Origin: Thermoplasmatota archaeon
Lineage (GTDB): Archaea > Thermoplasmatota > SW-10-69-26 > JACQPN01 > JAIVGT01
NCBI GenBank assembly: GCA_035541015.1
Contig: DATLFM010000097.1
Location: forward strand, 719-64,718
Direction: 5' to 3'
Length of the DNA: 64,000 nt
Part shown: in pieces, positions 1 to 64,000 of the stretch
Layout: every line of letters starts with the position of its first letter
Position numbering within the stretch: the first letter of the stretch is position 1
Made by a program: the position numbers and the translations under genes
The notes under the pieces: generated by a model
Databases searched by the model: none
What the model saw: the letters and a program-made list of their open reading frames with translations, nothing else
What the model was told of the DNA's origin: nothing

Positions 1-30
1 CCCCGCGAGTTCGACACGAGCCTCGTCCAC

Positions 31-378
31 GTGATGGAGCGCGTGAAGCCCCTGTTCCAGAAGTGGACGCTTGAGATGCTCTTTGTCCTCGCCGTGGCCC
101 AGAAGCTTCGCTTCAACCAGATCAAGTCCCGCCTGGAGGGCATCAGCTCCCGCACGCTCTCGACGAAGCTCCAGGAGCTCGAGGCCATGGGCCTCGTCGA
201 CCGCAACGTGGTCAACGAGCGGCCCGTCCGCATCGAGTATCGCCTGAGCGAGCAGGGCCGCGTCATCGCGGGGCTCACGGCGCCGCTTGTGGTCTACATG
301 AGCCTCGAGCCCGCCCGCGTCGTGCCCGCGCTTGCAACGATCCACGCGGACGACGACGCGCCGGCCACGCAGGCCTAG
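31..378 (+). CDS. HxlR-family winged-helix transcriptional regulator. It may be 5'-truncated by the window edge, because the frame is open back to base 1.
   Basis: ORF 31..378. The motif LEGISSRTLSTKLQELEAMGLV...PVRIEYRLSEQG is typical of HxlR-type wHTH regulators. No upstream stop before window start. Confidence 0.6.
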   Translation: MMERVKPLFQKWTLEMLFVLAVAQKLRFNQIKSRLEGISSRTLSTKLQELEAMGLVDRNVVNERPVRIEYRLSEQGRVIAGLTAPLVVYMSLEPARVVPALATIHADDDAPATQA

Positions 379-381
379 CGC

Positions 382-978
382 ATGCGCGAGTTCCTCGTCG
401 CCTTCTCCCGCGCCCGGAGCGCCCCCGACGTTCCTCTCGACGACCTTCCGTCCTCCGGCGGACGCTTCGACCTCGTCTGCCGCGTCGTTGCCGCCGCGTT
501 CCTCGTCTCGAACGGGATCCGTCGCGACGTCCGCCTCACGCTCGTGCTGGAGGGTCCGCCCAAGCCGCCGCTTGCCGTGCGGCTCCGCGGCGACGCGCTT
601 CGCAACCTGCACCCTGACGAGCGGTCGATCGCCGCGTGGCTGCTTCGCGCGATGGCAAAGCCCTCGGTGCCGGGCGCTTGGCTTTCGGCCGGCGACGGCA
701 TCGAGCTGTCGCGCGCCTTGCCCTCGGACGTCCTGGCGGAGCGTCCGGACGCTCCGCTTGTCGTCCTTGCCGAGGACGGCGTTCCGCTGGAGAAGGCGGA
801 GCTGCCCGCGGGGGCATGGTTTGTCCTGGGGGACGACCGGGGCGTTCCGCCGTCGCTTGCGTCGGCGCTGTCGACGCGTCGGGCCCTCCGCCTCTCGGTG
901 GGTCCGGTGAGCCTCCACACGGACCAGTGCGTCGCGATCCTTCACAACGCGCTCGACCGGGCGGGCGCGACGCGGTGA
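382..978 (+). CDS. trmY: tRNA (pseudouridine54-N1)-methyltransferase TrmY (SPOUT, DUF358)
   Basis: 198-aa ORF. It begins MREFLV...PLDDLPSSGGRFDLVCR..AAFLVSNGIRRDV.L.LVL, which closely follows the archaeal TrmY pattern. Confidence 0.7.
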   Translation: MREFLVAFSRARSAPDVPLDDLPSSGGRFDLVCRVVAAAFLVSNGIRRDVRLTLVLEGPPKPPLAVRLRGDALRNLHPDERSIAAWLLRAMAKPSVPGAWLSAGDGIELSRALPSDVLAERPDAPLVVLAEDGVPLEKAELPAGAWFVLGDDRGVPPSLASALSTRRALRLSVGPVSLHTDQCVAILHNALDRAGATR

Positions 979-1089
979 GCGGGGACGGCCGGGAGGCGGA
1001 AGGCACGCCCCCCGGCCTGCGCGAATCCGCCTCCCTTCACTGCACCCTCATGTTTCGGAGGAAGCCCGCGCTTCCTCACGTGAAAGTCC

Positions 1090-3495
1090 TCATTGGACTT
1101 TCACGTTGTCGATGGCCCACCCGAGGTAGTTGTTGGCCGTCCCGTCGACCGAGTCGAAGAAGAAGCGGACCTTCGTGCCGCTGCTCTTGTAGCTCGACAG
1201 GCCGATCTCGACCGGGCCCCACGCCGTCTGGTCGGCGTTGCGGCTGTCGCGCTGCCAGAGGGTCGTCCACGACGTGCTGCCGGACACTTGCACCTGCACG
1301 CGCAGGATGTCGTAGGCGCCACCCGAATAGTTCTCCTTCACGTACTTCGTGTCGAAGGTGAGCTTGGGCGAGGCGATGTTGTTGAGGTTCATCGCCGGCG
1401 TGTCCGCGTTCCCGGTCGTGCGCGAGCCCGTCGCGTAGTTGCACGTGCTCGCCTGGTTGTACTGCAGGGAGTTGGGCGACGACACGGCTCCCGCGCACGT
1501 GCTGCCCACGCGCCACAGCCCGCTGAACGTCCAACCGGCAGGCGTGCCCGTTCCGCCGTCGAACTTCTCGTCGAGGACGGCCGTCGCAGCCTGGCACCCG
1601 CTGATGGACAGCGTGGCCGTGCCGGTGGCGCCGTTGTAGCCGCCAAGCTGGATGCGGTACGTCGTCCCGGAGGTGCAGGTGAAGCTGATCTGCGATTGCA
1701 GGCCGCCTCCCGTGTCGTCGTTGCAAGCGAGGTTCGCAAGTGAGCCAAGGCTGCTTCCGGTGTACGCGGCAACCACGGTGTCGTAGTTCGTGCTTCCGCC
1801 CACCGTGCTCACGGTCGCGGTGCCCGCGGCCGGCGCGGTCCAGCTGTACCAAACGGTCGCGCCGATGCTGCCGCACGGCCGCGGCTCGCCGGCCTCGAGG
1901 TCGGCCCCGCTCGTGCTTTGCGTGTTCGAGTAGGGCGATCCCGTGGCGGAGATGGGACTGCCAAAACAGTTGTTCGACGGTCCCGGACAGGAGGGCGTGG
2001 CCGAAACCTGGTTGCTGCGCGGTCCCTCGCCGACGGCGTTCACGGCGGAGACCTGGTAGTAGTACGTCACGCCGTTTGTCACGCTCGTGTCGGTGTACGA
2101 CGTCGTGACGCCAAGGCTCGCGTAGAGCGAGAGCGAGCCCGACGTGGTCCCCCGGTAGAGCCGGTAGCCCGTGATGGGGCTTCCGCCGTCGGAGGGCGTC
2201 GTCCACGAGAGCGACACTTGCAAGTTGCCGGCCGAGGCCGAAAGCGAAGGCGCCGAGGGCACTGAAGTCGCCGGAGCCGTCGCCGCGTCGGCGCGGATGC
2301 GGCCGTAGCCGAACTTGTTGTCGAAGCCCGCCGCGCCGAGGTCAAGGGCGGTGTTTCGCAATCGGTTCTCGATGTCCGTGAAGCCCCAGGACGGGTTGAG
2401 CGTCTTGAGGAGCGCGGCCGTGCCCGCCACGTGCGGCGTGGCCATCGAGGTGCCGCTCATCGTGCAGTAGCTGTTCGTGTTGGGGCCGCAGGCCGACAGG
2501 ATGTCGCTCCCGGGCGCCGAGACGTCCACTTGGGGCCCCTCGCTCGAGAAGCTCGAAAACCCGTCGGAGGAGGTCGTCGACGAGACGACGATCACGACAG
2601 ACGCCTTGTCGCGCCACGGGTAGGAGACGCAATTCGTGCACGGGCCCGAGTTGCCGGCGGCCGCGACGTGCGTGACGCCGCGGTCGTGCGAGTATTGCAC
2701 GGCGTCGTTCATGGCTGCGCTCGCGGCGCTGGAGCCCCACGAGTTCGAGGCGATGTGCGCGCCTTGGTCGCCGGCGTACTTGAGCGCGTTCACGAGCGTG
2801 GTGGTGGAGGACGTGCAGTAGATGCCGGAGACGTAGAACGCCTTCACGGGAAGGATCGTGTGCTGGCTCATGCCCGCGATGCCTTTGGCGTTGTTGATCG
2901 TGGCGCCGGCCGTGCCGGTGGTGTGCGTGCCGTGGTAGCCGCAGGCGCCTCCCTCGTCGTTCGGGTCGTTGTCGTTGTTCACGAAGTCGTACCCTTGCAG
3001 CACGCGGCCGGAGCCCGCGAACTCCTCGTGCGTCTTGACGAGGCCCGAATCCATCATCTGGACCTTGACGGAGGTGGAGCCAAGCGTCCGGTCCCACGCG
3101 GTCTCCGCGCCGATCTTCTTGCTGCCCCAGTGGCCCGAGTTGCCGTACAGGGAATCGTTGGGCACAAGCCGCAGGAAGGCCGCCATGGGGTTGTCCCATT
3201 CGTAGTAGCGCACGCGGTCGTCCGTGCGAACCTGCGCTTCGAAAAGCGAGGCTGGCTCGGCCCGCACGACGGCAAAGACGAGGTCCGCGTCGGTCCACAG
3301 CACGGTCGCACCGTGGTACGTCGCGCCCGGCTCGATCTCCGAAGGGATCCTGTCGAAGAACCCGACGATGTAGTCGCGCTCGCCCACCGGCGCGCGCGAA
3401 GGGTCCACGAGAATCGGATCGACGCTTGCAAGATCGGCCACGGCTGTGCCGTACGGGAAACCGAAGAACGCGATCGCGACGCTGACGCTCACCAA
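1090..3495 (-). CDS. Secreted subtilisin-like serine protease (peptidase S8) with C-terminal fibronectin-III/pre-peptidase beta-rich domains
   Basis: 801-aa ORF with a hydrophobic N-terminus. The catalytic S8 motifs are DSG..., GYHGTHTTGTAG and GTSMATPHVAG. The long Ser/Thr/Gly-rich C-terminal half is typical of surface proteases. Confidence 0.85.
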   Translation of the reverse strand: MVSVSVAIAFFGFPYGTAVADLASVDPILVDPSRAPVGERDYIVGFFDRIPSEIEPGATYHGATVLWTDADLVFAVVRAEPASLFEAQVRTDDRVRYYEWDNPMAAFLRLVPNDSLYGNSGHWGSKKIGAETAWDRTLGSTSVKVQMMDSGLVKTHEEFAGSGRVLQGYDFVNNDNDPNDEGGACGYHGTHTTGTAGATINNAKGIAGMSQHTILPVKAFYVSGIYCTSSTTTLVNALKYAGDQGAHIASNSWGSSAASAAMNDAVQYSHDRGVTHVAAAGNSGPCTNCVSYPWRDKASVVIVVSSTTSSDGFSSFSSEGPQVDVSAPGSDILSACGPNTNSYCTMSGTSMATPHVAGTAALLKTLNPSWGFTDIENRLRNTALDLGAAGFDNKFGYGRIRADAATAPATSVPSAPSLSASAGNLQVSLSWTTPSDGGSPITGYRLYRGTTSGSLSLYASLGVTTSYTDTSVTNGVTYYYQVSAVNAVGEGPRSNQVSATPSCPGPSNNCFGSPISATGSPYSNTQSTSGADLEAGEPRPCGSIGATVWYSWTAPAAGTATVSTVGGSTNYDTVVAAYTGSSLGSLANLACNDDTGGGLQSQISFTCTSGTTYRIQLGGYNGATGTATLSISGCQAATAVLDEKFDGGTGTPAGWTFSGLWRVGSTCAGAVSSPNSLQYNQASTCNYATGSRTTGNADTPAMNLNNIASPKLTFDTKYVKENYSGGAYDILRVQVQVSGSTSWTTLWQRDSRNADQTAWGPVEIGLSSYKSSGTKVRFFFDSVDGTANNYLGWAIDNVKVQ

Positions 3496-3596
3496 CCGAC
3501 GGAGGTTTCGCAGCCTCTCATGCCCCCGCCGCCGCAGCGTCCCGCCCCCCTATCAAGGTCGCGGGGGCGTTTCCGATGCGGGTTGCGTCGGAAGCT

Positions 3597-4673
3597 TCAT
3601 GGCCTGCGCGCGGCCGCGATCGCAACCCCGAACGCGAACAACACCCCGACCGGTTCGAGCGCGGGCGCACGGGCCGGAGGCGTCACGACGACGAAGCGCC
3701 ACTGGAACGAAAGCGTGCCGCCCTCGCTGTTGCGCGCCTCCAGCAGGACCGTGTGGTTGCCGGGAGCAAACCCACCAGCGGGAGCGTACGAGAAGGCGCC
3801 TTCCGAGAATGCCAACCGATCCGTGACTTCTTGCCGGTCCACAAACAGCCGAACGTGTCCGGTTTCGACGGCGCCCACAGGCGTGGAAAGCGTCACGCGG
3901 ACGCGCGCCGTGACGGGAACGACGGAGCCGTTGGCGGGCTCGTACGTTTCGAGCACGGGTCCCGGAACGAAGGTTCGCTCCGGCGTTGCAAGCGAGAACG
4001 TCGGCGAGCGCGCCGCGTTGCCCGAGAAATCGTGGCACGTGGCCCAATAGGTGTAGTTCGTTTTCGGCCGCAGCCCGATCACGGGGTAGTTCTGGAACCG
4101 GGCGGGTTCCGTCGTGGGGTACGGAACGGGCTCTGGCGCGCTCTCGCGGAGGATCTCGAGGTTGCACAAGGCGTGCTCGTCGGTCGTCGTGGAGATGAGC
4201 GCGCCGGCGTATGTGACGTTCTCCGGCGGCAGGAAAACGATGCGGGGCGGCGCGACGTCGCGGCGGAAGGCAAGCGAGTGGTTGCCGGCGGGAAGGCGAA
4301 CGCGGAACTCGACCAGAAACCCGTCGTCCTGCGCGCGGCCGGTGAGGTTGAACAGCGCGTGGTCGCCGGCGGCCTCCTCGAGCGCTGGGCTCGAGTATTC
4401 GTTGGGAATCGACCCGCCCACGGTGGGGACGACCTGCCGCGGGCGCTCGACGTCGAACGTGCCCGCGAATCGGATGCGCCCGTACACGGTGCGCTCGGCC
4501 GAGACGTTGAGGATCGCCGTATCGGCGTCGAGGCGGACCCACTGGGGGCCTTCCCCCTGCACGGTTCCTCGGGTGCCTTCCGCGTCCGCCTCGAAGTCGT
4601 CCGATGCCGCCTGCGCGACGCCGGGGAGGACGAGGACGCAAAGCGCGAACGCGAGCCTCCAATGCCCCCGCAT
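3597..4673 (-). CDS. Secreted hypothetical protein with signal peptide and C-terminal TM anchor plus basic tail (archaeal surface protein)
   Basis: The N-terminus MRGHWRLAFALCVLVLPGVAQAAS is a signal peptide. The C-terminus ...PVGVLFAFGVAIAAARRP is a hydrophobic segment followed by Arg residues, resembling PGF-CTERM-like anchors. Confidence 0.55.
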   Translation of the reverse strand: MRGHWRLAFALCVLVLPGVAQAASDDFEADAEGTRGTVQGEGPQWVRLDADTAILNVSAERTVYGRIRFAGTFDVERPRQVVPTVGGSIPNEYSSPALEEAAGDHALFNLTGRAQDDGFLVEFRVRLPAGNHSLAFRRDVAPPRIVFLPPENVTYAGALISTTTDEHALCNLEILRESAPEPVPYPTTEPARFQNYPVIGLRPKTNYTYWATCHDFSGNAARSPTFSLATPERTFVPGPVLETYEPANGSVVPVTARVRVTLSTPVGAVETGHVRLFVDRQEVTDRLAFSEGAFSYAPAGGFAPGNHTVLLEARNSEGGTLSFQWRFVVVTPPARAPALEPVGVLFAFGVAIAAARRP

Positions 4674-4741
4674 GGCTCCGGGGAACGCGTGGGGAAAAAT
4701 AAAGGCGAGGGGCGCCCCGCGGCGCCCCTCGGATCGTCACG

Positions 4742-5959
4742 TCAGGCCGCGCCGCCGCGGATGAGGCCCCAGCCGTACGTGCTGTCGTGGCCGGAGGCCC
4801 CAAGGTCCATCGCGGTGGACTTCAGGCGGTCGTAGATCTGCTGGGACGTGAAGCCCGGGTTGTTGCTCTTCACGAGAGCGGCAAGGCCCGCCACGTGGGG
4901 CGTGGCCATCGAGGTGCCCGACGAGAGCACGTAGCACCGGTCGGCGTTCTGCTTCGTGCACGGCTGCTTGTCCGTCCACAGCGAGGGAATGTCCTCGCCC
5001 GGCGCGGAGAAGTCGAGCTCGGGGCCTTTGCTCGTGAACGACGACACGACGTTCGTCTTGCCCGTGCTGCCCACGGCCGTCACGCCCGGGTACTTCGCGG
5101 GATACTCCACACAGTTGCTGCAGCCGCCGTTCCCCGAGGCCGCCGCGATAAACGCGCCCGCGTCGAGGGCGGCGTTGATGGCGTTTCGGATGGTGGACGA
5201 GTCGCCCGTGGTGCCAAGCGAGTAGCTGTGGATGTGGGCGCCCGAGCCCGTGCAGGAGTTGATGCCGTTTGCCACCTGGCTTACGGTGCCCGAGCCGCGG
5301 GTGTTCAAGAGCTTCACGCCGCCGATGGCGACCTTCGTGATGCCCGCCACGCCCTTGGCGTTGTTCGGCATGGCGGCAATCGTGCCGGTGACGTGCGACC
5401 CGTGCCCGTTGTCGTCGTAGGCCGTGGTCTTGCCGTTGATGGCGTCAAACCAGTGGTACCAGGTCACGCCCTGAAAGTCCTCGTGCGTCCTGCGTTGGCC
5501 GGTGTCGCCCACGCAGACCTTCGTGGACGTCGTCCCGAAGCCTTTGTCCCAGGCAAGCTCCATGTTCGTGGTCGCGGGTTTCATGTCGTACTGGTAGTTC
5601 GCGTAGTGCGTGTCGTTGGGGACAAGCGAGGCCCGCACGACCTCAAGGTCCCGCTCGACGTAGCGCACGTTGTCGTCGCGTGCCGTGGTCGCGAAGAACT
5701 CGTGCGGAGTCGAAACGTCCACGACGAAGAACCGGAGGTCCTCGTTCACCGAGACGACGGTCTGGCCCGCGTACGTGGACCGGTCCTCCGGCAGCTCGTG
5801 GAAGGCCACGATCCACAGGCCCGACGACGCGCGCTCCGAAACGCCGGCCGATGCGAACTGCGGCGGTCCGGCGTCGGTCATGCCGACCTGCGGGACGGCC
5901 GAGGCGGTCGAAACTCCAAGCACAACGAACATCGCGATCACAACGACGATTCCTTTCAT
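4742..5959 (-). CDS. Secreted subtilisin-like serine protease (peptidase S8)
   Basis: The true start is probably the internal Met MKGIVVVIAMFVVLGVSTASA (signal peptide) at about 5959, within ORF 4742..6223. S8 motifs VGDTG, DDNGHGSHVTG and GTSMATPHVAGLAAL are present. Confidence 0.85.
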   Translation of the reverse strand: MKGIVVVIAMFVVLGVSTASAVPQVGMTDAGPPQFASAGVSERASSGLWIVAFHELPEDRSTYAGQTVVSVNEDLRFFVVDVSTPHEFFATTARDDNVRYVERDLEVVRASLVPNDTHYANYQYDMKPATTNMELAWDKGFGTTSTKVCVGDTGQRRTHEDFQGVTWYHWFDAINGKTTAYDDNGHGSHVTGTIAAMPNNAKGVAGITKVAIGGVKLLNTRGSGTVSQVANGINSCTGSGAHIHSYSLGTTGDSSTIRNAINAALDAGAFIAAASGNGGCSNCVEYPAKYPGVTAVGSTGKTNVVSSFTSKGPELDFSAPGEDIPSLWTDKQPCTKQNADRCYVLSSGTSMATPHVAGLAALVKSNNPGFTSQQIYDRLKSTAMDLGASGHDSTYGWGLIRGGAA

Positions 5960-6137
5960 CCTTTCCACTCCCGACCTTCCGTCGTGAAAAGACCGACGGC
6001 GGCATCGAACTTCGGCCGCAGACGACGACGCGGCGATCCTGAAACGAACGTGCCTTGGCTCTCGAGCGTGCCCCCTTGCGGCCCGCGCCCCCGCGAGCGC
6101 ACAATATTCGGTGGCCGACGTTGAACCTGCCGCCGGA

Positions 6138-7646
6138 CTATTGCAACGATTGCACAGGAGCGAGCACCCGGCGGCCGTCCACGCCCGAAGGTGCGATCGG
6201 GGGCGCGTCCTGCCCGACTGCAAGCGCGGCGTGGGCGCCCGGCACGTGCGTCAGGATGACCCGCGCAAGCGCGCGTCGAATCCGGATGCCCGCCGTGCTC
6301 GCGCTTGCATGGATCTCGCGACCCACCTGCGCCAATCCGATGCGCCGGGGGGATGCAAAGAAACCGCCCTCGGCGGCCTTGCGCAGCGCGCGAAGGTCGG
6401 CGCCGGCGCGGTTTGCAAAAGAGGGTGCTTCCGGGATCTGCACGAACCGGTACCGGCCTTGCGCGAAGTCCCGCACGCCTTGGGCAAAGCGCGCAAGCCC
6501 CGGCTGCGATCCGTAGGCCGTAAGCCTTCCCGCGCCGTGGCGAAACTCGGTCGTGAGCGCGCCGGCCGCTCCGCAAGCGTCCCGGAGGAGGTGCTCGGGC
6601 GAGAATCCTCCGGAGCCCTCGCGCGGCCGGGCCCAGCGCTCGAAGATGACCCGACGTCCGAGGGACCGCTCGAGAACCTCCCGCGCCAGGATCGGTTGCG
6701 GAAGGGCCCCGCCCAGCTGGCGATCGAGCCGCGCTACCGCCTCGGGCGGGCCTTCCACGACGAGGATCTCCCAGGCCTCTGCGTCGACGACCGAAAGCGA
6801 TTCCACGCGACCCACGAGCGCGGGCTCCGACAGGATGGCCGAGCGAAGTCCCGTCGCCTCGACGGGTGCCCAAAGCTCCACGGCAAGCGATGGCGAGCCG
6901 CTTCGCTGCGCGCGGATCCACTCGAGGTGCAAGGCGCAAAGACGCGCCACGGCGCGACGGAGATCCTCCTCCAGCGCGCTCTTCGAGCGGTTCTGCCGCG
7001 CCGCAAGCAGCCGGATGGAGGTGCGCCGCGGCTCGTCGAAGTATCCATGGGAGAGGGCGTGAAGGAGGATCCTCTCGTCCGGCGGGGCAAGCCCCCCCGA
7101 TGCCGCCTTGGAAGGCGCCGGCCCAAGGCGCAGCAGGCGCAAGCGAAGCGAGGGAGCCAACGCCGTTCGCGCGGCGTCGACGAAACGCTCGAACGGGGCC
7201 TCGGCGGGCGCGGTGACGGTGACAAGGAGCGCGCCGGCTTCCACGCGGGCCGCGTAGGCCGCGCGGGGACCCAGCTCGCGCGCGCAAAGCTGGGGAAGCG
7301 ACGGGCGCCCGCGCCCGTCGTCGAGGTCCGGGTCGAAAAAGGCCAGCGAGCCCGGTTGGCGCGCCAGGGGCTGGAGGGTTCCGCCGGCGGCGGCTTCGCG
7401 CGCCAGCCGGGCCGAGAGCTCGTCGAGGTCGCGCTCGGGCCCCTGCACGATCACCAGGCGGGACACGGCGTCGGAGGTGGCGCAGGTGGTTCGGATCGTG
7501 GCGCGGAGCTTGGGGCGCGCCAAGAGAAGATCGTAGACGGGGCTGGGGCTCCGACCGGTCACGGCGAATTCGACTTGTCGGCGCACCGACTGCCCCCGCC
7601 GGGTCAACCGCCGCCAAGCGCAAGAACGTTGCGTCCCAAGCCGCAA
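6138..7646 (-). CDS. Hypothetical protein with an internal HTH_10 (Bat-type) helix-turn-helix motif. It may be two fused or adjacent genes.
   Basis: 502-aa ORF. Residues around 195-245, ERILLHALSHGYFDEPRRTSIRLLAARQNRSKSALEEDLRRAVARL, match the HTH_10 pattern (GYFD.PR...ELA...G.S.S..S..LRRA..KL). The opposite-strand ORF 6111..7823 is Arg-rich nonsense. Confidence 0.35.
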   Translation of the reverse strand: MRLGTQRSCAWRRLTRRGQSVRRQVEFAVTGRSPSPVYDLLLARPKLRATIRTTCATSDAVSRLVIVQGPERDLDELSARLAREAAAGGTLQPLARQPGSLAFFDPDLDDGRGRPSLPQLCARELGPRAAYAARVEAGALLVTVTAPAEAPFERFVDAARTALAPSLRLRLLRLGPAPSKAASGGLAPPDERILLHALSHGYFDEPRRTSIRLLAARQNRSKSALEEDLRRAVARLCALHLEWIRAQRSGSPSLAVELWAPVEATGLRSAILSEPALVGRVESLSVVDAEAWEILVVEGPPEAVARLDRQLGGALPQPILAREVLERSLGRRVIFERWARPREGSGGFSPEHLLRDACGAAGALTTEFRHGAGRLTAYGSQPGLARFAQGVRDFAQGRYRFVQIPEAPSFANRAGADLRALRKAAEGGFFASPRRIGLAQVGREIHASASTAGIRIRRALARVILTHVPGAHAALAVGQDAPPIAPSGVDGRRVLAPVQSLQ

Positions 7647-7680
7647 CCCTTACGAGAGGACGAGTCGTGCCCGAACCCCG

Positions 7681-9825
7681 ATGCGCGCGCTTCTGGCGAC
7701 GGCTGCCCTCGGTGCGGTCCTCCTGTCGGCCCTGTGGCTTGCCGGCGACGCGTCCGCTGCGCGGGAGTCGACCGTGGTCGCGCTTGCCTACAACGTCGAC
7801 GTTACCCAGCCGACCCTCCTTGACCAGGGCATCGTGCAGGTGACCCTGGAGATTCGAAACGCGCGCGATCGGGTCCTCAACTTCACGTTGCGCACGGCGA
7901 CGCACGAGTACGCTGTCCTGCGTCTCTTCAACGATCTTGGCGGGACCCTGCGGCAGCACGCGGGCGGCTGGAACTTCACGCCGACCTCGGACGTCGCGTC
8001 CTTCATGTACGAGATCAACGTGCGCAAGCCCGCCACCACGCCCAGCGAGTACAACAGCTGGCTCTCGCCGGCCTTTGGCGTCGTGAAGGCCGAGGCGTTG
8101 TCCATCCCGTTCGATTACACCTACTACTGTCCCGTCGGATGGACCGGCGGCCAGCCGTGCCCGGGCCCGAACTTCACGGCCGCGGTCACGTTCCGGCTGC
8201 CCGCCGGCTGGAACGTCGAAGCCCCATGGGAGGCCACGGGCCCCGGTCAGTTCGTGCTCCCGGCCGGCGACGCGATCCGCGGCGTGCTGCCGCGCGGCTT
8301 TGTCGCGCTGGGTCCGTTTTCGGGCGAGTCGCAGGAGCGCGCGGGCAAGACGTTCGTGTACGCGCGCCTCTCCGGCGAGCTTGCGGACCGCTCCGTGATC
8401 TTCGACTACCTCGAGGCGGCCACGCCCTACTACGCAAGCGTGTACGGCAACGTCACGCGCGACAAGATCCTCGTCATCAGCGCGGGCGCGCCCATGTTCC
8501 ACGGGGGCCTCGGGTCGACCGACTCCCTTTTCGTGCACCAGAACGCCACGCTGAAGACGATCGCGCACGAGTACGCGCACACGTACCAGATGTTCCAGGC
8601 GCACAACGTGGCCGGCGCCTCGACGATCTGGATCAACGAGGGCGACGCGGACTATCACGGCGCGATTTCGCGCTTCGTCGCGGGCTTCCTCTCGCTCGAC
8701 CTCCTCAACGCCGAGCTTCGAAGCGAGTACGAGAACCGCACCCAGGACCCCAACCGCGGCGAGGTTGCGCTCACGAGCCCCGTGTACGGGGCCGACGACC
8801 AGCAGGTCGCCTACCGCAAGGGCATGTTCACGCTTGCGCACCTGGGATCCGAGCTCTCCGGCGCCACGAACGGCCGCGCCACGCTTGCCACCATCATGAC
8901 CGCCCTCAACCAGGAGTACGTCGAGAACATCAGCCGGAACACGAGCCGGCTGCCACGCGTCACGAACGACGACATGCTCCGCGTGGTGAACCGGCTGGCG
9001 CGCTCCGACGGCGTGCTCGTGGACTTCTCGACGTTCTTTGATCTCTACGTCTTTGGCCCGACCTACCCGCCGTTTCGGGAGGTCGTCGCGCTCGAGGACA
9101 TCGTGCTCGAAGCGCTGCGGGCCTCACCCTCGCCCGCCCTGCCCGGTCAGCCGGTGCAGGTCACGGTGGAGGCGCGCAACCGCGGCCCCACGGCGGCGGA
9201 GCGCGTCATCACGCTTCGCGTGGGCGGTCAGGTCGTGGGGACGCAAACGTTGTCCCTTGGCATCGGGGAATCGGGAAGCGCCCGCTTCGTCTGGACGCCC
9301 GACGAGCCGGGCGACTACGTCCTTGAAGCGGCCTACCTGCAGCGGATCCTGCCCGTGCTCGTCCCGGCCGAGTTCGCCATCGTGGGTATGGACCCCACGC
9401 CCACGTTCCCCATGGCGCTGCGACCCTTCGACGTGGTCGTCTTCGTGCGCAACACCGGGCAGGCTCCCGGGGAGGCCCTCGTGCGCGTGAATATCGGCGA
9501 GACCGAACGCACGGCGGCGCTCTCGATCCCCGGCGGCGTCACCGCGCGCGCGAGCGTCGCGTTCACGCTCCCGGAGGCCGGCGAATACGAGATCGCCGCT
9601 CGGCTGGACGGGTCGGAGGCGCCGCCCCGGCGGCAGACCTTGCGCGTGGACGAGCTCGACAGCGACGGCGACGGCGTTCCCGACGCGCGCGACGCGTACC
9701 CGCACAACCCAAACCTTTGGGAATCGAATCCGGTGAACGACGTCCGCAACGCGACGCCGGCGTGGGAATCGCTGCCGCTTGCGGTGGGGTTCTGCGCGCT
9801 CCTCCTGCGTCGGCGGCGCGCCTAG
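7681..9825 (+). CDS. Secreted HExxH zinc metalloprotease with tandem CARDB domains, an Asp-rich Ca-binding repeat and a C-terminal membrane anchor
   Basis: The signal peptide is MRALLATAALGAVLLSALWLAGDASA. The zinc-binding motif is TIAHEYAHTYQ (HExxH). There are two CARDB-like beta-sandwich segments (PGQPVQVTVEARNRG... and FDVVVFVRNTGQAPGEA...). A thrombospondin-type-3-like DSDGDGVPDARDAYPHNP repeat is present. The C-terminus is LPLAVGFCALLLRRRRA. Confidence 0.7.
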   Translation: MRALLATAALGAVLLSALWLAGDASAARESTVVALAYNVDVTQPTLLDQGIVQVTLEIRNARDRVLNFTLRTATHEYAVLRLFNDLGGTLRQHAGGWNFTPTSDVASFMYEINVRKPATTPSEYNSWLSPAFGVVKAEALSIPFDYTYYCPVGWTGGQPCPGPNFTAAVTFRLPAGWNVEAPWEATGPGQFVLPAGDAIRGVLPRGFVALGPFSGESQERAGKTFVYARLSGELADRSVIFDYLEAATPYYASVYGNVTRDKILVISAGAPMFHGGLGSTDSLFVHQNATLKTIAHEYAHTYQMFQAHNVAGASTIWINEGDADYHGAISRFVAGFLSLDLLNAELRSEYENRTQDPNRGEVALTSPVYGADDQQVAYRKGMFTLAHLGSELSGATNGRATLATIMTALNQEYVENISRNTSRLPRVTNDDMLRVVNRLARSDGVLVDFSTFFDLYVFGPTYPPFREVVALEDIVLEALRASPSPALPGQPVQVTVEARNRGPTAAERVITLRVGGQVVGTQTLSLGIGESGSARFVWTPDEPGDYVLEAAYLQRILPVLVPAEFAIVGMDPTPTFPMALRPFDVVVFVRNTGQAPGEALVRVNIGETERTAALSIPGGVTARASVAFTLPEAGEYEIAARLDGSEAPPRRQTLRVDELDSDGDGVPDARDAYPHNPNLWESNPVNDVRNATPAWESLPLAVGFCALLLRRRRA

Positions 9826-9837
9826 CCCTCGGGCCGC

Positions 9838-10686
9838 TCAAAGCGCCTTTGCGACCACGCTTGCGACCGAGACGAGCGACGCCTGCCCCTCGATCGTGTC
9901 GGTGGCGACGACCTCGTCCACGCCGGAGGACAGGAGTTTCGGGAGCGCGTCCTGGATGAAAAGGCCGTGCGTGCAGGCGGCGACGACCTTCTTTGCGCCT
10001 TGCCGCTTGAGCTCGCCGGCCGCCTTCACCATCGTGCCGCCGGTGCTGATGATGTCGTCGAGGATCACGACCGTCCGCCCGTCGACGGCCATCTCCTTGG
10101 GCATCATGACGACCTCCGTCGACGTGAGGCGCTTCTTCTCCAGGTGGTCGCTCTTGGCCTTCAAGAACATGGCCGCCTCGTGCGCACGCTCGGCCGCCCC
10201 GGCGTCGGGAGCCAGCACGACCTCCACGCCAAGGTTGCGCAGGTGGTCGCAGATGGCCGGCACGGCCGTCACGGCGCGGCAGGGAACGTGGAACATGTGG
10301 CTGATGGCGGGCCGATGGGGATCGACGAGCAGCACGCGGTCGGTCGACCGCTCGATGATGCGCGCGACGACCTCGGCCGAAACGGCCTCGCCGTCCACAA
10401 AGACGCGATCCTGGCGAGCGTAGCCGAGGTACGGGATCACGGTCGTCACGCTGCGAGCGTTGCTGCGCCGGCACGCATCCTGGATGAGCAGGAGCTCGAC
10501 GAGCGCGCCGTCGGAGACCGTCGATTGCACGACGACGACGTCTTGCCCCCGAACCGGCGTCGTGAGGCGGGCGTACGCCTCCCCGTCCGGGAAGCGCTTG
10601 GTCTCCACGCGGGCAAGCGGCACGCCCAGTTGGTCGGCCAGGCGCTTGGACAAAACAGGGTTCTGCGGCCCCGACACGACCAGCAT
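9838..10686 (-). CDS. prs: Ribose-phosphate pyrophosphokinase (PRPP synthetase)
   Basis: 282-aa ORF with PRPP-synthase motifs (KRFPDGE, PYLGYARQDR, the DDIISTGGT PRPP-binding loop). Confidence 0.9.
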   Translation of the reverse strand: MLVVSGPQNPVLSKRLADQLGVPLARVETKRFPDGEAYARLTTPVRGQDVVVVQSTVSDGALVELLLIQDACRRSNARSVTTVIPYLGYARQDRVFVDGEAVSAEVVARIIERSTDRVLLVDPHRPAISHMFHVPCRAVTAVPAICDHLRNLGVEVVLAPDAGAAERAHEAAMFLKAKSDHLEKKRLTSTEVVMMPKEMAVDGRTVVILDDIISTGGTMVKAAGELKRQGAKKVVAACTHGLFIQDALPKLLSSGVDEVVATDTIEGQASLVSVASVVAKAL

Positions 10687-10874
10687 CGAGGCGGGAAACC
10701 GCCGATCCCTCCAAAAAGGAATGCCTTGATTTCAGCCCTGCTCCCGTTACCACAAATCATATATGTAGTGGGACCATGAAAGAAACTCGGACGTGGCCCA
10801 GCACCGGAGCCCTACGTTACTTATAACGCTCTTGCGCCGGTGAGGGGACCCGCGTCGATCCGCCAGGCGTTGCG

Positions 10875-12884
10875 ATGAACGAGACGAAACAGGTCGACGA
10901 GTGGGTCAAGGAGCAGGATTTCTCCACGACGGAGGACATCAAGGTTCCGGACCGGCTCATCGACCAGGTCATCGGCCAGGAGAAGGCCGTCGAGGTGATG
11001 CGGAAGGCCGCGGAGCAGCGGCGCCACGTCATGCTCATCGGCGACCCCGGAACGGGCAAGTCCATGCTCGCCAAGGCCATGAGCGAGCTTCTGCCGCCCG
11101 AGGAACTCGAGGACATCATCGCCTACCCCAATCCCGACGACAATCACCAGCCGCGCATCCGGGTCGTGCCGGCCGGCAAGGGCAAGGAGATCGTCTCCGC
11201 CCAGAAGGCCGAGGCGCAACGCAAGCAGGAGCGCAAGGCCACCATGCAGCTCCTCGTGGTCGTGGCCCTCATCGCGCTTGGCGTCGCCATGTTCCTTGCA
11301 AGCCAGCCGCACGAGCCCATGTTCCTCCTGCTGGGACTCTTTGGCGCGCTCATCCTCTTCATGATCATGCGGCAGATGACGGTTCGCGAGACGTCGCTTG
11401 TCCCCAAGCTCCTCGTGAGCCACACGCCCGGCGAGAAGCCCCCGTTCGTCGACGGCACGGGCAGCCACGCGGGCTCGCTTTTGGGCGACGTGCGCCACGA
11501 CCCCTTCCAGTCGGGCGGCCTCGAGACGCCCGCGCACGACCGCGTCGAGGCCGGGGCCATCCACAAGGCGCACAAGGGCGTGCTCTTCATCGACGAGATC
11601 AACATGCTCCGCATGGAGAGCCAGCAGTCGCTGCTCACCGCCCTCCAGGAGCGGAAGTTCCCGATCCTCGGCCAATCCGAGCGCTCCAGCGGCGCGATGG
11701 TGAAGACGGAGTCCGTGCCGTGCGACTTCGTGCTCGTCGCGGCGGGCAACATGGACGCGCTCAAGGGCCAGGAAGGCAACCCCTTCCACCCGGGCATGCA
11801 CCCGGCGCTCCGCTCGCGCATCCGCGGGTACGGCTACGAAGTCTTCATGAACAGCACGATGGACGATTCCGACGAGAACCGCTGGAAGCTCGTCCGCTTC
11901 GTGGCGCAAGAGGTCAAGAAGGACACGAAGATCCCGCATTTCGACAAGATGGCCGTCGCCGAGATCCTTCGCGACGCCCAGCGGCGCAGCGGCCGGCGCG
12001 GCAAGCTCACGCTTCGCCTGCGCGAGCTTGGCGGCCTCGTGCGCGTGGCCGGGGACGTGGCCATCGAAGCAAAGGCGCCGCTTGTCACGCAGACCCACGT
12101 CGTGAAGGCCAAGATGATCGCGCGCTCGCTTGAGCAGCAGGTCGTCGACCAGATGATCGAGCACCGCCGCGAGTACCGCACGTTCCGCGTGAGCGGCGGC
12201 GCCATCGGCCAGGTGAACGGCCTTGCCGTCTTCATGGGCGGCGAGGTGGGCGAGCCCTCGGGCATCGTCATGCCGATTGCCGCCGAGGTGACGCCCTCCC
12301 AAAGCAAGAGCGAGGGCAAGGTCATCGCGACGGGCAAGCTTGGCGACATCGCCCGCGAAGCGGTCCAGAACGTGGCCGCCGTGATCAAGAAGCACACGGG
12401 CGTCGACGTCACGACGCACGACATCCACATCCAGTTCGTTCTCGCGCACGAGGGCGTCGAGGGCGACTCGGCCTCCATCTCGGTGGCGACGGCCGTCATC
12501 AGCGCGCTCGAGGAGATCGAGGTCGACCAGGGCGCGGCCATGACCGGATCGCTGTCCATCCGCGGCGACGTGCTCCCCGTGGGAGGCGTCACGGCCAAGA
12601 TCGAGGCGGCCGCCGAGGCGGGCCTGAAGAAGGTCATCATCCCAAGGGCAAACCTCCAGGACGTCCTCATCGAGGAGCGCTACCGCGACCGCATCAAGAT
12701 CGTGCCCGTGGAGACGCTCGACGAGGTCCTCCAGGAAGTCCTCATGACAAGCCCCAAGAAGAAGGGCCTCGTGGAGAAGCTCGCCAAGTTCATGCACAAG
12801 ACGAGCACGACGCTTGGAACGGGCGTTCCGGGCGCCGGCGTGCCGGCCGGCGCAAGCGGCGCCACGAAGACGCCCGGCCTCTAG
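10875..12884 (+). CDS. lonB: Archaeal membrane-bound ATP-dependent Lon protease (LonB)
   Basis: 669 aa. It has a Walker A GDPGTGKS, a two-TM insertion inside the AAA+ module (LLVVVALIALGVAMFLA...LFGALILFMIM) and a C-terminal Lon protease domain with the EGDSASISVATAVISAL serine motif. Confidence 0.9.
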   Translation: MNETKQVDEWVKEQDFSTTEDIKVPDRLIDQVIGQEKAVEVMRKAAEQRRHVMLIGDPGTGKSMLAKAMSELLPPEELEDIIAYPNPDDNHQPRIRVVPAGKGKEIVSAQKAEAQRKQERKATMQLLVVVALIALGVAMFLASQPHEPMFLLLGLFGALILFMIMRQMTVRETSLVPKLLVSHTPGEKPPFVDGTGSHAGSLLGDVRHDPFQSGGLETPAHDRVEAGAIHKAHKGVLFIDEINMLRMESQQSLLTALQERKFPILGQSERSSGAMVKTESVPCDFVLVAAGNMDALKGQEGNPFHPGMHPALRSRIRGYGYEVFMNSTMDDSDENRWKLVRFVAQEVKKDTKIPHFDKMAVAEILRDAQRRSGRRGKLTLRLRELGGLVRVAGDVAIEAKAPLVTQTHVVKAKMIARSLEQQVVDQMIEHRREYRTFRVSGGAIGQVNGLAVFMGGEVGEPSGIVMPIAAEVTPSQSKSEGKVIATGKLGDIAREAVQNVAAVIKKHTGVDVTTHDIHIQFVLAHEGVEGDSASISVATAVISALEEIEVDQGAAMTGSLSIRGDVLPVGGVTAKIEAAAEAGLKKVIIPRANLQDVLIEERYRDRIKIVPVETLDEVLQEVLMTSPKKKGLVEKLAKFMHKTSTTLGTGVPGAGVPAGASGATKTPGL

Positions 12885-12957
12885 CGCGGTGCCTTCGTTC
12901 GAAACCTCTTGGATGCGTTTGCGCGAGCGTGCGCACGCACCCGAGCGAAACGGACCG

Positions 12958-12965
12958 TATATAAA
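12958..12965 (+). promoter_or_regulatory. TATA box (TATATAAA) for the NTPase gene
   Basis: An AT-rich octamer in GC-rich context about 35-40 nt upstream of the ATG at 12999. An upstream purine-rich BRE-like stretch is present. Confidence 0.5.
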
Positions 12966-12998
12966 GCCGGCCGTCGTTACGGCGCAACGCCGTCGCCC

Positions 12999-13544
12999 AT
13001 GCTCCAGGATATAAAGATCGGGATCACCGGCCTGCCGCAGGTCGGCAAGACCGCCACGCTTCTCAAGATCGTCGAGAAGCTCGAAGGACGCGACGTCATC
13101 GTGGGCGGCATGGTCACGGAGCCCTTCGTCGAGAACGGCAAGCGCGCCGGATTCAAGATCGTGAACTGGCTCACGAAGGAAGAAGGCGTCCTTGCGCGCG
13201 AGGGGGCGACCGGCGACGTGCGCACGGGCAAGTACGGCGTCGATCTCGACGTCCTCGAGACCGTGGGCGTCACGGCCATCCGACAAGCCATCGCGGAGGC
13301 CGAAGTCATCGTCATCGACGAGGTTGGCAAGATGGAGATGGAAAGCGACACCTTCTGCCAGGCGGTCAAGGACGCGCTCGACACGCCAAAGCCCCTCATC
13401 ATGACGCTCCACAAGAAGTCCCGCAACCCGCTCTTGCAGGACATCCGGCGGCGCGACGACATCCGCATCCTGGAAGTCACGCGGATCAATCGCAACTTGT
13501 TGCCGTACAAGATCGAGAAGCTCCTAGAAGGAGAGAACATCTAG
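12999..13544 (+). CDS. Nucleoside-triphosphatase THEP1-like (MJ1559 family NTPase)
   Basis: ORF 12909..13544. The likely start is the internal ATG at 12999 (MLQDIKIGITGLPQVGKT, Walker A). The motif DEVGKME is present. A canonical TATA box TATATAAAG lies about 40 nt upstream. Confidence 0.65.
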   Translation: MLQDIKIGITGLPQVGKTATLLKIVEKLEGRDVIVGGMVTEPFVENGKRAGFKIVNWLTKEEGVLAREGATGDVRTGKYGVDLDVLETVGVTAIRQAIAEAEVIVIDEVGKMEMESDTFCQAVKDALDTPKPLIMTLHKKSRNPLLQDIRRRDDIRILEVTRINRNLLPYKIEKLLEGENI

Positions 13545-13622
13545 GAGTGGCAAGAACGTCGCGAACGGAACGTCGAGAGCAGGCGCGCGACCCGTTCCGG
13601 GGCGCGCCCGACCCGCTTGGTC

Positions 13623-14567
13623 TCAGGGCAGCGTATGCGCCCCGTGCGCCAATAGTTGGCCCACGTGCGGCACCGTCACAACGGTACCACTCCCGAGGAA
13701 CGTGTAATAGCCATGGTCGGTGACCTCCGCGCGCACATAGAGCGCCGCTCCTGCGCCGTCGGCGGATCGGATCCACTGCAGGTCGTCGGCGGTGGGAGGC
13801 GAGACGCGAACGAGACCGCCTAGGACCGTCGATTCGGACGTCTTCACGCGATCCTCGTCGTACACGTAGTACGCCGAGACGGTGATCGCGTAGTCCCGCG
13901 AGCCTACGTTTGCGCAAAGGCACGTATTGCCCAGCGGGATGAGAGGACCCACGGGACCCAAGGTTGCCTTCGAGAGACAGGCGAGGTTGACGGTCTGCGG
14001 CGGCGCGTTGCCGCCCAGCCGCACGTCGAGGCAGATCTGGCCTTGCCCGTTGTCGTAAACGCTAAGGTTGCCCGCGGAAGCGGTTGCGCGAGGCGTCCCG
14101 CCGGGAACGGGGCGAACGACGGTTGGCGCCAAGAGATCCTTCACGACACCTCCAACGACAAACGACCACTCGCGCGTTTGGTATGTCCACTTGCAGTTCC
14201 AGCTTGCGTCGCACACGGTGCTGCTGTATTGCGCCCACGCACGGTGAACCCCGAAGGAAAATTCGGGGTCGGGCGAAAAGCTTGCGACGACGTCCTGGGG
14301 GGGAAGCAGGGAACCGTAGCGGTACACGGAACCCTCGGCGACCGCCTGCCCGTCGACGTGAAGCGCGACATACGAACTCTGGTAGAACACGTTTGGGCAC
14401 GACTCGTGCGAAAGCCGAGCCTCAACGACAGAGTTTGCGGGCAACTTGTGCCCGGTCGGAGTGCCCGACGGCGTGAAAACGCAGTCTTGTACGTTTGCGG
14501 ACGCAGGCGCGGGAAGCCCGGCGGACACGAGGGTGATCGAGAAGACTAGGACAAACAACAAGCGCAT
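13623..14567 (-). CDS. Secreted cysteine-rich hypothetical protein
   Basis: The N-terminus MRLLFVLVFSITLVSAGLPAPASA is a signal peptide. Nine Cys residues are spread through the mature part. Confidence 0.5.
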   Translation of the reverse strand: MRLLFVLVFSITLVSAGLPAPASANVQDCVFTPSGTPTGHKLPANSVVEARLSHESCPNVFYQSSYVALHVDGQAVAEGSVYRYGSLLPPQDVVASFSPDPEFSFGVHRAWAQYSSTVCDASWNCKWTYQTREWSFVVGGVVKDLLAPTVVRPVPGGTPRATASAGNLSVYDNGQGQICLDVRLGGNAPPQTVNLACLSKATLGPVGPLIPLGNTCLCANVGSRDYAITVSAYYVYDEDRVKTSESTVLGGLVRVSPPTADDLQWIRSADGAGAALYVRAEVTDHGYYTFLGSGTVVTVPHVGQLLAHGAHTLP

Positions 14568-14677
14568 GCGTCAACTCTCCCGGCCGTGCAGGCGGTCCAG
14601 GCGCTATATCAGGGTTTTCACGACAATCTGTTCGGAACGCACGCGGGAGCATCCGACATCATACGACGTTGCGAAGT

Positions 14678-15823
14678 TCACTTGAGCCCGATCGCGTCCC
14701 TCGCGATGACCAAACGCTGAATCTCCGACGTTCCTTCGTAGATCTCCGTGATCTTCGCGTCGCGCATGTAGCGCTCGACGGGGAAGTCCGTCGTGTAGCC
14801 GGCGCCGCCGTGCACCTGCACGGCGTCGATCGCGTTCTTCATGGCCGCTTCGCTCGCAAAGAGCTTGGCCATCGCGGAGGCCGTTCCGAACTTCTCGCCC
14901 TGCTGGCAGAGGAAGGCCGCGCGCCACGTGAGCACGCGGGAGGCCTCGGCCGCCACGTGCATGTCGGCGATCATGTGCTGGATCGCCTGGTGGTGCGCGA
15001 TGGGCTTGCCAAACGCGTGGCGCTCCTTCGCGTACGCGGCGGCGGCGTCCACGCACGCCTGCGCGATGCCGACGGCCTGCGCGGCGATGCCGATCCGGCC
15101 CCGGTCGAGCGTGGCCATGGCGATCTTGAACCCTTCACCCTCCTGCCCGAGGAGGTTCTCGACGGGGATTTCACAGTTGTCGAAGAAGAGTTGCGTGCTG
15201 TGCGCCGCGCGGATGCCCATCTTGTCCTCGGGCGGCGACCAGGTGAACCCGGGCGTGCCGGCCTCGACCACGAAGGCGCTGATGCCGCGGTGCTTGGCCG
15301 CCACGTCGGTCTTGGCGAAGACAACGTAGATTCCCGCGTGGCCGCCGTTTGTGATGAAGTTCTTCTGGCCGGAGAGGACGTACGAGCCGCCCTTCTTCAC
15401 GGCGACCGTCGTCATGGCGGCCGGGTCGCTTCCGGCGTTGGGCTCCGAGAGGGCAAACGCGCCAAGCTTGGCGCCCGTGGCAAGGGGGCGCAGGAAGCGC
15501 TCCTTCTGCGCGTCGTTCGAGAAGGCGTTGAGGGGGTAGCCCGCGAGCGTATTCGTGACGGAGACGATGACGCTCGTGGCCGCGCACGCGCGGGCGAGTT
15601 CCTCGAGCGCCACGACGTAGGAGACGTAGTCGAAGCCCGCGCCGCCCCACTCCGCCGGGGCCGTCATGCCCAGAAGGCCAAGCTCGGCCATCCGCGGGAT
15701 GTTCTCCGTGGGGAACCGCTTCTCGCGGTCGATCGCCGCGGCGATGGGGGCAACGTTCTTCTCGGCGAACTCGCGCACCATCTTGCGGACGGCTTCCTGC
15801 TCGTCGCTCAGGCGGAAGTCCAT
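14678..15823 (-). CDS. Acyl-CoA dehydrogenase (short/branched-chain type)
   Basis: 381 aa. It shows a full ACAD pattern (GxxGFD..., YxxGxSEPxAGSD, the catalytic Glu region ...IYEGTSEIQRLVIAR). Confidence 0.9.
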   Translation of the reverse strand: MDFRLSDEQEAVRKMVREFAEKNVAPIAAAIDREKRFPTENIPRMAELGLLGMTAPAEWGGAGFDYVSYVVALEELARACAATSVIVSVTNTLAGYPLNAFSNDAQKERFLRPLATGAKLGAFALSEPNAGSDPAAMTTVAVKKGGSYVLSGQKNFITNGGHAGIYVVFAKTDVAAKHRGISAFVVEAGTPGFTWSPPEDKMGIRAAHSTQLFFDNCEIPVENLLGQEGEGFKIAMATLDRGRIGIAAQAVGIAQACVDAAAAYAKERHAFGKPIAHHQAIQHMIADMHVAAEASRVLTWRAAFLCQQGEKFGTASAMAKLFASEAAMKNAIDAVQVHGGAGYTTDFPVERYMRDAKITEIYEGTSEIQRLVIARDAIGLK

Positions 15824-15829
15824 GCCCCG

Positions 15830-16132
15830 CTACCCGCCGACGGGAACCATCTCGTAGTGGTCCACGACCTGATCCTGGACGAAGTCGACCTCGTTGGCCA
15901 GGAGCTTGGGCTTTCGCCAGTTGGCCCCCGCGAAGGCGATGAGGTCTTCTTTGGATTCCCACACGCTCACGAGGACGTACTCCTCCTGGCCGCGTTCGAG
16001 GGGCCGGCCGAAGTTGACCCACCGCACGCCCTTCTGGGCTTGGAGCTGCGGGACGGCCGTCTGGATATAGTAGTCCTCCAGCGCCTTTTCCTTCCCAGGG
16101 CGCGGACGGGCGCGGAAGACGCGAACGATCAT
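15830..16132 (-). CDS. ABM-domain (antibiotic-biosynthesis-monooxygenase-like) small protein
   Basis: 100 aa, 6 bp upstream of the ACAD start (operon). The WESKEDLIAF segment resembles the ABM/Dabb fold. Confidence 0.4.
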   Translation of the reverse strand: MIVRVFRARPRPGKEKALEDYYIQTAVPQLQAQKGVRWVNFGRPLERGQEEYVLVSVWESKEDLIAFAGANWRKPKLLANEVDFVQDQVVDHYEMVPVGG

Positions 16133-16203
16133 CGGGGTACCCGAAGCAGGCAGGACGGGAAAAACGTTTGGGGCGGACTTGGCCGCCTGGGGTCCGCGGG
16201 CCG

Positions 16204-16656
16204 TCAGGACCGCCGAAGCGCCTCCTTGGGGCGCCGGCGCCGGGTGGCGCGGACAAGCTCGTCCGTGGCGCGGCGGACCAGCTGCTGCACGCCGCGCTTG
16301 GTGTAGCGGGAGAAGATGCGGATCATGAGGAGGCTTGCGGCCACGAGGAGGACGGCCTGGAGCAGGCCCAAGGCCGTCGTGATCGTCTTGAGCGTCCGAT
16401 CGTCGATGGACGGGACGAGCTGGTAGGTCACGAGGAAGGGAAGGAGGGCTTGAACGGATTCGAGGAGAAGGAACACGGCAAGGAGGGCCAAGGGAAGACG
16501 CAGCGCGTTGGCCCGAAGGTAGAGGATCTCCTGCGCAAAGGCGCCCAACGGGTTCGCGTACAGGAGCATCGCCAACCGGACGACGACCACGACGAAGGCC
16601 AACGCGGCAAGCGCCGACAGGGGTGGGAGGAACTCCTCGAGCGTCTCAAACGCCAC
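16204..16656 (-). CDS. Hypothetical membrane protein (3-4 TM)
   Basis: 150-aa ORF with hydrophobic helices and a basic C-terminal tail. It overlaps the upstream Roadblock gene by 11 bp. Confidence 0.45.
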   Translation of the reverse strand: MAFETLEEFLPPLSALAALAFVVVVVRLAMLLYANPLGAFAQEILYLRANALRLPLALLAVFLLLESVQALLPFLVTYQLVPSIDDRTLKTITTALGLLQAVLLVAASLLMIRIFSRYTKRGVQQLVRRATDELVRATRRRRPKEALRRS

Positions 16657-17086
16657 GCGCGATGACCTCCCGAAGCCGCTCGATGGCCTTGCGGACCTCC
16701 ACGAGCACGAGGATGTTGTTGGTTCCCGGCTGGAGCAGGGTCACAAGCGCAAGGCCGCTTGCGACCTGGAAGACCGCGATGGAGCCCCGGTCCGTCGTCA
16801 CGATGACGTTGCGCGAGCGCCCGAGGTCCATGAGCTCGGTGGTGCGCACGCCCGCGCGCGCGAGCATGGCGCCGGCGGTCGCGACGAGCGCGGGGTCGAC
16901 GCCGCCCCGGAGATCCCATGCGAGGGGGCTTCCCTCGTCGTCGACTAGGACGCTTCCCAAAAGGCCTCCGAGGTTGCGCTGCAGTTCCGCGAGCGATTCC
17001 CGAAGCTCGGTGGACAGGGCTTCCCCGGGCGACTGGGCGGGCAGAAGGTCGAACCCTTCGGTGGCGTCGCCCATCGGGGCGGCCAA
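16646..17086 (-). CDS. Roadblock/LC7 (MglB-like) domain protein
   Basis: 146 aa. The segment GSVLVDDEGSPLAW...ALVATAGAMLA...NVIVTTDRGSIAVFQV matches the Roadblock/LC7 fold pattern. Confidence 0.65.
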   Translation of the reverse strand: MAAPMGDATEGFDLLPAQSPGEALSTELRESLAELQRNLGGLLGSVLVDDEGSPLAWDLRGGVDPALVATAGAMLARAGVRTTELMDLGRSRNVIVTTDRGSIAVFQVASGLALVTLLQPGTNNILVLVEVRKAIERLREVIARGV

Positions 17087-17181
17087 CGCGATGGCGCCTT
17101 TTCAGGGTTTCGGGAACCGTTCCGGGTTGATGGGTATGCCGTAACCTTCATGCGTGGGAACGGTCAGAGTGCTCGCGGGGG

Positions 17182-17373
17182 TTGTGTTTGGGCGGCAAGC
17201 AATGCACGTCCTGCGGGGCCGAGCTCGACGGGGTCGAGACCGCCGGCGGGGTCATCTACGAGTGCGGAACGCACGGCGTTCGCGATTGGGTCTTCGAGGA
17301 CCAGACGCACACGGAGTACGCCTTGCGCGTTCCCCGTGCTCCGGTTTCCCGTCTGTTTCCGGAACGATTGTAG
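17182..17373 (+). CDS. Small zinc-ribbon-like protein (C-x2-C...C-x3-H)
   Basis: 63-aa ORF, MCLGGKQCTSCGAELDG...YECGTHG. The start is uncertain. Confidence 0.25.
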   Translation: MCLGGKQCTSCGAELDGVETAGGVIYECGTHGVRDWVFEDQTHTEYALRVPRAPVSRLFPERL

Positions 17374-17400
17374 GGATCGTACGCAGCGGGCGCGCAGCGG

Positions 17401-18147
17401 GTGCAAGTCTCGTGCACGTTCCAGTCGGAGGCCTCATGGACTGACCGTGGGTTTGCCGCCCGCCCGATGCCATCACGACTCACGCCGCCTGCACCCGCCC
17501 GCGCGATCGTTCGCGCAAGCGTGCGGAAAGCCGGGGGCGCCGCCGTCGCCGCGTTTTCCGCGCCGGGTCTGCCGTTCTTGCCGCGCGAGGTTCGCCTGGC
17601 CCGGGACCGGCCGCTGGCGGACGCGCCCGTCCAGTCGCCCATCGTCCTCCACGTCCTCGAAGGCCACGTGCATCCGCGGATCGACGGACGCAACGGGAAC
17701 GTGCTGTCCACGGGCGACGCGTGGACGCTTCCTTCGCACGCGCGCACGTGGGGCCTCGACCCGTCGCCCGAGGACACACGCGTGCTGTGCGTCGAGCTGA
17801 CCGGCGCCGACGGCGTCCCCGAAGTGGCGCCCGTTCGCGCCCACGCGCCTGGGCGCTCCGAACGGGAGGGCGCGCGAATCGCGGTCGTTTCCTTCCGCGA
17901 GCCCACGCTTGCGTGCGTCGGCTTGCGCTGGGAGGACGTGGAGCTTGCGCCCGGCGCCGTCTTCGTGCGACCCGTCGAGGAAGGACGAGCGGCGTTCGCG
18001 GCCGTGCTGTCCGGACGCGCGACCTGCGGCGAAGGGTTCGACCTCGACGAGGGAACCGGCTTCCTCTTGCGGCGCGCCGACGCCGTGGGCTTCCGGGCGG
18101 TCGTTCCCACGCGGCTTGCTTTCTGGACCTTCCCGTCGCCGGCCTAG
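17401..18147 (+). CDS. Cupin-like hypothetical protein
   Basis: 248-aa ORF. The region PIVLHVLEGHVHPRIDGRNGNVLSTGDAWTLPSH resembles cupin motifs (G..H.H...E....G). The start may be the internal Met near 17467. Confidence 0.35.
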   Translation: MQVSCTFQSEASWTDRGFAARPMPSRLTPPAPARAIVRASVRKAGGAAVAAFSAPGLPFLPREVRLARDRPLADAPVQSPIVLHVLEGHVHPRIDGRNGNVLSTGDAWTLPSHARTWGLDPSPEDTRVLCVELTGADGVPEVAPVRAHAPGRSEREGARIAVVSFREPTLACVGLRWEDVELAPGAVFVRPVEEGRAAFAAVLSGRATCGEGFDLDEGTGFLLRRADAVGFRAVVPTRLAFWTFPSPA

Positions 18148-18866
18148 GCCGCGCCGTCGTCGAACGCGTAGACGATCCGCTCGGTCTCCTTGCCCTTGCC
18201 CTCCTTGCGAAGGACGCGGATGCGCCCGATCTCGCGCGTGTTCTCGACGTGCGTTCCCGCGCACGGGCAGAGGTCGACGTCGCCGATCTCGATCACCCGA
18301 AGCTTCTGCACGGCCATGGGCAATCGGTCCCACTGAACGCGCGGGCCAAGCTTCTCCTCGAGCGCGCGCCGGACCTCGTCGTACACGCGGATCGGGATGC
18401 CCTGCCGGAACGCCTCGTTGGCGGCGGCTTCGAGCGTCGAGAGGTCCTCGTTCGAGAGCTTCACGGGATGGAGGTCCACGCGGGAGTGGTCGCGCCCCAC
18501 CTGGTTGCCCACGGTGCGCGCGCCAAAGAGGTGGTGGGCAAGGCCGGAGACGACGTGCTGGCTCGTGTGCATGCGCATGAGCGCGTAGCGGTTCTCCCAA
18601 TCGATGAGCCCCGTGACCTCGGCTCCTTCCGGCGGCCGGTCGCCTTCGAGGACGTGCTTCACCACGCCCTTCTGGCTCACGTACTTCACGCGCGCGCTTC
18701 CGCCCGCCCAACGGAGCTCACCCACGTCCGAAGGCTGCCCGCCCCCCTCAGGATGAAATGCGGTCACGTCGAGGCGAACCCAGTCGTCCAGCGCCTTTGT
18801 CACGCGCGCGCGGAACTCGCGGGCGTATTGAAGCGCCGGATCGCGGAAGTACAGGAGCTCCGTCAC
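18144..18866 (-). CDS. alaX: Alanyl-tRNA editing protein AlaX-M (AlaRS editing-domain homolog)
   Basis: HTSQHVVSGLAHHLFG and CPCAGTHV zinc-binding editing motifs are present. The likely start is the GTG at about 18866 (VTELLYFRDP...), inside the longer ORF 18144..19394. Confidence 0.75.
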   Translation of the reverse strand: MTELLYFRDPALQYAREFRARVTKALDDWVRLDVTAFHPEGGGQPSDVGELRWAGGSARVKYVSQKGVVKHVLEGDRPPEGAEVTGLIDWENRYALMRMHTSQHVVSGLAHHLFGARTVGNQVGRDHSRVDLHPVKLSNEDLSTLEAAANEAFRQGIPIRVYDEVRRALEEKLGPRVQWDRLPMAVQKLRVIEIGDVDLCPCAGTHVENTREIGRIRVLRKEGKGKETERIVYAFDDGAA

Positions 18867-19221
18867 GGATTCGCCCAGAGCCGCCGCGAGCCTTGTATCT
18901 TGCGACGGGGATCGACGTTGACCGGGCAACCGTCCGGCCGGGCGCGACGATCGCATATACTTGAGCCGGCAGACCGTTTGCCGATGAGCGAGGCGCGCGA
19001 AGGAGCCGGGCTGGACGCGAGGGTCTCGTTTCCGGCCGTCGGAGCCCCTTCCGGCCGCCTCGCCGTCGTCGGGCTCATCACGGACGCCGCCTACGCCGCC
19101 GAGGTCTCCGACATCCGCGACATCTCCACCGTGCTCACGCGGATGCAGCTTCGGACCCGCCGCGCCCTCGCCGGCTAGCCAAGCGGCCAACGCTATGTAG
19201 CCGCACGGGCCTTCCGGCGCG

Positions 19222-19794
19222 GTGAAGCTCTCCTTCGTCACGTCCAACAAGGGCAAGTTCGAGGAAGCCCGCGCCGCGCTGTCCCTCCACGGCATCGAGC
19301 TTCTCCACCGGCTCGTTCCCCACCCGGAGATCCAGGCCGACACGCTCGAGGAGGTTGCCCGCGAGCGCGCGCGTTTTCTCCGCGACGCCATCACCGGCGA
19401 ACCGTACTTCGTCGACGACGCCGGCCTCTTCGTCGACGCCCTCGCGGGATTTCCGGGCGTGTACTCGGCCTACGCCTACAAGACGATCGGCGTCGCCGGC
19501 ATCCTGAGGCTCCTTGCCGGCGAAGCCAACCGAGCGGCCCGGTTCGAGGCCGTCCTCGCCTACATGGAGCCCGCAAGCGTCGCCCCCGTCCTCGTCAAGG
19601 GCGTCTGCCGCGGCCGCATCCTCGAAACGCCCGAAGGCGCGGGCGGCTTCGGGTTCGACCCCGTCTTTGCTCCCGACGGGCACACCGAGAGCTTCGCGCG
19701 CCTGCCGCTCTCCGCCAAGAACGAGCTCTCCCACCGCGGGCGCGCGCTTGCGAAGCTCGTCGAACATCTTCGGGCCGCCGGCAAAATTCCGTGA
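19222..19794 (+). CDS. Non-canonical purine NTP pyrophosphatase (Ham1/RdgB/ITPase)
   Basis: 190 aa with a GTG start. Motifs are SFVTSNKGKFEEA, GFGFDPVF and SAKNELSHRGRAL. Confidence 0.85.
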   Translation: MKLSFVTSNKGKFEEARAALSLHGIELLHRLVPHPEIQADTLEEVARERARFLRDAITGEPYFVDDAGLFVDALAGFPGVYSAYAYKTIGVAGILRLLAGEANRAARFEAVLAYMEPASVAPVLVKGVCRGRILETPEGAGGFGFDPVFAPDGHTESFARLPLSAKNELSHRGRALAKLVEHLRAAGKIP

Positions 19795-19857
19795 CGAATC
19801 AAACGCGCCATCCAATCTTCCTATACCCCCCGCCGTCGTGGTTGGCGTGGAGTTCCC

Positions 19858-20667
19858 ATGCGAGCGCGCGGATCGTTGCTTGCCCTGCTCGGTTGCCTTG
19901 CCCTCGTCGCCCTGCCCACGGCCTCCGCCGGCCCCTTCGAGGACGTTCCGGGCCTCGTCGAGGACGCCCGCGCGCTCGCGTGCGGAACCGCCGGCGGCGC
20001 GCCCGTCGCCGGCGACACGCTGCAGGAGCTTGGCGTCTGCGAACCGCCCGGCTCGCCCGACGTGCCACCGCCCGAAGTTCCGGCCGAGGCGGAGGCGCCC
20101 CTTGCGGACGAGGCCGCCGAGGTCGCCGACGAGATCGTCGGCGCCGCGCTTGGCGCCGTCGACGCCATCCGTGAAAACCCCGCGGACGCCCCAAACGCGC
20201 TCGCCGCGTTCCTCGAAGCCGTCGTGGCCGCCCTCGGCAAGCTCTTCGACGCCGCGGCCCAAGCGCTGGGCCTTGCCGCAAGCCTGCCCCTTGCGGCCGC
20301 CGACCTTGGAAGGGGCGCGCTCTCCGCCGTCGCCGACGCGCTAGCGGGCGCAGCCGACGGGCTTGCGACCGCCGCCTCCGGCGGAGCGCAATCCGTCGCC
20401 GACGCAGCCTCGGGCGCCACCCGATCGGTCGCCGGCGCGGCCGGCGCAACCGCGGACGGGCTCGCCTCCGGGCTTCACGCCATTGCCGACGGCGTCGCTT
20501 CGGCCGCGCGCGCGGTCGCCGACGCCGTCGCCTCCCTCTTTGCCGCCTCCCAGCCTCCGGCGCCCGGCGGGAACGCTCCGCTCCCCGTGGAGCTTCCCGC
20601 CGCGCGCGGGCTTCCCTCGTCCCTTCTCGACGAGGTCGGCCGGACGGTCGACGGGCTTGCGCCGTGA
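19858..20667 (+). CDS. Secreted alanine-rich low-complexity protein
   Basis: The signal peptide is MRARGSLLALLGCLALVALPTASAGP. It is followed by about 240 aa of Ala/Gly/Asp-rich helical repeats. Confidence 0.45.
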   Translation: MRARGSLLALLGCLALVALPTASAGPFEDVPGLVEDARALACGTAGGAPVAGDTLQELGVCEPPGSPDVPPPEVPAEAEAPLADEAAEVADEIVGAALGAVDAIRENPADAPNALAAFLEAVVAALGKLFDAAAQALGLAASLPLAAADLGRGALSAVADALAGAADGLATAASGGAQSVADAASGATRSVAGAAGATADGLASGLHAIADGVASAARAVADAVASLFAASQPPAPGGNAPLPVELPAARGLPSSLLDEVGRTVDGLAP

Positions 20668-20696
20668 TGTATACGGAGGTATACGTTTGTATACAT
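20667..20696. repeat. Array of three GTATAC hexamers at exact 10-bp phasing (ATGTATAC-GGAG-GTATAC-GTTT-GTATACAT) in the 36-bp gap between convergent genes
   Basis: Read directly: GTATAC at 20669, 20679 and 20689. The outer half-sites ATGTATAC and GTATACAT are inverted repeats. The element is AT-rich in a 70% GC genome. Confidence 0.7.
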
Positions 20697-20703
20697 CGCC
20701 CGA

Positions 20704-21585
20704 CTAGCGCGAAAGCCCGCGCGCCGCGCGCACCGTGTTTGCAAGCAACATGGCGATCGTCATGGGCCCCACGCCGCCGGGCACGGGCGTGATCGCTGAA
20801 GCGACCTTCGAGACCTCCTCGAAGGCGACGTCGCCCACGATGCGCGATCCCTTCGGGTGGGAAGGATCGGCCACGCGGTTGATGCCGACGTCCACGACGA
20901 CCGCGCCGGGCTTCACGTGGCGCGCGCGGACGAACTCCGGCTGGCCCATGGCCGCGACGAGGACGTCGGCCTCGCGCGTCGCTTGCTCGAGGTTTGGGGT
21001 GCGGCTGTGGCAGACGGTTACGGTCGCGTCGCCGCCGCGGCCCTTGCCGAGAAGGAGCACCGAGAGAGGTTTGCCGACGATGTTGCCGCGGCCGAGGACG
21101 GCCACGCGCTTTCCTTGCGGCGAGTGGCCGTTTCGTTCGAGGAGCTCGACGACGCCGGCCGGCGTGCACGGGACAAAGCCGGGGCGTCCGGCGAGCAGGC
21201 GGCCGAGGTTCTCGTGCGTGAAGCCGTCCACGTCCTTTCGCGGATCGAGCGTTGCGAGGACGGCCTCCTCGGAGATCTGCGGCGGAAGCGGGAGCTGGAC
21301 GAGGATGCCGTGCACGGCGGGGTCCGCGTTGAGGGCGCGCAGGACGGCCAGAAGCTCGGCCTCGGTCGTCGCGGCGGGGAGGCGTCGCGTGCCGTGCTCG
21401 ATGCCCACTTCGGCGCACGCCTTGTTTTTGTTCTCCACGTAGACGACGCTTGCGGCGTTGTCGCCGACGAGCACGAACTGGAGGTTCGGGACGACGCCCT
21501 GCGCGCGGAGGGTTTCGACGTCCTTGCGGATCTCCGCGCGCATCGTGGCCGCGAGGGCTTTTCCGTCGAGGATGCGCGCTCCCAT
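20704..21585 (-). CDS. folD: Bifunctional methylenetetrahydrofolate dehydrogenase/cyclohydrolase
   Basis: 293 aa, MGARILDGKALA...ILVQLPLP...GRGNIVGKP, the canonical FolD pattern. Confidence 0.9.
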   Translation of the reverse strand: MGARILDGKALAATMRAEIRKDVETLRAQGVVPNLQFVLVGDNAASVVYVENKNKACAEVGIEHGTRRLPAATTEAELLAVLRALNADPAVHGILVQLPLPPQISEEAVLATLDPRKDVDGFTHENLGRLLAGRPGFVPCTPAGVVELLERNGHSPQGKRVAVLGRGNIVGKPLSVLLLGKGRGGDATVTVCHSRTPNLEQATREADVLVAAMGQPEFVRARHVKPGAVVVDVGINRVADPSHPKGSRIVGDVAFEEVSKVASAITPVPGGVGPMTIAMLLANTVRAARGLSR

Positions 21586-21593
21586 GAAGGCCC

Positions 21594-22931
<1,338 letters not shown>

Positions 22932-23551
22932 GACGGGGTTCGAACGCCGACTCTCCCTTTTAATGGCTGCGTTGGCGGGCGCTCGATCGTTGCGCCGTTT
23001 CCCGGAACAGGAGCGCCCATCCGAGGACCCGGACCATCTCCTCGACGACCGGAAGCTCGGAGGCGTCGGGCCTCCCGGCCACGCGCGGAACGGGCTCCGC
23101 GGCTTGGTAGTTGCATCCCATGGACGGAGGAAAGGCCGGCGGCGCCGTCAAGCCTCGTAGGAACCGACCCGCCGACGGCACGTGGGCCGATTGCGCACGC
23201 TCCGGTCGTCCGTGCGTCGGTGGTGTGCGGGGCTCTGTCCGCCCCTGGCCACGGACGGGGCGACGCCAATCACGGACGGGGCCCGACGCGCTCGCTGAAG
23301 TGGAGCCTCCACGCGACGACGATCGCAAGGTCTCCGATCGCCTCCGCGTCGCGCGCCTCGACGAGGCCCGCAATGCGGAAGTCGGGGAAGTTGGGCGGGA
23401 TCCACCCGGGGAGGTGGGGCTTGAGGGAGGGCTCATGCCCGTGTCCGTCCGGCGTCGCGTGGCAGGCGTCCACGAGAATCGTTCTGCCCGAGCCACCATA
23501 AGCGTGTTGGATGCGTTCGCTAACGGCCGAACGGCGGCGGTTACCGCAACG

Positions 23552-24334
23552 TCACCGCGGCGGGCGGGCTTGGGCGCGCTCGGCGCGATACAGCCGCAGC
23601 ACGCTGATGCGCCATCGGAGGTGCAGCGCGTTTCCGACGAATCCGAACAGTTGCCGGAAGCCGAGCTTGGAGGCGCCGTGCTCCCGCTCGCGGAAGGTGA
23701 TGGGCACCTCCTCGATGCGGAAGCCCTTCCGGTAGACGATCGCGAGGAAGGACGTGAGGAAGGAATATCCCTTGTTGGCCTGGAGGTGGTCCCACGGGAT
23801 GGCCTCCACAACCTCGCGCGTGAAGGCGCGGTAGCCGTTCGTGTTGTCGCGCACGGGGTAGTTGCCGGCGATGAGGCGCGCGACGAGGAGGTTGGCCACG
23901 CGCGTCGTGAGCCGTCGCATCCACGGGCGGCCCACGACGACGCTCCCGCGCGCCAGGCGCGAGCCGATCGCAAGATCGGCTCCCGCGTCGAGCCGATCCA
24001 GCAGGCGTGGAAGGTCCGCGGGGTCGTGCGAGAGGTCCGCGTCCATCGAGAGATAGCGGTCGGGATCGAACCGGCGGCGGATCGTCTCGACCGCGTCCTT
24101 GTACGCGGCGCCGTAGCCTTCCTTGGCCGCGCGGTGGTGGACCGTGACGAAGTCGGGGTGGCGCCGCGAAAGCTCGTCGGCGACCTTGCCCGTGCCGTCG
24201 GGGCTGTTGTCGTCCACGACGACAAAGCGCGCGTTTGGGAGGCCAAGCGCCCGGAGCCGCTCGACGAGGAGCGGGAGGTTCTCGCGCTCGTTGTACGTGA
24301 GCGTGAAAAGGACTAACGACGGCGCTTTGCTCAT
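23552..24334 (-). CDS. GT2-family glycosyltransferase, dolichol-phosphate sugar synthase-like (DPM1/GtrB-like)
   Basis: The N-terminus SLVLFTLTYNERENLPLLVERL...VVVDDNSPDGTG carries the DxD-type GT2-A signature. The ORF extends to 24361, but the Met at 24334 precedes the conserved N-terminus. Confidence 0.8.
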   Translation of the reverse strand: MSKAPSLVLFTLTYNERENLPLLVERLRALGLPNARFVVVDDNSPDGTGKVADELSRRHPDFVTVHHRAAKEGYGAAYKDAVETIRRRFDPDRYLSMDADLSHDPADLPRLLDRLDAGADLAIGSRLARGSVVVGRPWMRRLTTRVANLLVARLIAGNYPVRDNTNGYRAFTREVVEAIPWDHLQANKGYSFLTSFLAIVYRKGFRIEEVPITFREREHGASKLGFRQLFGFVGNALHLRWRISVLRLYRAERAQARPPR

Positions 24335-24402
24335 CGCCCGCTCTCCTTGCGCATCGGCCACGGAACCTTTATGATGGCATCCCCGCGTGGCGGCCCCATC
24401 CG

Positions 24403-25695
24403 GTGGCTGCGATGACGGGCGACGGCGCGGCGGAAACCATCGAGCAGGTCAACCGACTCGTGGACAAGTACTTTTCGCGAGACCCCGCGTCGTTCTCCGT
24501 TCCCAAGGGACGGCTCCCGCTCGTCGTCCCAAGCTACGGGCCCGAGGAGGTCAAGGAAGCCGTCGAAGCGCTCCTGACAAGCTACGTCACGATGGGCGCA
24601 AAGGTGCGTCAGTTCGAGGAAGCCTGGTCGCAGTACCTTGGCTCCCGCTCGAGCATCATGGTGAACTCGGGCTCGAGCGCCAACCTGCTGGCCCTCTTTG
24701 CCGCCGCCAACCCGCACACGCGCGGGCGCCTCATGCCCGGCGACGAGGTCCTCGTTCCGGCCATGTGCTGGTCGACGACCGTGTACCCCATCGTGCAGGC
24801 GGGCGCGATCCCCGTGCTCGTCGACGTCGACCCGCAGACGCTCACCATGGACCCGCAGGCGGCGCGCGCGGCCCTCACCGACAAGACGCGCGCGATCATG
24901 CCCGTGCACCTCCTTGGCAACGCGGCCGATATGCGCGAGCTCTCTCGCCTGGCCGACGAGCGGGATCTGTGGCTCATCGAGGACTGCTGCGAGGCGCACG
25001 GCACGACGATCGACGGACGCAAGGTGGGAACCTTCGGCGACCTTGGCACGTACAGCTTCTTCTTCTCGCACGCCATCACGACGATCGAGGGCGGCGCGAT
25101 CAACACCGACGACGACGATCTCGCCGAGCTGCTGCGCCCGCTGCGCGCGCACGGGTGGATCCGGGAGATGAAGACGCGCGAAGCCATCGCCGCGCGTCAT
25201 CCGAACGTCGACCCCCGCTTTTTCTTCGTGAACGTCGGGTTCAACGTGCGGCCGACCGACCTGCAAGGCGGCTTTGGCATCCACCAGGTCCGCAAGCTCG
25301 AGTCCTTCGTCGAGGCGCGCCGACGCTACGCGCACGCGATCACGAAGGGCCTCTCCCGCCATGCCTCGGTGCTCGAGCTTCCGACCGAGCGCCCCGGCAC
25401 CCGGCACTCGTACTTCACGTATCCCGTGATCGTGCGCGAGGGCGCGCGCTTCCGGAAGGAGGACCTCATGCGCCATCTAGAGGCCCACGGCGTCGAGACC
25501 CGTCCGATCATCTCGGGGAACTTCGCCGAGCATCCTGCCTTCGGGCTCCTTCCCGCGCGCGTGGCGGGCTCGCTTCCCGCGGCCTCGCACGCGCACCGCG
25601 ACGGGTTCCTCTTCGGCGCACACCACCGCTTCGGCGAGGAGCAGGCGCGCTACGTCGTCGAGTGCTTCGATTCGTTCCTGCGCAAGCAGGACTGA
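24403..25695 (+). CDS. DegT/DnrJ/EryC1-family PLP enzyme with the ColD/E1-type 3-dehydratase signature (active-site Lys replaced by His)
   Basis: 430 aa. In the motif CEAHGTT...GTYSFFFSHAITTIEGG the canonical SF..K..TTGEGG lysine position is His. The start is GTG 24403 or ATG 24412. Confidence 0.8.
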   Translation: MAAMTGDGAAETIEQVNRLVDKYFSRDPASFSVPKGRLPLVVPSYGPEEVKEAVEALLTSYVTMGAKVRQFEEAWSQYLGSRSSIMVNSGSSANLLALFAAANPHTRGRLMPGDEVLVPAMCWSTTVYPIVQAGAIPVLVDVDPQTLTMDPQAARAALTDKTRAIMPVHLLGNAADMRELSRLADERDLWLIEDCCEAHGTTIDGRKVGTFGDLGTYSFFFSHAITTIEGGAINTDDDDLAELLRPLRAHGWIREMKTREAIAARHPNVDPRFFFVNVGFNVRPTDLQGGFGIHQVRKLESFVEARRRYAHAITKGLSRHASVLELPTERPGTRHSYFTYPVIVREGARFRKEDLMRHLEAHGVETRPIISGNFAEHPAFGLLPARVAGSLPAASHAHRDGFLFGAHHRFGEEQARYVVECFDSFLRKQD

Positions 25696-25753
25696 CGCGC
25701 GGGGCGCTCGCGTTCCCGAAACCTTCTTGTGCGCGCTTTGGCTTGGGGTCGGC

Positions 25754-26722
25754 ATGAAGCGGGCGCTCATCACGGGCATCACGGGCCAGGACGGCTCGTA
25801 CCTCGCCGAGCTCCTTCTCCAGAAGGGCTACGAGGTGCACGGGCTCGTCCGGCGCCTGAGCGTCCCCAACTTCTCGAACCTCGAGGCCATCAAGGACCGC
25901 ATCGTCCTCCACGACGGCGACATGCTCGACTCGGCCTCGCTCCAACGCATCGCCGCCGACGCGAAGCCCGACGAGGTCTACAACCTCGCGGCGCAGTCGT
26001 TCGTGCACGTCTCCTTCGGCCAGCCCGTTCTCACGAGCGACGTGACAGGCGTGAGCGTCTTCCGCCTGCTCGAAGCGGTTCGGCAGCGGGCGCCCGACGC
26101 GCGCTTCTACCAGGCGAGCTCCTCCGAGATGTTCGGCCTTGCCGCCGTCTCGCCGCAGGACGAGCGGACGCCGTTCCACCCGCGCAGCCCCTACGGCGTT
26201 GCCAAGGTCATGGCCTTCTGGGCGACCGTGAACCACCGCGAGAGCTACGGCATGTACGCGACAAACGGCATCCTCTTCAACCATGAGTCGCCGCGGCGTG
26301 GGCTCGAGTTCGTCACGCGCAAGATCGCGCGCGGCGTCGCCCGCATCGCCGAGGGCCTCGACCGCAAGCTCGTGCTTGGCAACCTCGACGCCAAGCGCGA
26401 CTGGGGCTACGCGCCCGAGTACGTGGAGGGCATGTGGCGCATGCTGCAGCACCCGCAGCCCGACGACTTCGTGCTGGCGACGGGCGAGTCGCACACGATC
26501 CGGGAGTTCTGCGAGCTCGCGTTCAAGGAGGTCGGCGTCGGTAATTGGGAGAAGCACGTCGAGAGCGACCCGCGCTTCTTCCGCCCCGCCGAGGTCCACG
26601 CGCTCTGCGGCGACGCGACGAAGGCGCGCACGCTCCTTGGCTGGAAGCCCAAGACGACCTTCCCGCAGCTCGTCTCGCTCATGGTGCAGGCCGAGCGCGA
26701 GCGGCTTCGCGCCAAGCCGTGA
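25754..26722 (+). CDS. gmd: GDP-mannose 4,6-dehydratase
   Basis: The sequence MKRALITGITGQDGSYLAELLL...YNLAAQSFV...YGVAKV...NHESPRRG... is a near-textbook Gmd. The start is the internal ATG at about 25754, within ORF 25727..26722. Confidence 0.9.
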   Translation: MKRALITGITGQDGSYLAELLLQKGYEVHGLVRRLSVPNFSNLEAIKDRIVLHDGDMLDSASLQRIAADAKPDEVYNLAAQSFVHVSFGQPVLTSDVTGVSVFRLLEAVRQRAPDARFYQASSSEMFGLAAVSPQDERTPFHPRSPYGVAKVMAFWATVNHRESYGMYATNGILFNHESPRRGLEFVTRKIARGVARIAEGLDRKLVLGNLDAKRDWGYAPEYVEGMWRMLQHPQPDDFVLATGESHTIREFCELAFKEVGVGNWEKHVESDPRFFRPAEVHALCGDATKARTLLGWKPKTTFPQLVSLMVQAERERLRAKP

Positions 26723-26725
26723 CGC

Positions 26726-27178
26726 TCAGCGCCGGCCGTAGGTCCAGTGGAAGTTGAGCGCGTAGTTGAACGAGAAGGCGCACAGCACGGCAAACAGCGC
26801 CGAGACCATGTAGGGGAAGCCCGCAAGCTCGGTGAAGGCAAAGAGCGCCGCCACGTTGATGCAAAGCCCGCCGAGGTTCACGACCTCGTAGCGGGCGAAC
26901 CGGCCGGCCCGAAGCCCGCTTCGCCGGTCGTGGAACGTGAAGGCGTCGTTGAGGAGAAAGTTCGTGACGATGGCCGTCTGGGTGGCGACGGCGCCGCTTG
27001 CGAGGTAGTACAGACCCGCGAACTCCGTGAGCGTGTAGAGCACGGCGAGGTTCACGCCGACGCCGCTTGCGCCCACGAGCATGAAGCGCAGCAGGCGGTG
27101 CGCCTCGAGGAAGGCGAGGCGGCGCCGGGCGTGGCCCGCAAGATCGAGCGCGCCAAGCCCGCCGCGCGGGGGGTCCAT
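26726..27178 (-). CDS. GtrA-family membrane protein (putative polyprenyl/dolichyl-phosphate-sugar flippase)
   Basis: 150 aa with 4 TM segments, forming the C-terminal portion of spurious ORF 26726..29218. The sequence RFMLVGASGVGVNLAVLYTLTEF...NFLLNDAFTFH is the GtrA family pattern. Confidence 0.7.
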   Translation of the reverse strand: MDPPRGGLGALDLAGHARRRLAFLEAHRLLRFMLVGASGVGVNLAVLYTLTEFAGLYYLASGAVATQTAIVTNFLLNDAFTFHDRRSGLRAGRFARYEVVNLGGLCINVAALFAFTELAGFPYMVSALFAVLCAFSFNYALNFHWTYGRR

Positions 27179-27259
27179 GGACTCCGCAAGACGCGCGCTC
27201 CGCATAAAGGAACAGGATTTGGAAACCCTTATCCGAGCGCTCGCTTTGCGTTGGAACCG

Positions 27260-29398
27260 ATGCTCGGGATCGCGCGGTGGGCGCTCCTCGGGTACGTCGG
27301 GCTCGCGCTTGCGCTCACCGCCCGGCTGCTCGCCTCGTTCCCGCACACGTGGCCGCGCGGTCCCGACCTCTACAACCTGTTCCTCCACCCGTTCCTCACG
27401 GCGCAGGGCGACTGGCTTTGGACCTCCCTTTCCGGCGCGGGCCACCCGCTGCACGCGCACCCGTTCAGCAGCACGTGGTACCCGCTCACGACCGGCCCCG
27501 TCGCGCTTCTGGGCCCCGAGCTTGGCGTCTACGCCATCCTCCTCGTGCACCTGGTCCTGGGCGCCGTGTTCTTCGACGTCCTCGCGCGCCGGTACGTTCC
27601 CGACCCGGCGTGGCGGTTCGTCGGCGCGTCGATCTTCCTGCTCGGCGGCTGCTTTGCGTCCCGGGTGTTCGCCGGCCACCTCGTGTTCCTTCCCAGCATC
27701 GCCTGGGCCCCGCTTGCGCTCCATTTCCTGCTGCGCGTCGCCGACGGCGAGGGCCTCCGGCCCGTGGTTGGCGCGGGCGTGGCGATCGGCGTCATGCTGC
27801 TGGGCGACGTCCACGTTCCCTTGTACATGGGCTTGGCCGCGCTTGCGCTCATGGCGACGGACGGCTTCGAATGGCCGACGGGGCGCTGGGCTCTCCCGCG
27901 CCTGCGGCCGCGGGTCCTGCTCGCGCTTGTGGCGGTCTTCCCCGTGGCCGCCGCCGTTGCGGCCGTGAAGGTGCTTCCGCTTGCCGAGTTCAGCTTCGTC
28001 GTAGGCCGCGTGGTCGAGCCCCTGTACGCGAGCATGGGCCTCTACGACCAGATCGCGTCCTTCCTCTCGAACGCGCGGTGGCAGATCCCGCAGGTGAACT
28101 TCGAGGAGCGCAACGTCTTCATCGGCCCGCTCGCGTTTGGCCTTGCGATCGCCGGCGCCTTTGCCTTCCCCGAGAAGCGCCGGATGCTCGCCCTCGTCGC
28201 CGTGCTCGTGATCTGGATCCAGGGGTTCTTCACGCCGCTTGGCGTCCTGCACCAGCTCCCCGTCCTGTCGATGCTTCGCGCGCCCGCGCGGGCCATGATG
28301 GTGCTCTTCCCGCTCGTGGTGCTCCTGGCCGCCGTGGGCCTTGCACGCCTGCCCCACTGGCTCGACCGCCTGGCGCCGGACCGTGCGCGCTGGCTTTGCC
28401 GCGGAACGCTTGCGCTTGCGGGCCTGCAGGCGCTTGAGATCGTGATGCCCGCGCTCGTGTTCCTCGTCATGCCGGCGATGTACGCGCGGTTCACCGAGAT
28501 CACGTCGTACGACGTGCGCCCGCTCGACCTGCTGTCGGTCGTGGCCGGCGTGCTCGTGGCCGCGCTCGTGCTGTCGCGCATGGGGCAGCCGATCCGTTGG
28601 CCTCCCCGTTGGCTTCCCCAGGGGCTGGCGCTGTTCATCGTGGGCTCGCTCCTTGCCGTGAACGGAAGCCTCTTCACGCCCGCCCCCTACCCCGGGCAGA
28701 CGGACGCGAGCGCGGAGCTTGCCGCCGCGCTTCCCCAGGAGGGCTACCATCTCGTGGAGCCCGACGGCGTGACCGACCTCTTCCTCGTCGCGAAAGGCGT
28801 TCCGACGCTGGAGGGCGTCGAGGGCCACAGCCTCGAGTGGATCAACGAGCCAAGCCTGCTTCTCGGGCGGGGCCCGCGCGCCTACCGCGTGGGCGAGCGC
28901 GTCCTGCATTGGCGCGACTACCTCGTGACGAACGCCACAGCGGAGAAGCACGCCAACGACTCGTCGCTGCGCCTTGTACAGACGCTCCACACGAAAGCTT
29001 TGGGCCCCCTTCTCCTGTACGAGGATCTGCAAGCCGCTCCACCGGCCTTCGTCGTGCGCGGAAGCGACGTGCAGCCCGCGAGCCTGCGGGCGATCGGCGG
29101 AGGCTCGATCGTGATCGATGCGCCGGCGCTTTCGGCGGGGGAGCGCGTGACGGTCAAGCAGACGTACTACCCCGGCTGGACCGTCTCGACCCCCGGCTTC
29201 CGCGTGGTCGACGATCAAGGCATGATCGCGGCCGAGGCCACGGCCGACTTCGCCGGAGGCGACGTTCGCCTTTCGTTCTCGCCGCCGCTTTTCTGGATCG
29301 GCGCGGCCATCGCGATCCCGACGCTTGCCGCGGCGGCCTGGGTTCTGGCTGGGGGCCGCGCCGCACTTGCGCCAAGGATCGGGCGTCTCCGGCCCTAG
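27260..29398 (+). CDS. Large polytopic membrane protein with a C-terminal extracytoplasmic domain. It may be a GT-C-like, dolichol-phosphate-sugar-dependent glycosyltransferase (AglS/YfhO-like).
   Basis: 712 aa from the ATG at about 27260, inside ORF 26747..29398. It has at least 12 predicted TM helices, then a 230-aa soluble domain and a final TM. It is divergent from the GtrA gene across an 81-bp intergenic region. Confidence 0.55.
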   Translation: MLGIARWALLGYVGLALALTARLLASFPHTWPRGPDLYNLFLHPFLTAQGDWLWTSLSGAGHPLHAHPFSSTWYPLTTGPVALLGPELGVYAILLVHLVLGAVFFDVLARRYVPDPAWRFVGASIFLLGGCFASRVFAGHLVFLPSIAWAPLALHFLLRVADGEGLRPVVGAGVAIGVMLLGDVHVPLYMGLAALALMATDGFEWPTGRWALPRLRPRVLLALVAVFPVAAAVAAVKVLPLAEFSFVVGRVVEPLYASMGLYDQIASFLSNARWQIPQVNFEERNVFIGPLAFGLAIAGAFAFPEKRRMLALVAVLVIWIQGFFTPLGVLHQLPVLSMLRAPARAMMVLFPLVVLLAAVGLARLPHWLDRLAPDRARWLCRGTLALAGLQALEIVMPALVFLVMPAMYARFTEITSYDVRPLDLLSVVAGVLVAALVLSRMGQPIRWPPRWLPQGLALFIVGSLLAVNGSLFTPAPYPGQTDASAELAAALPQEGYHLVEPDGVTDLFLVAKGVPTLEGVEGHSLEWINEPSLLLGRGPRAYRVGERVLHWRDYLVTNATAEKHANDSSLRLVQTLHTKALGPLLLYEDLQAAPPAFVVRGSDVQPASLRAIGGGSIVIDAPALSAGERVTVKQTYYPGWTVSTPGFRVVDDQGMIAAEATADFAGGDVRLSFSPPLFWIGAAIAIPTLAAAAWVLAGGRAALAPRIGRLRP

Positions 29399-30081
29399 GC
29401 CCGGACGCCTTCGGCTTGCAGGAACTCCTGCCAGTCCAGGCGCGGCCAGCCGCGCGCCGTCTCGAGCGCCTCCCGGTTCGAGGGTCCCACGAGGGGCGCG
29501 ATGCGTCGGGCCGTCGCCAGGAACTGGATGACGCGCAGCGTTTCCAGCGGCTCGCGGGCAAACGCGTGGGCGGAATCGACGATGTCCCCGTACGCGGCTT
29601 GCGTGTGCTCCAACGTGTCGCCCGCGTCCACGACCTCCGGGCAGTCGATGCAGACGCCAAGCTCGCGACCCATCGGTTTCAAGGGAAAGGCGCGGCAGGC
29701 GAGCGGCCTTTCATCGTACACCGAGCAGACGCCGCCTGGCGCGCCGGAGGGGCCGACGATCCAGGACGGGTCGCCGGGCGAGAACTCGCGGAAGAAGACG
29801 CACGTGTCGTGCGTCGCGCGGTAGCCCACGACGAGCACGCGCGAGGAGGCGAGGTCGAGCACGCCGTCGGTGGGCTCCATCTGCCACGCAAGCCCGCGCC
29901 GGCTCGCGACGGGCAGCAGGCGCGCGCGCTCGGCGCTCGTGAGGGGAAGGCCGGCCGTGTCGCTCAGCCGGTAGACCGGCCCTCGGCGGTCCGGCCACTC
30001 GTACACGTGCTGCATGAGGGAGCGGCAGCAGTGGCCGCAGGAGGTGCACTCGAACCGCGTTTCGGGGGCGGTGCCGTTCAA
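29395..30081 (-). CDS. YkgJ-family cysteine-cluster (CxxCxxCC) Zn/Fe-binding protein
   Basis: The N-terminus is MNGTAPETRFECTSCGHCC. A second Cys cluster lies downstream. Confidence 0.65.
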   Translation of the reverse strand: MNGTAPETRFECTSCGHCCRSLMQHVYEWPDRRGPVYRLSDTAGLPLTSAERARLLPVASRRGLAWQMEPTDGVLDLASSRVLVVGYRATHDTCVFFREFSPGDPSWIVGPSGAPGGVCSVYDERPLACRAFPLKPMGRELGVCIDCPEVVDAGDTLEHTQAAYGDIVDSAHAFAREPLETLRVIQFLATARRIAPLVGPSNREALETARGWPRLDWQEFLQAEGVRA

Positions 30082-30293
30082 CGGCCGGACCCAGGCGGGT
30101 CGTGCCTGAAGAGCTTTGCGCCCGTGGACGCGCGGCTGAACACCTGCGTCCAGGCGAGCGTGGAGGCGATCTCGGCGAGGTCGCGCGCGTCCTCGACGCC
30201 GTGGGGCGAGCCGGCGTAGCGGATGGACGCGATGGCGCAGCGGCGGAGGTGGTCGCAGGCGGCTTCGAGGGTCGCGTCCGAGGGGCCGTGCAT
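30078..30293 (-). CDS. Small hypothetical protein (71 aa)
   Basis: Its stop overlaps the YkgJ start by 4 bp, which supports translational coupling. No recognizable motifs. Confidence 0.25.
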   Translation of the reverse strand: MHGPSDATLEAACDHLRRCAIASIRYAGSPHGVEDARDLAEIASTLAWTQVFSRASTGAKLFRHDPPGSGR

Positions 30294-30347
30294 GCGACGT
30301 CCTTGGGCGCGAGGAGGTCTAGGCTTTCGGGCGCACGGCTCGAAGCG

Positions 30348-31484
30348 TCAACGCCCAAGGTCCGAAACGACCCTTGGGAACGCCTCGGCGAACCGCTTGC
30401 AGTCGGCCGCGGGAACCGTGAACGAGACGCGCACGAACCGCCGGCCGAACCGTTCGGAGACGTACGCTCCGCCGCGCACGAACACCCCGTGCTCGAACAG
30501 GAGCTTCTCCTCGATTGCGGCCGGGTCGACGCCCGTCGCGGAGACGTCGATCACGAACAGGTTGGCGTGGGACGGGTAGACGGGCAGGAAGGCGCCCTCG
30601 ATCTTCGCGACGGCGTCCTTGATGAGCGCCTGGTTCTCCCGGCAGGTCCGAAGCATCCCCGGCAGCCACTCCTTCTTCGTCTCGAGCGCGGCCTTGGCCG
30701 CCGCCTGCGCGAGCACGTTTACGCCCAGGGGGTTCGTATCGTAGGGCTTGCACTTGGCCATCCAGTCCGGCGGGCCAACGAGCGCGCCCACGCGGAGGCC
30801 CGCGAGGCCCGCCCACTTGCTGAAGCTGTAGATGAGGACGGTGTTCTCGGGGTAGAACTCGGTGGCAAGCGCGGGCGCTTGCGCGAAGTCGCGGTACGTG
30901 ACGTCGTGCACGAGCAGGAGGCTCCGCTCCCGCGCGAGCTCGGCGATCGCGCGCACCTCGTCGCGCGTGTAGGCGGTGCCCAGCGGGTTGATGGGGTCGA
31001 TGAGCAGGATCGCTCGCGTGTGGTCGGTGAGGGCGTCGCGGATCTGCGAGACGGTGAGCTTCCAGGGGGGCGCGTAGATGGGAAGCTCCACGGGCGTGGC
31101 CTCCGAGAGGCGGATCTGCGCGTGGATGGGGAGGAACGACGGGTCGCTCGCCACGACCTCGTCCCCGGGCGACAGGACGGCGCGCCAGAGGATGTAGCTC
31201 GCCTCGAGGCCGCCGTGCGTGATCAGGACGTCGTGGTTGGGCGTTCCGAGGTCGTCCCGGACGAGTTGGGGAAGGCCCGGGAGGCCCTTCTTCAGCGGAT
31301 ACTGGTGGTGGAGCCCCCGATCCATGGCTGCCAAGACGGCACCCCGGATCCGCGGCGAGCCGGGGAGGTAGTTCGTGTTCTGGCTCATCCAGACCACGCC
31401 GGGCGTGCGGTGGGCGTGCTCGAACGGGTCGACCGCCATCGCGCCGGATAGCCGCTCCGCGGCCAAAACGCTTGTGCTCTCCAT
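30348..31484 (-). CDS. Pyridoxal-phosphate-dependent aminotransferase, class I/II
   Basis: 378 aa. The PLP-lysine region is YSFSKWAGLAGLRVG, in an aminotransferase fold-type I layout. Confidence 0.8.
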   Translation of the reverse strand: MESTSVLAAERLSGAMAVDPFEHAHRTPGVVWMSQNTNYLPGSPRIRGAVLAAMDRGLHHQYPLKKGLPGLPQLVRDDLGTPNHDVLITHGGLEASYILWRAVLSPGDEVVASDPSFLPIHAQIRLSEATPVELPIYAPPWKLTVSQIRDALTDHTRAILLIDPINPLGTAYTRDEVRAIAELARERSLLLVHDVTYRDFAQAPALATEFYPENTVLIYSFSKWAGLAGLRVGALVGPPDWMAKCKPYDTNPLGVNVLAQAAAKAALETKKEWLPGMLRTCRENQALIKDAVAKIEGAFLPVYPSHANLFVIDVSATGVDPAAIEEKLLFEHGVFVRGGAYVSERFGRRFVRVSFTVPAADCKRFAEAFPRVVSDLGR

Positions 31485-31498
31485 TTCCCGCTGCCCTT

Positions 31499-31759
31499 CT
31501 AGCCGCCGGAGCCGGGCGCGTCCTCGTCGGCGGAGATGCGGAGGAACCGTAGGGCCGTGACCACCATCATGACGTCGAACACGAGGTTGCCGGCGATGAT
31601 CACAAGGCCGAGCACCTGGTAGCGCACGTTGTCGAGCCGGATGCCCTGCTCCACGAAAATGGCGCCCACGAGGATGGGCAACAGGACAAGCCCGGGGGCG
31701 AGGAAGAGCTCCGCCCGGACGCCGCGCCGCAGGAGGTTCCGCTGCTTCACGCGAGCCAC
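31499..31759 (-). CDS. Small membrane protein (2 TM)
   Basis: 86-aa ORF that overlaps the end of the upstream membrane-protein gene by 13 bp. Confidence 0.3.
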   Translation of the reverse strand: MARVKQRNLLRRGVRAELFLAPGLVLLPILVGAIFVEQGIRLDNVRYQVLGLVIIAGNLVFDVMMVVTALRFLRISADEDAPGSGG

Positions 31760-32445
31760 GAGGGCACCTCCACGGTGGTCGTGATGGGATCGGGCGGAAG
31801 GCCGATGCCCAGCGCGGCGAACAGGCCGCTTGCCGTGATCGCGTACAGCGCCGCAGCGGGCAGCATGGGCATGAGGAAATCGTCGTCGAGCCAGCGGATC
31901 TTCACGCGCTCGGCCACGATCATGAGCGCCGTGCCGAAGACCGCAAGGAGCGGGTGGAAGTCGATGAGCAGGAAGACGCCAAGCACGAAGGCCGACCCGG
32001 CGACCACGCTTGCGGCCGGAAGGTTGGCCCGGCGGAACTCGCCCACGATGGGATCGCCGATGGCGGCCGCGAGGATGCAGGCGACGGCGATGGGCTGCGG
32101 GAACAGGTACACGAGCAGGAGGACCGAGAAGCCGAAGTACACGTAGCCGGAAACGCGCCGGCGCTCGTACTCGCGAAGCCCGAAGAAGGCCTCGGTGGGC
32201 ACGCGCCCGCTCATGCGGTAGAGCTCGAGCCCCACCGCGCCGGCGAAGATGGCCAACGGCAGCACGTCGCGAAACAGGCCGACGGTGCCCTCGGAGGGCA
32301 GGAGGTAGTAGGCGACAAACGCGGCGCCAAAAGCGTGGAAGGCGCGGCGGAACCAGTGGGGATCGAACTCGACCTGCTGCGCGATCGCCTGCTCGATGCG
32401 ATCGGCGACGTCGCGGACGGCGTCGCCCACGTCGCGCGCGGCCAA
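31747..32445 (-). CDS. Membrane protein of the CTP-dependent polyprenol/dolichol/phytol kinase type (CTP_transf_1-like)
   Basis: 232 aa and polytopic. The segments LREYERRRVSGYVYFGFSV and ILAAAIGDPIVGEF resemble the Sec59/VTE5/CarS family GD motif. Confidence 0.4.
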   Translation of the reverse strand: MAARDVGDAVRDVADRIEQAIAQQVEFDPHWFRRAFHAFGAAFVAYYLLPSEGTVGLFRDVLPLAIFAGAVGLELYRMSGRVPTEAFFGLREYERRRVSGYVYFGFSVLLLVYLFPQPIAVACILAAAIGDPIVGEFRRANLPAASVVAGSAFVLGVFLLIDFHPLLAVFGTALMIVAERVKIRWLDDDFLMPMLPAAALYAITASGLFAALGIGLPPDPITTTVEVPSWLA

Positions 32446-32461
32446 CGCAACCTCCCTTCGC

Positions 32462-32704
32462 TCACTCGTACATCGAGAGGTGGTTGTCGAGGAGGTTGCA
32501 GAAGATGCGCGCCTCCTCGTGCTTGAGTTCGAACTGGTGGGTCTCGAGGACCTCTTGCCCGTCCTTCACCGCCGCGGCGCGGAAGATGAGCAGGAGCCCC
32601 CCGTAGCCCGTGGTCTCGACCTCGAGCTTGTACTTGCCGTCGAAGGCCTCGTGGATGAGGGTCATGCGCGCTCCGCCTCCCGCGAAGGGACGCAACCGCT
32701 TCAA
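32462..32704 (-). CDS. Small hypothetical protein
   Basis: ORF of 80 aa with a probable start at MTLIHEAFDGKYKLEVETTGY. No recognizable motif. Confidence 0.3.
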   Translation of the reverse strand: MKRLRPFAGGGARMTLIHEAFDGKYKLEVETTGYGGLLLIFRAAAVKDGQEVLETHQFELKHEEARIFCNLLDNHLSMYE

Positions 32705-32719
32705 GCTTTCCGTTGCGCT

Positions 32720-33028
32720 CTAGCGAAGGACCTCGCGCTCGAGGAGCGCCTTGCCAAAGCGCGCGGCAAGCTCGGCGTCCTGCGGCGAAAGCGCGATGAC
32801 GTAGACGCCTCGCTCGCCCAAGCCCGGAATGGCCGTGTGCCAGCCCTGGCCCGAAAGCTCGTGCTCGTCCCACGCGAGCGTCTCGCGCAGGTCCTTGCGA
32901 AGCGCCACGAGAACGTGGTCGAGCTTCCGCGAGCCGCCGGCCGAGGGCGTGCGCGCCGTCGTCGTGCGCGTCCCGCGGGAGGTCGTCTGGCGGAACCGGG
33001 CGTAGAACCGTTGCGGGAAGACGTCCAT
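32720..33028 (-). CDS. Hypothetical protein (102 aa)
   Basis: ORF with no recognizable motif. Confidence 0.3.
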   Translation of the reverse strand: MDVFPQRFYARFRQTTSRGTRTTTARTPSAGGSRKLDHVLVALRKDLRETLAWDEHELSGQGWHTAIPGLGERGVYVIALSPQDAELAARFGKALLEREVLR

Positions 33029-33080
33029 GCGTCCGGGAGATACCGCGAAGCCTTAATGCACGCGGTCCCATCGCGGCCGC

Positions 33081-33569
33081 GTGGAAGGCTTCGTCCTGCG
33101 GCGCGACCTTTCCGACGGCGTGCACCCGCTGTCGGCGCTTGCCACGGGCCTCGACGCCGTTCCGGTGCTCGTGCGCCTCGTCGGCGGCAAGACGGCGCTC
33201 GCCCGGTTCGTGGAAAGCGTGGAGGTGCACGTCGTGCCGGGGGACGGCTACATGTGGATCGACGACGTGCACGGCCGCCTGTGCGTCGCGCAGTCGTACC
33301 TGCGCGAGGGGCCCGATCGGGGCATCTACGTGGACCTCGTGCACGAGCTCGTGCACATCGTGCAATGGAAGGACGGGCGCGAGCTCTTCGACCAGACGTA
33401 CACCTACGTGGACCGGCCCACGGAGATCGAGGCCTACCGCGCCGGCGTGGAGGAGGCCCGACGCATCGGCATGACGGAGGAGGAGATCGCCGAGTACCTT
33501 CGCGTGGACTGGGTGGGAGACGAGGACCACCGGCGGCTGTGCCAGCATTGCGGCGTCAAGCCGCCGTGA
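33081..33569 (+). CDS. Hypothetical small protein with an HExxH motif (possible minimal zinc metallopeptidase)
   Basis: 162 aa. It carries VDLVHELVHIVQW followed by ...TEIEAY, a candidate third-ligand Glu. Confidence 0.4.
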   Translation: MEGFVLRRDLSDGVHPLSALATGLDAVPVLVRLVGGKTALARFVESVEVHVVPGDGYMWIDDVHGRLCVAQSYLREGPDRGIYVDLVHELVHIVQWKDGRELFDQTYTYVDRPTEIEAYRAGVEEARRIGMTEEEIAEYLRVDWVGDEDHRRLCQHCGVKPP

Positions 33570-33578
33570 GCGGCAAGC

Positions 33579-33968
33579 TCAGAACCGCGGCGCGAGGACG
33601 AAAAGGAAGGCGCCGACGAGGACCGCCGTGAAGCCCAGCACCACGAGCCACCCGGCCGCGAGAGCCTCCGTGCCGCCGCCTTCGGGCGAGAGCACGAAGG
33701 CGGCGGCGTAGGAGACAAGCAGGCCCGCGAGCACGAGGACGACGCCCACGAGCGTCTCGCGGCGCGCGCGAAGGACCGGCGTCAAGCGTTCCCCGGGTCC
33801 TTCCGCTTGGGGCGGATCTTGCCGTCGACGAGCTCGAACTCCTGCTCGCTTGTGCCCTCGATCCGGACGTCGGGCATCTTGCGGCCCTTGCGCATCGGTC
33901 TCCCGAACCCCGCCGCCCCGGAAGACGTTTTCGGATTCAGGGCCCCCGCGGGCCCGGCTCCGGGCCAA
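33579..33968 (-). CDS. Hypothetical membrane protein (2 C-terminal TM). The start is uncertain and may be TTG at about 33786.
   Basis: The C-terminal region is LVGVVLVLAGLLVSYAAAFVL...LAAGWLVVLGFTAVLVGAFLFVL. A 37-aa Lys/Arg-rich mini-ORF (33782..33895) overlaps upstream. Confidence 0.3.
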   Translation of the reverse strand: MARSRARGGPESENVFRGGGVRETDAQGPQDARRPDRGHKRAGVRARRRQDPPQAEGPGERLTPVLRARRETLVGVVLVLAGLLVSYAAAFVLSPEGGGTEALAAGWLVVLGFTAVLVGAFLFVLAPRF

Positions 33969-34004
33969 ACGGGTCGCGGGGATGGAAGGGCAGCCTCGGA
34001 TCGC

Positions 34005-34157
34005 TCATGCCTTCTGGAGCTCCTGGATGCGCTCCTTCACGCCCTTGAGCTCGTTCTCCAGCTCCTTCGCGTAGTCGTTCAGCCACTCGAGCTTCTCGTC
34101 CCGGGAGAGGTACCGTCGTCCGCCGTATCCGGGCCCGCAGCAATTCGCGTACGTCAT
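34005..34157 (-). CDS. Small DUF5320-like protein (Gly/Cys-rich N-terminus plus coiled-coil), 50 aa
   Basis: Not in the ORF track because it is shorter than 60 aa. The manual translation is MTYANCCGPGYGGRRYLSRDEKLEWLNDYAKELENELKGVKERIQELQKA. Confidence 0.35.
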   Translation of the reverse strand: MTYANCCGPGYGGRRYLSRDEKLEWLNDYAKELENELKGVKERIQELQKA

Positions 34158-34253
34158 CGTTGCACTCCGCGGCACGTTTGCCGCAAGCAGGCGTATGTCC
34201 GGCCGCAGGCTTGCTGACGAAGCGGCGCGACGACCGGGTCACGCTTCGCCCGG

Positions 34254-34916
34254 TCACGCGGCAAACGTGCCGCGGTCCGAAAGCGTGGCAAGCCCGCGGG
34301 AGGGCCCCGCCGACACGCCGTAGAGGTCGGCCACGGCCGCCACGATGTGACGCGAAGCGGCAAACGCCTTCGTGGAGCCAAGCGGCCCCTCGGCCTCCAC
34401 GGCAAACGAGCCGCCGGACATCCGGACGCGGACGGCCGACCCGTCCGGCTCGGCAAGCCACGTGAGCGTCGTCTCGCCGGGCCCCTCGGACTTGCCGTAC
34501 CAGCGCAACCCGCGGAACCAACGGCCCGAAAGACGCTCCACGACCGCCTCGGAACTCACGTGCGGCGGAAGGAGCGCCTGGAGAATGGGAACGGAAGGCG
34601 CGGCAAGCCGAGGCGCGGAGACGGCCCCCATCGCAACGGCGACGCGGCAGCCGGCGTCCGTGAGCCGATACCCGTTCTCGTCGTGCGCCACGAGGCCGTC
34701 GTCCTGCAAGCGCTTGAGCGCCCGCGCCAAGGCCTGCTGGTGGACGTGGAGGCGGCGGCGCAATCCCTGGAAGGCGACCGTGGCCTCGCAATCCTGCGCA
34801 AGTTCGGAGAGGACGCGGGCGTCCCGCTCGTCGATCGACGGAACGGGGCCCGGCGAGGCCTCGCAATCGCAAGCCGGAAGGGCAGGAGCGGAGATCTCCC
34901 GCTCGGTCGTTGCCAT
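34254..34916 (-). CDS. Winged-HTH transcriptional regulator with a C-terminal domain of unknown function
   Basis: The N-terminal segment RVLSELAQD.EATVAFQGLRRRLHVHQQALARALKRLQDDGLVAHDENGYRLTDAG is a MarR/TrmB-like wHTH. Confidence 0.55.
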   Translation of the reverse strand: MATTEREISAPALPACDCEASPGPVPSIDERDARVLSELAQDCEATVAFQGLRRRLHVHQQALARALKRLQDDGLVAHDENGYRLTDAGCRVAVAMGAVSAPRLAAPSVPILQALLPPHVSSEAVVERLSGRWFRGLRWYGKSEGPGETTLTWLAEPDGSAVRVRMSGGSFAVEAEGPLGSTKAFAASRHIVAAVADLYGVSAGPSRGLATLSDRGTFAA

Positions 34917-34940
34917 CGCGGAAGACTATGTGAGCGCTCC

Positions 34941-34948
34941 GTATATGA
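34941..34948. promoter_or_regulatory. Shared bidirectional TATA element (GTATATGA) in the 57-bp divergent intergenic region
   Basis: It lies about 28 nt from the start codons of both the minus-strand regulator (34916) and the plus-strand SGNH hydrolase (TTG at about 34974). Confidence 0.45.
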
Positions 34949-34973
34949 TGACTCACTTCGGGGAACGATAGCA

Positions 34974-35507
34974 TTGGACCTGCGACCCGTCGTCGCCTTC
35001 GGCGACAGCCACACGGAAGGCATCGGAGCGATTCCCGAGCGCGCGTACCCCGCCGTGCTCGAACGGCTGCTTGGCGTGCCCGTCGAAAACGCGGGCTGGC
35101 GGGGCGAGACGGCCTTCGAAGCCCTCTCCCGCCTCCCGCAGGAGGTGCTCGATCGCGACCCGCGCCTCGTGCTCGTCGAGTTCGGCGGAAACGAAGCGCT
35201 GCGCGGGGAACCCGTCGAGCGCGCGCTTTCCGGCCTCGACGCCATCCTCGCGGAGCTCTCCTCCCGACGCGTCCCGACGATCCTCGTCGGCGTCACCATT
35301 CCTGAATACGGAAGCGCGTGGGACGACGGGCTGCGCGCGCTTGCGATCCGCCACGACGCGGAGCTTGTCCTCCACGCACTCGACGGCATCCTTGGCGACC
35401 CCGCGTGCACGAGCGACGACGAATGGCACCTGAACGCGAACGGCTACCGCAAGCTCGCGGAACGGCTGGCGCCGGTCGTCGAGAAGGCGCTCGAACGGGC
35501 GCGATGA
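34974..35507 (+). CDS. SGNH/GDSL-family hydrolase (lipase/esterase)
   Basis: The block-I GDS motif is VAFGDSHTEG. The block-V DxxH is SDDEWHLN. The likely start is TTG at 34974, in frame within ORF 34347..35507. Confidence 0.7.
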   Translation: MDLRPVVAFGDSHTEGIGAIPERAYPAVLERLLGVPVENAGWRGETAFEALSRLPQEVLDRDPRLVLVEFGGNEALRGEPVERALSGLDAILAELSSRRVPTILVGVTIPEYGSAWDDGLRALAIRHDAELVLHALDGILGDPACTSDDEWHLNANGYRKLAERLAPVVEKALERAR

Positions 35508-35539
35508 ATGATCATCGCAGTGCGATGAATGATCATCGC
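35501..35539 (+). repeat. Tandem direct repeat, 2 copies of GCGATGAATGATCATCGC with 21-bp period
   Basis: The copies are at 35501..35518 and 35522..35539. The first copy contains the SGNH stop codon. Each unit contains the palindrome ATGATCAT. Confidence 0.8.
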
Positions 35540-35565
35540 GTCCGCTTAATCTCGCATCGGCACCC

Positions 35566-35586
35566 GGCGCCGCCTTCGGCGGCGCC
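35566..35586. terminator. Perfect 9-bp GC hairpin (GGCGCCGCC-ttc-GGCGGCGCC)
   Basis: Read directly. It lies between the SGNH gene and the tRNA. Confidence 0.5.
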
Positions 35587-35616
35587 GACCGATGCTCGGG
35601 CTTCGGTGACTTCGCT

Positions 35617-35666
35617 CTGCGCGCGCCTGCGGCGCGCGCAGTCGCTCGTCACCTCGCCACGTTTTT
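35617..35666. terminator. Perfect 11-bp GC hairpin (CTGCGCGCGCC-tgc-GGCGCGCGCAG) followed by an oligo-T tract. This is the probable terminator for the plus-strand SGNH transcript.
   Basis: The stem is at 35617..35627 and 35631..35641. TTTTT is at about 35662..35666. Confidence 0.5.
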
Positions 35667-35692
35667 CTCGGTCGCTTCGCTCCCTCGAAAAA

Positions 35693-35775
35693 CGTGGGCG
35701 CGGGGATTTGAACCCCGGAGTCCATGAGACACAGGATTAGCAATCCTGCGCCCTACCAGGCTAGGCGACGCCCAC
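35693..35775 (-). tRNA. tRNA-Ser (anticodon GCU) with a long variable arm
   Basis: Folded manually. The acceptor stem is GTGGGCG/CGCCCAC, the D-arm GCCT-AGCCTGGTA-GGGC, the anticodon stem CAGGA/TCCTG with loop TTGCTAA, the 14-nt variable arm stem GTC/GAC and the T-arm CGGGG-TTCAAAT-CCCCG. No encoded CCA. T5 lies immediately 3'. Confidence 0.85.
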
Positions 35776-36041
35776 AATCCAAAGCGGCGCTCGAATGCAG
35801 GCTCTCGCTATTAAAACAACGCGGTGGTCGGTTCCTCCTCGCGGTGACAGGGAATCCCTTAATGCCCGCCCGTTCAACGTCAGGCCAACGCTTGCGCTGC
35901 AAGCGCCAACGACACCAACAGCCCCGACCAAAAACGAGGCGGCGACCTCGTTGGCTCCCCCGGGCCGCACCCCGGGGGAGCGTCCCACTCCTTCCCGCGC
36001 GCAAGCGGCAGCCCTTTTTGCGCCCGCGCCGTTTGCCCCGC

Positions 36042-37613
36042 GTGCCCGCCTCGCTGCTGTTCCGCAACGGCACGATCCTCACCATGGACCCCGCCCGCCC
36101 GCGGGTCGAGGCCCTCGCCGTCGGCGGCGGGCGCATCCTCGCCGCAGGCTCGCTCACGGAGGCGCGCGCGTTCGCAGGTCCGGGCACGCGGGTCGTCGAC
36201 CTTGGCCGACGCTGCCTGCTTCCGGCCTTCGTGGACGCCCACACGCATCTCACCCACTTTGGCCTCGACCTCTCGCGCCTGGACCTCTCGCAGGCCCGAA
36301 GCCTCCGCTCGGCGCTCGCCTCCCTGCGCGTCCGCGCCGCGCGCGCCAAGCCCGGCGCTTGGATCGTCGCACACTCGTTCGACGAGACGCGCTGGCCCGA
36401 GAACCGGCTTCCCACGCGCGCGGACCTCGACGCCGTCGCGCCCAACCGCAAGGTCCTTCTCCGCCGCGTGGACGGCCACAGCGCCGTCGTGAGCTCCGCC
36501 GCGCTCGTTCGGCTGGACCTGCGGGGGGTCGAAGGCGTCGAGCGCAAGGCGGGCGTCGCCACGGGCGTGCTGCGCGAGGACGCGGCGGACCGCGCGTACG
36601 AGGCCGCCCGGGCCACGCGCGAGGAGGTCGACGCGGGCTTGCGGAGGGGGGCGCGGCGGTTGCACGCGATGGGCGTGGCAAGCGTGGCCGAGACCTCCGA
36701 AGCGTGGGAGGCACGGGCGTATCGTCGCCACGCCCGCTCCGGGCGGCCGCTTGTTCGGGCGTACCTCAAGGCGCGCGAGTCGTTGCTCGACGAGGCGCTC
36801 GCCCGGGGCACCGCGGGCGACGCGTGGATCCGCTGGGGCGGCGTGAAACTGTACCTCGACGGGAGCTTTGGGTCGCACACGGCTGCGCTCTCGGAACCGT
36901 TTGCCGACGCGCCCGACGTGCGCGGGCTCCTCACGTACTCGGATGCGCGCTTGCGGTCGATCGCGCGGCGGGCGCACGCGGGCGGGCTGCAGCTTTGCAT
37001 GCACGCGATCGGCGACCGCGCGATCGACCAGGCGTTGGCGGCCGCGGCCGACGCGCAGCGGTCGCGCGCCCGCGCCGACGCGCGTCATCGGATCGAGCAT
37101 TTCCTTCTTCCCTCGCAGGACGCGATCGAGCGGGCGCGGCGCCTGGGCGTCGTGGCAAGCGTGCAGCCGAACTTTTTGGGCCGCTGGGGCGGCAAGGACG
37201 GGTTGTACGAGCGACGGCTGGGCGTGCGGCGCGCGTCGCGGTTGCTGCCGCTTCGCGACATGGCCGACGCGGGCGTGCGGATCGCCCTCGGGAGCGACGG
37301 CATGCCCTACGGTCCCCTGTTTGGCATCCATTCGGCCGTGAACGCGCGTTACCCCCGCCAACGGCTGACGGTCGACGAGGCGCTGCGGGCCTACACGGCC
37401 GACGCCGCTTGGGCGTGCCATGCGGAGGATCGCGTTGGAAGCCTTTCGCCGGGGAAGCTTGCGGACCTCGTCGTGCTCTCGCGCGATCCGCGTGAGGACC
37501 CGACCCGCATCGACCGGCTCTCCGCGGTCGCCACGTACCTCGACGGAAAGCTCGTGCACGGGGCCGTCTACCGCAGGCTGTCGAGCCAGCGGTCGGCGCG
37601 CAGCAGGCCGTAG
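36042..37613 (+). CDS. Metal-dependent amidohydrolase (Amidohydro_3/YtcJ-like)
   Basis: The metal-binding motifs are HTHL, MHAIGD, the IEH block and ALGSDG. The likely start is GTG at about 36042 (VPASLLFRNGTILTMDP), in frame within ORF 35724..37613, whose 5' part overlaps the tRNA. Confidence 0.8.
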   Translation: MPASLLFRNGTILTMDPARPRVEALAVGGGRILAAGSLTEARAFAGPGTRVVDLGRRCLLPAFVDAHTHLTHFGLDLSRLDLSQARSLRSALASLRVRAARAKPGAWIVAHSFDETRWPENRLPTRADLDAVAPNRKVLLRRVDGHSAVVSSAALVRLDLRGVEGVERKAGVATGVLREDAADRAYEAARATREEVDAGLRRGARRLHAMGVASVAETSEAWEARAYRRHARSGRPLVRAYLKARESLLDEALARGTAGDAWIRWGGVKLYLDGSFGSHTAALSEPFADAPDVRGLLTYSDARLRSIARRAHAGGLQLCMHAIGDRAIDQALAAAADAQRSRARADARHRIEHFLLPSQDAIERARRLGVVASVQPNFLGRWGGKDGLYERRLGVRRASRLLPLRDMADAGVRIALGSDGMPYGPLFGIHSAVNARYPRQRLTVDEALRAYTADAAWACHAEDRVGSLSPGKLADLVVLSRDPREDPTRIDRLSAVATYLDGKLVHGAVYRRLSSQRSARSRP

Positions 37614-38641
37614 CCGTACCGATCGTCGTGCGCAAGTCCCGACGCGCCGGCAAGCGGCCCGATCTTCTGCGCCGAGGCGGCAAGCGCGCTCTTCACGGCG
37701 CCGATGTGGCCGGCCCGGCTTCCCTCGCGCTTGAATTCGGGCTTGGCCTCGAGAAGGAGCGCAAGGGCGGCGGCCACGTACGGCGCGGCTTGGCTCGTGC
37801 CGTCGGCCGTCGCGTACTGCCCGCCGCGCCAGGGCCCGAGGATGCCCACGCCCGGCGCGACGATCTCGGGCTTGCGGTCGGGATTCTGCCGCGCGCCCAC
37901 GAGGCCGCCCACCACGCCGCCGTTGTCGCCCCGCTGGCTGAACGACGCGATGCGAAGGTTCCGGTCCACGGCGCCCACGGCGATCACGTCCTTCACGCTC
38001 GCCGGGCTTGCGACGTCGCCGTTTCCGCCGCCCTCGCGGTTGCCCGCGGCCGCGACGACGAACACGCCCGCGCGCAGCGCGTCGGAGACGGCGTTCTCCG
38101 TTTCCGTCCCAAGGAGGAGGCCCTTGGCGCCGCCCAGGCTCATGAGGATGACGTGCGCGCCTTGCGTCTTGGCCGTCGTGACCGCGCGCGCGACCGTCGT
38201 GTCCGATCCCTCCCCGCCGGCCCGGATGGCCTTGATGACGAGGAGCTCGACGCCCGGCGCGGAGGGCGCAAGCTTCACGCCGCTTAGGATCTCGGCCCAG
38301 AGACCCGTCGCGCCGACGACGAGGCCCGCCACGTGCGTGCCGTGCCCGTTGTCGTCGTACGGCTTGCCCTGCCCGTTCACGAGATCGGCCCATCGGACGG
38401 TGCGGCCCGCAAACGCCGGATGATCGGGATCGATGCCCGTGTCGATGATGGCAAGCCGCACGCCCGCCCCCGTGAGCCCGCGTCCGGCGAGCGTGGAAAG
38501 GCCCGTGGCCTCGCGAGCCCACTCGGTCTGCGCCACGCAGCCGGCAAGCGAGGGGACGAGGAGGAGGGCGGCAAGGGCAAGGCCAAGCGGCTGCGCGCGC
38601 ACGACAACGCGGAAGCGCCCGCGCGGGAAAACGTTTTTCAT
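37568..38641 (-). CDS. Subtilisin-like serine protease (S8), predicted lipoprotein
   Basis: The likely start is MKNVFPRGRFRVVVRAQPLGLALAALLLVPSLAGC, with a lipobox LAGC. An alternative GTG start is at about 38602. S8 motifs IIDTGID, DDNGHGTHVAG and GTSQAAPYVAAALALL are present. Confidence 0.8.
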   Translation of the reverse strand: MKNVFPRGRFRVVVRAQPLGLALAALLLVPSLAGCVAQTEWAREATGLSTLAGRGLTGAGVRLAIIDTGIDPDHPAFAGRTVRWADLVNGQGKPYDDNGHGTHVAGLVVGATGLWAEILSGVKLAPSAPGVELLVIKAIRAGGEGSDTTVARAVTTAKTQGAHVILMSLGGAKGLLLGTETENAVSDALRAGVFVVAAAGNREGGGNGDVASPASVKDVIAVGAVDRNLRIASFSQRGDNGGVVGGLVGARQNPDRKPEIVAPGVGILGPWRGGQYATADGTSQAAPYVAAALALLLEAKPEFKREGSRAGHIGAVKSALAASAQKIGPLAGASGLAHDDRYGYGLLRADRWLDSLR

Positions 38642-39743
38642 GCCACCCCCGGCTGCGGAGCCGATGCCCGGCGCGCTGCTTTTGGCCCACGACCGCTTCG
38701 ACCCGCTGTGGGGGAAGACGGCCGTATGCATCCTCCGCTACAACCCCGGCCGCGCGGTGGCCGTCGTGGACCGCAGCAACGCCGGCCGCGACGCGGGCGA
38801 GGTCGTTGGCCCCGTCGGCCGCGGCGTGCCCGTCGTCGCGTCGGTCGAAGAGGGGCTGCGATTTGGCCCCGACGAGGTCGTGATCGGAATCGCGCCCGTG
38901 GGAGGCGCCCTCCCGGACGCCTGGCGGCCGGACCTCCGCGCGGCGCTCGACAACGGCCTCGGCGTCGTCTCGGGCCTTCACACCTTCCTCGCCGACGACC
39001 CCGAGCTGTCCGCGCTTGCGCAAAAGAGCGGCGCAAGCATCGTGGACGTCCGCCGGCCGCCAGCCGAGAAGCGCATCCTCGACGGCTCGGGGCGCCGGGT
39101 CCGCGCGCCCGTCGTCCTCACGGTCGGCACGGATTGCTCCTCCGGCAAGATGACGACCGCCGTGGAGATCGTGCGCGCCGCCCGCGCGCGGGGCCTTCGG
39201 GCCGCGTTTGCCGCGACGGGGCAGACGGGGATCATGATCGGCGCCGACGCGGGCGTCGCCGTCGACGCCGTCGTCTCCGACTTCGTGGCGGGCGCGACCG
39301 AGCGCCTCGTGCTCGAATGCGCCCGCTCCGACCCCGACCTCATCGTGGTCGAGGGTCAAGGCACGCTCACGCATCCCGCCTACGCGGGCGTCACGGCAAG
39401 CCTTCTGTTCGGGGCCTGCCCCGACCTCCTCGTGCTCTGCCACGACGCGCGACGCAAGGAGATGAAGGGCTTTGGCGCAAAGCTCCGCTCGCCGCGCGAG
39501 GAGATCGCCCTCAACGAGACGCTCCTGTCCGGTTGGACGCGCGGGAAGGCGTGCGCCGTCTCGCTCATGACGCTTGGTCTCTCCGAGCGCGCGGCCAAGG
39601 ACGCCGTCGCCCGCGTGCGCCGCCAGACCCGGCTGCCCACGACCGATCCCGTGCGCTCTGGCCCAAAGCCGCTGCTCGACGCGGTGCTCGCGCGCGCCGG
39701 AAAGATCCCCGGCAAGCGCGCCCTCCGGAGGCTGAAGCGCTGA
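38640..39743 (+). CDS. DUF1611-family protein (Rossmann-like, typically partnered with dipeptide epimerase)
   Basis: The start ATG at 38640 overlaps the opposite-strand S8 start codon. The alternative Met at 38664 gives MPGALLLAHDRFDPLWGKTA. The family assignment rests on overall pattern and on the conserved partner gene downstream. Confidence 0.6.
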   Translation: MPPPAAEPMPGALLLAHDRFDPLWGKTAVCILRYNPGRAVAVVDRSNAGRDAGEVVGPVGRGVPVVASVEEGLRFGPDEVVIGIAPVGGALPDAWRPDLRAALDNGLGVVSGLHTFLADDPELSALAQKSGASIVDVRRPPAEKRILDGSGRRVRAPVVLTVGTDCSSGKMTTAVEIVRAARARGLRAAFAATGQTGIMIGADAGVAVDAVVSDFVAGATERLVLECARSDPDLIVVEGQGTLTHPAYAGVTASLLFGACPDLLVLCHDARRKEMKGFGAKLRSPREEIALNETLLSGWTRGKACAVSLMTLGLSERAAKDAVARVRRQTRLPTTDPVRSGPKPLLDAVLARAGKIPGKRALRRLKR

Positions 39744-40771
39744 AGCTCTCCGTGGGCGTCGTCGACCTTCGGCTCTCCCGCCCGTTTGTCATCAGCGCCG
39801 GCGCCGCCACGACGGAAAGGACGCTCGTCGTGGAGCTCTCGCACGACGGCCTCGTCGGCCTTGGCGAGGCCTCGCCGAGCGCGCGCGTGTGCGGAGAGAC
39901 GCTCGACGACGCGTCGCGCTTCCTCGACGGCGTAGCGGCGCGAATTGCGCGCGGCGAGCTTTCGGACCCCGTCGCGCTTCTCTCCTGGGTCGACAAGCAA
40001 ACGGGCACGCCCGCCGCGCGGTGCGCGGTCGAAACGGCCGTCGCCGACCTTCTGGGCAAGCAGCGGAAGAAGAGCGTGGCGCAGCTTCTCAACCTGCAAC
40101 CGGCGCGGCTTCCCACGAGCGCCACCGTGAGCCTGGGATTGCCCGAGGCCATGGCCAAGCAGTCCGTCGAGTACGTCGAGCGGGGTTTTAGGGTCCTAAA
40201 AGTGAAGGTGGGCGAGGCCGCGCGCGACGTCGAGCGGGTGGCGGCGATCCGCGACGCATGCCCGGAGGCGGCGATCCGTTGCGACGCCAACGGGGGCTGG
40301 AGCGAGGCGGAGGCCGTCCGCGTGACCTCGGCCTTGGAAAAGCTCGAGATCGAGCTTCTGGAGCAGCCGCTTGCGCGCGGCAGCGAGGCGGCGATCCGAA
40401 GGCTTGCGGGCTGGACGGACGTCCCGATCTTCCTCGACGAGAGCGTGCTCTCGTTCGCGGACGCGCAGCAAGCGGTGGCGGACCGCGTGGCCGACGGCAT
40501 CAACGTGAAGCTCATGAAGACCGGCGGCCTGCACGAGGCCCTGCGCATCGCGCGGCACGCCCGCGCGCACGACTGGCCGCTCATGATCGGCTGCATGATC
40601 GAGACGTCCGTTGGCATCACGGCCGCAAGCCATCTTTTGGCCGCCTTCGACCACGCGGACCTCGACGGCGCGTTCCTCACGGCGAACGATCCGTTCGAGG
40701 GGGCGACCCTCCGCGACGGATTTGTCGCGCCACCGCCGGGGCCGGGTCTTGGCGTGCGGCCGAAACCGTGA
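39740..40771 (+). CDS. Enolase-superfamily dipeptide epimerase (L-Ala-D/L-Glu epimerase-like)
   Basis: It contains KVKVG, CDANGGW, LEQP, IFLDES, NVKLMKTGG and the MIGCMIETSVG catalytic-lysine and metal-ligand layout of MR/MLE enzymes. The start is CTG or GTG at 39740-39752 and overlaps the DUF1611 stop. Confidence 0.75.
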   Translation: MKLSVGVVDLRLSRPFVISAGAATTERTLVVELSHDGLVGLGEASPSARVCGETLDDASRFLDGVAARIARGELSDPVALLSWVDKQTGTPAARCAVETAVADLLGKQRKKSVAQLLNLQPARLPTSATVSLGLPEAMAKQSVEYVERGFRVLKVKVGEAARDVERVAAIRDACPEAAIRCDANGGWSEAEAVRVTSALEKLEIELLEQPLARGSEAAIRRLAGWTDVPIFLDESVLSFADAQQAVADRVADGINVKLMKTGGLHEALRIARHARAHDWPLMIGCMIETSVGITAASHLLAAFDHADLDGAFLTANDPFEGATLRDGFVAPPPGPGLGVRPKP

Positions 40772-40835
40772 ACGGGCCGCGGCGAAACCGTCGCGCGGCG
40801 CGCGGATTTCGCGCGCTCTGGCCGGCCCCCCGACA

Positions 40836-40845
40836 CCTATTAATA
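40836..40845 (+). promoter_or_regulatory. Palindromic TATA box (CTATTAATAG) of the A1AO ATP synthase operon
   Basis: It lies about 34 nt upstream of the atpH ATG (40875), which gives a leaderless or short-leader transcript. Confidence 0.55.
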
Positions 40846-40874
40846 GTGCAACCCGATTCCCCGCCCGAAGTTCC

Positions 40875-41204
40875 ATGGACGCCAAGGTGGAGGCGCTCCG
40901 TCGCGTCAAGCAGGCCGAGGAGGAGGCCCGGCGCATCCGCGAGGAAGCCTCTCGCAACGCCGAGACGATCGTCCGCGAGGCCCAGCTTTCGGCCGCCCGC
41001 GTCCTCGAGGAGGCCCGGACCGCCGCCGACGCCGAGCACCGCACGGGCCTCGCGCGCGCCAAGGACGAGCTTTCCCGCGAGCGCGAAGCGGCCCTCCAAA
41101 AGGGCCGCCGCGAGGCCGACGCCATCCTTGCGCGCCGCAACTCCAAGTCCTTCGAGAAGGCCGCCGAGCTCCTCCTTTCGCGGTTCGAGCAGAGGGTGGC
41201 CTAG
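40875..41204 (+). CDS. atpH: A-type ATP synthase subunit H
   Basis: 109-aa charged coiled-coil protein MDAKVEALRRVKQAEEEARRIREEA..., first gene of the operon. The start is the internal Met of ORF 40611..41204. Confidence 0.75.
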   Translation: MDAKVEALRRVKQAEEEARRIREEASRNAETIVREAQLSAARVLEEARTAADAEHRTGLARAKDELSREREAALQKGRREADAILARRNSKSFEKAAELLLSRFEQRVA

Positions 41205-41207
41205 CGC

Positions 41208-43346
41208 ATGAAACCCGCGCGCATGGCCCGACTCCTCGTCGTCGCGCCGCGCGCGCGCCTTCGCACCGTCGTCGACACGCTCTACGGGCTCGAGCTTGCC
41301 CATCTCGTCGAGCACGTCGAGAGCGACGACCCCGAGTTCTCCGAGTTCAAGCTCGGCCGGCCGCTTCCGGAGGGAAGCGGCGCAAGCGAGCGCCTCGTCA
41401 AGCTGCGCGGCCTCCACCGGCACCTCGGCCTTGCCGCCGAGGAGGCCACGGCCGCGCCGGGCGCGCCGCGCGTCCCCGCGTCCGACATCCGCCGCAAGCT
41501 CGATCAGGCCATCGCGCAGATGGAGCTCGACGTCGCCTCGGCAGCCGAGGGCCGCAACCGCATCCAGCAGGAGCTCTCCGACCTGCAGAAGCGCCGCGAG
41601 CCCCTCGCGCCGCTTGTTCCCCTTTCGCTGTCGCTTGACGACTACCGAGGCTACGAGAGCCTGGCCGTGATCGTCGGCTCCTGCGAAGCCGATCCCCGCA
41701 AGATCGAGGGCGACCTCTCGCTTGCGACCTCCGGCGAGCACGAGATGTTCGAGGCGCCCCCCGTCTACGCGATCTTCGTGCCCCGCCGCCTGCTCGCGCC
41801 CACCCAAGAGGCCCTGCGCGCGCTCGGCTTCAAGGAGCAGGAGCTCCCCGAGGGGCAGGGCAGTCCCGCCGACGAGCTTGCGCGCGTCGAGCGCTTCGAG
41901 GCCGAGCTTAAGGCGAAGCTCGAGCGCGCCGAGGGCGAGCTCGCCCGCCTCCGCGAGCAGCACCGGCAGTTCCTCGTCGCCGCCGAGGAGGACCTCACGA
42001 TCGAGGTCGAGAAGTCCGAGGCGCCGATCTCCTTTGCCACAAGCGAGCACGCCTTCGTGGCCGAAGCGTGGGTCCCCGCCTCCGACGTTGCGAAGGTCCG
42101 CTTGGCGCTCGAGCGGGCCAGCGGCGGCGACGTGCACGTGGACGTGCTCGCCCACGCGGTCGCCCACGCCGACGCTCACCACGGCGGCGCCCACGCCGCG
42201 CCCCAGGCCGAGCCGCCGACGAAGTACGAGAACGCGCGGGCCTTCCGGCCCTTCCAGTTCTTCACCGATCTCGTGAGCACGCCGAAGTACGACGAGATCG
42301 ACCCCACGCCCGTGCTCGCCCTCATCCTGCCGCTGTTCCTTGGCTTCATGATCGGCGACTTCGGGTACGGCATCCTCATGGTCCTCATCGGCGTCCTGCT
42401 CGTGCGCCGCCTGGGCCACCTCCAGGGCGTCCGCGAGCTTGGCATCGCCGTTGCGCTTGCGGGCATCGTGGCCGGCGTGCTGGGCGCCGTCGTGTTCGCC
42501 GAGGCCTTTGGCATCCACTTCTTCATCCCCAACTACGAGTACGAGCACATCAAGCACGTCCTCGAGGACAAGCACGCGGCCATCACCGCCGCCAGCGTGT
42601 GCTCCACGCTCTACCACGAGGGCGCCGTCTCGTGGGGATGCCTCTTGGGCATGGATCTCCACGCCGATCCGATGCTCTCGAAGCTCACGCAGGTCACCGA
42701 CCTTCTCGTGCTCTCGGTCCTCGCGGCCTTCGTCCACATGGGTCTGGGCCTCGTCTTTGGCATGGTCAACGCCTGGGGCCACTCGAAGCGACACGTGCTC
42801 GCCAAGTTCGGCTGGCTTGCGCTCATGATCGGCTTCTTCGTGCAGATCCTCTACATGGCCGGCTACGAGGGCGGCAACCGCGTCGCGCTTGGCGCCTGGA
42901 ACGTGCTGGGCGTGCCGGAGGCCACGATCGCCGTGGCCGGCGTGGGCTTCCACGTTGCGCTTTTGGCCGCGCTTGTTCTCGGCGCGATTCTCCTGGCCGT
43001 GGGCGAAGGGCCCATCACCGTGCTCGAGCTTCCCGCCATGCTCTCGAACCTCCTCTCCTACACGCGTCTTGCGGGCCTTGCCGTCGCCAAGGCGGCCATG
43101 GCCGCGGCCTTCACGAGCCTCACGCTCGTGGCGATGGTCCTCGACGGCACCGATCTCCTGTTCCTCGTGATCGGGCTCGTGCTGTTCGTGATCACGCAGC
43201 TCTTCGTGTTCGTGCTCGGCGTCTTCTCGAGCGGCATCCAGGCGATCCGTCTCAACTACGTCGAGTTCTTCAACAAGTTCTACACGGGCGGAGGCAAGCC
43301 CTTCGCGCCGTTTGGAAAGCGACGAATCCACACGATCGAAACGTAA
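41208..43346 (+). CDS. atpI: A-type ATP synthase subunit I (membrane a-subunit)
   Basis: 712 aa. It has a soluble N-terminal half and a polytopic C-terminal half with conserved Arg-containing helices. Confidence 0.9.
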   Translation: MKPARMARLLVVAPRARLRTVVDTLYGLELAHLVEHVESDDPEFSEFKLGRPLPEGSGASERLVKLRGLHRHLGLAAEEATAAPGAPRVPASDIRRKLDQAIAQMELDVASAAEGRNRIQQELSDLQKRREPLAPLVPLSLSLDDYRGYESLAVIVGSCEADPRKIEGDLSLATSGEHEMFEAPPVYAIFVPRRLLAPTQEALRALGFKEQELPEGQGSPADELARVERFEAELKAKLERAEGELARLREQHRQFLVAAEEDLTIEVEKSEAPISFATSEHAFVAEAWVPASDVAKVRLALERASGGDVHVDVLAHAVAHADAHHGGAHAAPQAEPPTKYENARAFRPFQFFTDLVSTPKYDEIDPTPVLALILPLFLGFMIGDFGYGILMVLIGVLLVRRLGHLQGVRELGIAVALAGIVAGVLGAVVFAEAFGIHFFIPNYEYEHIKHVLEDKHAAITAASVCSTLYHEGAVSWGCLLGMDLHADPMLSKLTQVTDLLVLSVLAAFVHMGLGLVFGMVNAWGHSKRHVLAKFGWLALMIGFFVQILYMAGYEGGNRVALGAWNVLGVPEATIAVAGVGFHVALLAALVLGAILLAVGEGPITVLELPAMLSNLLSYTRLAGLAVAKAAMAAAFTSLTLVAMVLDGTDLLFLVIGLVLFVITQLFVFVLGVFSSGIQAIRLNYVEFFNKFYTGGGKPFAPFGKRRIHTIET

Positions 43347-43360
43347 GGAAAAGGATACCC

Positions 43361-43693
43361 ATGAGCGGCAACAACGTCGTCAAGATCGGGATCGGGATGC
43401 TGGCGGTCCTCGCCCTTGCGGGCACCGCGGCGGCGCAGGAAACCGGATCGGACCGCGGAGCCCTTGCCGAGGGCGCCGGCCTGATGGTCATCGGCGCGGG
43501 CCTTGCCCTTGGCCTTGCCGCCATCGGCACGGGCATCGCCCAGTACGGCATCGGCGCGGCCGTCGTCGGCGCCGTGGCGGAAGACCCGGCGTTCCTTGGT
43601 CGCGGCTTCATCCTGCTCGCCTTCGTCGAGACGATCCTCATCTTCGGTTTCGTCGGCCTCATCCTGCTCTCCGGCAGGATCCCGACGCTCTGA
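43361..43693 (+). CDS. atpK: A-type ATP synthase proteolipid subunit K (c-subunit)
   Basis: 110-aa two-helix-hairpin proteolipid, GAGLALGLAAIGTGIAQYGIGAAVVGAVAEDP...LAFVETILIFGFVGLILL. An RBS-like AGGAAAAGGA lies upstream. Confidence 0.9.
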   Translation: MSGNNVVKIGIGMLAVLALAGTAAAQETGSDRGALAEGAGLMVIGAGLALGLAAIGTGIAQYGIGAAVVGAVAEDPAFLGRGFILLAFVETILIFGFVGLILLSGRIPTL

Positions 43694-43719
43694 AGCGGAA
43701 ACGAACCCCAGGTGGAACC

Positions 43720-44268
43720 ATGGCCCTCGAGAACGTGGTCGACGGGATCCGGGCGCAGGCCCGCAGCGAAGCCGACGCCCAGGCGGCAAAGGCCCGCGCG
43801 GAGGCGGAAGCGCTCCTTGCTGCCGCGCGCGAGAAGGCGGCCAAATTCCGCGAGCAGCGCTCGCGCGAGCTTGCCGACGAGATCGTCCGCGTCTCGCGCC
43901 GCGAGCGGGCGGCCGCCGAGCTCGAATCCCGCCGGCTCAAGCTCGAGGCCGAGAAGGCCCTGCTTGCCGCCCTGCGCGCGGCCGCGGAGACCCGCCTTCG
44001 AGAGCTTCCGCCCGAGGTCCGCGCACGCCACGTGAAGCAGCTTGCCGCGCGCGCGGGCATCCCCGGCGGCCGCCTCGTCGTGTCCGAGAAGGACCGCGCG
44101 GCCGCCGAGAAGCTCGGGGGCCCCGTGACCACGGGCGCCTTCCTCGGCGGCGTCGTCGTGGACGCGCCCGACGGATCCACCCGCGAGGACCTGCGCTACG
44201 AGTCGCTCCTCGACGAGATCTGGCAGGCGAACCTGAAGGACGTCGTGTCGGTGCTGCTGGAGAAGTGA
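43720..44268 (+). CDS. atpE: A-type ATP synthase subunit E
   Basis: 182 aa. It has an Ala/Arg/Glu-rich N-terminal helix and a globular C-terminus. Confidence 0.8.
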   Translation: MALENVVDGIRAQARSEADAQAAKARAEAEALLAAAREKAAKFREQRSRELADEIVRVSRRERAAAELESRRLKLEAEKALLAALRAAAETRLRELPPEVRARHVKQLAARAGIPGGRLVVSEKDRAAAEKLGGPVTTGAFLGGVVVDAPDGSTREDLRYESLLDEIWQANLKDVVSVLLEK

Positions 44269-44269
44269 C

Positions 44270-45340
44270 ATGGCCAAGCTGACGTTGGCGTCGTTGTCCT
44301 CCCGCCTGTTCTCGGGCAACTACCCCTACGTCACGGCGCGCGTCCGCGCCAAGAAGCCAAAGCTCCTCCCGAAGGAGCAATACCAGCGCCTGGCGACGAT
44401 GAGCCCGCCCGAGATCGCGCGCTCGCTGCAGGAAGGCACGTACCGCAAGGAGATCGACGAGCTCGCCCAGCGGTACACGGGCGCCCGGCTCGTGGAGATG
44501 GCCACGCGCCTCAACCTCGCCCGCACCTACACCGAGGTGCGAGGCTTCGCGCGCGGCGAGGTCGAGACGGTCGTGACGCTCATCCTCCAGCGCTACGACG
44601 TCTACAACGTGAAGACGATCCTGCGCGGGAAGTTCGCGAACGTGCCCCCCGAGGAGGTCCAAGACCAGCTCGTCCCCGCCGGCGCGCTGTCGGCCGACGA
44701 CCTTGCGGGCCTGCTTCGGCTGGGCAGCATGGAAGAGGTCGTGGAGCGCCTGCAAGCGACGCCGTACGGGGACATCCTCAAGGAGAGCCTGGCGCGCGGC
44801 GTGCAGAGCCTCACGGACCTCGAAAACGCGCTCGACAAGCGCTACTACGCGCAGCTCCTCCACGCCGTCGAACCCGGAAACGAGCCCAACCGCGCGTTCC
44901 TCAAGTGGGTCCGCTTCGAGATCGACGCGCTCAACCTCAAGACGGCGCTTCGCCTGCGGGCCGACCGCATCGAGGAGCTTGGCGACCTCCACGTCCCGGG
45001 CGGCTCCGAAACGCCGGAGGAGCGCGTCAAGCGCTGGCTTCGCGCAAGCCCCGACGAGCTCCAGAGCGACGTCGCGAGCCTTCCGTTCGGCAAGGGCGCC
45101 CTGGCCGAGAAGCTCCGAGGCTTTGTCGAGCGCGGCGAACTCTCCGGCGTCGTGGCCGCGCTCGACAAGCAGCTCATCCTCTCGGCGCAGAGCTTCAGCC
45201 ACCGCTACCCGCTGTCGGTGCTTCCCGTCGTCGACTACGTGCTTCGAAAGAAGGTCGAGGTGGACAATCTGCGCGTGCTTGCGCTTGGCAAGGCCGCGGG
45301 CCTTCCCGAGGCCACGCTCAAGGAGCTCCTGATCGTATGA
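44270..45340 (+). CDS. atpC: A-type ATP synthase subunit C (d-subunit)
   Basis: 356-aa helical protein starting MAKLTLASLSSRLFSGNYPYVTARVRAKK, which is typical of AhaC. Confidence 0.85.
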   Translation: MAKLTLASLSSRLFSGNYPYVTARVRAKKPKLLPKEQYQRLATMSPPEIARSLQEGTYRKEIDELAQRYTGARLVEMATRLNLARTYTEVRGFARGEVETVVTLILQRYDVYNVKTILRGKFANVPPEEVQDQLVPAGALSADDLAGLLRLGSMEEVVERLQATPYGDILKESLARGVQSLTDLENALDKRYYAQLLHAVEPGNEPNRAFLKWVRFEIDALNLKTALRLRADRIEELGDLHVPGGSETPEERVKRWLRASPDELQSDVASLPFGKGALAEKLRGFVERGELSGVVAALDKQLILSAQSFSHRYPLSVLPVVDYVLRKKVEVDNLRVLALGKAAGLPEATLKELLIV

Positions 45341-45639
45341 AGGAAATCGCCGTGCTGGGTCCCGAAGAGTTCGTCGTGGGCTTCCGCTTGGCGGGCGTGT
45401 CCCGCACGACCACGACGGACGAGGGCGCCTTCGCCGCCGACCTCGAGAAGCAGCTTGCGGCCGGCAACGTCGGGATCCTCGTCGTTCCCGGCGAGTGGGC
45501 GGCCAAGGCCCCCGCGAGCCTGCGCCGCCGGCTCGTCGAGTCGATCGACCCCGTCGTGATCCAGCTTGGCGGCGAGGCGGGAACCGACGACCTGCGCGAG
45601 AAGGTCAAGCGCGCCATCGGCATCGATCTCTACAAATGA
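45337..45639 (+). CDS. atpF: A-type ATP synthase subunit F
   Basis: 100 aa, MKEIAVLGPEEFVVGFRLAGV... There is a 4-bp ATGA overlap with the atpC stop. Confidence 0.85.
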   Translation: MKEIAVLGPEEFVVGFRLAGVSRTTTTDEGAFAADLEKQLAAGNVGILVVPGEWAAKAPASLRRRLVESIDPVVIQLGGEAGTDDLREKVKRAIGIDLYK

Positions 45640-45668
45640 CGGAATTGCAGCTCACCAGGTGAACCACA

Positions 45669-47426
45669 ATGGCAACCGCGCAACTTGCAACGGAGAAGGG
45701 CGTCGTCTACCGCGTGGCCGGTCCGGTCGTCACGGCCTCGGGCCTCCGCTCGCGCATGTACGACGTCGTGTTCGTCGGCAAGGAGGAGCTCATGGGCGAG
45801 GTCATCGAGATCGCCGGCGACAAGACGGTCGTCCAGGTCTACGAGGACACCTCCGGCATCCGCCCCGGCGAGCCCGTGCGCGAGACCGGCCAGCCGCTCG
45901 TGGTCGAGCTTGGCCCCGGACTTCTAACCTCCATCTACGACGGCATCCAGCGCCCGCTTGTCGTCCTCAAGGACAAGATGGGCGACTTCATCAGCCGCGG
46001 CGTGCTCGCGCCCGGCCTCGACCGCGCGAAGAAGTGGGACTTCACGCCCACGGTCAAGCGCGGCGACACGGTGGGCCCCGGCCAGAAGATCGGCACCGTG
46101 CAGGAGACGCCCACGATCCTCCACCACATCATGGTGCCGCCCAACGCCAAAGGCGGCAAGGTGGCCGAGATCAAGTCCGGCTCGTTCACGGTCGAGGACG
46201 TGATTGGCAAGCTCGACGACGGCACGGAGCTTCGCCTCATGCAGAAGTGGCCCGTCCGCCAGTCGCGCCCCGTCAAGGAGAAGCTTCGCCCCGACATCCC
46301 GCTTGTGACGGGCACGCGCATCCTCGACGGCCTGTTCCCCGTCGCCAAGGGCGGCACGGCGGCGATTCCCGGTCCCTTCGGCTCGGGCAAGACGGTCACG
46401 CAGCAGACGCTTGCCAAGTGGTCGGACGCCGAGATCGTCGTCTACATCGGCTGCGGCGAGCGCGGCAACGAGATGACCGAGGTCCTGACCGAGTTCCCCG
46501 AGCTCAAGGACCCCAAGACCGGCGGTCCCCTCATGAACCGCACCGTGCTCATCGCCAACACGAGCAACATGCCCGTCGCGGCGCGCGAGGCGTCCGTGTA
46601 CACGGGCATCGCCATCGCGGAGTACTACCGCGACATGGGCTACGACGTCTCCCTCATGGCCGACTCCACCTCCCGGTGGGCCGAGGCCATGCGCGAGATC
46701 TCCTCGCGCCTCGAGGAGATGCCCGGCGAGGAAGGCTACCCCGCCTACCTCGCGGCCAAGCTCGCCGAGTTCTACGAGCGCGCCGGCCGCGCCGTCACGC
46801 TCTCGGGCGAGACGGGATCCGTCACGGCCATCGGCGCCGTCTCGCCGCCCGGCGGCGACTTCTCCGAGCCCGTCACGCAGAACACGCTTCGCATCGTGAA
46901 GGTCTTCTGGGCCCTTGACGCCAAGCTCGCCCAGCGCCGGCACTTCCCGAGCATCAACTGGCTCAACTCGTACTCCCTCTACCAGGACCTCCTGCAGGAC
47001 TGGTACAGGAAGAACGTGGCCGAGGACTGGAGCCAGATCCGCAACTGGACCATGGACACGCTGCAGACCGAGGCCGAGCTTCAGGACATCGTGCAGCTCG
47101 TGGGCTCGGACGCGCTTCCCGACGAGCAGCAGGTCACGCTCGAGGTCGCGCGCATGCTGCGCGAGATCTTCCTCCAGCAGAACGCCTTCCACCCGATCGA
47201 CACGTTTGCGCCCCTTGCCCGCCAGTACAAGATCCTCACGGCCATCAAGAAGTTCGACACGCTTGCCCGCGCGGCGCTTGCCCGCGGCGTGCCGGTGAAG
47301 GCCATCCAGGGAATCAAGGCCAAGGCCGAACTCTCGAAGGCCCGCTTCGAAGCGAACTTCGACGAGCTGTACGTGAAGATCGTGCAGCAGATGGACCAAG
47401 AGTTCGCCGGGCTCGAGAAGGCGTAG
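45669..47426 (+). CDS. atpA: A-type ATP synthase catalytic subunit A
   Basis: 585 aa. It carries Walker A GPFGSGKT, the non-homologous insert region and the C-terminal helical domain. Confidence 0.95.
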
Positions 47427-47483
47427 GTGCTGGCCGCCCAGACGCGTCGCTCCAGGCTTCCACTTTGGCCCCGGCGGCCGGCG

Positions 47484-47849
47484 CTAGAGTTCCCACGCTT
47501 CGCCGGCCCTCACAAGAGGCTCGTCCTCCCCGCCGCTTGCGACCTGCGGCGCCTCCTCAAGGCCGACGCTCTCGACGAGGGCCTTCAGCGAAGCAAGGTA
47601 GGCGTGGAACGCCTCGATTCCCCGCGGCGTGATCCGAAACCGCACCTCAAACGAAAGGTCCGCCAACACGCGCGAACTCTCCAGAAAGCCCGCTTCCTCC
47701 AGCTTGGCCGCATGGCTCGCGAGGTTTCCGCTCGTTAGCCCAAGTCCCCTCTGAAGGACCACGAACGAAGCCTGACGATTCCGGTACAACGCCGCAAGGA
47801 TGCGCAGACGTTGCGGCTGATGGATCACAGGATCGATCGCTGGGAGCAC
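47484..47849 (-). CDS. Winged-helix transcriptional regulator (ArsR/PadR-like)
   Basis: 121 aa. The segment QRLRILAALYRNRQASFVVLQRGLGLTSGNLASHAAKLEEAGFL is a wHTH. It is convergent with atpA. Confidence 0.55.
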   Translation of the reverse strand: MLPAIDPVIHQPQRLRILAALYRNRQASFVVLQRGLGLTSGNLASHAAKLEEAGFLESSRVLADLSFEVRFRITPRGIEAFHAYLASLKALVESVGLEEAPQVASGGEDEPLVRAGEAWEL

Positions 47850-47852
47850 GCG

Positions 47853-48650
47853 CTACCCCCGCAGCGCCTGCCAGAGGCCGGCCACAATGGGAACGCCGCC
47901 TGTGACGACCGACCCCGCCAGCAACAAGTTCGTAAGCCGAACGAAAACGTCCGACGGATCGCCCGCGATCCCCGGCAAGGCGTACGTGACCCCGAGCGCA
48001 GCCACAAACATGGCCACGCCGATGATCATCGTTACCCTGCGGCCAAGCGCCGTTGCGCCATGCAAATTGAGAAGGCCCAACGCATACCAGGCCAGCCCCA
48101 AACCTGCGAAGATCGCGCCCGGGCTTCGGGCCGGCGGCAGGAGCCAGGCCATGATGCCCACGCCGGCGAGCACGAAAAATGCGAAGAGGCAAACCGCAAG
48201 GGCGCGCTGCCAAAAGACGCGGCCGAGCGGCTGGACAAGCGCCGCGACGCGCCAAAGGACGTGCGTCACCGCCAGGCCCAGCAGAATCCACAGGACCGCA
48301 AGCAGATACATTTCCAGGCCCGGCTCGTACGTCCGCACGATCGTTTGTGTCCCCGACGGAATCGGGGATGAGAGGTCGACAAGCGCGCGGATCGAGGCCT
48401 GCTGGAACATGGCAAGAAAACTCAGCAGGAAGCCGAGCGTGACGATGCCCCAGGCCATCCACGTAAGGCCTTCGGTGCGCCTGCGAAACGGCTCCTCGAA
48501 GCGTGTCGCCGCATCGATGATGTCGATCGCCCGGCCAACCGACAGCGCATTTGGACCTTGCGTCACGTGCATCGCCTCCGGATTCCTCGTTCCCTTCAAA
48601 GAACCGCCGGTTCGGCGGGGCGGTACGCGGGGCGCGCGCAACGGAAGCAA
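47853..48650 (-). CDS. Hypothetical polytopic membrane protein
   Basis: 265-aa ORF with 6-7 TM segments. It sits 3 bp upstream of the regulator gene (operon). Confidence 0.4.
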   Translation of the reverse strand: MLPLRAPRVPPRRTGGSLKGTRNPEAMHVTQGPNALSVGRAIDIIDAATRFEEPFRRRTEGLTWMAWGIVTLGFLLSFLAMFQQASIRALVDLSSPIPSGTQTIVRTYEPGLEMYLLAVLWILLGLAVTHVLWRVAALVQPLGRVFWQRALAVCLFAFFVLAGVGIMAWLLPPARSPGAIFAGLGLAWYALGLLNLHGATALGRRVTMIIGVAMFVAALGVTYALPGIAGDPSDVFVRLTNLLLAGSVVTGGVPIVAGLWQALRG

Positions 48651-48829
48651 AGGCTTGATACGACCAAGCCCTCAAGCCGGAGCCGGGGACACAAGCCGAT
48701 CGTTCCCGCGCACTTGCAGCACCGCACCGGGACTTGCTCGCTCATGCGTCAACGTAGGCGCACCTGGATCATAGCGAGCCCCGCCTTTTTGGCCCGCAAA
48801 GACGGTTTGCGGCGCAAAGAACCGAAACT

Positions 48830-49801
48830 CTAGGAGATCGTCAGCATCGCCTGGTACGTCGCCGAGACGCCCGAGCCCAACGGCGCGGACGAGGACAACC
48901 GCACCGAAAGCTCGTACGCTCCCGGCGCCCGCAGGTCGTAGCGCGCGTAGGTCACGCGGCCCGAGGCTTGCGAGGTCGTCGGAGCGATCTCGGAGCCGCC
49001 AAGCAGGATCGAGAACTGCGCGGAGTCGGTCGGAAGCGATCCGCCGTACTGGAACGAGACCTCAAGCGTGCGGTCGCCGGGGCCCACCTCGAAGGAATGG
49101 CTGTCCCGCGGCCGCACCGCGTCCACCGTTCCCTGGAACTGCAGCACGCGCGCCTGCGGCGGCGGGGGATCGATGGGCGGGATCGTGAAGTTGCGGTCGC
49201 CCGTCACGCGATTGAGCACGTCGCCTGCGCGCGCGCCCAGCGTCGCGATCGCAAACCGCCCGCGCTCGCGGCTCTCCGCGTGCACGGACCACACGGGGTC
49301 CGACGCGGCGTCGGGCATGGCAAGCACCAGGAACATCCGCGCGTCGGCGGCCTCCACGATCGTCTGGAACTCGGCGTCCGCGCGCGCGATCTCGACGGCG
49401 CGCGTGCTGTCGACCTCCCAGCGGGCGAGGGGGACCTTGGGCATCTGGGGACCCGGCCCGTAGTCGGATCCGGCCGCAAGGACGGTGCCGTTGCGGAACG
49501 CCATCGTCACGAACGTCGCGTTGGCGCCGGCGCTGTACCAGAGGACCTGCCAGGCCGTCGCGCGCCCGTCGCCCACGTTTGGGTCCTCCTCCATGCGCAC
49601 GGAGAAGCCGGGCATCTCGAAGAGATCGCCGCGCATCTCGGCGCCGGCAAGCGCGACCGGCTGCGCGTCGCCCTGCCATTCGCGCGCTCGCGACTCGCTT
49701 CGGGCCACGGCGTCCTTGGCGGTGATCCCCGCGTCGGAGCCGCCCAGGCAACCGGCGACGAAGGATCCGACGAAGAGCAAGGCGACGAGGGCGTGGCGCA
49801 T
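48830..49801 (-). CDS. Secreted hypothetical lipoprotein
   Basis: The N-terminus MRHALVALLFVGSFVAGCLGG has a lipobox VAGC. No catalytic motif is recognized. Confidence 0.5.
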   Translation of the reverse strand: MRHALVALLFVGSFVAGCLGGSDAGITAKDAVARSESRAREWQGDAQPVALAGAEMRGDLFEMPGFSVRMEEDPNVGDGRATAWQVLWYSAGANATFVTMAFRNGTVLAAGSDYGPGPQMPKVPLARWEVDSTRAVEIARADAEFQTIVEAADARMFLVLAMPDAASDPVWSVHAESRERGRFAIATLGARAGDVLNRVTGDRNFTIPPIDPPPPQARVLQFQGTVDAVRPRDSHSFEVGPGDRTLEVSFQYGGSLPTDSAQFSILLGGSEIAPTTSQASGRVTYARYDLRAPGAYELSVRLSSSAPLGSGVSATYQAMLTIS

Positions 49802-49849
49802 GCGGCGGCAATCGTGCGGGCGACCGTGAAGCTTTCCACCGGACGCGCG

Positions 49850-49877
49850 ATGTATACGTACGTATACATCCGTATGC
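49850..49877. repeat. Perfect 20-bp palindrome ATGTATACGTACGTATACAT plus a third degenerate hexamer. Together they give three GTATAC-like units at 10-bp phasing in a divergent intergenic region.
   Basis: GTATAC is at 49852 and 49862, and GTATGC at 49872. The palindrome spans 49850..49869. It lies between the lipoprotein gene (minus, start 49801) and aguB (plus, start 49911). Confidence 0.75.
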
Positions 49878-49910
49878 GTCGGACGTGCGGGGCGCCCGCC
49901 GCGCGGACGT

Positions 49911-50822
49911 TTGCTGCGGAACGCTTATGCCGGCGCGTTCGTTCGAGTCGCGATGAGCCCGACCGTGCGCGTGGCCCTGCTCCAGACGCACGCAAGCGCG
50001 GACCCCGAGGACAACCTTCGCCGCACGCTTGCGCTTGCGCGCGAGGCGGCCGCCCGCGGCGCGAAGATCGTCTGTCTGCAGGAGCTGTACCGGACGGAGT
50101 ACTTCCCGCGCGAGGAGAGCCAGGCGAACTTCCGACTCGCCGAGACGATCCCGGGGCCCAGCACGGAGGCTTTCTCCGCCCTGGCGCGCGAGACGGGCGT
50201 CGTGCTCGTCGTCCCGATCTTCGAGAAGCGCGCGGCCGGGCTTTACCACAACAGCCTCGCCGTGATCGACGCCGACGGGCGCCTCGTTGGCGTCTACCGC
50301 AAGATGCACATCCCCGACGACCCGTGCTTCTTCGAGAAGTTCTACTTCGCGCCCGGCGACACGGGCTTTTGCGCCTTCGACACGCGGTACGGCCGCGTGG
50401 CGGCGCTCATCTGCTGGGATCAGTGGTACCCCGAGGGCGCGCGGCTGGCGGCGCTTGCGGGCGCGCAGTTCCTCTTCTATCCGACCGCGATCGGTTACCA
50501 CCCCAACGACGCGGGCGTGGCGCACGTGCAGCGCGACGCGTGGGAGACGATCCAGCGCTCGCACGCGATCGCAAACGGCGTCTTCGTGGGCGCGGCCAAC
50601 CGCGTGGGGCGCGAGGACGAGGTCGTCTTCTGGGGCGCCTCCTTCGTGGCGGGCCCCTTTGGCGAGGTGCTCGCGCGCGCCTCGCAGGACAAGGAGGAGA
50701 TCCTGCTTGCCGATTGCGATCTTTCGCAGATCGAGAGCGCGCGTCACGGTTGGCCCTTCCTGCGCGACCGGCGCATCGACGCCTACGACGGCCTGACGAA
50801 GAGGTTCCTCGATGCGGCCTAG
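49911..50822 (+). CDS. aguB: N-carbamoylputrescine amidohydrolase (nitrilase-superfamily C-N hydrolase)
   Basis: The sequence VRVALLQT...IVCLQEL...ICWDQWYPE... shows the catalytic Glu-Lys-Cys triad layout. The ORF starts at TTG 49911, and the internal Met at 49953 is the likely start. Confidence 0.8.
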   Translation: MLRNAYAGAFVRVAMSPTVRVALLQTHASADPEDNLRRTLALAREAAARGAKIVCLQELYRTEYFPREESQANFRLAETIPGPSTEAFSALARETGVVLVVPIFEKRAAGLYHNSLAVIDADGRLVGVYRKMHIPDDPCFFEKFYFAPGDTGFCAFDTRYGRVAALICWDQWYPEGARLAALAGAQFLFYPTAIGYHPNDAGVAHVQRDAWETIQRSHAIANGVFVGAANRVGREDEVVFWGASFVAGPFGEVLARASQDKEEILLADCDLSQIESARHGWPFLRDRRIDAYDGLTKRFLDAA

Positions 50823-51876
50823 CGAAGCGCGCAAGGCAAGCCCTCCGGGTCCCACGCCCCGCGAGCTTGGCTACGCCATGCCTGCCGAGTGGGCGCCGCA
50901 GGAGACCGTTTGGCTCGCGTGGCCGCACGATCCGCTCACCTTCCCCGGCCGCATCCCGCAGGTGGAGACGATCTACCACCAGGCCATCCGCGCGCTCACG
51001 CGAAACGGCCGCGTGGACCTTCTCGTGAGCAACGCCGACGAGCGGCAGCGCGTGGAGGCGTGGGCGTCTCGCGAGGGCGTGGGGAACCTCCGGCTGCACG
51101 ACGTCCCGGTGGCCGACGTGTGGATCCGCGACTACGGCCCCACGTTCGTGAGGGGTCCGCGCGGCGTGGCCATGGTCGACTGGCTGTTCAACGCGTGGGG
51201 CGACAAGTACCCGACGCTTCGGCCCGACGGCGTGGTTCCTCGGCTCCTTGCGCCCAAGCTTGGGGTCCCCCGCTTCGAGCCGCAGGTCGTCATGGAGGGC
51301 GGAAGCTTCGACGTGAACGGCGAGGGCGCCGTGCTCACGACCGAGCAGTGCCTTCTCCACGAGAACCGCAACCCGCACCTCTCGCGCGAGCGCATCGAAG
51401 GCGTGCTGCGCGACTTCCTTGGCGCGGAGACGGTCCTTTGGCTGGGCGAGGGCGTCGTGGGGGACGACACGGACGGGCACGTGGACGACGTCGCCCGCTT
51501 CGTCGCGCCCGACACCGTGCTCGCTTGCATGGAAGAGGACCCGCACCATCCCAACCACGCGATCCTCGCCGAGAACGGGAAGCGACTTTCGTCCATGCGC
51601 GATCCGCGCGGGCGCCCGTTCAAGCTCGTTCCGCTTCCCATGCCCGGAGACGTGCTCGACGACGAGGGCGAGCCGCTGCCGGCAAGCTACGCGAACTTCC
51701 TTGTCGCAAACGGCGTCGTGCTGCTGCCCGTGTTCGGGCACGCCAACGACGAGCGCGCCGTCCGCACGCTCGAAGCCTGCTTCCCGGACCGCGCCGTCGT
51801 CCCCCTGCGGTGCGAGGACATGGTCCACGGCATGGGCACGCTGCATTGCGCAAGCCAACAGCAGCCCGCCGCGTGA
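50812..51876 (+). CDS. aguA: Agmatine deiminase (PAD-type)
   Basis: RELGYAMPAEWAPQETVWLAWPH... and the C-terminal catalytic Cys in ...HGMGTLHCASQQQP are present. It overlaps the aguB end by 11 bp. Confidence 0.85.
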   Translation: MRPSEARKASPPGPTPRELGYAMPAEWAPQETVWLAWPHDPLTFPGRIPQVETIYHQAIRALTRNGRVDLLVSNADERQRVEAWASREGVGNLRLHDVPVADVWIRDYGPTFVRGPRGVAMVDWLFNAWGDKYPTLRPDGVVPRLLAPKLGVPRFEPQVVMEGGSFDVNGEGAVLTTEQCLLHENRNPHLSRERIEGVLRDFLGAETVLWLGEGVVGDDTDGHVDDVARFVAPDTVLACMEEDPHHPNHAILAENGKRLSSMRDPRGRPFKLVPLPMPGDVLDDEGEPLPASYANFLVANGVVLLPVFGHANDERAVRTLEACFPDRAVVPLRCEDMVHGMGTLHCASQQQPAA

Positions 51877-51925
51877 CCGGTGCAAACCGAAACGCACAAA
51901 GCCCCGGCCGAAGCCTTTTCCCTTG

Positions 51926-52204
51926 ATGCCCGAGTTCGAGACGCTCGAGTCCAACAAGATCGACTTCAAGGACGGCGGCGAGTTCCTCGAACTCTCCATC
52001 AATGTCGTGCGCGACGGCAAGCGCGAGACGCGCTACCTTCGGCTGGCGCGCGGGTACTACGACAAGGAGGGCCAGCCCAAGTACAAGAAGGGCGGCGTGA
52101 CGCTCCCGCGCGACCCCGAGGCGCTCGCCAAGCTGGGCGAGGCCCTGAAGGCCGTGGACCTGTCCAAGCTTGGGGCCCCGGCCGGCGGCGCGGAGCCCGA
52201 ATAG
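51926..52204 (+). CDS. PC4/YdbC-like ssDNA-binding small protein (transcriptional coactivator p15 fold), 92 aa
   Basis: It forms the C-terminal portion of ORF 51419..52204. The sequence KIDFKDGGEFLELSINVVRDGKRETRYLRLARGYYDKEGQPKYKKGGVTLPRDPEALAKLGEAL matches the PC4 C-terminal domain pattern (vsv.e..gk.y.diReyy..dG...PtkKGisL...ew..L). Confidence 0.5.
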   Translation: MPEFETLESNKIDFKDGGEFLELSINVVRDGKRETRYLRLARGYYDKEGQPKYKKGGVTLPRDPEALAKLGEALKAVDLSKLGAPAGGAEPE

Positions 52205-52254
52205 GCGGCCGTCCCACCGAAATTGCTTTGCGTGCGGCGCCGGATGTGCGCCCG

Positions 52255-52875
52255 ATGGACCTCGAGCGCATCAAGGGACTGGGACCCAAGTTCGCGGCGG
52301 CGCTTCGCGATCAGGGCGTCCGCGGCCTGGAAGAGCTTCGCGACGTGGACGTGGCCCGCGTCTCGGCCGCAACGGGCATCTCCGAGGCCGTGCTCGCCGA
52401 GTGGCAGCGGGAGGCGACCCTCCTCCTGTCCCGGTCGGTGGACGCGGCCGCCGGCGCGATCGAGTCGGCAAGCGCGATTGCCTCCCGCATGATGGACGAG
52501 AGCGAGCGCACGCTTGCGGACGTCACGCACGCGGCCGACGACGCCACGCGCGAGCTTCGCGTCGTGCTCCAGGATCGAGCCAGAGGAGCGCTCGTGCGCG
52601 TGGGCGCCACGCGGGTCCTCGACGACCTGCCCGTGTACGTCGCCAAGCTGCAGGAGAAGGAGGAGGAGATCCTCCGGCGCGTCCAGCACGACGTGGTCGT
52701 GCTCCGCGAGAAGGCCGATACGGCCCTCGTCCGCGTGGAGGGCGTCGTCCACGAGAACGTTCCCGTCTTCCGGAAGGCCCTCGAGCGCGGCGCGGAGGAG
52801 GTCCGCGTGGCCGTCGACGAGGCGCGCGAGGGCGGACCGGCGACGCTGCTTCGCCGGTGGCTCAAGAAAGCCTGA
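52255..52875 (+). CDS. Helix-hairpin-helix (DUF4332-like) domain protein with a coiled-coil C-terminus
   Basis: The start is the internal Met MDLERIKGLGPKFAAALRDQGVRGLEELRDVDVARVSAATGISEAV, an HhH motif, within ORF 51880..52875. Confidence 0.4.
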   Translation: MDLERIKGLGPKFAAALRDQGVRGLEELRDVDVARVSAATGISEAVLAEWQREATLLLSRSVDAAAGAIESASAIASRMMDESERTLADVTHAADDATRELRVVLQDRARGALVRVGATRVLDDLPVYVAKLQEKEEEILRRVQHDVVVLREKADTALVRVEGVVHENVPVFRKALERGAEEVRVAVDEAREGGPATLLRRWLKKA

Positions 52876-52876
52876 C

Positions 52877-53539
52877 TCAAAGGTAGCCGAGGGCGTCCTC
52901 GAGGCGGTTCATCTCGGGCCCCGTCGTGAGCTTGCCGATCGCCGCCCCGTGCGAGTTCGCCACGACGCCGGCGCCGATGAACGGCATGCCGTGGTTGATC
53001 GTGCCGATCTCCACCGGCACCTTGAGCGTCTCCTCGACCACGACGATCTCCTCCTCGGAGATCTTGGGGTGGCAGAGCACGCCCTTGTTCGTGGCGGCGG
53101 CGGCGCTGCCGACCGTCTTGTGGCCGGCGATCGTGCCGCGCGCGACGGGCACGCCAAGGGCCCGCTCGATCTCGCGCACCGACGCGTCGTCGAGGTCCGC
53201 GTTGACAAGCGCGCCGCGGTCGTTGGCAAGCACGTTGTTGCCGGCGGCGTTCCACGTCCCGCCCAGAAGCGCCACCTCGAGGCCGGCGCGTCGGAGCTTG
53301 GCGATCTCCTCCTGCTCGGCGAAGTCGGCCACGACGGCGCCTCGACGGTTGAGCGCGACGCAGGCGCCGACGATCGTGGCGCCCCCGACGAGGATGGGCA
53401 CGGGCGCGGTGGCGAGCGATTCCGCGATGCGCCGCACGGCGGACGGCTCCGTGGGGGTCGGAACGAGCACGAGCGCGTCGGACGCCTTGGCAAAGACGCC
53501 GACGTGCGGGCTGCCCGCGAGCTCGAGCGTGAAGAGCAT
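52877..53539 (-). CDS. eif6: Translation initiation factor 6 (aIF6)
   Basis: 220 aa with the five-fold pseudo-symmetric repeats typical of eIF6 (AGSPHVGVF, VGGATIVG, NDRGALV...). Confidence 0.9.
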   Translation of the reverse strand: MLFTLELAGSPHVGVFAKASDALVLVPTPTEPSAVRRIAESLATAPVPILVGGATIVGACVALNRRGAVVADFAEQEEIAKLRRAGLEVALLGGTWNAAGNNVLANDRGALVNADLDDASVREIERALGVPVARGTIAGHKTVGSAAAATNKGVLCHPKISEEEIVVVEETLKVPVEIGTINHGMPFIGAGVVANSHGAAIGKLTTGPEMNRLEDALGYL

Positions 53540-53551
53540 GGGGCCCTGGCC

Positions 53552-54001
53552 CTAGCCCTTCGTCTTCTCGGGCTCTTGCGCGGCGGGGGGCGCGGGCTTC
53601 TCGTCCTTGGCCTTCTCGGGCTCCGCCGGCTCCTCGGCCTTCGCGGGAGCCTCCTCGGGCTCGCCCTTCGGGAGGGCCTCTTCCTTGGCCTTCTCGCGCT
53701 CCTGCGCCATCTCCTCGCGTCGCGAGCCGGCCTTCTCCGTCTCGGGCAGCGAGACCTCGATCACGCCGTCCTCGAACTTGACGGCCTTCACGCGGATGCG
53801 CGGGGGCGGCTTCTGGATGCTGCGGGCCCACAGGGCCTCGTTCACGGGCCCGTCGAGCCACACCTTGTCGAGCTCGGCCTTCATGTGGCGCGAGACGTAG
53901 GCGCGGACTTCCTGCACGGCGCGCTCGGCGCGCTTGGTGCGGGGGACGCGGTGGGCCATGCGAAGCGGGATGGTGTAGAGACGCTCGTCGTCGGTGGGCA
54001 T
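53552..54001 (-). CDS. rpl31e: 50S ribosomal protein L31e with a long Lys/Glu/Pro-rich C-terminal extension
   Basis: The L31e core is MPTDDERLYTIPLR...VSRHMKA.. .VWLDGPVNEALWARSIQKPPPRIRVKA. It is followed by a low-complexity tail of about 60 aa. Confidence 0.9.
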   Translation of the reverse strand: MPTDDERLYTIPLRMAHRVPRTKRAERAVQEVRAYVSRHMKAELDKVWLDGPVNEALWARSIQKPPPRIRVKAVKFEDGVIEVSLPETEKAGSRREEMAQEREKAKEEALPKGEPEEAPAKAEEPAEPEKAKDEKPAPPAAQEPEKTKG

Positions 54002-54005
54002 GGGT

Positions 54006-54161
54006 TCAGCTCTCCTTCAGCCAGCTGCGGCGCCAGTGGTGGCGCTTGGGGTGGTTCGTGAAGCGGCGCGCCGTCCGCATGACGATCCACGCGGGGACGC
54101 GCCGGTTCTGCTTGAGCGTGCTTCCGAGCCGGAGCTTCTTTGCCAGGGTCTTCTTGCCCAT
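54006..54161 (-). CDS. rpl39e: 50S ribosomal protein L39e
   Basis: 51 aa, [51 protein letters not shown]. It is the C-terminal portion of spurious ORF 54006..55700. Confidence 0.85.
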
Positions 54162-54162
54162 G

Positions 54163-54525
54163 TTACCGCCTCTCGATCTTGATGTCCTTCTTGCTGGGCG
54201 CAAGCTGCGCCAGGATCCGCTTGAACGTCGCGTCGTCGATCTGGCCGCGCACGCGCCCGGTCTGGTAGAGCGCAAGGAGCTGGTCCTCCACGGTCTGGGC
54301 GACCTCGGGGTAGGCCATGGACACCCGCGTGAGCCGTTCGCGGGCCTCGGGCGTGAGGAGCTGCCGCAGCACGGCCTTGCGCGCCGCGTCCTGCTGCGCG
54401 CGCGCGGCGTCCTGCTCCTGACGCGCCGCCGCATGCTGCTGGAGCTCGGCAAGCTTCCGCCGCCGGAGCGCCTCAAGCTCGTCGTCCCCCGCGGCCATGC
54501 CCGGTCCTCCGTCAGTACTTCGCAA
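54163..54525 (-). CDS. DNA-binding protein (PDCD5/TFAR19-like, conserved archaeal ribosomal-cluster member)
   Basis: 120-aa helical protein. Its position between rpl39e and rps19e is conserved in archaea. The start is possibly the internal Met at about 54498. Confidence 0.7.
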
Positions 54526-54964
54526 GCCCGGGGATCGTCTCCACGAGCTTGCCTGCGACCTCGTGGGCCGCGGCGTCGCAAAGCTTGCGACCCTTGGCGG
54601 TCACGCGCCGTCCCTGGCCCTTCACGGGCTCGACGAGGCCCGCGGCCTCGAGCTGCTGGAGCGCCTCGCGGGCCACGCTTCCGGAACCCGACTTCGCGCG
54701 GTTGGGCGCGGCGCCGCGGTCGCGGGGGCCGCCGTAGGCGGCGCGAAGGCGCTCGGCGCCGATGGGGCCCTCGGCGTACACCTTGCGAAGGACCGCGGCC
54801 AGGCGCACGTTCCACCAGTTGGCGTCGCGGGGAGCCTTCTCGCGGTGGACGCCCGTCTTTGCAAACTGGGCCCACTCGGGGCGTTTGATGGCCGGCTCCT
54901 GCGAGAGGCGGCCGGCGAGGTTCTGGATGAGGGGCGTGGCGGGCACGTCGTAGACGAGCGTCAT
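54512..54964 (-). CDS. rps19e: 30S ribosomal protein S19e
   Basis: [20 protein letters not shown]...[20 protein letters not shown]. The ORF extends to the GTG at 54973. The ATG at about 54964 gives the canonical N-terminus. Confidence 0.9.
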
Positions 54965-54986
54965 CAGGGTCACTCCGAAACGAGTG

Positions 54987-54996
54987 TTTTATAAGC
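54987..54996 (-). promoter_or_regulatory. TATA box (TTATAAAAC on minus strand) for the rps19e-rpl39e-rpl31e-eif6 operon
   Basis: It is centered about 27 nt upstream of the rps19e ATG, giving a leaderless mRNA. A second TATA (CTTATAAGC, about 55035..55043) serves the divergent plus-strand cupin gene. Confidence 0.55.
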
Positions 54997-55119
54997 CCCG
55001 GGGCAGGGCGCAAGGCGGCAGAATGGGCTTCCCCCTTATAAGCGTTCGTGTGCCGGCGAGCCTTACGCCGGCAGGCGGCCATCGAATCCCTTTTGCGAAG
55101 GAGCACGGTACGCCGTTTG

Positions 55120-55443
55120 ATGCCCTTCCCCCCGAACGTCACCCGCCTGCCCGAGGGCGTCCTCCTGGACGGGCTTCGGGCGTGGGTCCAGCAGGCGCCC
55201 CGCTCGCAAGTCGTCTTCATCGAGGCCCTCCGCGACGTCACGGTTCCCCCCCACACGCACTCGGAGGAGTGGGGCTGCGTCCTCGAAGGCGAGATCGAGA
55301 TGACAATCGACGGCAAGACGCAAACCAAGCGCGCAGGGCAAGAGCACCACATTCCCGCAAACGTGGTGCACTCGTTCGCGTGGCGTCGCGGCACGCGCGC
55401 GGTGCTGTTCTTCGACGAGCCTTCGCGCGTGAAGCTCAAGTGA
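55120..55443 (+). CDS. Cupin-domain protein
   Basis: The sequence ...[45 protein letters not shown] matches the cupin motifs G(x)5HxH(x)3-4E and P.G..H. The ORF starts at 55048, but a TATA at about 55035 argues for the Met at 55120. Confidence 0.5.
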
Positions 55444-55447
55444 TCCC

Positions 55448-55612
55448 ATGCGAACCTTGCGCCACGAGCAGAACTACGATTGCCTGTTCTGCGGAAAGCC
55501 GCTTGCCGACTGGTTCCTCGCCTGGTACGAGCACATGCGCGAGAGCCCCGGATGCGAGAAGACGTGGGTCGAGTGGATGGGCAACGTGCGGCGCGAAGCG
55601 GGCGGGACGTAG
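55448..55612 (+). CDS. Small CxxC protein (54 aa, putative zinc finger)
   Basis: Not in the ORF track. The translation is [54 protein letters not shown]. Confidence 0.25.
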
Positions 55613-56056
55613 TCACCGCTTTGCGACCTGTCGCCTCGCCTTGCGCTCGGGCTTGTGTTTCGCGGCACCCGCGCGCCGGGCAGCCCGCGACGCGCGCCAC
55701 GCCTTGTTCTGCGCCACGCGGGCCTTCACGACCTTGCGCACGAGCGACGCGGGGAACGGCTTGTCGGGCGGGCAGTGCAGCGTCGCGCGGCCCGCAAGAT
55801 AGCGTTTGGCCTCAGGCACGGCGGCCACGAGGTCCGCGTTGGCCGGAAACAGGCTGCAGTGCTTGGGGAACGCGGCGATCCACACCACGAAGTTGCCGCC
55901 GGGCTCGCGGAAGCCGGGGATTCCGTAGCTGATGCGCTCTTCTGCGCCCGGCAGCGCCGCAAGGATCGCGCGCCGCATCGCCTGCAGCGTTCGGCGGTGC
56001 GGCTGCGGGGTGCTTGCGAGGTAGTCGGCGACGGTCGCGGGCTTGGCTTGCGTCAT
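55613..56056 (-). CDS. DUF1801 (YdhG-like) domain protein
   Basis: 147 aa. The segment [41 protein letters not shown]...[14 protein letters not shown] is the DUF1801 pattern. A 4-bp overlap with the upstream gene indicates an operon. Confidence 0.6.
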
Positions 56057-56481
56057 GCGGGCTTGAGCCTCGCAAACCGCAGCTCGCGCCCGACCTTGCA
56101 CTCCACCTTCTCGCCCACGCTCTCGATCGTGCACATCGTCCCCTCCGGGACGGCGGCGGGGCGGCAGAAGCGCTTGTAGAGGCAAATTGCGCCGCATTCC
56201 TCGAACCGCTGCGTGATGCCCACGCCCTTGAGCGCGGACTCGGGGATCACGCCCCGTGGCGTGACGGGCTCCACCTCGACGAGCCGCATGCCGCCCTCGA
56301 AGAAGCCCGCGGGGCACTCGTGGTGGACGTCGCGGACCTTGGCCACGCGGTACGGCCGGTTGGCCGCGAGATCGTGGCAGACCGTCTTCAGGCGGCAGCC
56401 CGCGCACTCGGGCTGGGTTCCGACGTAGGTGAACTCGACGCCCGGCTTTGCGAAAGCCTCGCCCACGAGCGTGAGCGTCAC
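56053..56481 (-). CDS. UPF0179-family archaeal protein (function unknown, Cys-rich)
   Basis: 142 aa from the GTG at 56481, TLTLVGEAFAKPGVEFTYVGTQPECAGCRLKTVCHDLAANRPYRVAKVRDVHHECP... It matches the conserved archaeal UPF0179 layout. It overlaps the egsA stop by 4 bp. Confidence 0.65.
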   Translation of the reverse strand: MTLTLVGEAFAKPGVEFTYVGTQPECAGCRLKTVCHDLAANRPYRVAKVRDVHHECPAGFFEGGMRLVEVEPVTPRGVIPESALKGVGITQRFEECGAICLYKRFCRPAAVPEGTMCTIESVGEKVECKVGRELRFARLKPA

Positions 56482-57542
56482 GGCGACACGCCCGTGACGT
56501 GCAGGAGACGCGAGGCCGCCTCGCGCGTGAGACCGTTGTCGCCGAGGATCGTGTAGCGGTCGCGGCGGATCTCGTGCGCGCGCACGAGGGCCTCCACCAT
56601 CGTCTCCTTCGGGATGCCAAGCGCCTTGCTCGTCGTCGGCGCGCCGATGGAGGAGAGCGAGTCGCGGATGCGCTCCCAATCGCCGCCGTGCAGGTACATC
56701 GTGACGATGCTCGCCACGCCGCACTGCTCGCCGTGCAAGGCCTGCCCCGGCGCGAGGCGGTCGAGCGTGTGGCTGATCATGTGCTCGGCGCCCGAGGCCG
56801 GGCGCGAGGAGCCCGCGACGCTCATCGAGACGCCCGAGACGATGAGGCCCTTCACGACGACCCAGGCCGCCTCCTCGAGGCCAGGCTTGATGACCTCCGC
56901 GTTCTCGAGGATGATCTCCGCGGCCGTCTCCGCGAGCGCGGCGGCGAAGCTCGAATACTCCTCGCCGCGCAGGCGGTGGGCGAGCTTCCAGTCGAGGACC
57001 GCCGTCTCGTTGCTGATGGCGTCGGCGCAGCCGGAGGCGAGCATGCGGTAGGGGGCCTGCGCGATCACGCCCGTGTCGGCGAGGATGGCGGCGGGCATCG
57101 AGGCTTCGATCGAGGACGGCGTTCCCGCGTCCTTGATGGAAGCGCGAGGGCTCGTGATGCCGTCGTGGCTTGCCGAGGTGGGAACGGAGACGAAGGGCAG
57201 ACGCGCGCGGTGCGCGCCGAGCTTGGCCACGTCGATGACGCTTCCGCCGCCCACGCCAACCACAAACGTGGCCGCTTCCTTGCGGGCGCGCTTCTCCACG
57301 GCTTCGACCTCGCTCAGGGAAGCCGACGCGGCCGCTTCGTGGACGACCTTGACGCCCGAGGCGGAGAGCGACTGCTCGACGGCGTCGCCGGCGATCTTTC
57401 GCGTGCGCGGGCCGGCGACGAGAAGCGCCGTTCCGTGCAGCTCCACGTTGGAACACAGCGTGCCCGCTTCCGACAGGACGCCGTGGCCCACGAGCACGTG
57501 GCGCGGAAAGACCATGAGCTTGGACTTCCGGAACTCGCCCAT
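56478..57542 (-). CDS. egsA: Glycerol-1-phosphate dehydrogenase [NAD(P)+] (archaeal lipid backbone enzyme)
   Basis: 354 aa. It contains GVGGGSVIDVAK, the metal-binding DGITSPRASIK and the GAEHMISHTLD motifs of G1PDH. A TATA TTTTATATTC lies about 30 nt upstream. Confidence 0.9.
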   Translation of the reverse strand: MGEFRKSKLMVFPRHVLVGHGVLSEAGTLCSNVELHGTALLVAGPRTRKIAGDAVEQSLSASGVKVVHEAAASASLSEVEAVEKRARKEAATFVVGVGGGSVIDVAKLGAHRARLPFVSVPTSASHDGITSPRASIKDAGTPSSIEASMPAAILADTGVIAQAPYRMLASGCADAISNETAVLDWKLAHRLRGEEYSSFAAALAETAAEIILENAEVIKPGLEEAAWVVVKGLIVSGVSMSVAGSSRPASGAEHMISHTLDRLAPGQALHGEQCGVASIVTMYLHGGDWERIRDSLSSIGAPTTSKALGIPKETMVEALVRAHEIRRDRYTILGDNGLTREAASRLLHVTGVSP

Positions 57543-57600
57543 TGCCGACGCCGGACTATACCGCGCCCGAATATAAAACGGGCGGGTGCGCCGGCGGAAC

Positions 57601-57999
57601 CTAACGCATCGGCCGCCCCAGCGCCCGCTCCATCTCCTCGTACGGGTCCTCGGGGAAGGCAAGCGGAGCGACCTCGGAGAGCCGACGCACGAACCGCCAT
57701 TCTCCGATGGATTCCTCCGCGTGCGGCCGCCAGTCGGGCACGGGGGGACCCAGAAGTCCCTCGAACACCCAGGCGGTCCCATTGGCCTTTTCCTGCCGCA
57801 CGAGGAGCCGCGCATCGACAAGCTCGCGCCCGATCTCCTCGCGGAACTCGCGAAGCGCGCAGGCGAGCGCGTCCTCGCCCGGCTCCAACCGTCCGCCCGG
57901 CAGCTCCCAACCGCGCGACCGGTGCAGCGCGACGAGGAAGCGCTCCCGCCGCGAGTTTTCGAAGCAAACCACGACCGTGTACGCGACGCCCGTGCCCAC
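57601..57999 (-). CDS. NUDIX hydrolase
   Basis: The Nudix box is [23 protein letters not shown]. Confidence 0.8.
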
Positions 58000-58066
58000 G
58001 CGATTCGGGCAAGGGGCCGGATCGGTAAAAGAGAATGCTTTTGACGCCGGAGGGGATGGCCCCGGC

Positions 58067-59500
58067 GTGGCCGACCCGGAATCGGCGGAGGCGACCGCGG
58101 CGTCCGACGACGCGCCAGCGCCCGCGCCGCAGCCGCCCGAGACGCCCGGCGCCGCGCGCGAGCGGCTGGCGGAGTTCTATGCCCGAAACAAGAGCGCGCT
58201 CTGGACCGCGGCCATCCTCGGCCCCATGCTCGTCGTCCTCGTCGGAAACTTCGTCGCGCCGCAGATCTTCTGGGACCAGTTCCTCTGGAAGGAATTGTGG
58301 GGAAGCGCCGTCGCCGACGCGTCGGGGCAGGGTCGCGCCTGCTGGGACACCGTGCAGCGCCAGGTCGCCTTCGCCGTCCCGGCCGGGCGGTCGCCCGCCG
58401 AGTTTGTCTGCGTCCGCGAGGACTATTCGCTCGCAAGCGAGCTCATCTACGGCGCGATCACGGCGCTGGCGCTCTTGGGCATCTACGTCCATCTCGTCAA
58501 GCGCTTCTCCGTGGAAGTCGACGCGCGGTTCATCGGCGCGCTCCTGCCGTTCATCCTCTTTGGCCCCGCCGTGCGCACGCTCGAGGACACGGACGCCTTC
58601 GGCCGCCCGTACTCCTACTTCACGATCAGCCCGTTCCTGTATCTCCAGATCGCCGTCTACGTCGTCCTCTTCATCCTCCTTGGCGTGACCCTCGCGCGCC
58701 GGCGGGACCTTCCCTGGCTCACCCGCACGGCCGCCTTCGCCGCCGTGCTGTTCGCCTTCGTCGCGGTGGCCACGCTCGCCTACGCGGCCGACCCGCAGAA
58801 CATCACGCGCGCCGCGCATCCTGCGTACTTCGCCCTTGGCGCCCTCGTCGGCACGGCCGGCTTCGGCTACGCGGCGCGGGAAGGGCGCGACGGCGTGAAC
58901 GCCTCGCTCCTCTTCGCGGGCCTTGCCTTCCTCGTCCCCGCGCTTGCCATGATCGGCGTGTGGCTCTCGGGGAACCCTTGGCCCTCCGTCTTCACGGGCG
59001 CGCCGTCCATCAAGTGGGCCTGCCCCACGCTTGGCACCGATCCCGGCGCGTGCCTGTTCACCCACGCCGTGCCGTGGGTCCTCGGGATCGCCGCCGCCGT
59101 CACCGGCGCGGTGCTCCTCGTGAGCCGCGTCGCGTCGGCGAAGATCCCCGCGCTTGCCGCCTACGGCGTGCCCGTCAACCTCGCGCTCGTGCTGGGCCAC
59201 CAAATCGACGGGTGGGCGACGCTCGTTGCCATCCACGACCCCTTCGGGCTCGGATTCGACGCGCTCGGCTACGGCGAGAAGCACGTCGTGAGCGACTTCT
59301 TCCTGCAGATGGGCGGCGGGTTCGGGTTCCCCATCATCAAGCTTCTCGTCGTGCTCGCGATCGTGTACTTCCTCGACGTGGCCTACAAGGACGACCTCAA
59401 GCAGGATCGCAACCTCGTGGGCCTCGTCAAGATGGCCATCCTCGTCGTGGGCCTTGCGCCGGGGCTTCGCAACCTGTTCCGCATGACGATGGCGACGTGA
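58067..59500 (+). CDS. Hypothetical polytopic membrane protein (at least 9 TM)
   Basis: It lies in frame within ORF 57707..59500. The likely start is the GTG at about 58067. An Asp/Ala-rich N-terminal tail precedes the first TM. Confidence 0.5.
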
Positions 59501-59503
59501 GGC

Positions 59504-59950
59504 TCACTCGCCACTTGGCCAGACGTGCCAGGTTCCCTGCGCCGTCGCCAGGAGCTTCCCCTCGGCGTCGAAGGCGCGCCCTTCGGCAAACGCGGCGCGC
59601 TTGGCGCGACGCGTGACGACGCCCTCGGCCCGAACGGGCCCCGGCGTCACGCCCGCAAGGTAGCTCACGGAGAGCTGGAGCGTCGCGCACCATTCGTCCT
59701 CGCCAAGCGTGCTCACGACGGCGGCGCCCATGACCGTGTCGAGGAGGCTTGCGGCCAAGCCCCCGTGGGCGACGCCGCCGAGGTTCGTGTGCTCCTCCTT
59801 CACCGCAAGCGACGCCTCGCACCGCCCCGGTTCGCGGGACGTCACCTCGATGCCGAGCATCTTCGAGAAGTGGGAGGCTTGCGGCTGCCGCAGGCGTTCG
59901 AGGAAATCCTTGCGCGTGGCGGGCTTGCCGGCGGGCTCTTCGCTTGCCAT
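59504..59950 (-). CDS. PaaI/YbgC-type hotdog-fold thioesterase
   Basis: The segment HFSKMLGIEVTS...EEHTNLGGVAHGGLAASLLDTVMGAAV is the PaaI-like pattern. Confidence 0.75.
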   Translation of the reverse strand: MASEEPAGKPATRKDFLERLRQPQASHFSKMLGIEVTSREPGRCEASLAVKEEHTNLGGVAHGGLAASLLDTVMGAAVVSTLGEDEWCATLQLSVSYLAGVTPGPVRAEGVVTRRAKRAAFAEGRAFDAEGKLLATAQGTWHVWPSGE

Positions 59951-59960
59951 GGGCGCCGCC

Positions 59961-61244
59961 TCAGGCGACCTCGAGCGTCTGCTCGCGGCCCGGGCCCACG
60001 CTTACGGTGCGGATCGGCGCGCCGATCTCCCGCTGGACGAACTCGAGGTACTCGCGCGCGCCGCGCGGGAGCGCCGTGAGACCGCGCGCGCCCGGGGCAA
60101 GCGAGATCGCCCCAAACCCGTCGAACTCCTTCCAGACGGGCTCCGCCTCCGAAAGGTCCCGGCCGGCCGGCGGGAACCGGACTTCCATGCCGTCGACGCG
60201 GTAGGCCATGCAAACGCGGAGCGGACCGAGGTCGGCGAGCACGTCGAGCTTCATGACCGCAAGCGACGTGAACCCGTTCACGCGCGCGGCGTGGCGGAGG
60301 AGCGGAAGGTCGAGCCACCCGCAGCGCCGCTTGCGGCCGGTGGTCGTGCCAACCTCGCGGCCCACCTGCGCGATGCGGTCGCCCGTGGCGTCCGAAAGCT
60401 CCGTCGGGAACGGGCCGAGGCCCACGCGCGTCGTGTACGCCTTCATGACGCCGAGGACCTCCGAGATGGCCGTCGGCGGGATTCCGGTTCCCGTGCACGC
60501 GCCGCCCACCGTCGTGCTGCTGCTCGTGACAAACGGGTACGTGCCGTGGTCGAGGTCGAGGAGCGTCCCCTGCGCGCCTTCGAGGAGCACGCGTTGGCCC
60601 TGCGCGAGCGCCTCGTGCAGAAGGGCCGTCGTGTCGGCCACAAACGGCCGAAGCCGCGCGCCGTAGGCGCCGTACTCGCGCTCGATCGCCGCCGCGTCGA
60701 GGCGCTCCTTCGAGCCCATCGCGTCGAGCACGCGCTGCTTCTCGGGGACGATCCCCGCCAGGCGCGCCGAAAGAAGGCGCGGGTCGCAAAGCTCGGCCAT
60801 GCGGATGCCCGAGCGCGCGACCTTGTCCGTGTACACGGGGCCGATTCCGCGCTTGGTGGAGCCGACGGCGCTTTGGCCCTGCTCGGCGAGCGCGTCGAGG
60901 ATCTTGTGCCACGGAAAGATGACGTGGGCGGAGGCCGAGATCGCAAGGTTGCCGACGGGGCGCCCGCGCGCGGCAAGCTCGTCGATCTCCTTCAGGAGCC
61001 CGGGGGGATCGACGACGACGCCGTTTCCGACGACGGCCTTCTTCGAGGGGTGCAGGACGCCCGCGGGCAGGAGGTGCAGCTTGAACTCCTGCCCGGCCAC
61101 GACGATCGTGTGGCCCGCGTTGTTGCCGCCTTGGTAGCGGGCGACGACGTCGGCGCGCTGCGCCTCGTAGTCCGTGATCTTGCCCTTCCCCTCGTCGCCC
61201 CATTGCGCCCCGACGATCGCCACGGCGGGCATGCGGCCAGCCAA
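59961..61244 (-). CDS. purA: Adenylosuccinate synthetase
   Basis: The N-terminal AIVGAQWGDEGKGKITD and GGNNAGHT motifs are present across the full length. The start is possibly the Met at 61232. Confidence 0.92.
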   Translation of the reverse strand: MAGRMPAVAIVGAQWGDEGKGKITDYEAQRADVVARYQGGNNAGHTIVVAGQEFKLHLLPAGVLHPSKKAVVGNGVVVDPPGLLKEIDELAARGRPVGNLAISASAHVIFPWHKILDALAEQGQSAVGSTKRGIGPVYTDKVARSGIRMAELCDPRLLSARLAGIVPEKQRVLDAMGSKERLDAAAIEREYGAYGARLRPFVADTTALLHEALAQGQRVLLEGAQGTLLDLDHGTYPFVTSSSTTVGGACTGTGIPPTAISEVLGVMKAYTTRVGLGPFPTELSDATGDRIAQVGREVGTTTGRKRRCGWLDLPLLRHAARVNGFTSLAVMKLDVLADLGPLRVCMAYRVDGMEVRFPPAGRDLSEAEPVWKEFDGFGAISLAPGARGLTALPRGAREYLEFVQREIGAPIRTVSVGPGREQTLEVA

Positions 61245-61317
61245 CGGCGACGGCCTTTAAAAGCGCATGCGGCCGCCGCCGGTTTTAGGGTCATAAAACG
61301 ATCCCCGCTTCGAAAGG

Positions 61318-62616
61318 GTGAAGAACGGCGCCCGCGGTGCCGCGCCCATGTCGGACGTGCCCGCGCGCGTGGTCGGCTTCTTTGCGATCGCCGCCGTGAT
61401 TCTGGGCGCGTCCTGGGCCGTCGCCCAGTGGGACCCCGTCCCCTCGGCGGCCGCGCAGGCGGTCGAGGTGCGCGAGATCTCCTCGCTGGGCCTCGTCGCG
61501 CCGGGCACGCAGGCCACCTTCGCGCTTCTTGTCACAAACGGCGGCGGGGCGGAGCAGACCCTCGCGCTCTCGCTGCGCGCGCCGCCTGGCTTCGAGGGCC
61601 GTTTTGTCCCCTCCGCGCTCACGCTTGCGCCCGGGGAATCCCGCGGCGCCTTCCTCACGGTGTCCGTTCCCGACGGCGCAAACGGGGCGGCCACGCTTGT
61701 GGCCGAGGCGCGCGGCGAGACGCAGCGCGGCTCCGTCGTCCTGCCGCTTGCCGTCGGCCGCGGGAGCGCCGGGCCGCTTCCGGGCGAGAGCGCGACCGCC
61801 TTCCTCACGGGCCGGACGCTCGACGGCCGCGTCTTCTGGACGTCCTCGGCCCGCGTGCAGGACGCCGTCGTGTCGCTTGGCACCGACGTGCCCGCGTTCC
61901 TCCGGCACGAGGCCTACGAGCAGTTCCCGCGCGGCGACCTTCTGCTGCGCATGGACCCCGACGCGCGGCCGGCGGGCCTTCGGCTGGGCATCCTCGACAT
62001 GCGCGCGGGCGAGTCGCGCACCTTCATCGTGCCGCCCGAGCTTGCCTTCGACGCCGGGCCGGTGCCGATCACCCTCTCGCGCTTCGAGGAGTTCGCGCGC
62101 GTTCGGACGGTCGACCCGAATCTCGCGCTTCCGGCGGGCGCGTTTGCGGAGCTTCCGCGCGTGGGAGACGCGATCGTGCGGGAGAGCCACCTTGGGGCGG
62201 GCCAAGCGACCTACCGCGTCGCGTCGGTCACGGCCGCAAGCGTGCACCTCGTCCTCGATCTCTCGCCGGGCGACCGGCTCGCGCTTGGCGACCGGTTCTC
62301 GGGCCTTGGCGCCGCGTGGGAGGTGCGCTCCGTGGACGGCCGCGCGACCATCTCCTTCGAGGCGCCGCCGGGGACCTTCCTCACGTTGTACCCGCCGCTT
62401 GCCGGCCAGACGGTCGTGGATGCCCTCACGGAGACCACGGTGCGGCTCGACACGGCGCCTCCGGTCGGGTTCGAGTTTCCGACGCCCGGCTATGGCTGCG
62501 CGCAGACGGGCCGCGTGACGGCCGTCACCGAGACCGAGGTCGTCGTGCTCGCTCCGCGGCACGAGCTTTGCGGCGTGACGGTGGCCTTCGACGTGGACGT
62601 GCGGTCGTTCCGCTAG
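61318..62616 (+). CDS. Signal-anchored protein with an FKBP-type peptidyl-prolyl isomerase-like domain
   Basis: The N-terminus has a TM or signal segment. The sequence FLTGRTLDGRVFWTSS...GLRLGILDMRAGESRTFIVPPELAFDAG matches the FKBP pattern (G.L.DG..FDSS...G...M.GE.R...IP..LAYG). Confidence 0.5.
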   Translation: MKNGARGAAPMSDVPARVVGFFAIAAVILGASWAVAQWDPVPSAAAQAVEVREISSLGLVAPGTQATFALLVTNGGGAEQTLALSLRAPPGFEGRFVPSALTLAPGESRGAFLTVSVPDGANGAATLVAEARGETQRGSVVLPLAVGRGSAGPLPGESATAFLTGRTLDGRVFWTSSARVQDAVVSLGTDVPAFLRHEAYEQFPRGDLLLRMDPDARPAGLRLGILDMRAGESRTFIVPPELAFDAGPVPITLSRFEEFARVRTVDPNLALPAGAFAELPRVGDAIVRESHLGAGQATYRVASVTAASVHLVLDLSPGDRLALGDRFSGLGAAWEVRSVDGRATISFEAPPGTFLTLYPPLAGQTVVDALTETTVRLDTAPPVGFEFPTPGYGCAQTGRVTAVTETEVVVLAPRHELCGVTVAFDVDVRSFR

Positions 62617-63121
62617 GCGGGCGCCCGCGGGCCACGTGCACGAGGTGCGAAAGCTCGGGTAGAAGGATCGCGCGCATCGCCAGCCGGCAGCCCTGCGGCG
62701 AGCCCGGCAGGGCCGCCACGATCTTGCCCTCCCGCGTCACGCCGGCAAGCGCGCGGCTTGCGATCGCCGCCGTGCCCACCTGCGCGGCGCTTGCGCGGCG
62801 GAAGGCCTCGCCAAAGCCCGGAAGCTCGCAGCGGAGAAGCGGCGCGAGCGCCTCGGGCGTCACGTCGCGGGGCGAGGCGCCGGTGCCGCCGTTCACCAGA
62901 AGCGCGTCGGCGTCGCGGAGGAGGTCCCGCGCCGCGGCGCGGATCGCGCGCACGTCGTCCTTCACCACGCGGTAGCCCGCGATCGCGTGGCCAGCGCGGG
63001 CCAGGAGCTCGACGAGGAGGTGGCCCGAGTCGTCGGTGGCCGCGCTTCGCGAGTCGCTTGCCGTAAGCACGGCGACGCGCAGGCGCGCGGGCGCGGCGCG
63101 CTTGTGCTCGCGGACGCTCAC
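62525..63121 (-). CDS. moaB: Molybdenum cofactor biosynthesis protein B (MoaB/MogA family)
   Basis: GTG start at 63121. It contains RVAVLTASDSRS...DDSG, GGTG and LPGSPQG motifs. The long ORF 62525..63817 has a spurious N-terminus. Confidence 0.8.
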   Translation of the reverse strand: MSVREHKRAAPARLRVAVLTASDSRSAATDDSGHLLVELLARAGHAIAGYRVVKDDVRAIRAAARDLLRDADALLVNGGTGASPRDVTPEALAPLLRCELPGFGEAFRRASAAQVGTAAIASRALAGVTREGKIVAALPGSPQGCRLAMRAILLPELSHLVHVARGRPPSGTTARPRRRPPSRRKARAAERARRPRSR

Positions 63122-63594
63122 GCGCGACGCCTCCGGGGCGATTGGCCCTTGCGCTTCTCGAGCACGCGCAGGCTCTCGATGCGCGTGCGGGGGTACTGCC
63201 CGCGCGCGTCCTTCTCGAGCGGCTTTACCATGTCCCACACGCAAAGGAGCGCGGCGGCGGCGCCCGTCAGGGCCTCCATCTCGACGCCCGTCCGGTACTC
63301 GGCGGCGACCTCGCACCGCGCGACCACGCGGTCCTTCTCCAGCCGAAGCGTGACGTGCGCCGACGTGAGGGGGATCGGGTGGCACAGGGGCAGCGTCTCG
63401 GGCGTGCGCTTCACCGCCTGGAGGCCGGCCACGGTCGCCGTCGCGACGACGTCGCCCTTTTCGATCGTGCCCCGGCGGATGGCCTGCACGGTGCGGGCGG
63501 AGAGCCGGAGCACGCCCTCGGCGACGGCCCGCCGCGCAACGAGATCCTTGTCGCCCACGTCGACCATGCGCGCCGTCATGGGGCTCCCACCCAT
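63118..63594 (-). CDS. moaC: Cyclic pyranopterin monophosphate synthase MoaC
   Basis: MVDVGDKD...KGDVVATATVAGLQAVKRTPETLPLCHPIPL...TGVEMEALTGAAAALLCVWDM. Its stop overlaps the moaB GTG (GTGA). The start is the Met at 63594 or 63579. Confidence 0.85.
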   Translation of the reverse strand: MGGSPMTARMVDVGDKDLVARRAVAEGVLRLSARTVQAIRRGTIEKGDVVATATVAGLQAVKRTPETLPLCHPIPLTSAHVTLRLEKDRVVARCEVAAEYRTGVEMEALTGAAAALLCVWDMVKPLEKDARGQYPRTRIESLRVLEKRKGQSPRRRRA

Positions 63595-63902
63595 CGGGCC
63601 CGCTCGACCACGCCGTCCTTGCCCACGTGCTCCTTCTTCCAGATGGGAACGCTCGCCTTGAGCTCCTCGACCATCCATCGGCAGGCGGAAAACGCCGCGT
63701 CGCGGTGGGAGGCGCTTGCGGCCACCCACAGGACGGGCTCGCCCACCGCAAAGCGCCCCGCGCGGTGGACCACGCGCGCCTTGCACAGGCCAAAGCGCTC
63801 CACGGCCCGCTCGGCAAGCGCCTGGAGCTTGGCCTCGGCCATTCCCTCGTAGAACTCGTACTCGAGGGCCACGACGGGCGACCCCCCGCTCTCCGACCGC
63901 AC
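63576..63902 (-). CDS. moaE: Molybdopterin synthase catalytic subunit MoaE
   Basis: 108 aa with VVHRAGRF.VGEPVLWVAASASHRDAAF.ACRWMVEELKASVPIWKKE. It overlaps the moaC start region. Confidence 0.7.
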   Translation of the reverse strand: MRSESGGSPVVALEYEFYEGMAEAKLQALAERAVERFGLCKARVVHRAGRFAVGEPVLWVAASASHRDAAFSACRWMVEELKASVPIWKKEHVGKDGVVERARWVGAP

Positions 63903-64000
63903 GGTCCCGACGAACGAGGCGACGGCGCCGGCGGAGGGATCGGAGACTTCCCGCAGAAGCTCGTCCAGGCTTGCCGCGTGGGGCTGGATGCGAGCGCCGG

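What the first reader, a model, noticed from the sequence alone, without database searches (positions are those of the whole stretch)
24403..25695. DegT-family enzyme with active-site Lys replaced by His (SFFFSHAITTIEGG), the ColD/E1 3-dehydratase signature, in an archaeon
In sugar aminotransferases the PLP Schiff-base lysine sits in SF(Y/H)xxK..TTGEGG. Here that position is histidine. Established biochemistry shows this substitution converts the fold into a C-3 deoxygenating dehydratase, as in ColD of GDP-colitose synthesis and E1 of CDP-ascarylose synthesis. Together with the adjacent gmd, this predicts GDP-3,6-dideoxyhexose chemistry. 3,6-dideoxy sugars are classically bacterial O-antigen components and are essentially unreported in archaea.
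Basis: partly seen in the sequence, partly recalled or inferred. Interest (0 to 1): 0.7.

Follow-up and report, generated by a model that had tools for sequence, protein, structure and literature searches.

The report
Archaeal ColD-type sugar 3-dehydratase gene
An uncultured Thermoplasmatota archaeon carries a ColD-type enzyme predicted to remove the 3-hydroxyl from a GDP-activated 6-deoxy sugar, placed next to genes that would load the product onto a lipid carrier and attach it outside the cell; the enzyme is an ordinary member of a large family, and only the lipid-carrier setting is unusual.

Summary
ORF 24403-25695 (+) encodes a DegT-fold protein whose motif SFFFSHAITTIEGG (25054-25095) has His (25069-25071) exactly where sugar aminotransferases have the Schiff-base Lys. 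It aligns with ColD His188 and E1 His220. The protein lacks the E1/SpnQ [2Fe-2S] cysteine insertion, so it is ColD-type. A bona fide gmd follows it, and the contig is archaeal.

Two caveats apply.
- The family is not rare. There are thousands of relatives at about 50% identity, and 13 of the best 80 species-level loci are archaeal, including cultured Halorubrum and Natronorubrum.
- No ColC or other 4-reductase lies anywhere on the roughly 69-kb contig, so the finished sugar cannot be named.

The most interesting part is the context. The flanking genes are a Dol-P-mannose-synthase-like GT2, a GtrA flippase and an orphan 712-aa GT-C-fold transferase. Together these look like a three-component extracytoplasmic glycosylation system fed by a GDP-3,6-dideoxy(-4-keto)hexose. 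The enzyme is a new member of a known kind, of moderate interest.

The parts
23552..24334 (-). GT2 glycosyltransferase of the dolichyl/undecaprenyl-phosphate sugar synthase type (260 aa as called by ENA; the ORF extends to 24361). It is transcribed divergently from the dehydratase gene.
   Evidence: Pfam Glycos_transf_2, 5.7e-23. Best solved relatives are the Pyrococcus furiosus dolichol-monophosphate-mannose synthase 5mlz (104.6 bits, E 6e-29), then ArnC. Weak NCBIfam matches to Dol-P hexose transferase, AglJ, PpgS and ArnC are all far below their cut-offs. The sequence carries VVVDDNS and DAD motifs.
24403..25695 (+). ColD-type (iron-sulfur-free) PMP-dependent nucleotide-sugar 3-dehydratase, 430 aa (427 aa from the ATG at 24412).
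   Evidence: Pfam DegT_DnrJ_EryC1, 1.1e-90. PDB sequence matches: ColD 251 bits, E1 246 bits. AlphaFold model pLDDT 85, with Foldseek top hits E1 and ColD at TM 0.82-0.93 depending on normalisation. NCBIfam RfbH 324 bits, below the 423 cut-off.
25054..25095 (+). Active-site motif SFFFSHAITTIEGG. The catalytic His is at 25069-25071, preceded by the Ser equivalent to ColD Ser187 and followed by an unusual Ala at 25072-25074.
   Evidence: Translations. Alignments to ColD wild type and to the H188K and H188N variants, and to E1. His in 184/184 relatives. The next residue is His in 180, Gln in 2, and Ala in this protein only.
25754..26722 (+). GDP-mannose 4,6-dehydratase (gmd), 322 aa (the ORF starts at 25727). 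It lies 58 bp downstream of the dehydratase gene on the same strand.
   Evidence: NCBIfam TIGR01472 equivalog, 432.3 bits, above the 415 cut-off; Pfam GDP_Man_Dehyd, 5e-130. It is the only extended-SDR gene in the 64-kb window.
26726..27178 (-). GtrA-family small membrane protein (150 aa), a candidate flippase for the lipid-phosphate-sugar.
   Evidence: Pfam GtrA_DPMS_TM, 4.2e-26, 91.9 bits. Gene called by ENA.
27260..29398 (+). Orphan 712-aa GT-C-fold membrane glycosyltransferase. It has about 12 transmembrane helices, then a beta-rich domain (about residues 476-673) that I infer is external, then a C-terminal transmembrane helix.

Best explanation
The gene encodes a ColD-type, pyridoxamine-phosphate-dependent 3-dehydratase.

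Proposed route:
1. Gmd converts GDP-mannose to GDP-4-keto-6-deoxy-D-mannose.
2. The dehydratase forms a Schiff base between PMP and C4 of the sugar.
3. The active-site His (which replaces the aminotransferase Lys) removes the C4' proton and the 3-OH leaves.
4. The enamine is hydrolysed to GDP-4-keto-3,6-dideoxy-D-mannose plus ammonia.
5. PMP is regenerated from PLP with L-glutamate, as in ColD. No iron-sulfur cluster or reductase partner is involved.
6. The sugar is then transferred from GDP to dolichyl phosphate by the neighbouring Dol-P-mannose-synthase-like GT2. Its 4-keto group is reduced by an enzyme encoded elsewhere, or handled at a later stage.
7. GtrA flips the lipid-linked sugar, and the 712-aa GT-C enzyme attaches it to a cell-surface acceptor outside the membrane.

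Shown computationally: the fold, the His at the Lys position, the absence of the Fe-S motif, the identities of gmd, the GT2, GtrA and the GT-C fold, and the gene order.

Inferred: the substrate, the product, the amino donor, the lipid carrier, the acceptor and the final stereochemistry of the sugar.
For: - Position of the His. It aligns with ColD H188 and E1 H220 and with the engineered K and N of ColD variants. It is invariant in 184/184 relatives.
- Preceding Ser. The Ser before the His is retained, as in ColD Ser187. The deposited structure 3gr9 is the ColD S187N/H188K double variant.
- No Fe-S motif. The 12-residue Cys-rich insertion of E1 is absent, and there is no CxC...C motif in any of 197 relatives. 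The review PMC8987622 states that this cluster is present in E1 and SpnQ and absent in ColD, and that ColD regenerates PMP with glutamate.
- Phylogeny. In a neighbour-joining tree rooted on E1, E. coli ColD nests inside the same Fe-S-free group as the query.
- gmd context. An equivalog-level gmd lies 58 bp downstream on the same strand. A close Gmd homologue lies within 10 kb in 28 of 80 related loci. The 53%-identical relative P0004 has the order ColD-like > gmd > GDP-fucose-synthase-like (ColC-like) SDR.
- Lipid-carrier route. The GT2 matches Dol-P-Man synthase at E 6e-29. GtrA matches at 4e-26. The 712-aa protein has a GT-C fold.
- Recurrence of the pairing. A small GT2 of this type lies within 7 kb of the ColD-like gene in 25 of 80 other loci, sometimes next to PMT_2 or GT87 GT-C proteins.
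Against: - No second SDR (ColC, Rmd or another 4-reductase/epimerase) is in the window or the rest of the contig. Most related loci have one right next to the dehydratase.
- The closest relative (P0002, 55%) sits with a sugar-1-phosphate nucleotidyltransferase and a 4,6-dehydratase that is not a close Gmd homologue (38% identity). Nucleotide specificity therefore varies within the clade and cannot be read from sequence.
- The residue after the catalytic His is Ala here but His in 180/184 relatives, and the model is least confident exactly there. Normal activity is therefore not guaranteed.
- The score against the NCBIfam RfbH equivalog is below its cut-off, and no ColD-specific model matched.
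- Nothing here is biochemical.
Confidence: 0.6

Rival explanations
1. The enzyme both dehydrates and then transaminates, giving GDP-4-amino-3,4,6-trideoxy-D-mannose (3-deoxyperosamine). No 4-reductase would be needed, and the pathway would resemble ArnB > ArnC > ArnT.
For: There is no 4-reductase on the contig. SpnQ shows aminotransferase activity with glutamate and PLP when no reductase is present (PMC8987622). The GT2 also matches ArnC, which handles a 4-amino sugar derivative. This protein alone has Ala after the catalytic His.
Against: The same review reports that ColD and E1 showed no such transferase activity under comparable conditions. The missing reductase can simply be elsewhere in an incomplete MAG. 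Nothing links the Ala change to chemistry.
Confidence: 0.1
2. It is a 3-dehydratase, but for a CDP-, dTDP- or other NDP-4-keto-6-deoxyhexose rather than the GDP-mannose-derived substrate.
For: The nearest relative P0002 lies beside an NTP_transferase and a 4,6-dehydratase that is not a close Gmd homologue. JGI names many relatives CDP-6-deoxy-D-xylo-4-hexulose-3-dehydrase. Only 28/80 related loci have a close Gmd homologue nearby.
Against: The only 4,6-dehydratase in 64 kb is an equivalog-level gmd, immediately downstream on the same strand. No sugar-1-phosphate nucleotidyltransferase was seen on the contig. The partner GT2 is most similar to a GDP-mannose-using Dol-P-Man synthase.
Confidence: 0.08
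3. The gene encodes a catalytically impaired or repurposed protein, because the almost invariant second His of the SHH motif is Ala.
For: Ala occurs only in this protein among 184 relatives. Model confidence is low at residues 220-224.
Against: The ORF is intact with normal codon bias. All other invariant family positions are kept. The same sequence appears in two independent assemblies. In sugar aminotransferases, the position after the Lys varies between families (my own recollection, not checked here).
Confidence: 0.05
4. It is an ordinary sugar 4-aminotransferase (perosamine-synthase-like) that makes GDP-perosamine from the Gmd product.
For: It has the DegT fold. GDP-perosamine synthase is the next-best solved relative after ColD and E1. 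NCBI's label is 'DegT/DnrJ/EryC1/StrS family aminotransferase'.
Against: There is no Schiff-base Lys in register. The Ser-His pair of the dehydratases is present, and the deposited ColD variant changed at both positions is S187N/H188K (3gr9). It scores about 70 bits higher against the dehydratases than against perosamine synthase.
Confidence: 0.03
5. It is an E1/SpnQ-type dehydratase that uses a [2Fe-2S] cluster and an external reductase.
For: The overall score to E1 is nearly equal to that to ColD, and the protein shares E1's N-terminal extension. A CxxCxxCC-domain protein is encoded nearby at 29395-30081.
Against: The Cys-rich insertion is absent and no Cys is available in that region. No E3-type reductase was seen on the contig.
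Confidence: 0.02

Closest known systems
ColD (WbdK), GDP-4-keto-6-deoxy-D-mannose 3-dehydratase of E. coli O55 (PDB 2gms, 3b8x, 2r0t, 3gr9)
   Same: DegT fold. Ser-His in place of the aminotransferase Asn-Lys. RAHGWxR segment with no Fe-S cysteines. gmd as neighbour. Falls in the same Fe-S-free group in the tree.
   Different: Only about 35% identity. Has an extra N-terminal segment of about 35 residues that is shared with E1. Ala instead of His after the catalytic His. No ColC partner on the contig. The host is an archaeon, and the neighbours are lipid-carrier glycosylation genes rather than an O-antigen cluster.
E1 (AscC/DdhC/RfbH), CDP-6-deoxy-L-threo-D-glycero-4-hexulose 3-dehydrase of Yersinia (PDB 3bcx, 3bb8)
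   Same: His at the Lys position. Full-length alignment including the N-terminus. Best structural match, TM 0.89-0.91.
   Different: Lacks the [2Fe-2S] cysteine insertion. No E3 reductase, CDP-glucose 4,6-dehydratase or cytidylyltransferase nearby. Below the RfbH equivalog cut-off.
GDP-perosamine synthase and other DegT-family sugar aminotransferases (Per, ArnB, PseC)
   Same: Same fold and cofactor-binding framework. Same class of NDP-4-keto sugar substrate.
   Different: They keep the Schiff-base Lys; this protein has His.
Three-component (multi-component transmembrane) glycosylation systems: GtrA/GtrB/GtrC, CsbB/GtcA/YfhO, ArnC/ArnE-F/ArnT
   Same: Same three parts side by side: a GT-A-fold polyprenyl-phosphate sugar synthase, a GtrA-family protein and a GT-C-fold transferase, as defined in PMC8035078 and PMC11127046.
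   Different: The known systems in those reviews move glucose, galactose, GlcNAc, L-Ara4N or pentofuranoses. Here the linked sugar-nucleotide genes predict a 3,6-dideoxy(-4-keto)hexose. The host is archaeal, so the carrier would be dolichyl phosphate. The GT-C belongs to an unnamed family only distantly related to YfhO.

Membership tests
ColD-type nucleotide-sugar 3-dehydratase | Fold-type I / DegT aminotransferase fold | tested here: met
   Pfam PF01041, 1.1e-90. AlphaFold model matches ColD and E1 at TM 0.82-0.93 depending on normalisation.
ColD-type nucleotide-sugar 3-dehydratase | His replaces the Schiff-base Lys | tested here: met
   Aligns with ColD H188 and with its H188K and H188N variants. 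His in 184/184 relatives. Feature defined in PMC8987622.
ColD-type nucleotide-sugar 3-dehydratase | Ser before the catalytic His (ColD Ser187) | tested here: met
   FFSHA aligns with ColD FYSHH. PDB 3gr9 is the ColD S187N/H188K variant.
ColD-type nucleotide-sugar 3-dehydratase | No [2Fe-2S]-binding cysteine motif | tested here: met
   The E1 insertion DCYCAPGCDNTC is absent and the segment contains no Cys.
ColD-type nucleotide-sugar 3-dehydratase | Genetic linkage to GDP-mannose 4,6-dehydratase | tested here: met
   gmd lies 58 bp downstream on the same strand; TIGR01472 scores above its cut-off.
ColD-type nucleotide-sugar 3-dehydratase | Linkage to ColC (GDP-L-colitose synthase), which completes the colitose pathway | tested here: not met
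   tblastn with 133 SDR sequences finds only gmd in the window. No further SDR appears in the gene tables of the contig.
ColD-type nucleotide-sugar 3-dehydratase | Glutamate-dependent conversion of GDP-4-keto-6-deoxymannose to GDP-4-keto-3,6-dideoxymannose | not testable with these tools
   Requires an enzyme assay.
E1 (RfbH/DdhC/AscC) CDP-hexulose 3-dehydrase | Four-cysteine [2Fe-2S] motif | tested here: not met
E1 (RfbH/DdhC/AscC) CDP-hexulose 3-dehydrase | NCBIfam RfbH equivalog score | tested here: not met
   324.1 bits against a cut-off of 423.
E1 (RfbH/DdhC/AscC) CDP-hexulose 3-dehydrase | E3 reductase and CDP-glucose pathway genes nearby | tested here: not met
   None appear among the annotated genes of the contig. 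A few short ORFs in the first 15 kb were not scanned.
DegT-family sugar aminotransferase | Schiff-base Lys in the SFxxxK motif | tested here: not met
   His is at that column and there is no Lys within the motif.
Three-component extracytoplasmic glycosylation system | Polyprenyl-phosphate sugar synthase (GT-A/GT2) | tested here: met
   Met by homology only: Dol-P-Man synthase 5mlz, E 6e-29; ArnC, E 3e-12.
Three-component extracytoplasmic glycosylation system | GtrA-family (or other) flippase | tested here: met
   Pfam GtrA_DPMS_TM, 4.2e-26.
Three-component extracytoplasmic glycosylation system | GT-C-fold transferase | tested here: met
Three-component extracytoplasmic glycosylation system | Lipid-phosphate-sugar donor made inside the cell and used outside | not testable with these tools
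   Requires biochemistry or genetics.

The most novel reading that the evidence does not exclude
The five-gene cassette (GT2, ColD-type dehydratase, gmd, GtrA, GT-C) is a self-contained archaeal system. It would make a dolichyl-phosphate-linked 3,6-dideoxyhexose, or its 4-keto or 4-amino derivative given that no 4-reductase is present, and install it on the cell surface from outside the membrane. If so, it would be both a documented route to 3,6-dideoxy sugars in Archaea and the first polyprenyl-phosphate-linked donor of this sugar class. The recurrence of ColD-like plus small GT2 plus polytopic membrane protein in other archaeal and bacterial loci would make it a widespread, undescribed theme.
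Probability: 0.3. Interest if true: 0.6.

Novelty: new member of a known kind. Interest (0 to 1): 0.4.

Why it matters
3,6-Dideoxyhexoses are textbook bacterial O-antigen sugars. A genome survey of 303 archaeal genomes found most such rare sugars absent from Archaea (PMC7725333).

This gene and its many archaeal relatives indicate that archaea widely encode the key deoxygenation step. Some loci are near-complete, as in cultured Halorubrum tebenquichense. The sugar class is probably under-reported in archaeal glycans rather than absent.

The link to a Dol-P-Man-synthase-like GT2, GtrA and a GT-C enzyme suggests these sugars can be delivered through lipid-phosphate donors outside the cell. None of the three-component systems listed in the two papers I read (PMC8035078, PMC11127046) does this.

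Practically, the finding also flags a mis-annotation. NCBI labels the protein an 'aminotransferase', whereas it is predicted to be a dehydratase.

Tried and rejected
- E1-type mechanism. Rejected after aligning with the 3bcx sequence, because the Fe-S insertion is absent.
- Search for a ColC or Rmd partner. tblastn of 133 SDR neighbours from related loci against the window hit only gmd. The remainder of the contig beyond the window has none either (a first look-up with the wrong start codon failed).
- Homologues of the 712-aa protein. The word-indexed search found only itself, so the exhaustive search was needed. Its best orthologue sits on a 2.9-kb contig that gave almost no context.
- Polytopic membrane proteins next to the small GT2 in ten other loci. 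Eight had no Pfam match and two had only weak or unrelated matches (EpsG/DUF6798; Polysacc_synt), so I could not call any of them GT-C.
- Nucleotide specificity from active-site residues. The Arg residues I recalled as pyrophosphate ligands are invariant in ColD, E1 and the query alike, so they are uninformative. The Holden-lab structural paper could not be fetched.
- Literature searches. 'ColD' matches the word 'cold', which wasted a search. The phrase '3 6-dideoxy' with 'archaeal' returned nothing, which I do not treat as evidence of absence.
- The class I/II aminotransferase at 30348-31484 and the CxxCxxCC protein at 29395-30081. I considered them as partners and set them aside for lack of any recurrent linkage.
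Full report
**The observation**

ORF 24403-25695 (+) is real. It is 430 aa with a GTG start and a third-position GC of 0.90 in a 69% GC window. NCBI and ENA call the same gene from the ATG at 24412 (427 aa, P0001). NCBI names it 'DegT/DnrJ/EryC1/StrS family aminotransferase [Candidatus Thermoplasmatota archaeon]'. The quoted motif SFFFSHAITTIEGG is encoded at 25054-25095 and its His at 25069-25071.

Pfam places the protein in DegT_DnrJ_EryC1 (1.1e-90). Among all solved structures the best sequence matches are the two characterised 3-dehydratases. These are E. coli ColD (2gms, 251 bits) and Yersinia E1 (3bcx, 246 bits), well ahead of GDP-perosamine synthase (184 bits) and other aminotransferases.

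In those alignments the His pairs with ColD His188. It also pairs with the Lys and the Asn that crystallographers engineered at that position (2r0t, 3b8x) and with E1 His220.

**Which kind of 3-dehydratase**

The review PMC8987622 gives the defining features. All nucleotide-sugar 3-dehydratases replace the catalytic Lys by His. E1 and SpnQ additionally bind a [2Fe-2S] cluster through four cysteines and need an external reductase. ColD has no cluster, hydrolyses the enamine intermediate and regenerates PMP with glutamate.

The E1 sequence has the insertion RDWGRDCYCAPGCDNTCKK after the active-site strand. The query has a gap there and reads RAHGWIRE, like ColD's RAHGWTRN. None of 197 relatives examined has a CxC...C motif in that region. 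The Ser that precedes the His in ColD is kept. Ser187 is one of the two positions changed in the deposited S187N/H188K variant, 3gr9.

An AlphaFold model (pLDDT 85) matches E1 and ColD at TM 0.82-0.93 depending on normalisation. In a neighbour-joining tree rooted on E1, E. coli ColD nests within the same Fe-S-free assemblage as the query. The query falls near haloarchaeal and Thorarchaeota sequences. That tree is crude and I use it only for this coarse statement. The protein is therefore ColD-type, at about 35% identity to ColD itself.

**Substrate and pathway**

The next gene, 58 bp downstream on the same strand (25754-26722), passes the NCBIfam equivalog threshold for GDP-mannose 4,6-dehydratase (432 against 415 bits). 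This supports GDP-4-keto-6-deoxy-D-mannose as substrate and GDP-4-keto-3,6-dideoxy-D-mannose as product.

The pathway is incomplete here. A tblastn search with 133 SDR proteins taken from related loci found only gmd in the 64-kb window. The gene tables of the contig, including the 4.6 kb beyond the window, show no other SDR.

In relatives a second SDR is usually adjacent.
- It is GDP-fucose-synthase-like (that is, ColC-like) in L084 (the locus of P0004), L020 and Nitrosopelagicus L018.
- It is a more generic SDR in Halorubrum tebenquichense, with Rmd among its best matches.

So neither colitose nor any other finished sugar can be named for this organism. The reductase may be elsewhere in the MAG. 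Alternatively the keto sugar may be processed after transfer, or the enzyme might also transaminate its product. SpnQ does this without its reductase, although ColD was reported not to.

Nucleotide specificity is also an inference. The closest relative (P0002, 55%) sits with a nucleotidyltransferase and a 4,6-dehydratase that is not a close Gmd homologue (38% identity). A close Gmd homologue lies within 10 kb in only 28 of 80 related loci.

**The neighbourhood**

The dehydratase and gmd are embedded in a compact cassette flanked by housekeeping genes. SRP54 and FolD lie on one side and a class I/II aminotransferase on the other.

- Upstream, transcribed divergently, is a 260-aa GT2. Its best solved relative is the Pyrococcus furiosus dolichol-monophosphate-mannose synthase (E 6e-29), followed by ArnC.
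- Convergent with gmd is a GtrA-family protein (Pfam 4e-26).
- Next is a 712-aa protein with about 12 transmembrane helices, a beta-rich domain that I infer is external, and a C-terminal helix.

A GT-A polyprenyl-phosphate sugar synthase, a GtrA flippase and a GT-C transferase are exactly the parts that define three-component extracytoplasmic glycosylation systems (PMC8035078; PMC11127046). My reading is that the GDP-sugar made by Gmd and the dehydratase feeds such a system, with dolichyl phosphate as carrier. This is inference from gene order and homology.

**How unusual is it**

The protein search returned more than 6,500 significant relatives among the candidates scored, most at about 50% identity. 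JGI names many of them 'CDP-6-deoxy-D-xylo-4-hexulose-3-dehydrase'.

A scan of one genome per species found at least 589 loci. Of the best 80, thirteen are archaeal: Halorubrum tebenquichense DSM 14210, Natronorubrum sulfidifaciens JCM 14089, two Thorarchaeota, Bathyarchaeia, Nitrosopumilaceae, Nitrosopelagicus, Heimdallarchaeum, Nitrososphaerales, two Micrarchaeota, Aenigmatarchaeota and Woesearchaeota. The Halorubrum locus reads GT2, gmd, SDR, ColD-like, GT4, GT2. That is a near-complete predicted GDP-3,6-dideoxyhexose cluster in a cultured archaeon.

The papers I could search contain no report of such sugars in archaea. A survey of 303 archaeal genomes concluded that most rare sugars are absent from the domain, while admitting that its profiles were built almost entirely from bacterial sequences. 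The gene is therefore a new member of a known family. The gap lies in biochemical description, not in genomic occurrence.

**What is distinctive**

First, the cassette couples a 3-dehydratase to lipid-carrier glycosylation genes. This is not unique to the window. A small GT2 of the Dol-P-Man-synthase type lies within 7 kb of the ColD-like gene in 25 of the 80 other loci. In about half of these a polytopic membrane protein lies within about 500 bp of the GT2. Examples:
- Woesearchaeota L048: ColD-like, GT2, then a 12-TM protein.
- Nitrosopelagicus L018: GT2, a PMT_2-type GT-C, ColD-like, a 4,6-dehydratase, a fucose-synthase-like SDR, GT2.
- A bacterial locus, L071, with a GT87.

Most of these membrane proteins have no family assignment, so the generality of the theme is suggestive only.

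Second, this protein alone among 184 relatives has Ala instead of His immediately after the catalytic His. The model's confidence drops below 50 exactly at residues 220-224. I do not know the role of that second His. It could be irrelevant, or it could bear on the missing reductase problem.

**Verdict**

The enzyme is a ColD-type, iron-sulfur-free 3-dehydratase in a Thermoplasmatota archaeon, most likely acting on the Gmd product.

Confidence by step:
- ColD-type 3-dehydratase assignment: high.
- GDP substrate: moderate.
- Dolichyl-phosphate three-component route: lower.
- Identity of the final sugar: none.

Interest is moderate at 0.4. The enzyme itself is an expected family member. The value lies in pointing to an unrecognised sugar class in archaeal surfaces and to a possible lipid-phosphate-linked 3,6-dideoxyhexose donor.

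Noticed in passing
window 25072-25074 (residue after the catalytic His): The motif reads SHA where 180 of 184 relatives, including ColD and E1, read SHH. Two Pelagibacteraceae read SHQ. Ala occurs only in this protein. The AlphaFold model has pLDDT below 50 exactly at residues 220-224 (427-aa numbering).
   Followed up: partly
window 27260-29398: The 712-aa GT-C-fold protein belongs to an unnamed family. It has no Pfam match, only two orthologues above 40% identity among 1.8 billion representatives, and distant links to YfhO and PTPS_related. An Asp at position 36 is nearly invariant across the aligned relatives.
   Followed up: yes
L048 3875-7584; L018 1752-8228; L015 8962-16180; L061 7058-11170; L071 3300-6458: The arrangement of a ColD-like gene, a small Dol-P-Man-synthase-like GT2 and a polytopic membrane protein recurs in archaea and bacteria. 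The membrane protein is PMT_2 in L018 and GT87 in L071, and unassigned elsewhere.
   Followed up: partly
L026, L030-L036, L038, L047, L051, L054, L060 (alphaproteobacterial clade): Here the ColD-like gene sits with an HddA-like heptose-7-phosphate kinase, a GmhB/HddC-like fusion and pyruvate-dehydrogenase-E1-like alpha and beta subunits. This hints at 3,6-dideoxy-heptose or branched-chain sugar synthesis rather than colitose.
   Followed up: partly
L006 7111-13448 (Halorubrum tebenquichense DSM 14210): A cultured haloarchaeon carries the gene order GT2, gmd, SDR, ColD-like, GT4, GT2. This is a near-complete predicted GDP-3,6-dideoxyhexose glycan cluster that could be tested directly.
   Followed up: partly
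L004, L005, L008, L009, L014 (Rokubacteria): The most similar bacterial relatives have no gmd within 10 kb. In L009 a B12-binding radical-SAM-like protein lies directly upstream of the ColD-like gene. That assignment is from reading the sequence, not from a family scan.
   Followed up: no
window 24335-24411 and 27179-27259: Both short divergent intergenic regions contain A/T-rich TATA-like elements in an otherwise 69% GC sequence (TTTATGAT at about 24369; CATAAAGG and CCTTATCC at about 27203-27233). These are plausible archaeal promoters for the cassette.
   Followed up: no
window 1090-3495, 4742-6223, 37568-38731: Three subtilase (S8) protease genes, one with an fn3 domain. A CARDB/Ig-domain protein lies at 7681-9825.
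   Followed up: no
window 49911-51876: Adjacent carbon-nitrogen hydrolase and agmatine-deiminase-family genes. As a pair they look like a putrescine route from agmatine.
   Followed up: no
window 26726-29218 (- strand): A spurious 830-codon antisense ORF runs opposite the GT-C gene, and only its last 150 codons are the real GtrA gene. This shows how mechanical ORF lists mislead in this high-GC sequence.
   Followed up: yes

What the first reader, a model, noticed from the sequence alone, without database searches (positions are those of the whole stretch)
37568..40771. Head-to-head S8 lipoprotein protease versus a DUF1611 plus dipeptide-epimerase pair, with overlapping divergent start codons
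The DUF1611 / L-Ala-D/L-Glu-epimerase gene pair is a known bacterial peptidoglycan-peptide recycling pair. Its presence in an archaeon, next to a secreted lipobox subtilisin, suggests scavenging of bacterial murein peptides or D-amino-acid dipeptides. The two first ATG and CAT codons (38639..38642) overlap on opposite strands, so there is no room for two promoters. At least one start is probably downstream, the protease at a GTG at about 38602 or DUF1611 at the Met at about 38664. Otherwise transcription is unusual.
Basis: partly seen in the sequence, partly recalled or inferred. Interest (0 to 1): 0.55.

Follow-up and report, generated by a model that had tools for sequence, protein, structure and literature searches.

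The report
Archaeal protease beside D-glutamate salvage genes
A soil-type Thermoplasmatota archaeon carries a membrane-anchored subtilisin gene back-to-back with a two-gene module that most likely converts D-glutamate (a bacterial cell-wall amino acid) into usable L-glutamate. The apparent overlap of their start codons disappears once both starts are placed correctly, about 31 bases either side of one shared palindromic promoter element.

Summary
The three genes are real. They are an S8 lipoprotein protease (minus strand), a DUF1611 protein and an enolase-superfamily epimerase (plus strand, 8 nt apart). The CATG at 38639-38642 exists, but neither half is the likely start. Homologue alignments and NCBI's own annotation (HVL88191-93) put the DUF1611 start at ATG 38664 and the protease start at GTG 38602. 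Between them lies a unique palindrome, AAAACGTTTT (38628-38637), about 31 nt from each start. AT-rich islands in this 69% GC window sit 25-34 nt upstream of start codons far more often than chance predicts. The layout therefore looks like an ordinary archaeal leaderless bidirectional promoter.

The gene pair matches DgcN/DgcA best: D-glutamate N-acetyltransferase plus N-acetyl-D-glutamate racemase (Yu et al. 2023, known in Proteobacteria and haloarchaea). Both score below NCBI's equivalog cut-offs, and both fall in a separate archaeal clade. The enolase sits inside the dipeptide-epimerase group, not with o-succinylbenzoate synthase (OSBS), and keeps every catalytic residue. An orthologous S8 lipoprotein is divergently linked in 8 of 11 related archaeal loci, which is a modestly new association. 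Overall this is a new member of a known kind, of low-to-moderate interest.

The parts
37568..38602 (-). S8 (subtilisin-family) serine peptidase, 344 aa from GTG 38602. ENA/JGI gene calls use the alternative ATG 38641 (357 aa). Catalytic Asp/His/Ser motifs are present (IIDTG, HGTHVAG, GTSQAAP).
   Evidence: Pfam PF00082 scores 154.9 bits. NCBI HVL88191.1 is 344 aa and starts MRAQPLGL. N-termini of orthologues align with GTG 38602. The closest solved structures are Tk-SP and subtilisin Carlsberg.
38537..38602 (-). Signal peptide with lipobox, MRAQPLGLALAALLLVPSLAG|C (22 residues up to and including the Cys).
   Evidence: Read directly from the sequence. A lipobox ([LV][AST]GC or STGC) is conserved in all six S8 orthologues, 19-28 residues from their start (19-22 in five of them).
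38627..38640 (.). Palindromic AT-rich element GAAAACGTTTTTCA. The perfect palindrome AAAACGTTTT spans 38628-38637. It is the proposed shared (or interdigitated) BRE/TATA promoter for both divergent genes. Its centre lies about 31 nt from ATG 38664 and from GTG 38602.
   Evidence: There is one exact copy in 64 kb. With one mismatch or fewer there are 3 copies against 0.31 expected, and 0 of 100 shuffles reach 3. All three copies have their centre 31-32.5 nt upstream of a called start codon. AT-rich islands are enriched 25-34 nt upstream of start codons: 12 of 26 against 12.4% expected, P=2e-5. Islands serving both directions number 2 of 26 against 0.065% expected, P=1.4e-4. Relatives carry AT-rich elements in the same register.
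38639..38642 (.). It is most likely a coincidental sequence at the edge of the promoter element, not a pair of start codons.
38664..39743 (+). DUF1611 protein (359 aa), DgcN-like, putative D-glutamate N-acetyltransferase. The P-loop-like GTDCSSGKMT and ATGQTG motifs are conserved.
   Evidence: Pfam PF17396 and PF07755 match. The best NCBIfam hit is NF041892 DgcN at 253.9 bits, below the 480 cut-off. PDB hits are 2obn, 2g0t and 7xrj. 34 of 38 near-invariant family columns are shared with a PGAP-named Vibrio DgcN. The start is fixed by alignment A1.
39752..40771 (+). Enolase-superfamily racemase/epimerase (339 aa from GTG 39752), DgcA-like/dipeptide-epimerase-like. A CTG at 39740 overlaps the DUF1611 stop (CTGA) and sits at the position of the start Met of orthologues.
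   Evidence: Pfam MR_MLE_N and MR_MLE_C match. NCBIfam ranks DgcA at 227.9 bits above the Thermotoga-type L-Ala-D/L-Glu epimerase (AEE) at 182.7, YcjG at 166.5 and OSBS at 125 or less. The catalytic K150/K152, D178/E204/D229, K253 and D303-x-D305 are all present. In the NJ tree it falls in an archaeal DUF1611-linked clade.
36042..37613 (+). YtcJ-like Amidohydro_3 amidohydrolase (523 aa). It converges on the S8 gene with a 46-nt overlap. It could be the missing deacylase, but the link is weak.
   Evidence: Gene call and Pfam assignment are. Orthologues lie near the S8 in L083, L085, L098 and L179. It is not close to haloarchaeal D-aminoacylases. NCBIfam gives only generic hits.
40835..40848 (+). 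Separate AT-rich element (CCTATTAATAGTG) 33 nt upstream of ATG 40875, the first gene of the A-type ATPase operon. It marks the downstream end of the DUF1611-enolase transcription unit.

Best explanation
The locus is a compact divergent gene cluster of a Thermoplasmatota archaeon. On the minus strand is a lipid-anchored extracellular subtilisin starting at GTG 38602. On the plus strand is a two-gene operon: a DUF1611/DgcN-like gene starting at ATG 38664, then an AEE/DgcA-like enolase 8 nt downstream.

Both units are driven from one 61-bp intergenic region. Its only AT-rich feature is the palindrome GAAAACGTTTTTC. On each strand it reads as an A-rich BRE followed by a T-rich TATA-like run centred about 27 nt upstream of the start codon. 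Both mRNAs would therefore be leaderless or nearly so.

The operon most likely carries out the DgcN/DgcA route. The DUF1611 enzyme acetylates imported D-glutamate (possibly other acidic D-amino acids) using acetyl-CoA. The enolase-family racemase inverts C-alpha of N-acetyl-D-Glu by the two-lysine, Mg2+-stabilised enolate mechanism. A deacylase not identified here then releases L-glutamate.

What is shown: gene identities, domain content, catalytic residues, start-codon support, promoter-motif statistics and conserved linkage. What is inferred: substrates, direction of flux, use of the palindrome as a promoter, and any functional coupling with the protease.
For: Start codons: alignment A1, NCBI records of 344, 359 and 339 aa, and S8 orthologue N-termini.

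Promoter evidence. The motif count is 3 against 0.31 expected, and all three copies have their centre 31-32.5 nt upstream of start codons. AT-island enrichment gives P=2e-5. A second bidirectional case lies at 34942-34951, between ATG 34916 (minus) and TTG 34974 (plus). Relatives carry in-register elements: GATAAGCCTTTT, GATAACGCTTTG and GATAATCCTTTA upstream of DUF1611, and AAACGCTTTA and GAACCTTTTAAG upstream of the S8. Transcription in both directions from one TATA box has been shown experimentally in Pyrococcus furiosus (PMC6640164).

Operon evidence. The gap is 8 nt here and ranges from -4 to +20 nt in most relatives.

Function evidence. DgcN and DgcA are the top NCBIfam hits. JGI names close homologues (63% identity) 'D-glutamate N-acetyltransferase'. 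All AEE/DgcA catalytic residues are conserved. The DUF1611 and enolase trees are congruent, so the two genes evolve as a module across phyla. The pathway and its EC numbers 2.3.1.312 and 5.1.1.25 are described. GC and GC3 equal those of housekeeping genes, so this is not a recent import.
Against: Both proteins score far below NCBI's equivalog cut-offs: 253.9 against 480, and 227.9 against 400. The validated-type DgcA from Vibrio clusters with YcjG, not with the window's enolase. The window's DUF1611 is closer to uncharacterised 2obn and TM0796 than to 7xrj. Deep nodes of the NJ trees are poorly supported.

The capping loop lacks an Arg at the position that binds the Glu side-chain carboxylate in YkfB, so the substrate side chain is uncertain. 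No transporter, DgcR-type regulator or clear deacylase is adjacent. No transcript data exist. Prodigal-type callers prefer ATG 38641 for the S8. I could not read the primary DgcN paper, so its catalytic residues and the identity of its haloarchaeal clade could not be checked.
Confidence: 0.6

Rival explanations
1. Classical murein-peptide route. The enolase is a true L-Ala-D/L-Glu (or other dipeptide) epimerase acting on dipeptides from bacterial peptidoglycan, and DUF1611 plays an accessory, still unknown role.
For: The DxD motif that binds the dipeptide alpha-ammonium group is intact (D303, D305). The top PDB hits are characterised dipeptide epimerases (3jva, 1tkk, 3ijq). In haloarchaeal plasmids, DUF1611+epimerase pairs sit among NlpC/P60, DacB, D-aminoacylase, S9 peptidase and peptide ABC transporter genes. 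NCBI names the protein 'dipeptide epimerase'.
Against: The PGAP-named DgcA also keeps DxD and is the sister of YcjG, so DxD does not discriminate. DgcA is the best-scoring NCBIfam model. No NlpC/P60, MpaA or LdcA-type enzyme and no peptide transporter lies near the pair in any of the 11 archaeal-clade loci. The only biochemical assignment for a DUF1611 protein is D-Glu N-acetylation.
Confidence: 0.2
2. The starts are as called by Prodigal-type software (S8 at ATG 38641, DUF1611 at 38664, or even 38640). The genes would then be only 22 bp apart or overlapping, and each promoter would lie inside the other gene's coding sequence.
For: ENA/JGI gene calls give a 357-aa S8. ATG is generally the preferred start for leaderless archaeal mRNAs (my own knowledge). 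A weak A-run (CCAAAAGC) lies about 40 nt upstream of 38641.
Against: There is no AT-rich island (8 or more A/T in 10) anywhere in 38642-38720. A 35-residue signal peptide would be an outlier against 19-22 in five of the six orthologues. PGAP chose GTG 38602. The MPPPAAEP extension is absent from all 19 homologues.
Confidence: 0.15
3. The protease's neighbourhood to the pair is inherited gene order with no functional meaning. The S8 is a general extracellular protease unrelated to D-amino-acid metabolism.
For: The genes are on opposite strands. One to four unrelated genes (GAF, NUDIX, small ORFs) separate them in L085, L087, L098 and L179. Sub-lineage B (L097, L180, L181) and every non-archaeal locus examined lack the S8. 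The S8 resembles ordinary subtilisins. The window holds a second S8 protease at 1093-3549.
Against: Linkage survives at about 50% protein identity and persists in L095 and L096, where the wider context (ATPase operon, amidohydrolase) has changed. In three genomes the genes share a 61-91 bp divergent promoter region.
Confidence: 0.45

Closest known systems
DgcN-DgcA D-glutamate catabolic pathway (Pseudoalteromonas sp. CF6-2; Yu et al. 2023, ISME J 17:537; EC 2.3.1.312 and EC 5.1.1.25)
   Same: A DUF1611 gene is followed directly, in the same orientation, by an AEE-like enolase-superfamily gene. These are the best NCBIfam hits for both proteins. There is a full-length match to 7xrj, and the same catalytic residues are present in the racemase. 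The pathway has been reported in archaea (Halobacteria).
   Different: Scores are about half the equivalog cut-offs. Both proteins belong to a separate archaeal clade, with 37% and 33% identity to the Vibrio DgcN and DgcA. There is no LysR-type DgcR regulator. The host is Thermoplasmatota. An S8 lipoprotein gene is conserved as a divergent neighbour.
L-Ala-D/L-Glu epimerases YkfB (B. subtilis, 1tkk) and YcjG (E. coli) of murein-peptide recycling
   Same: MR_MLE fold, KxK motif, D/E/D metal ligands, second Lys, and the DxD motif. Identity is 33-37%.
   Different: The partners YkfC (NlpC/P60) and MpaA/MppA are missing. The capping loop has Ala-Gly where YkfB has Leu23-Arg24. The gene is paired with DUF1611 instead.
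Haloarchaeal megaplasmid clusters holding DUF1611 + 'dipeptide epimerase' (Halorussus halophilus, Haladaptatus caseinilyticus, Haloprofundus salinisoli)
   Same: They are archaeal and carry the same two-gene module, annotated identically by PGAP (DUF1611 domain-containing protein; dipeptide epimerase).
   Different: Those pairs form another clade (with Thermotoga TM0796 and the Thermotoga AEE) and score best against the Thermotoga-type AEE model. They are embedded among NlpC/P60, DacB, D-aminoacylase, S9 peptidase and peptide ABC transporter genes, not next to an S8 lipoprotein.
Bidirectional BRE-TATA-BRE promoters of Pyrococcus furiosus (Gruenberger et al. 2019, PMC6640164)
   Same: A single symmetric AT-rich element lies midway between two divergent start points. 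In P. furiosus the TSS-TSS distance is about 49-50 bp. Here the start codons are 62 nt apart, and 58 nt apart at the second case in the window.
   Different: Here the element serves two protein-coding genes rather than producing an antisense RNA. It sits in a 69% GC genome where such elements are rare. Its two halves (A-run and T-run) may act as BRE and TATA for each other. Nothing has been mapped experimentally.

Membership tests
Pfam DUF1611 (PF07755 + PF17396) | Both domains score above the gathering cut-off, in N-then-C order. | tested here: met
   237.1 bits (cut-off 25) and 109.6 bits (cut-off 22.6).
DgcN (NCBIfam NF041892 equivalog; EC 2.3.1.312) | Score at or above the curated equivalog cut-off (480 bits). 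| tested here: not met
   253.9 bits. The Vibrio control scores 506.9. Haloarchaeal plasmid homologues score 188-192, so the model is narrow.
DgcN (NCBIfam NF041892 equivalog; EC 2.3.1.312) | Conservation of family-invariant residues shared with a bona fide DgcN. | tested here: met
   34 of 38 near-invariant columns are identical to the PGAP-named Vibrio DgcN. The four differences are on the Vibrio side. The published catalytic residues could not be checked because the paper is not held.
DgcN (NCBIfam NF041892 equivalog; EC 2.3.1.312) | Acetyl-CoA-dependent N-acetylation of D-glutamate. | not testable with these tools
   Requires an enzyme assay.
DgcN-DgcA module | The DUF1611 gene is immediately followed, in the same orientation, by an AEE-like enolase gene. 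| tested here: met
   The gap is 8 nt in the window. The same order is found in all 11 archaeal-clade loci and in Vibrio.
DgcA (NCBIfam NF042940 equivalog; EC 5.1.1.25) | Score at or above the curated cut-off (400 bits). | tested here: not met
   227.9 bits, although this is the best of 17 matching models. The Vibrio control scores 413.7.
DgcA (NCBIfam NF042940 equivalog; EC 5.1.1.25) | Groups phylogenetically with validated DgcA. | tested here: not met
   In the NJ tree, Vibrio DgcA pairs with YcjG (100% bootstrap). The window sits in a separate archaeal DUF1611-linked clade (89%). Deep nodes are unresolved.
Dipeptide-epimerase-like group of the MLE subgroup, enolase superfamily | KxK motif, three carboxylate metal ligands, second catalytic Lys, and the DxD motif. 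| tested here: met
   K150, K152, D178, E204, D229, K253, D303 and D305 align with YkfB K160, K162, D191, E219, D244, K268, D321 and D323. Residue roles are taken from bioRxiv 10.1101/2022.05.01.490185.
L-Ala-D/L-Glu epimerase (NF041118 / NF011708 equivalogs) | Score at or above the cut-offs (500 / 343 bits). | tested here: not met
   182.7 and 166.5 bits.
L-Ala-D/L-Glu epimerase (NF041118 / NF011708 equivalogs) | A capping-loop Arg (YkfB R24) that binds the Glu side-chain carboxylate. | tested here: inconclusive
   The window has A16-G17 at YkfB positions 23-24. Many relatives, YcjG and DgcA have Arg at position 23. An Arg lies six residues further along the loop (R23). The loop alignment is uncertain.
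   OSBS models score 125 bits or less and mucon_cyclo scores 136, against 228 for DgcA. The tree places the protein inside the epimerase group, with the MLE-like sequence as outgroup.
Peptidase S8 (subtilase), secreted lipoprotein | S8 domain with the Asp/His/Ser triad, plus a signal peptide ending in a lipobox Cys. | tested here: met
   PF00082 scores 154.9 bits. The triad motifs and LAGC were read in the sequence. The lipobox is conserved in six orthologues. Lipidation itself is not testable here.
Archaeal bidirectional (shared TATA) promoter | A symmetric AT-rich BRE/TATA element midway between divergent transcription starts about 50 bp apart. | tested here: inconclusive
   The sequence geometry fits. 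No TSS data are available.

The most novel reading that the evidence does not exclude
In one lineage of high-GC Thermoplasmatota, a lipid-anchored S8 protease and a DgcN/DgcA-like pair would form a dedicated, co-regulated three-gene unit transcribed from a single palindromic bidirectional promoter. Its role would be to harvest bacterial necromass, with the pair detoxifying or assimilating the D-glutamate released. In several members the racemase gene would in addition be translated by termination-reinitiation at a non-canonical CTG codon that overlaps the upstream stop (CTGA).
Probability: 0.2. Interest if true: 0.5.

Novelty: new member of a known kind. Interest (0 to 1): 0.3.

Why it matters
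D-glutamate from bacterial cell walls is a large and poorly used pool of organic nitrogen. A vertically inherited DgcN/DgcA-like module, conserved at one chromosomal position across a Thermoplasmatota lineage, would extend this recently discovered salvage route beyond marine Proteobacteria and haloarchaea. It would also mark these uncultured archaea as consumers of bacterial necromass. On the practical side, the case shows how a mis-called start codon creates an apparent paradox. It also yields a usable promoter motif (AAAACGTTTT-like, about 31 nt upstream of starts) for re-annotating start codons in these MAGs.

Tried and rejected
1. An exact look-up of the 367-aa DUF1611 form starting at 38640 found nothing on record. 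Only the 359-aa form exists.

2. The primary DgcN paper (PMC10030869) and Lukk et al. 2012 (PMC3306705) are not held. DgcN catalytic residues and published specificity rules could therefore not be applied.

They returned mostly Gemmatimonadota and other bacterial loci at 53% identity or less, not the close relatives I wanted. Those loci were useful only as negative controls for S8 linkage. They also showed that Gemmatimonadota DUF1611 genes lack an adjacent enolase.

4. I tested whether the neighbouring Amidohydro_3 is a D-aminoacylase, as in the haloarchaeal clusters. It is not: BLAST E-values are 0.003 or worse, and it gets only generic NCBIfam hits. Assigning it as the pathway's deacylase is therefore left as a weak guess.

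5. The DxD motif was considered as a discriminator between dipeptide epimerase and N-acetyl-Glu racemase. It was rejected because PGAP-named DgcA keeps it.

6. Recent horizontal transfer was rejected, because GC and GC3 match housekeeping genes and synteny is conserved.

7. The sigma-70 promoter scanner was not used, because the organism is an archaeon.

Full report
**What is there.** The window is 69% GC and archaeal. It encodes an archaeal LonB, SRP54, DUF63 and an A-type ATPase operon. The exact DUF1611 protein is on record as HVL88192.1 from a 'Candidatus Thermoplasmatota archaeon' MAG. Between 37568 and 40771 there are three genes:
- an S8 subtilase on the minus strand, with a lipobox (LAGC);
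- a DUF1611_N+DUF1611 protein on the plus strand;
- 8 nt further on, an MR_MLE_N+MR_MLE_C enolase-superfamily protein.

**Start codons.** I aligned the DUF1611 protein with 19 homologues of 52-100% identity. Nearly all of them begin M-[RP]-ALxLAHD, which corresponds to Met 38664. The eight extra residues from ATG 38640 have no counterpart. No gene product starting at 38640 is on record.

For the protease, ENA/JGI calls use ATG 38641 (357 aa). NCBI's PGAP record HVL88191.1 is 344 aa and begins MRAQPLGL, that is, at GTG 38602. The orthologous S8 proteins of six related loci all carry a short signal peptide and a conserved lipobox, and in five of them the peptide is 19-22 residues long. That matches GTG 38602 (22 residues to the Cys), not ATG 38641 (35 residues). 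The two real starts are therefore most likely 62 nt apart.

**Promoter.** The only AT-rich feature in the 61-bp spacer is GAAAACGTTTTTC. It contains the perfect palindrome AAAACGTTTT (38628-38637), whose centre lies about 31 nt from each start. Several results support reading it as a promoter:
- The window has only 26 AT-rich islands (8 or more A/T in 10 nt).
- Twelve of them have a plausible start codon of a high-GC3 ORF 25-34 nt from their centre. Random positions give 12.4% (P=2e-5).
- Two of them have such a start in both directions, against 0.065% for random positions (P=1.4e-4). The second case lies between a MarR-like gene (ATG 34916, minus) and a GDSL lipase gene (TTG 34974, plus).
- AAAACGTTTT with one mismatch or fewer occurs three times, against 0.31 expected. 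All three copies have their centre 31-32.5 nt upstream of a called start codon.
- Relatives carry AT-rich elements in the same register upstream of both genes.

This is the normal geometry of archaeal BRE/TATA promoters driving leaderless or near-leaderless mRNAs (the geometry is from my own knowledge). Transcription in both directions from one TATA element has been demonstrated in P. furiosus, with TSSs about 49-50 bp apart (PMC6640164). 'No room for two promoters' is therefore not a problem once the starts are corrected. No transcript data exist, so promoter use remains an inference.

**Function of the pair.** NCBIfam ranks DgcN first for the DUF1611 protein (253.9 bits). For the enolase it ranks DgcA first (227.9 bits), ahead of the two L-Ala-D/L-Glu epimerase models (182.7 and 166.5) and the OSBS models (125 or less). 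All scores are below the curated cut-offs. DgcN/DgcA is a D-glutamate catabolic route: D-Glu is converted to N-acetyl-D-Glu, then to N-acetyl-L-Glu, then to L-Glu. It was described in 2023 for marine Proteobacteria and halophilic archaea (cited). I could not read the primary paper.

The enolase keeps every catalytic residue of the dipeptide-epimerase/DgcA type: K150/K152, D178/E204/D229, K253 and D303-x-D305.

NJ trees show four clades of DUF1611-linked enolases inside the dipeptide-epimerase group:
- Vibrio DgcA together with YcjG;
- haloarchaeal plasmid pairs together with the Thermotoga AEE;
- a bacterial clade;
- an archaeal clade that contains the window.

The DUF1611 tree is congruent with this, so the two genes evolve as a module. 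Strict orthology to validated DgcA is not shown either. The DxD motif does not separate the two activities, and the capping loop lacks the YkfB Arg24 equivalent, so the exact substrate stays open. I rate the DgcN/DgcA-type function as the most likely (about 0.55-0.6), and a dipeptide substrate as the main rival.

**The protease link.** An orthologous S8 lipoprotein (48-63% identity) lies divergently within 2.5 kb upstream of the pair in 8 of 11 loci of the archaeal clade. Two of these (L095, L096) have an otherwise different wider context. It is absent from a second sub-lineage, where the pair sits between TrkAH/MGMT and PolD genes. It is also absent from the 80 genome-contig loci scanned, which are mostly bacterial.

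In five of the eight S8-linked loci the pair also sits directly upstream of the A-type ATPase operon, which has its own AT-rich element at 40835-40848. The S8 looks like an ordinary subtilisin, and nothing ties it chemically to D-Glu. The conserved linkage is a modestly new observation. It suggests co-regulation in peptide and necromass scavenging, but inherited synteny cannot be excluded.

**Comparison and novelty.** Haloarchaeal megaplasmids carry DUF1611+epimerase pairs inside clear murein-peptide clusters (NlpC/P60, DacB, D-aminoacylase, S9 peptidase, peptide transporters). Archaeal scavenging of bacterial wall components through this module is therefore already visible in public annotation. 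The window adds a Thermoplasmatota clade in which the module is vertically inherited (GC and GC3 equal those of housekeeping genes) and has an S8 partner.

**Verdict.** This is a new member of a known kind. The transcriptional 'anomaly' is an annotation artefact, resolved by ordinary archaeal promoter architecture. Interest is about 0.3.

Noticed in passing
window 39740-39754; L098 9021-9090; L097 9120-9245; L181 8111-8122: The codon at the position of the enolase's start Met in orthologues overlaps the DUF1611 stop as NTGA in 7 of 11 loci. It is CTG (CTGA) in the window, L098, L097 and L181. In L098 and L097 the next canonical start lies 22 and 41 codons downstream and would delete the conserved RPFVIS strand and the capping loop. 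That suggests initiation or termination-reinitiation at CTG. High GC3 alone makes C or G likely at that base, so the argument rests on the missing alternative starts.
   Followed up: partly
window 34916-34974: There is a second divergent gene pair whose start codons are 58 nt apart: a MarR/HVO_A0261-like regulator (ATG 34916, minus) and a GDSL lipase (TTG 34974, plus). They flank one AT-rich element, CGTATATGATGA (34942-34951). This is the same architecture as the S8/DUF1611 pair.
   Followed up: partly
window 37568-37613: The Amidohydro_3 gene (plus strand, ends 37613) and the S8 gene (minus strand, ends 37568) converge and overlap by 46 nt at their 3' ends.
   Followed up: no
window 35692-35776 and 35807-35820: tRNA-Ser(GCT) lies on the minus strand. 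An AT-rich element, GCTATTAAAACAA, lies about 37 nt upstream of its 5' end. The same element is 30 nt upstream of a GTG (35844) that would extend the amidohydrolase ORF, so that gene's start (called at 36042) is uncertain.
   Followed up: no
window 1093-3549 (-): A second, larger S8 protease with a fibronectin type III domain (about 819 aa ORF). The organism appears to be rich in extracellular proteases.
   Followed up: no
L090 (Natrialba magadii pNMAG01), L093 (Halorussus halophilus), L094 (Haladaptatus caseinilyticus): Haloarchaeal megaplasmids carry what look like complete bacterial-murein-peptide scavenging clusters: DacB, NlpC/P60, LysA, dipeptide epimerase, D-aminoacylase, S9 peptidase and an oligopeptide ABC transporter. 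Some include a DUF1611 gene and some do not.
   Followed up: partly
L006-L082 (Gemmatimonadota loci): In nearly all Gemmatimonadota loci the DUF1611 gene has no enolase-superfamily gene in the fetched flanks (up to 10 kb each side). In Chloroflexota, Planctomycetota, Eisenbacteria, Obscuribacteraceae and the archaea it is immediately adjacent. DUF1611 may therefore have a partner-independent role in that phylum.
   Followed up: no
(trees): Thermotoga maritima TM0796 (2g0t, DUF1611) and the T. maritima dipeptide epimerase (3deq) each cluster with the haloarchaeal plasmid DUF1611/epimerase pairs. This hints that the two Thermotoga proteins are a functional pair even if they are not adjacent in that genome.
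   Followed up: no
window 40839-40848: The putative promoter of the A-type ATPase operon is also a perfect palindrome (CTATTAATAG), 33 nt upstream of ATG 40875.
   Followed up: no

Follow-up and report, generated by a model that had tools for sequence, protein, structure and literature searches.

Few gene adjacencies in archaea, or in bacteria with an A/V-type enzyme, are as conserved as the linkage of atpA and atpB, which is usually assumed to help supply the two head subunits in equal amounts. In haloarchaea, atpD is detached from atpHIKECFAB and lies 0.2–5.3 kb from atpB (Halobacteria loci L026–L040). The genes for subunits A (Igni_1305) and B (Igni_0679) of Ignicoccus hospitalis, as well as Neq103 and Neq263 of Nanoarchaeum equitans, are unlinked, and their products are found at equivalent protein levels (PMC3149612), indicating that co-transcription of A and B is dispensable.

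We analysed a 64-kb stretch of DNA ("the window") from the genome of an uncultured Thermoplasmatota archaeon with a GC content of ~69%, which may belong to the GTDB class SW-10-69-26, as the high GC and the label 'Halobacteriales archaeon' of protein match P0001 suggest. It contains an ATP synthase cluster of seven genes in the order atpH-I-K-E-C-F-A (40875–47426, + strand), with atpA as the last gene. The canonical atpHIKECFABD loci of Methanosarcina, Methanoculleus and Methanomassiliicoccales (L002–L020) have the same subunits, the same H-I-K-E-C-F-A order and similarly tight or overlapping junctions, and sequence identity to the canonical A, B, C and D proteins is 35–87%. In the latter, atpB starts a few tens of nucleotides past the atpA stop codon, whereas here the unit stops after atpA.

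The atpH–A cluster and its putative promoter

The features of the cluster and of the adjoining junction are as follows.

40837–40846, + strand: TATA-like box CTATTAATAG, a perfect palindrome, putative promoter of the atpH–A unit
40875–41204, + strand: atpH, 109 aa, peripheral stalk subunit H; top NCBIfam match AhaH (TIGR02926), 29 bits, below cut-off
41208–43346, + strand: atpI, 712 aa, membrane subunit a/I; PF01496 E=1e-30 (above the Pfam cut-off), NF004430 E=1e-144
43361–43693, + strand: atpK, 110 aa, c-ring proteolipid; PF00137 E=2e-14, above cut-off
43720–44268, + strand: atpE, 182 aa, peripheral stalk subunit E; PF01991 23.5 bits against a cut-off of 24.2
44270–45340, + strand: atpC, 356 aa, subunit C/d; PF01992 E=3e-76, TIGR02923 (AhaC) 296.8 bits against a cut-off of 240.5
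45337–45639, + strand: atpF, 100 aa; PF01990 E=4e-12, passes the cut-off
45669–47426, + strand: atpA, 585 aa, catalytic subunit A, full length; TIGR01043 987.3 bits against a cut-off of 972.15
47427–47483, no strand: 57-nt spacer separating the stop codons of atpA and the convergent regulator; site of the atpB start in other archaea
47484–47849, − strand: convergent winged-helix regulator, HTH_34/ArsR-like; PF13601 E=2e-16
47853–48650, − strand: gene for a hydrophobic protein of 239–265 aa, family unassigned; GC3 0.79–0.80

The genes are separated by 3 nt (H/I), 14 nt (I/K), 26 nt (K/E), 1 nt (E/C) and 29 nt (F/A), and the atpC stop overlaps the atpF start as ATGA at 45337–45340. A packed seven-gene cluster with this overlap had been described in the initial annotation, and both its coordinates and the gene identities are borne out by the open reading frames and the Pfam and NCBIfam matches. 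The cluster encodes the catalytic, membrane (I/a, K/c) and stalk (C, F, E, H) subunits of an A-type ATP synthase, and GC3 is 0.88–0.94 in all atp genes. AtpA (HVL88200.1, encoded on a 69.4-kb contig; AtpC is HVL88198.1) comprises four Pfam domains (PF16886, PF00006, PF02874 and PF22919) and carries the Walker A P-loop GPFGSGKT in its translation; its homologues cover 100% of its length.

The two peripheral stalk genes are putatively assigned by their best matches, which are the E and H models at scores below the cut-offs, and by size and conserved position. AtpE matches the subunit E model NF002629 with E=2e-24, also below cut-off. The assignment of atpH, whose Pfam match (ATP-synt_B) is weak, draws mainly on its position and size; an open reading frame of 109–110 aa occupies the atpH position also in the related loci L082–L084, L169 and L171.

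The palindromic TATA sequence noted in the initial annotation upstream of atpH proves to be a perfect palindrome that is unique in the window: CTATTAATAG occurs once, and shuffled sequences are expected to give 0.01 matches at one mismatch or fewer. The 64 kb hold 23 AT-rich clusters including this box, several of them 20–35 nt upstream of gene starts; none lies within 40848–47483. The box ends 28 nt before the atpH ATG, a spacing which implies that the 5' leader of atpH would be very short or absent. Analogous boxes are found upstream of atpH in L082, L083, L084 and L171.

The junction downstream of atpA

With atpA, two atpB and two atpD sequences as tblastn queries, neither atpB nor atpD was detected in the window, which extends 40.9 kb upstream and 16.6 kb downstream of the cluster; their absence from the locus, as claimed in the initial annotation, thus holds across all 64 kb. 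A relaxed search (tblastn, E up to 1) revealed no atpA or atpB remnants downstream of atpA. The 57-nt spacer contains no oligo-T run, and no oligo-T terminator follows atpA. A GC-rich hairpin is predicted in it, on which we place no weight.

The convergent regulator had been said to begin 57 bp past the atpA stop. The distance is correct, but it is the 3' end of the regulator gene, not its start, that abuts atpA. The regulator, which appears in the ENA record as a 92-aa gene call, has a GC3 of 0.75 compared with 0.88–0.94 in the neighbouring genes, and the adjacent hydrophobic protein has no Pfam or PADLOC match. Together, the two genes form a compositionally atypical, low-GC3 module at the junction. 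PADLOC returned only MNT-like and weak Csa3-like HTH matches for the window junction genes and for the genes inserted at the corresponding site of L169, and did not show a known defence system in either set.

The junction is reproduced in a second assembly. Contig k141_4815 (53 kb) of ENA assembly ERZ27256751 matches the window at 99.991% over 21,758 nt (2 mismatches), although the two assemblies may derive from overlapping read sets, and it carries the same atpA junction with 10 kb on either side. A chimeric contig, of which an alternative assembly with atpB and atpD right behind atpA would have been the sign according to the initial annotation, is excluded by the evidence.

atpB and atpD on other contigs

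The canonical contiguous layout is not found in this archaeon, and B and D are encoded on separate contigs. AtpB is HVL87574.1 (P0125), intact and of full length (NF003235, 783 bits against a cut-off of 349), and is encoded on a 14.7-kb contig. An identical protein is encoded on contig k141_96923 of ERZ27256751 (13.4 kb, GC 0.70) and in JGI Ga0247717_1000626. The gene is flanked by a rhodanese gene and a 133-aa open reading frame on one side and by a 283-aa open reading frame and a MEDS-domain gene on the other, and the 5.6 kb of sequence upstream of it and the 6.4 kb downstream are free of other atp genes. AtpD is HVL88251.1 (P0256), likewise of full length (NF001542, 315 bits against a cut-off of 261), from a 9.7-kb contig; a variant with 99.3% nucleotide identity is present on contig k141_215383 of ERZ27256751. 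The gene is solitary, with unrelated genes on both sides. The 133-, 283- and 121-aa open reading frames flanking atpB and atpD have no Pfam family, and nothing therefore marks them as a new subunit or assembly factor.

The atpB protein is 87% identical to those of L171 and L082, 84% to that of L083 and 82% to that of L084, and the corresponding values for atpA are 81%, 79%, 78% and 76%; the similarity ranking of atpB thus mirrors that of atpA. Since the NCBI accessions are close to one another, the ENA contigs come from one sample, the GC contents match and the rankings are congruent, atpB and atpD apparently belong to the same genome as atpH–A, although related clade members (L085–L087) occur together in the sister JGI samples. 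The search for both genes elsewhere in the assembly, proposed in the initial annotation, therefore ends with intact copies on other contigs, apparently of the same metagenome-assembled genome. In L165, atpB is followed by two genes, for a protein of 137 aa and for a DUF6496 protein, whose orthologues lie as a pair between atpB and atpD in L171; they probably represent ancestral context kept at the atpB locus.

Both solitary genes have their own TATA-like element approximately 20–40 nt upstream. For atpB this element is CTTAAATAC (L165, 5558–5566), which stops 36 nt short of the start codon; the 13.4 kb hold only four AT-rich clusters, this one included. At atpD, CTTAAATCC (L168, about 2075–2083) is followed by 21 nt and then the start codon, an arrangement that L168 and L082 have in common. 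Because each locus has a TATA-type element of its own near the start codon, we infer that atpH–A, atpB and atpD form three transcription units. Separate promoters for B and D, one of the options raised in the initial annotation, are supported in this way by an element at promoter distance before each gene.

The atpA 3' flank in related genomes

To compare the junction with other archaea, a contig scan with atpA provided the background set, in which the best identity among the matches listed was 72% and no close relative was present; close relatives were obtained from protein matches and their contigs and from a scan of metagenomes with an atpC profile. All 78 GTDB loci that have sequence beyond atpA carry atpB directly after it. 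Outside the clade of the window, A and B are adjacent in 110 of 112 loci, and the remaining two are truncated contigs, probably with an intein in atpA. These counts bear out the earlier statement that atpB normally follows atpA in archaea.

Ten loci including the window form one clade in a neighbour-joining tree of atpA, a single-protein tree without support values. L085 and L170 are the same organism, and the ten loci thus represent nine distinct genomes. Nine of the ten loci are split, and adjacency of atpA and atpB is retained in one of the nine genomes, L082, where the atpB ATG lies immediately 3' of the atpA stop and a Shine–Dalgarno-like GGAGG is located inside the last atpA codons. In the tree, L082 is placed deep in the clade, beside L171 and the window.

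The cargo at the junction differs between the split loci. Two VapBC pairs separate A and B in L171; L083 carries 5.5 kb of TA genes, L084 glycolytic genes (aldolase and PFK), and L169 a HEPN–MNT pair with genes of unassigned family. In L170/L085, the junction is occupied by a complete type I-E CRISPR-Cas system, cas3 through cas2, with an array of at least 21 repeats. A MazF toxin gene is found in L087 and the gene for a PKD surface protein in L086. Two of the loci contain duplicated atpA sequence: L083 has two atpA 3' remnants, one of which shares 85.5% identity with the resident atpA 3' end across 297 nt, and L087 has a 27-nt copy of atpA 3' sequence. Such remnants are absent at the window junction and from L084, L169, L170 and L171. 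No integrase or transposase Pfam family was detected among the called cargo genes of L083, L084 and L169–L171 or the genes scanned in L086 and L087, and no att site was identified at the junction cargo. The synteny comparison suggested in the initial annotation, which had also considered a rearrangement breakpoint after atpA, thus reveals a 3' flank that is broken repeatedly across related genomes. The two options it had offered, separate promoters for B and D and a breakpoint, are supported as holding together.

Origin of the split

The genes of the A1AO ATP synthase very probably are located at three loci in this archaeon, as three independently promoted units produced by a lineage-specific fission of the operon at a hotspot of repeated insertion and recombination. 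The operon would have split because the atpA 3' end, or the atpA–atpB junction, became a recurrent site of insertion and recombination in the clade. Different genomes would have gained different cargo at this site (TA pairs, type I-E CRISPR-Cas, glycolytic genes, a surface protein), that of the window being the low-GC3 regulator and membrane-protein module. The leftover atpA 3' fragments in L083 and L087 suggest that the recombination took place inside the 3' end of atpA. The window would then represent the final stage, at which atpB and atpD are found on other contigs and the supply of A3B3 head and D shaft would have to be matched through promoter and translation strengths rather than by co-transcription.

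The source is a metagenome-assembled genome of short-read contigs, and conserved genes such as atpA and atpB are able to cause assembly breaks, so we considered whether the contig is chimeric at 47427–47483 and atpB and atpD truly follow atpA. This explanation is already largely refuted and we regard it as highly improbable: the junction recurs in a second contig, 21.8 kb of which show 2 mismatches, atpB is embedded behind 5.6 kb of unrelated upstream sequence in both the ENA and JGI assemblies (99.99% identity), atpD is likewise surrounded by unrelated sequence, and the same kind of break is seen in eight related genomes from different studies. It is just as implausible that the complex is degenerate or altered, with atpH–A functioning in the absence of canonical B and D subunits or with the unlinked B and D belonging to a second, different ATPase. 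Only one atpA was examined, but no second atpA of the same accession block occurs among the homologues listed. Moreover, atpA, atpB and atpD are of full length with strong matches to archaeal models (987, 783 and 315 bits), atpA retains its P-loop, and the high GC3 throughout the atp genes indicates native, well-adapted genes.

More deserving of attention, though still unlikely, is a history in which the operon split once, long ago, in the ancestor of the clade, and the cargo between the genes was exchanged afterwards; the adjacency in L082 would then be secondary, the result of cargo deletion or re-acquisition of an intact operon. The predominance of split loci (9/10) fits such a history. So do the TATA-like box and the similarly spaced GAGG/GGAGG motif that accompany the stand-alone atpB of all split genomes, and the fact that even L082 has a conserved promoter-like box for atpD alone. 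However, the L082 junction is canonical and tight, the locus is nested deep in the clade by L171 and the window, the cargo is different in every genome, and the L083 remnants, at ~85% identity, speak for events that were recent and repeated. We therefore prefer repeated fission at a hotspot. A more specific version of it, which we put forward tentatively and consider rather less likely to be right than wrong, is that the atpA 3' end is a dedicated landing site for mobile cassettes, in which the high conservation of atpA and atpB would provide homology anchors, or else an att-like target, for TA, CRISPR-Cas and other cargo exchanged between species. Traffic of defence islands would then have broken the operon, and separate atpB and atpD promoters would have evolved in compensation.

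Comparison with known systems

A clade in which the A–B linkage is dispensable and invaded by TA and CRISPR-Cas genes offers a natural test of subunit stoichiometry without an operon, and it could also show how insertion hotspots erode operons. On the practical side, pipelines that score the completeness or type of an ATP synthase from one locus would wrongly call B and D missing in such genomes.

Prokaryotic genomes are known to contain integration hotspots, and islands of defence or TA genes, between conserved core genes. The atpA 3' flank resembles them in its variable TA and CRISPR-Cas cargo at one conserved position and in the duplicated fragments of a flanking gene. It differs from the usual hotspots in that the site lies inside an essential, otherwise near-invariant operon, and that no integrase or att site was identified.

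The detachment of atpD seen in haloarchaea recurs in L082 and L171, but haloarchaea keep atpA and atpB adjacent, whereas here the A/B junction is broken as well. For a split A-type operon in Thermoplasmatota, nothing specific was found in the limited collection of literature searched. The closest parallel is with Ignicoccus (Thermoproteota) and Nanoarchaeum (Nanoarchaeota), which belong to other phyla and have small or streamlined genomes: as in these, the catalytic A and non-catalytic B subunits are encoded at distant loci here. In Ignicoccus and Nanoarchaeum, further subunit genes appear dispersed as well, judged by locus tags (PMC3149612), whereas here seven genes stay compact and the break goes with an insertion hotspot that is specific to the clade. 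Since unlinked A and B genes are known from both organisms, the split layout is rare but not unprecedented, and the locus described here is a new instance of it.

The atp cluster ends at atpA

Seven tightly packed atp genes, assigned with Pfam and NCBIfam models, occupy 40875–47426 on the plus strand of the window, which has a GC content of about 69% throughout.

40875–41204, +, atpH (top match AhaH, sub-threshold)
41208–43346, +, atpI (PF01496)
43361–43693, +, atpK (PF00137)
43720–44268, +, atpE (top matches are subunit E models, sub-threshold)
44270–45340, +, atpC (above the TIGR02923 cut-off)
45337–45639, +, atpF (PF01990)
45669–47426, +, atpA (above the TIGR01043 cut-off; P-loop GPFGSGKT)
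47427–47483, 57-nt spacer 3′ of the atpA stop codon
47484–47849, −, convergent HTH_34/ArsR-like gene, its stop codon bordering the spacer

The atpC stop overlaps the atpF start in ATGA, and the palindrome CTATTAATAG at 40837–40846 ends 28 nt upstream of the atpH ATG; it has no second copy in the window, for which shuffles predict 0.01 matches. The seven-gene unit of the initial annotation, with its overlap and TATA palindrome, is thus borne out in every particular, as is the regulator 57 nt past atpA, whose stop codon faces atpA. The claim that atpB and atpD are missing from the locus also holds, since neither gene turned up anywhere in the window in tblastn searches that used atpA, atpB and atpD as queries.

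Such an arrangement is unusual. Our background set consisted of 80 loci listed from GTDB species genomes and fetched with atpA; in each of the 78 whose sequence extends past atpA, atpB lies directly 3′ of it. When metagenome loci are added, adjacency is found in 110 of 112 loci outside the window's clade (GTDB matches as listed), which confirms the premise that atpB normally follows atpA directly. In the two exceptions (L117 and L126), the atpA match stops near residue 257, close to the contig end; rather than true exceptions, they are probably genes with an intein that the contig truncates. The position of atpD is looser, 0.2–5.3 kb past atpB in haloarchaeal loci.

The survey yielded several side observations. 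A Methanobacteriota contig outside the clade (L012, JAYELB010000064.1) has another non-canonical layout: atpF-atpA-atpB is present, atpI and atpC were undetected upstream and atpD was not found within 18 kb downstream. An archaeal atp operon labelled Faecalibacterium sp. CAG:74 (L019, CAVHHN010000015.1) clusters with Methanomethylophilaceae/Methanoplasma loci in the atpA tree, and mis-binning of an archaeal contig is the probable cause. In a soil Thermoplasmata-like group (L093, L095, L099, L109, L111, L139, L147, L151, L153, L162 and L164), the atpA match is split by about 1.5–2.5 kb of extra sequence before residue 236–241; in L120, L132 and L153, the atpB match ends at residue 278 and atpD comes about 1.6 kb later than usual. 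Both head subunits seem to carry intein-type insertions in these loci.

atpB and atpD lie on other contigs

The exact atpA protein of the window is HVL88200.1, from a 69,367-nt contig of a TPA metagenome-assembled genome ('Candidatus Thermoplasmatota archaeon'), and it is also encoded on ENA ERZ27256751 contig k141_4815 (53,455 nt). Gene order in k141_4815 equals that of the window for 10 kb on each side, with differences at 2 of 21,758 positions. The junction is not an assembly artefact, and the alternative assembly speaks against the chimeric contig that the initial annotation had considered.

Both genes were located elsewhere. The atpB homologue (P0125) is HVL87574.1, on a 14,714-nt contig, with an accession 626 below that of atpA. 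ERZ27256751 contig k141_96923 (L165, 13.4 kb, GC 0.70) codes for an identical protein, as does JGI contig Ga0247717_1000626 (L166), which is 99.99% identical to L165. No other atp gene is present on the atpB contig, where atpB is flanked by a rhodanese gene and a 133-aa ORF on one side and by a 283-aa ORF and a MEDS-domain gene on the other. Its identity to relatives L171, L082, L083 and L084 is 87, 87, 84 and 82%, and the corresponding atpA values are 81, 79, 78 and 76%; the parallel ranking supports the assignment of atpB to the same lineage. The atpD protein is HVL88251.1 (P0374), on a 9,723-nt contig, with an accession 51 above that of atpA. A variant with 99.3% nucleotide identity (P0256) stands alone on ERZ27256751 contig k141_215383 (L168), flanked by a divergent 121-aa ORF and an NYN-domain gene. 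atpB and atpD each encode a full-length protein with a strong match to the corresponding B or D model. From the closeness of the accession numbers, the shared ENA sample, GC content and the congruent similarity rankings, we infer that one organism has the full subunit set, spread over three contigs.

The JGI atpD contig (L167) and L168 are 99.3% identical over 1.8 kb and then diverge completely, the alignment stopping about 20–30 nt upstream of the atpD stop. Past atpD, the NYN-domain gene comes next on one contig, and on the other a 51-aa ORF and a 360-aa ORF on the opposite strand follow. The atpD 3′ end, too, may have been rearranged between strains.

The 3′ flank of atpA varies within the clade

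The closest atpA relatives are 73–81% identical and form, with the window, one clade beside other Thermoplasmatota-type sequences in a neighbour-joining tree (of a single protein, with no support values).

Genes following atpA in the other members of the clade (locus, source, content)
L082, JGI, 1.26-Mb contig: atpB immediately after atpA; atpD 275 nt later
L171, JGI: two VapBC/PIN pairs; atpB after 1.5 kb; atpD following another 3.3 kb
L083, GCA_016207515.1: HepT-MNT, TPR, MNT-HEPN, PIN/RHH and PIN/VapB genes; atpB after 5.5 kb
L084, GCA_054638135.1: 157-aa ORF, aldolase and PFK genes; atpB after 3.4 kb
L169, GCA_052387135.1: HEPN-MNT and large unknown genes; atpB absent within 10 kb
L170 (same organism as L085), GCA_035540375.1: complete type I-E cas operon 244 nt past atpA, then CRISPR array
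L087, JGI: MazF toxin and aldo-keto reductase genes
L086, JGI: gene for a 1141-aa PKD-domain protein

In L083, atpD lies elsewhere on the same 184-kb contig. The L170 operon (L170:12014–21770) comprises cas3, cse1, cse2, cas7, cas5, cas6e, cas1 and cas2, and its array has at least 21 repeats of GCGTTCCCCGCTTGCGCGGGGATGATCCG with a 61-nt period, reaching the end of the fetched locus.

The A-B junction is broken in eight of the nine distinct genomes, with differing cargo, in line with the breakpoint reading of the initial annotation. A single ancient split of the operon would account for a break shared by most of the clade. Nevertheless, the cargo differs in each genome, and the one genome with a canonical tight junction, L082, is nested within the clade as sister to L171 and near the window in the atpA tree. 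An ancient split is therefore rather improbable, and the same two observations favour repeated independent insertions.

Traces of insertion and flanking context

L083 has two atpA 3′ fragments downstream of the intact gene, each behind a toxin–antitoxin cassette: a 90-codon ORF at L083:12870–13184, which matches the resident atpA 3′ end at 85.5% identity over 297 nt, and a second at about L083:15545–15664, corresponding to residues 546–585. These remnants look like serial integration or recombination at the same site. The layout of intact gene, cargo and displaced 3′ fragment is that yielded by single-crossover or site-specific 3′-end integration. Within L087:12332–12410, the last atpA codons recur as an imperfect 27-nt copy about 45 nt past the stop, followed by the MazF/PemK toxin gene (12694–13113). 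No integrase was found in any cargo scanned (L083, L084, L086, L087 and L169–L171), and homologous recombination, with the strongly conserved atpA sequence as its anchor, is no less likely than site-specific integration.

No atpA remnant was found in the window. The two genes abutting atpA (47484–48650), encoding the winged-helix regulator and a hydrophobic protein, have a GC3 of 0.75–0.80, against 0.88–0.94 in every neighbouring gene, including all atp genes, and may represent a recently acquired module exactly at the atpA 3′ junction. Core genes lie beyond it (CN-hydrolase, agmatine deiminase, eIF-6 and ribosomal proteins). The atpB locus has kept ancestral context: the two genes 3′ of atpB (for a 137-aa protein and a DUF6496 protein) have orthologues, 50 and 75% identical, which lie between atpB and atpD in L171. 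DUF1611 and MR_MLE (dipeptide-epimerase-like) genes lie directly upstream of atpH in the window (38433–40771), L082 (L082:1927–3983) and L087 (L087:3036–5168), indicating that the operon has a stable 5′ flank and a highly variable 3′ flank. From the retained contexts on either side, one break falls at A|B and another between D and the B-proximal genes.

Putative promoters of the detached genes

AT-rich clusters (at least 7 of 8 bases A/T) number only 23 in the 64 kb, several of them 20–35 nt before predicted gene starts, like archaeal TATA boxes, and there are none inside the atp cluster. In L165, CTTAAATAC, one of only four such clusters on the 13.4-kb contig, lies 36 nt upstream of the atpB ATG. 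Equivalent boxes precede the stand-alone atpB of L171 (CATATAAATAC), L083 (ATTATATAC) and L084 (GCTTATAGG). A GAGG/GGAGG motif is found 7–9 nt upstream of every atpB ATG (only AGG in L083); in L082, where A and B are adjacent, it falls within the last atpA codons. Detachment thus seems to have left the original ribosome-binding context of atpB in place. For atpD, CTTAAATCC precedes the start codon by 21 nt in L167/L168 and L082 (L168:2076–2105 and L082:13441–13470), where the surrounding intergenic sequence differs and the atpD products share only about 73% identity. The conservation suggests that this motif marks a promoter common to both and that the atpD mRNA is leaderless. The separate promoter proposed for B and D is thereby supported at the sequence level, through putative TATA-like boxes.

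Comparison with known ATP synthase operons

The cluster resembles the canonical archaeal A1AO operon in subunit set and in the order H-I-K-E-C-F-A and differs from it in the lost linkage to B and D. The split is real, and its earlier interpretation is supported. It reveals no new molecular machine and bears on operon evolution and on how A3B3 stoichiometry can be set when no operon joins the two genes. A and B genes at separate loci are known from Ignicoccus hospitalis (Igni_1305 and Igni_0679) and Nanoarchaeum equitans (Neq103 and Neq263), and in both organisms the A and B proteins have equivalent measured abundance (PMC3149612), so co-transcription is not required for balanced expression. 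A detached atpD is likewise the rule in the haloarchaeal loci examined. Within the literature searched, we found no description of an A|B split or insertion hotspot in Thermoplasmatota. The window is thus a new case, at the level of a lineage, of a phenomenon already known, ATP synthase gene-cluster fission, to which our survey adds that a nearly invariant junction became, in one clade, a landing place for toxin–antitoxin and CRISPR cargo.
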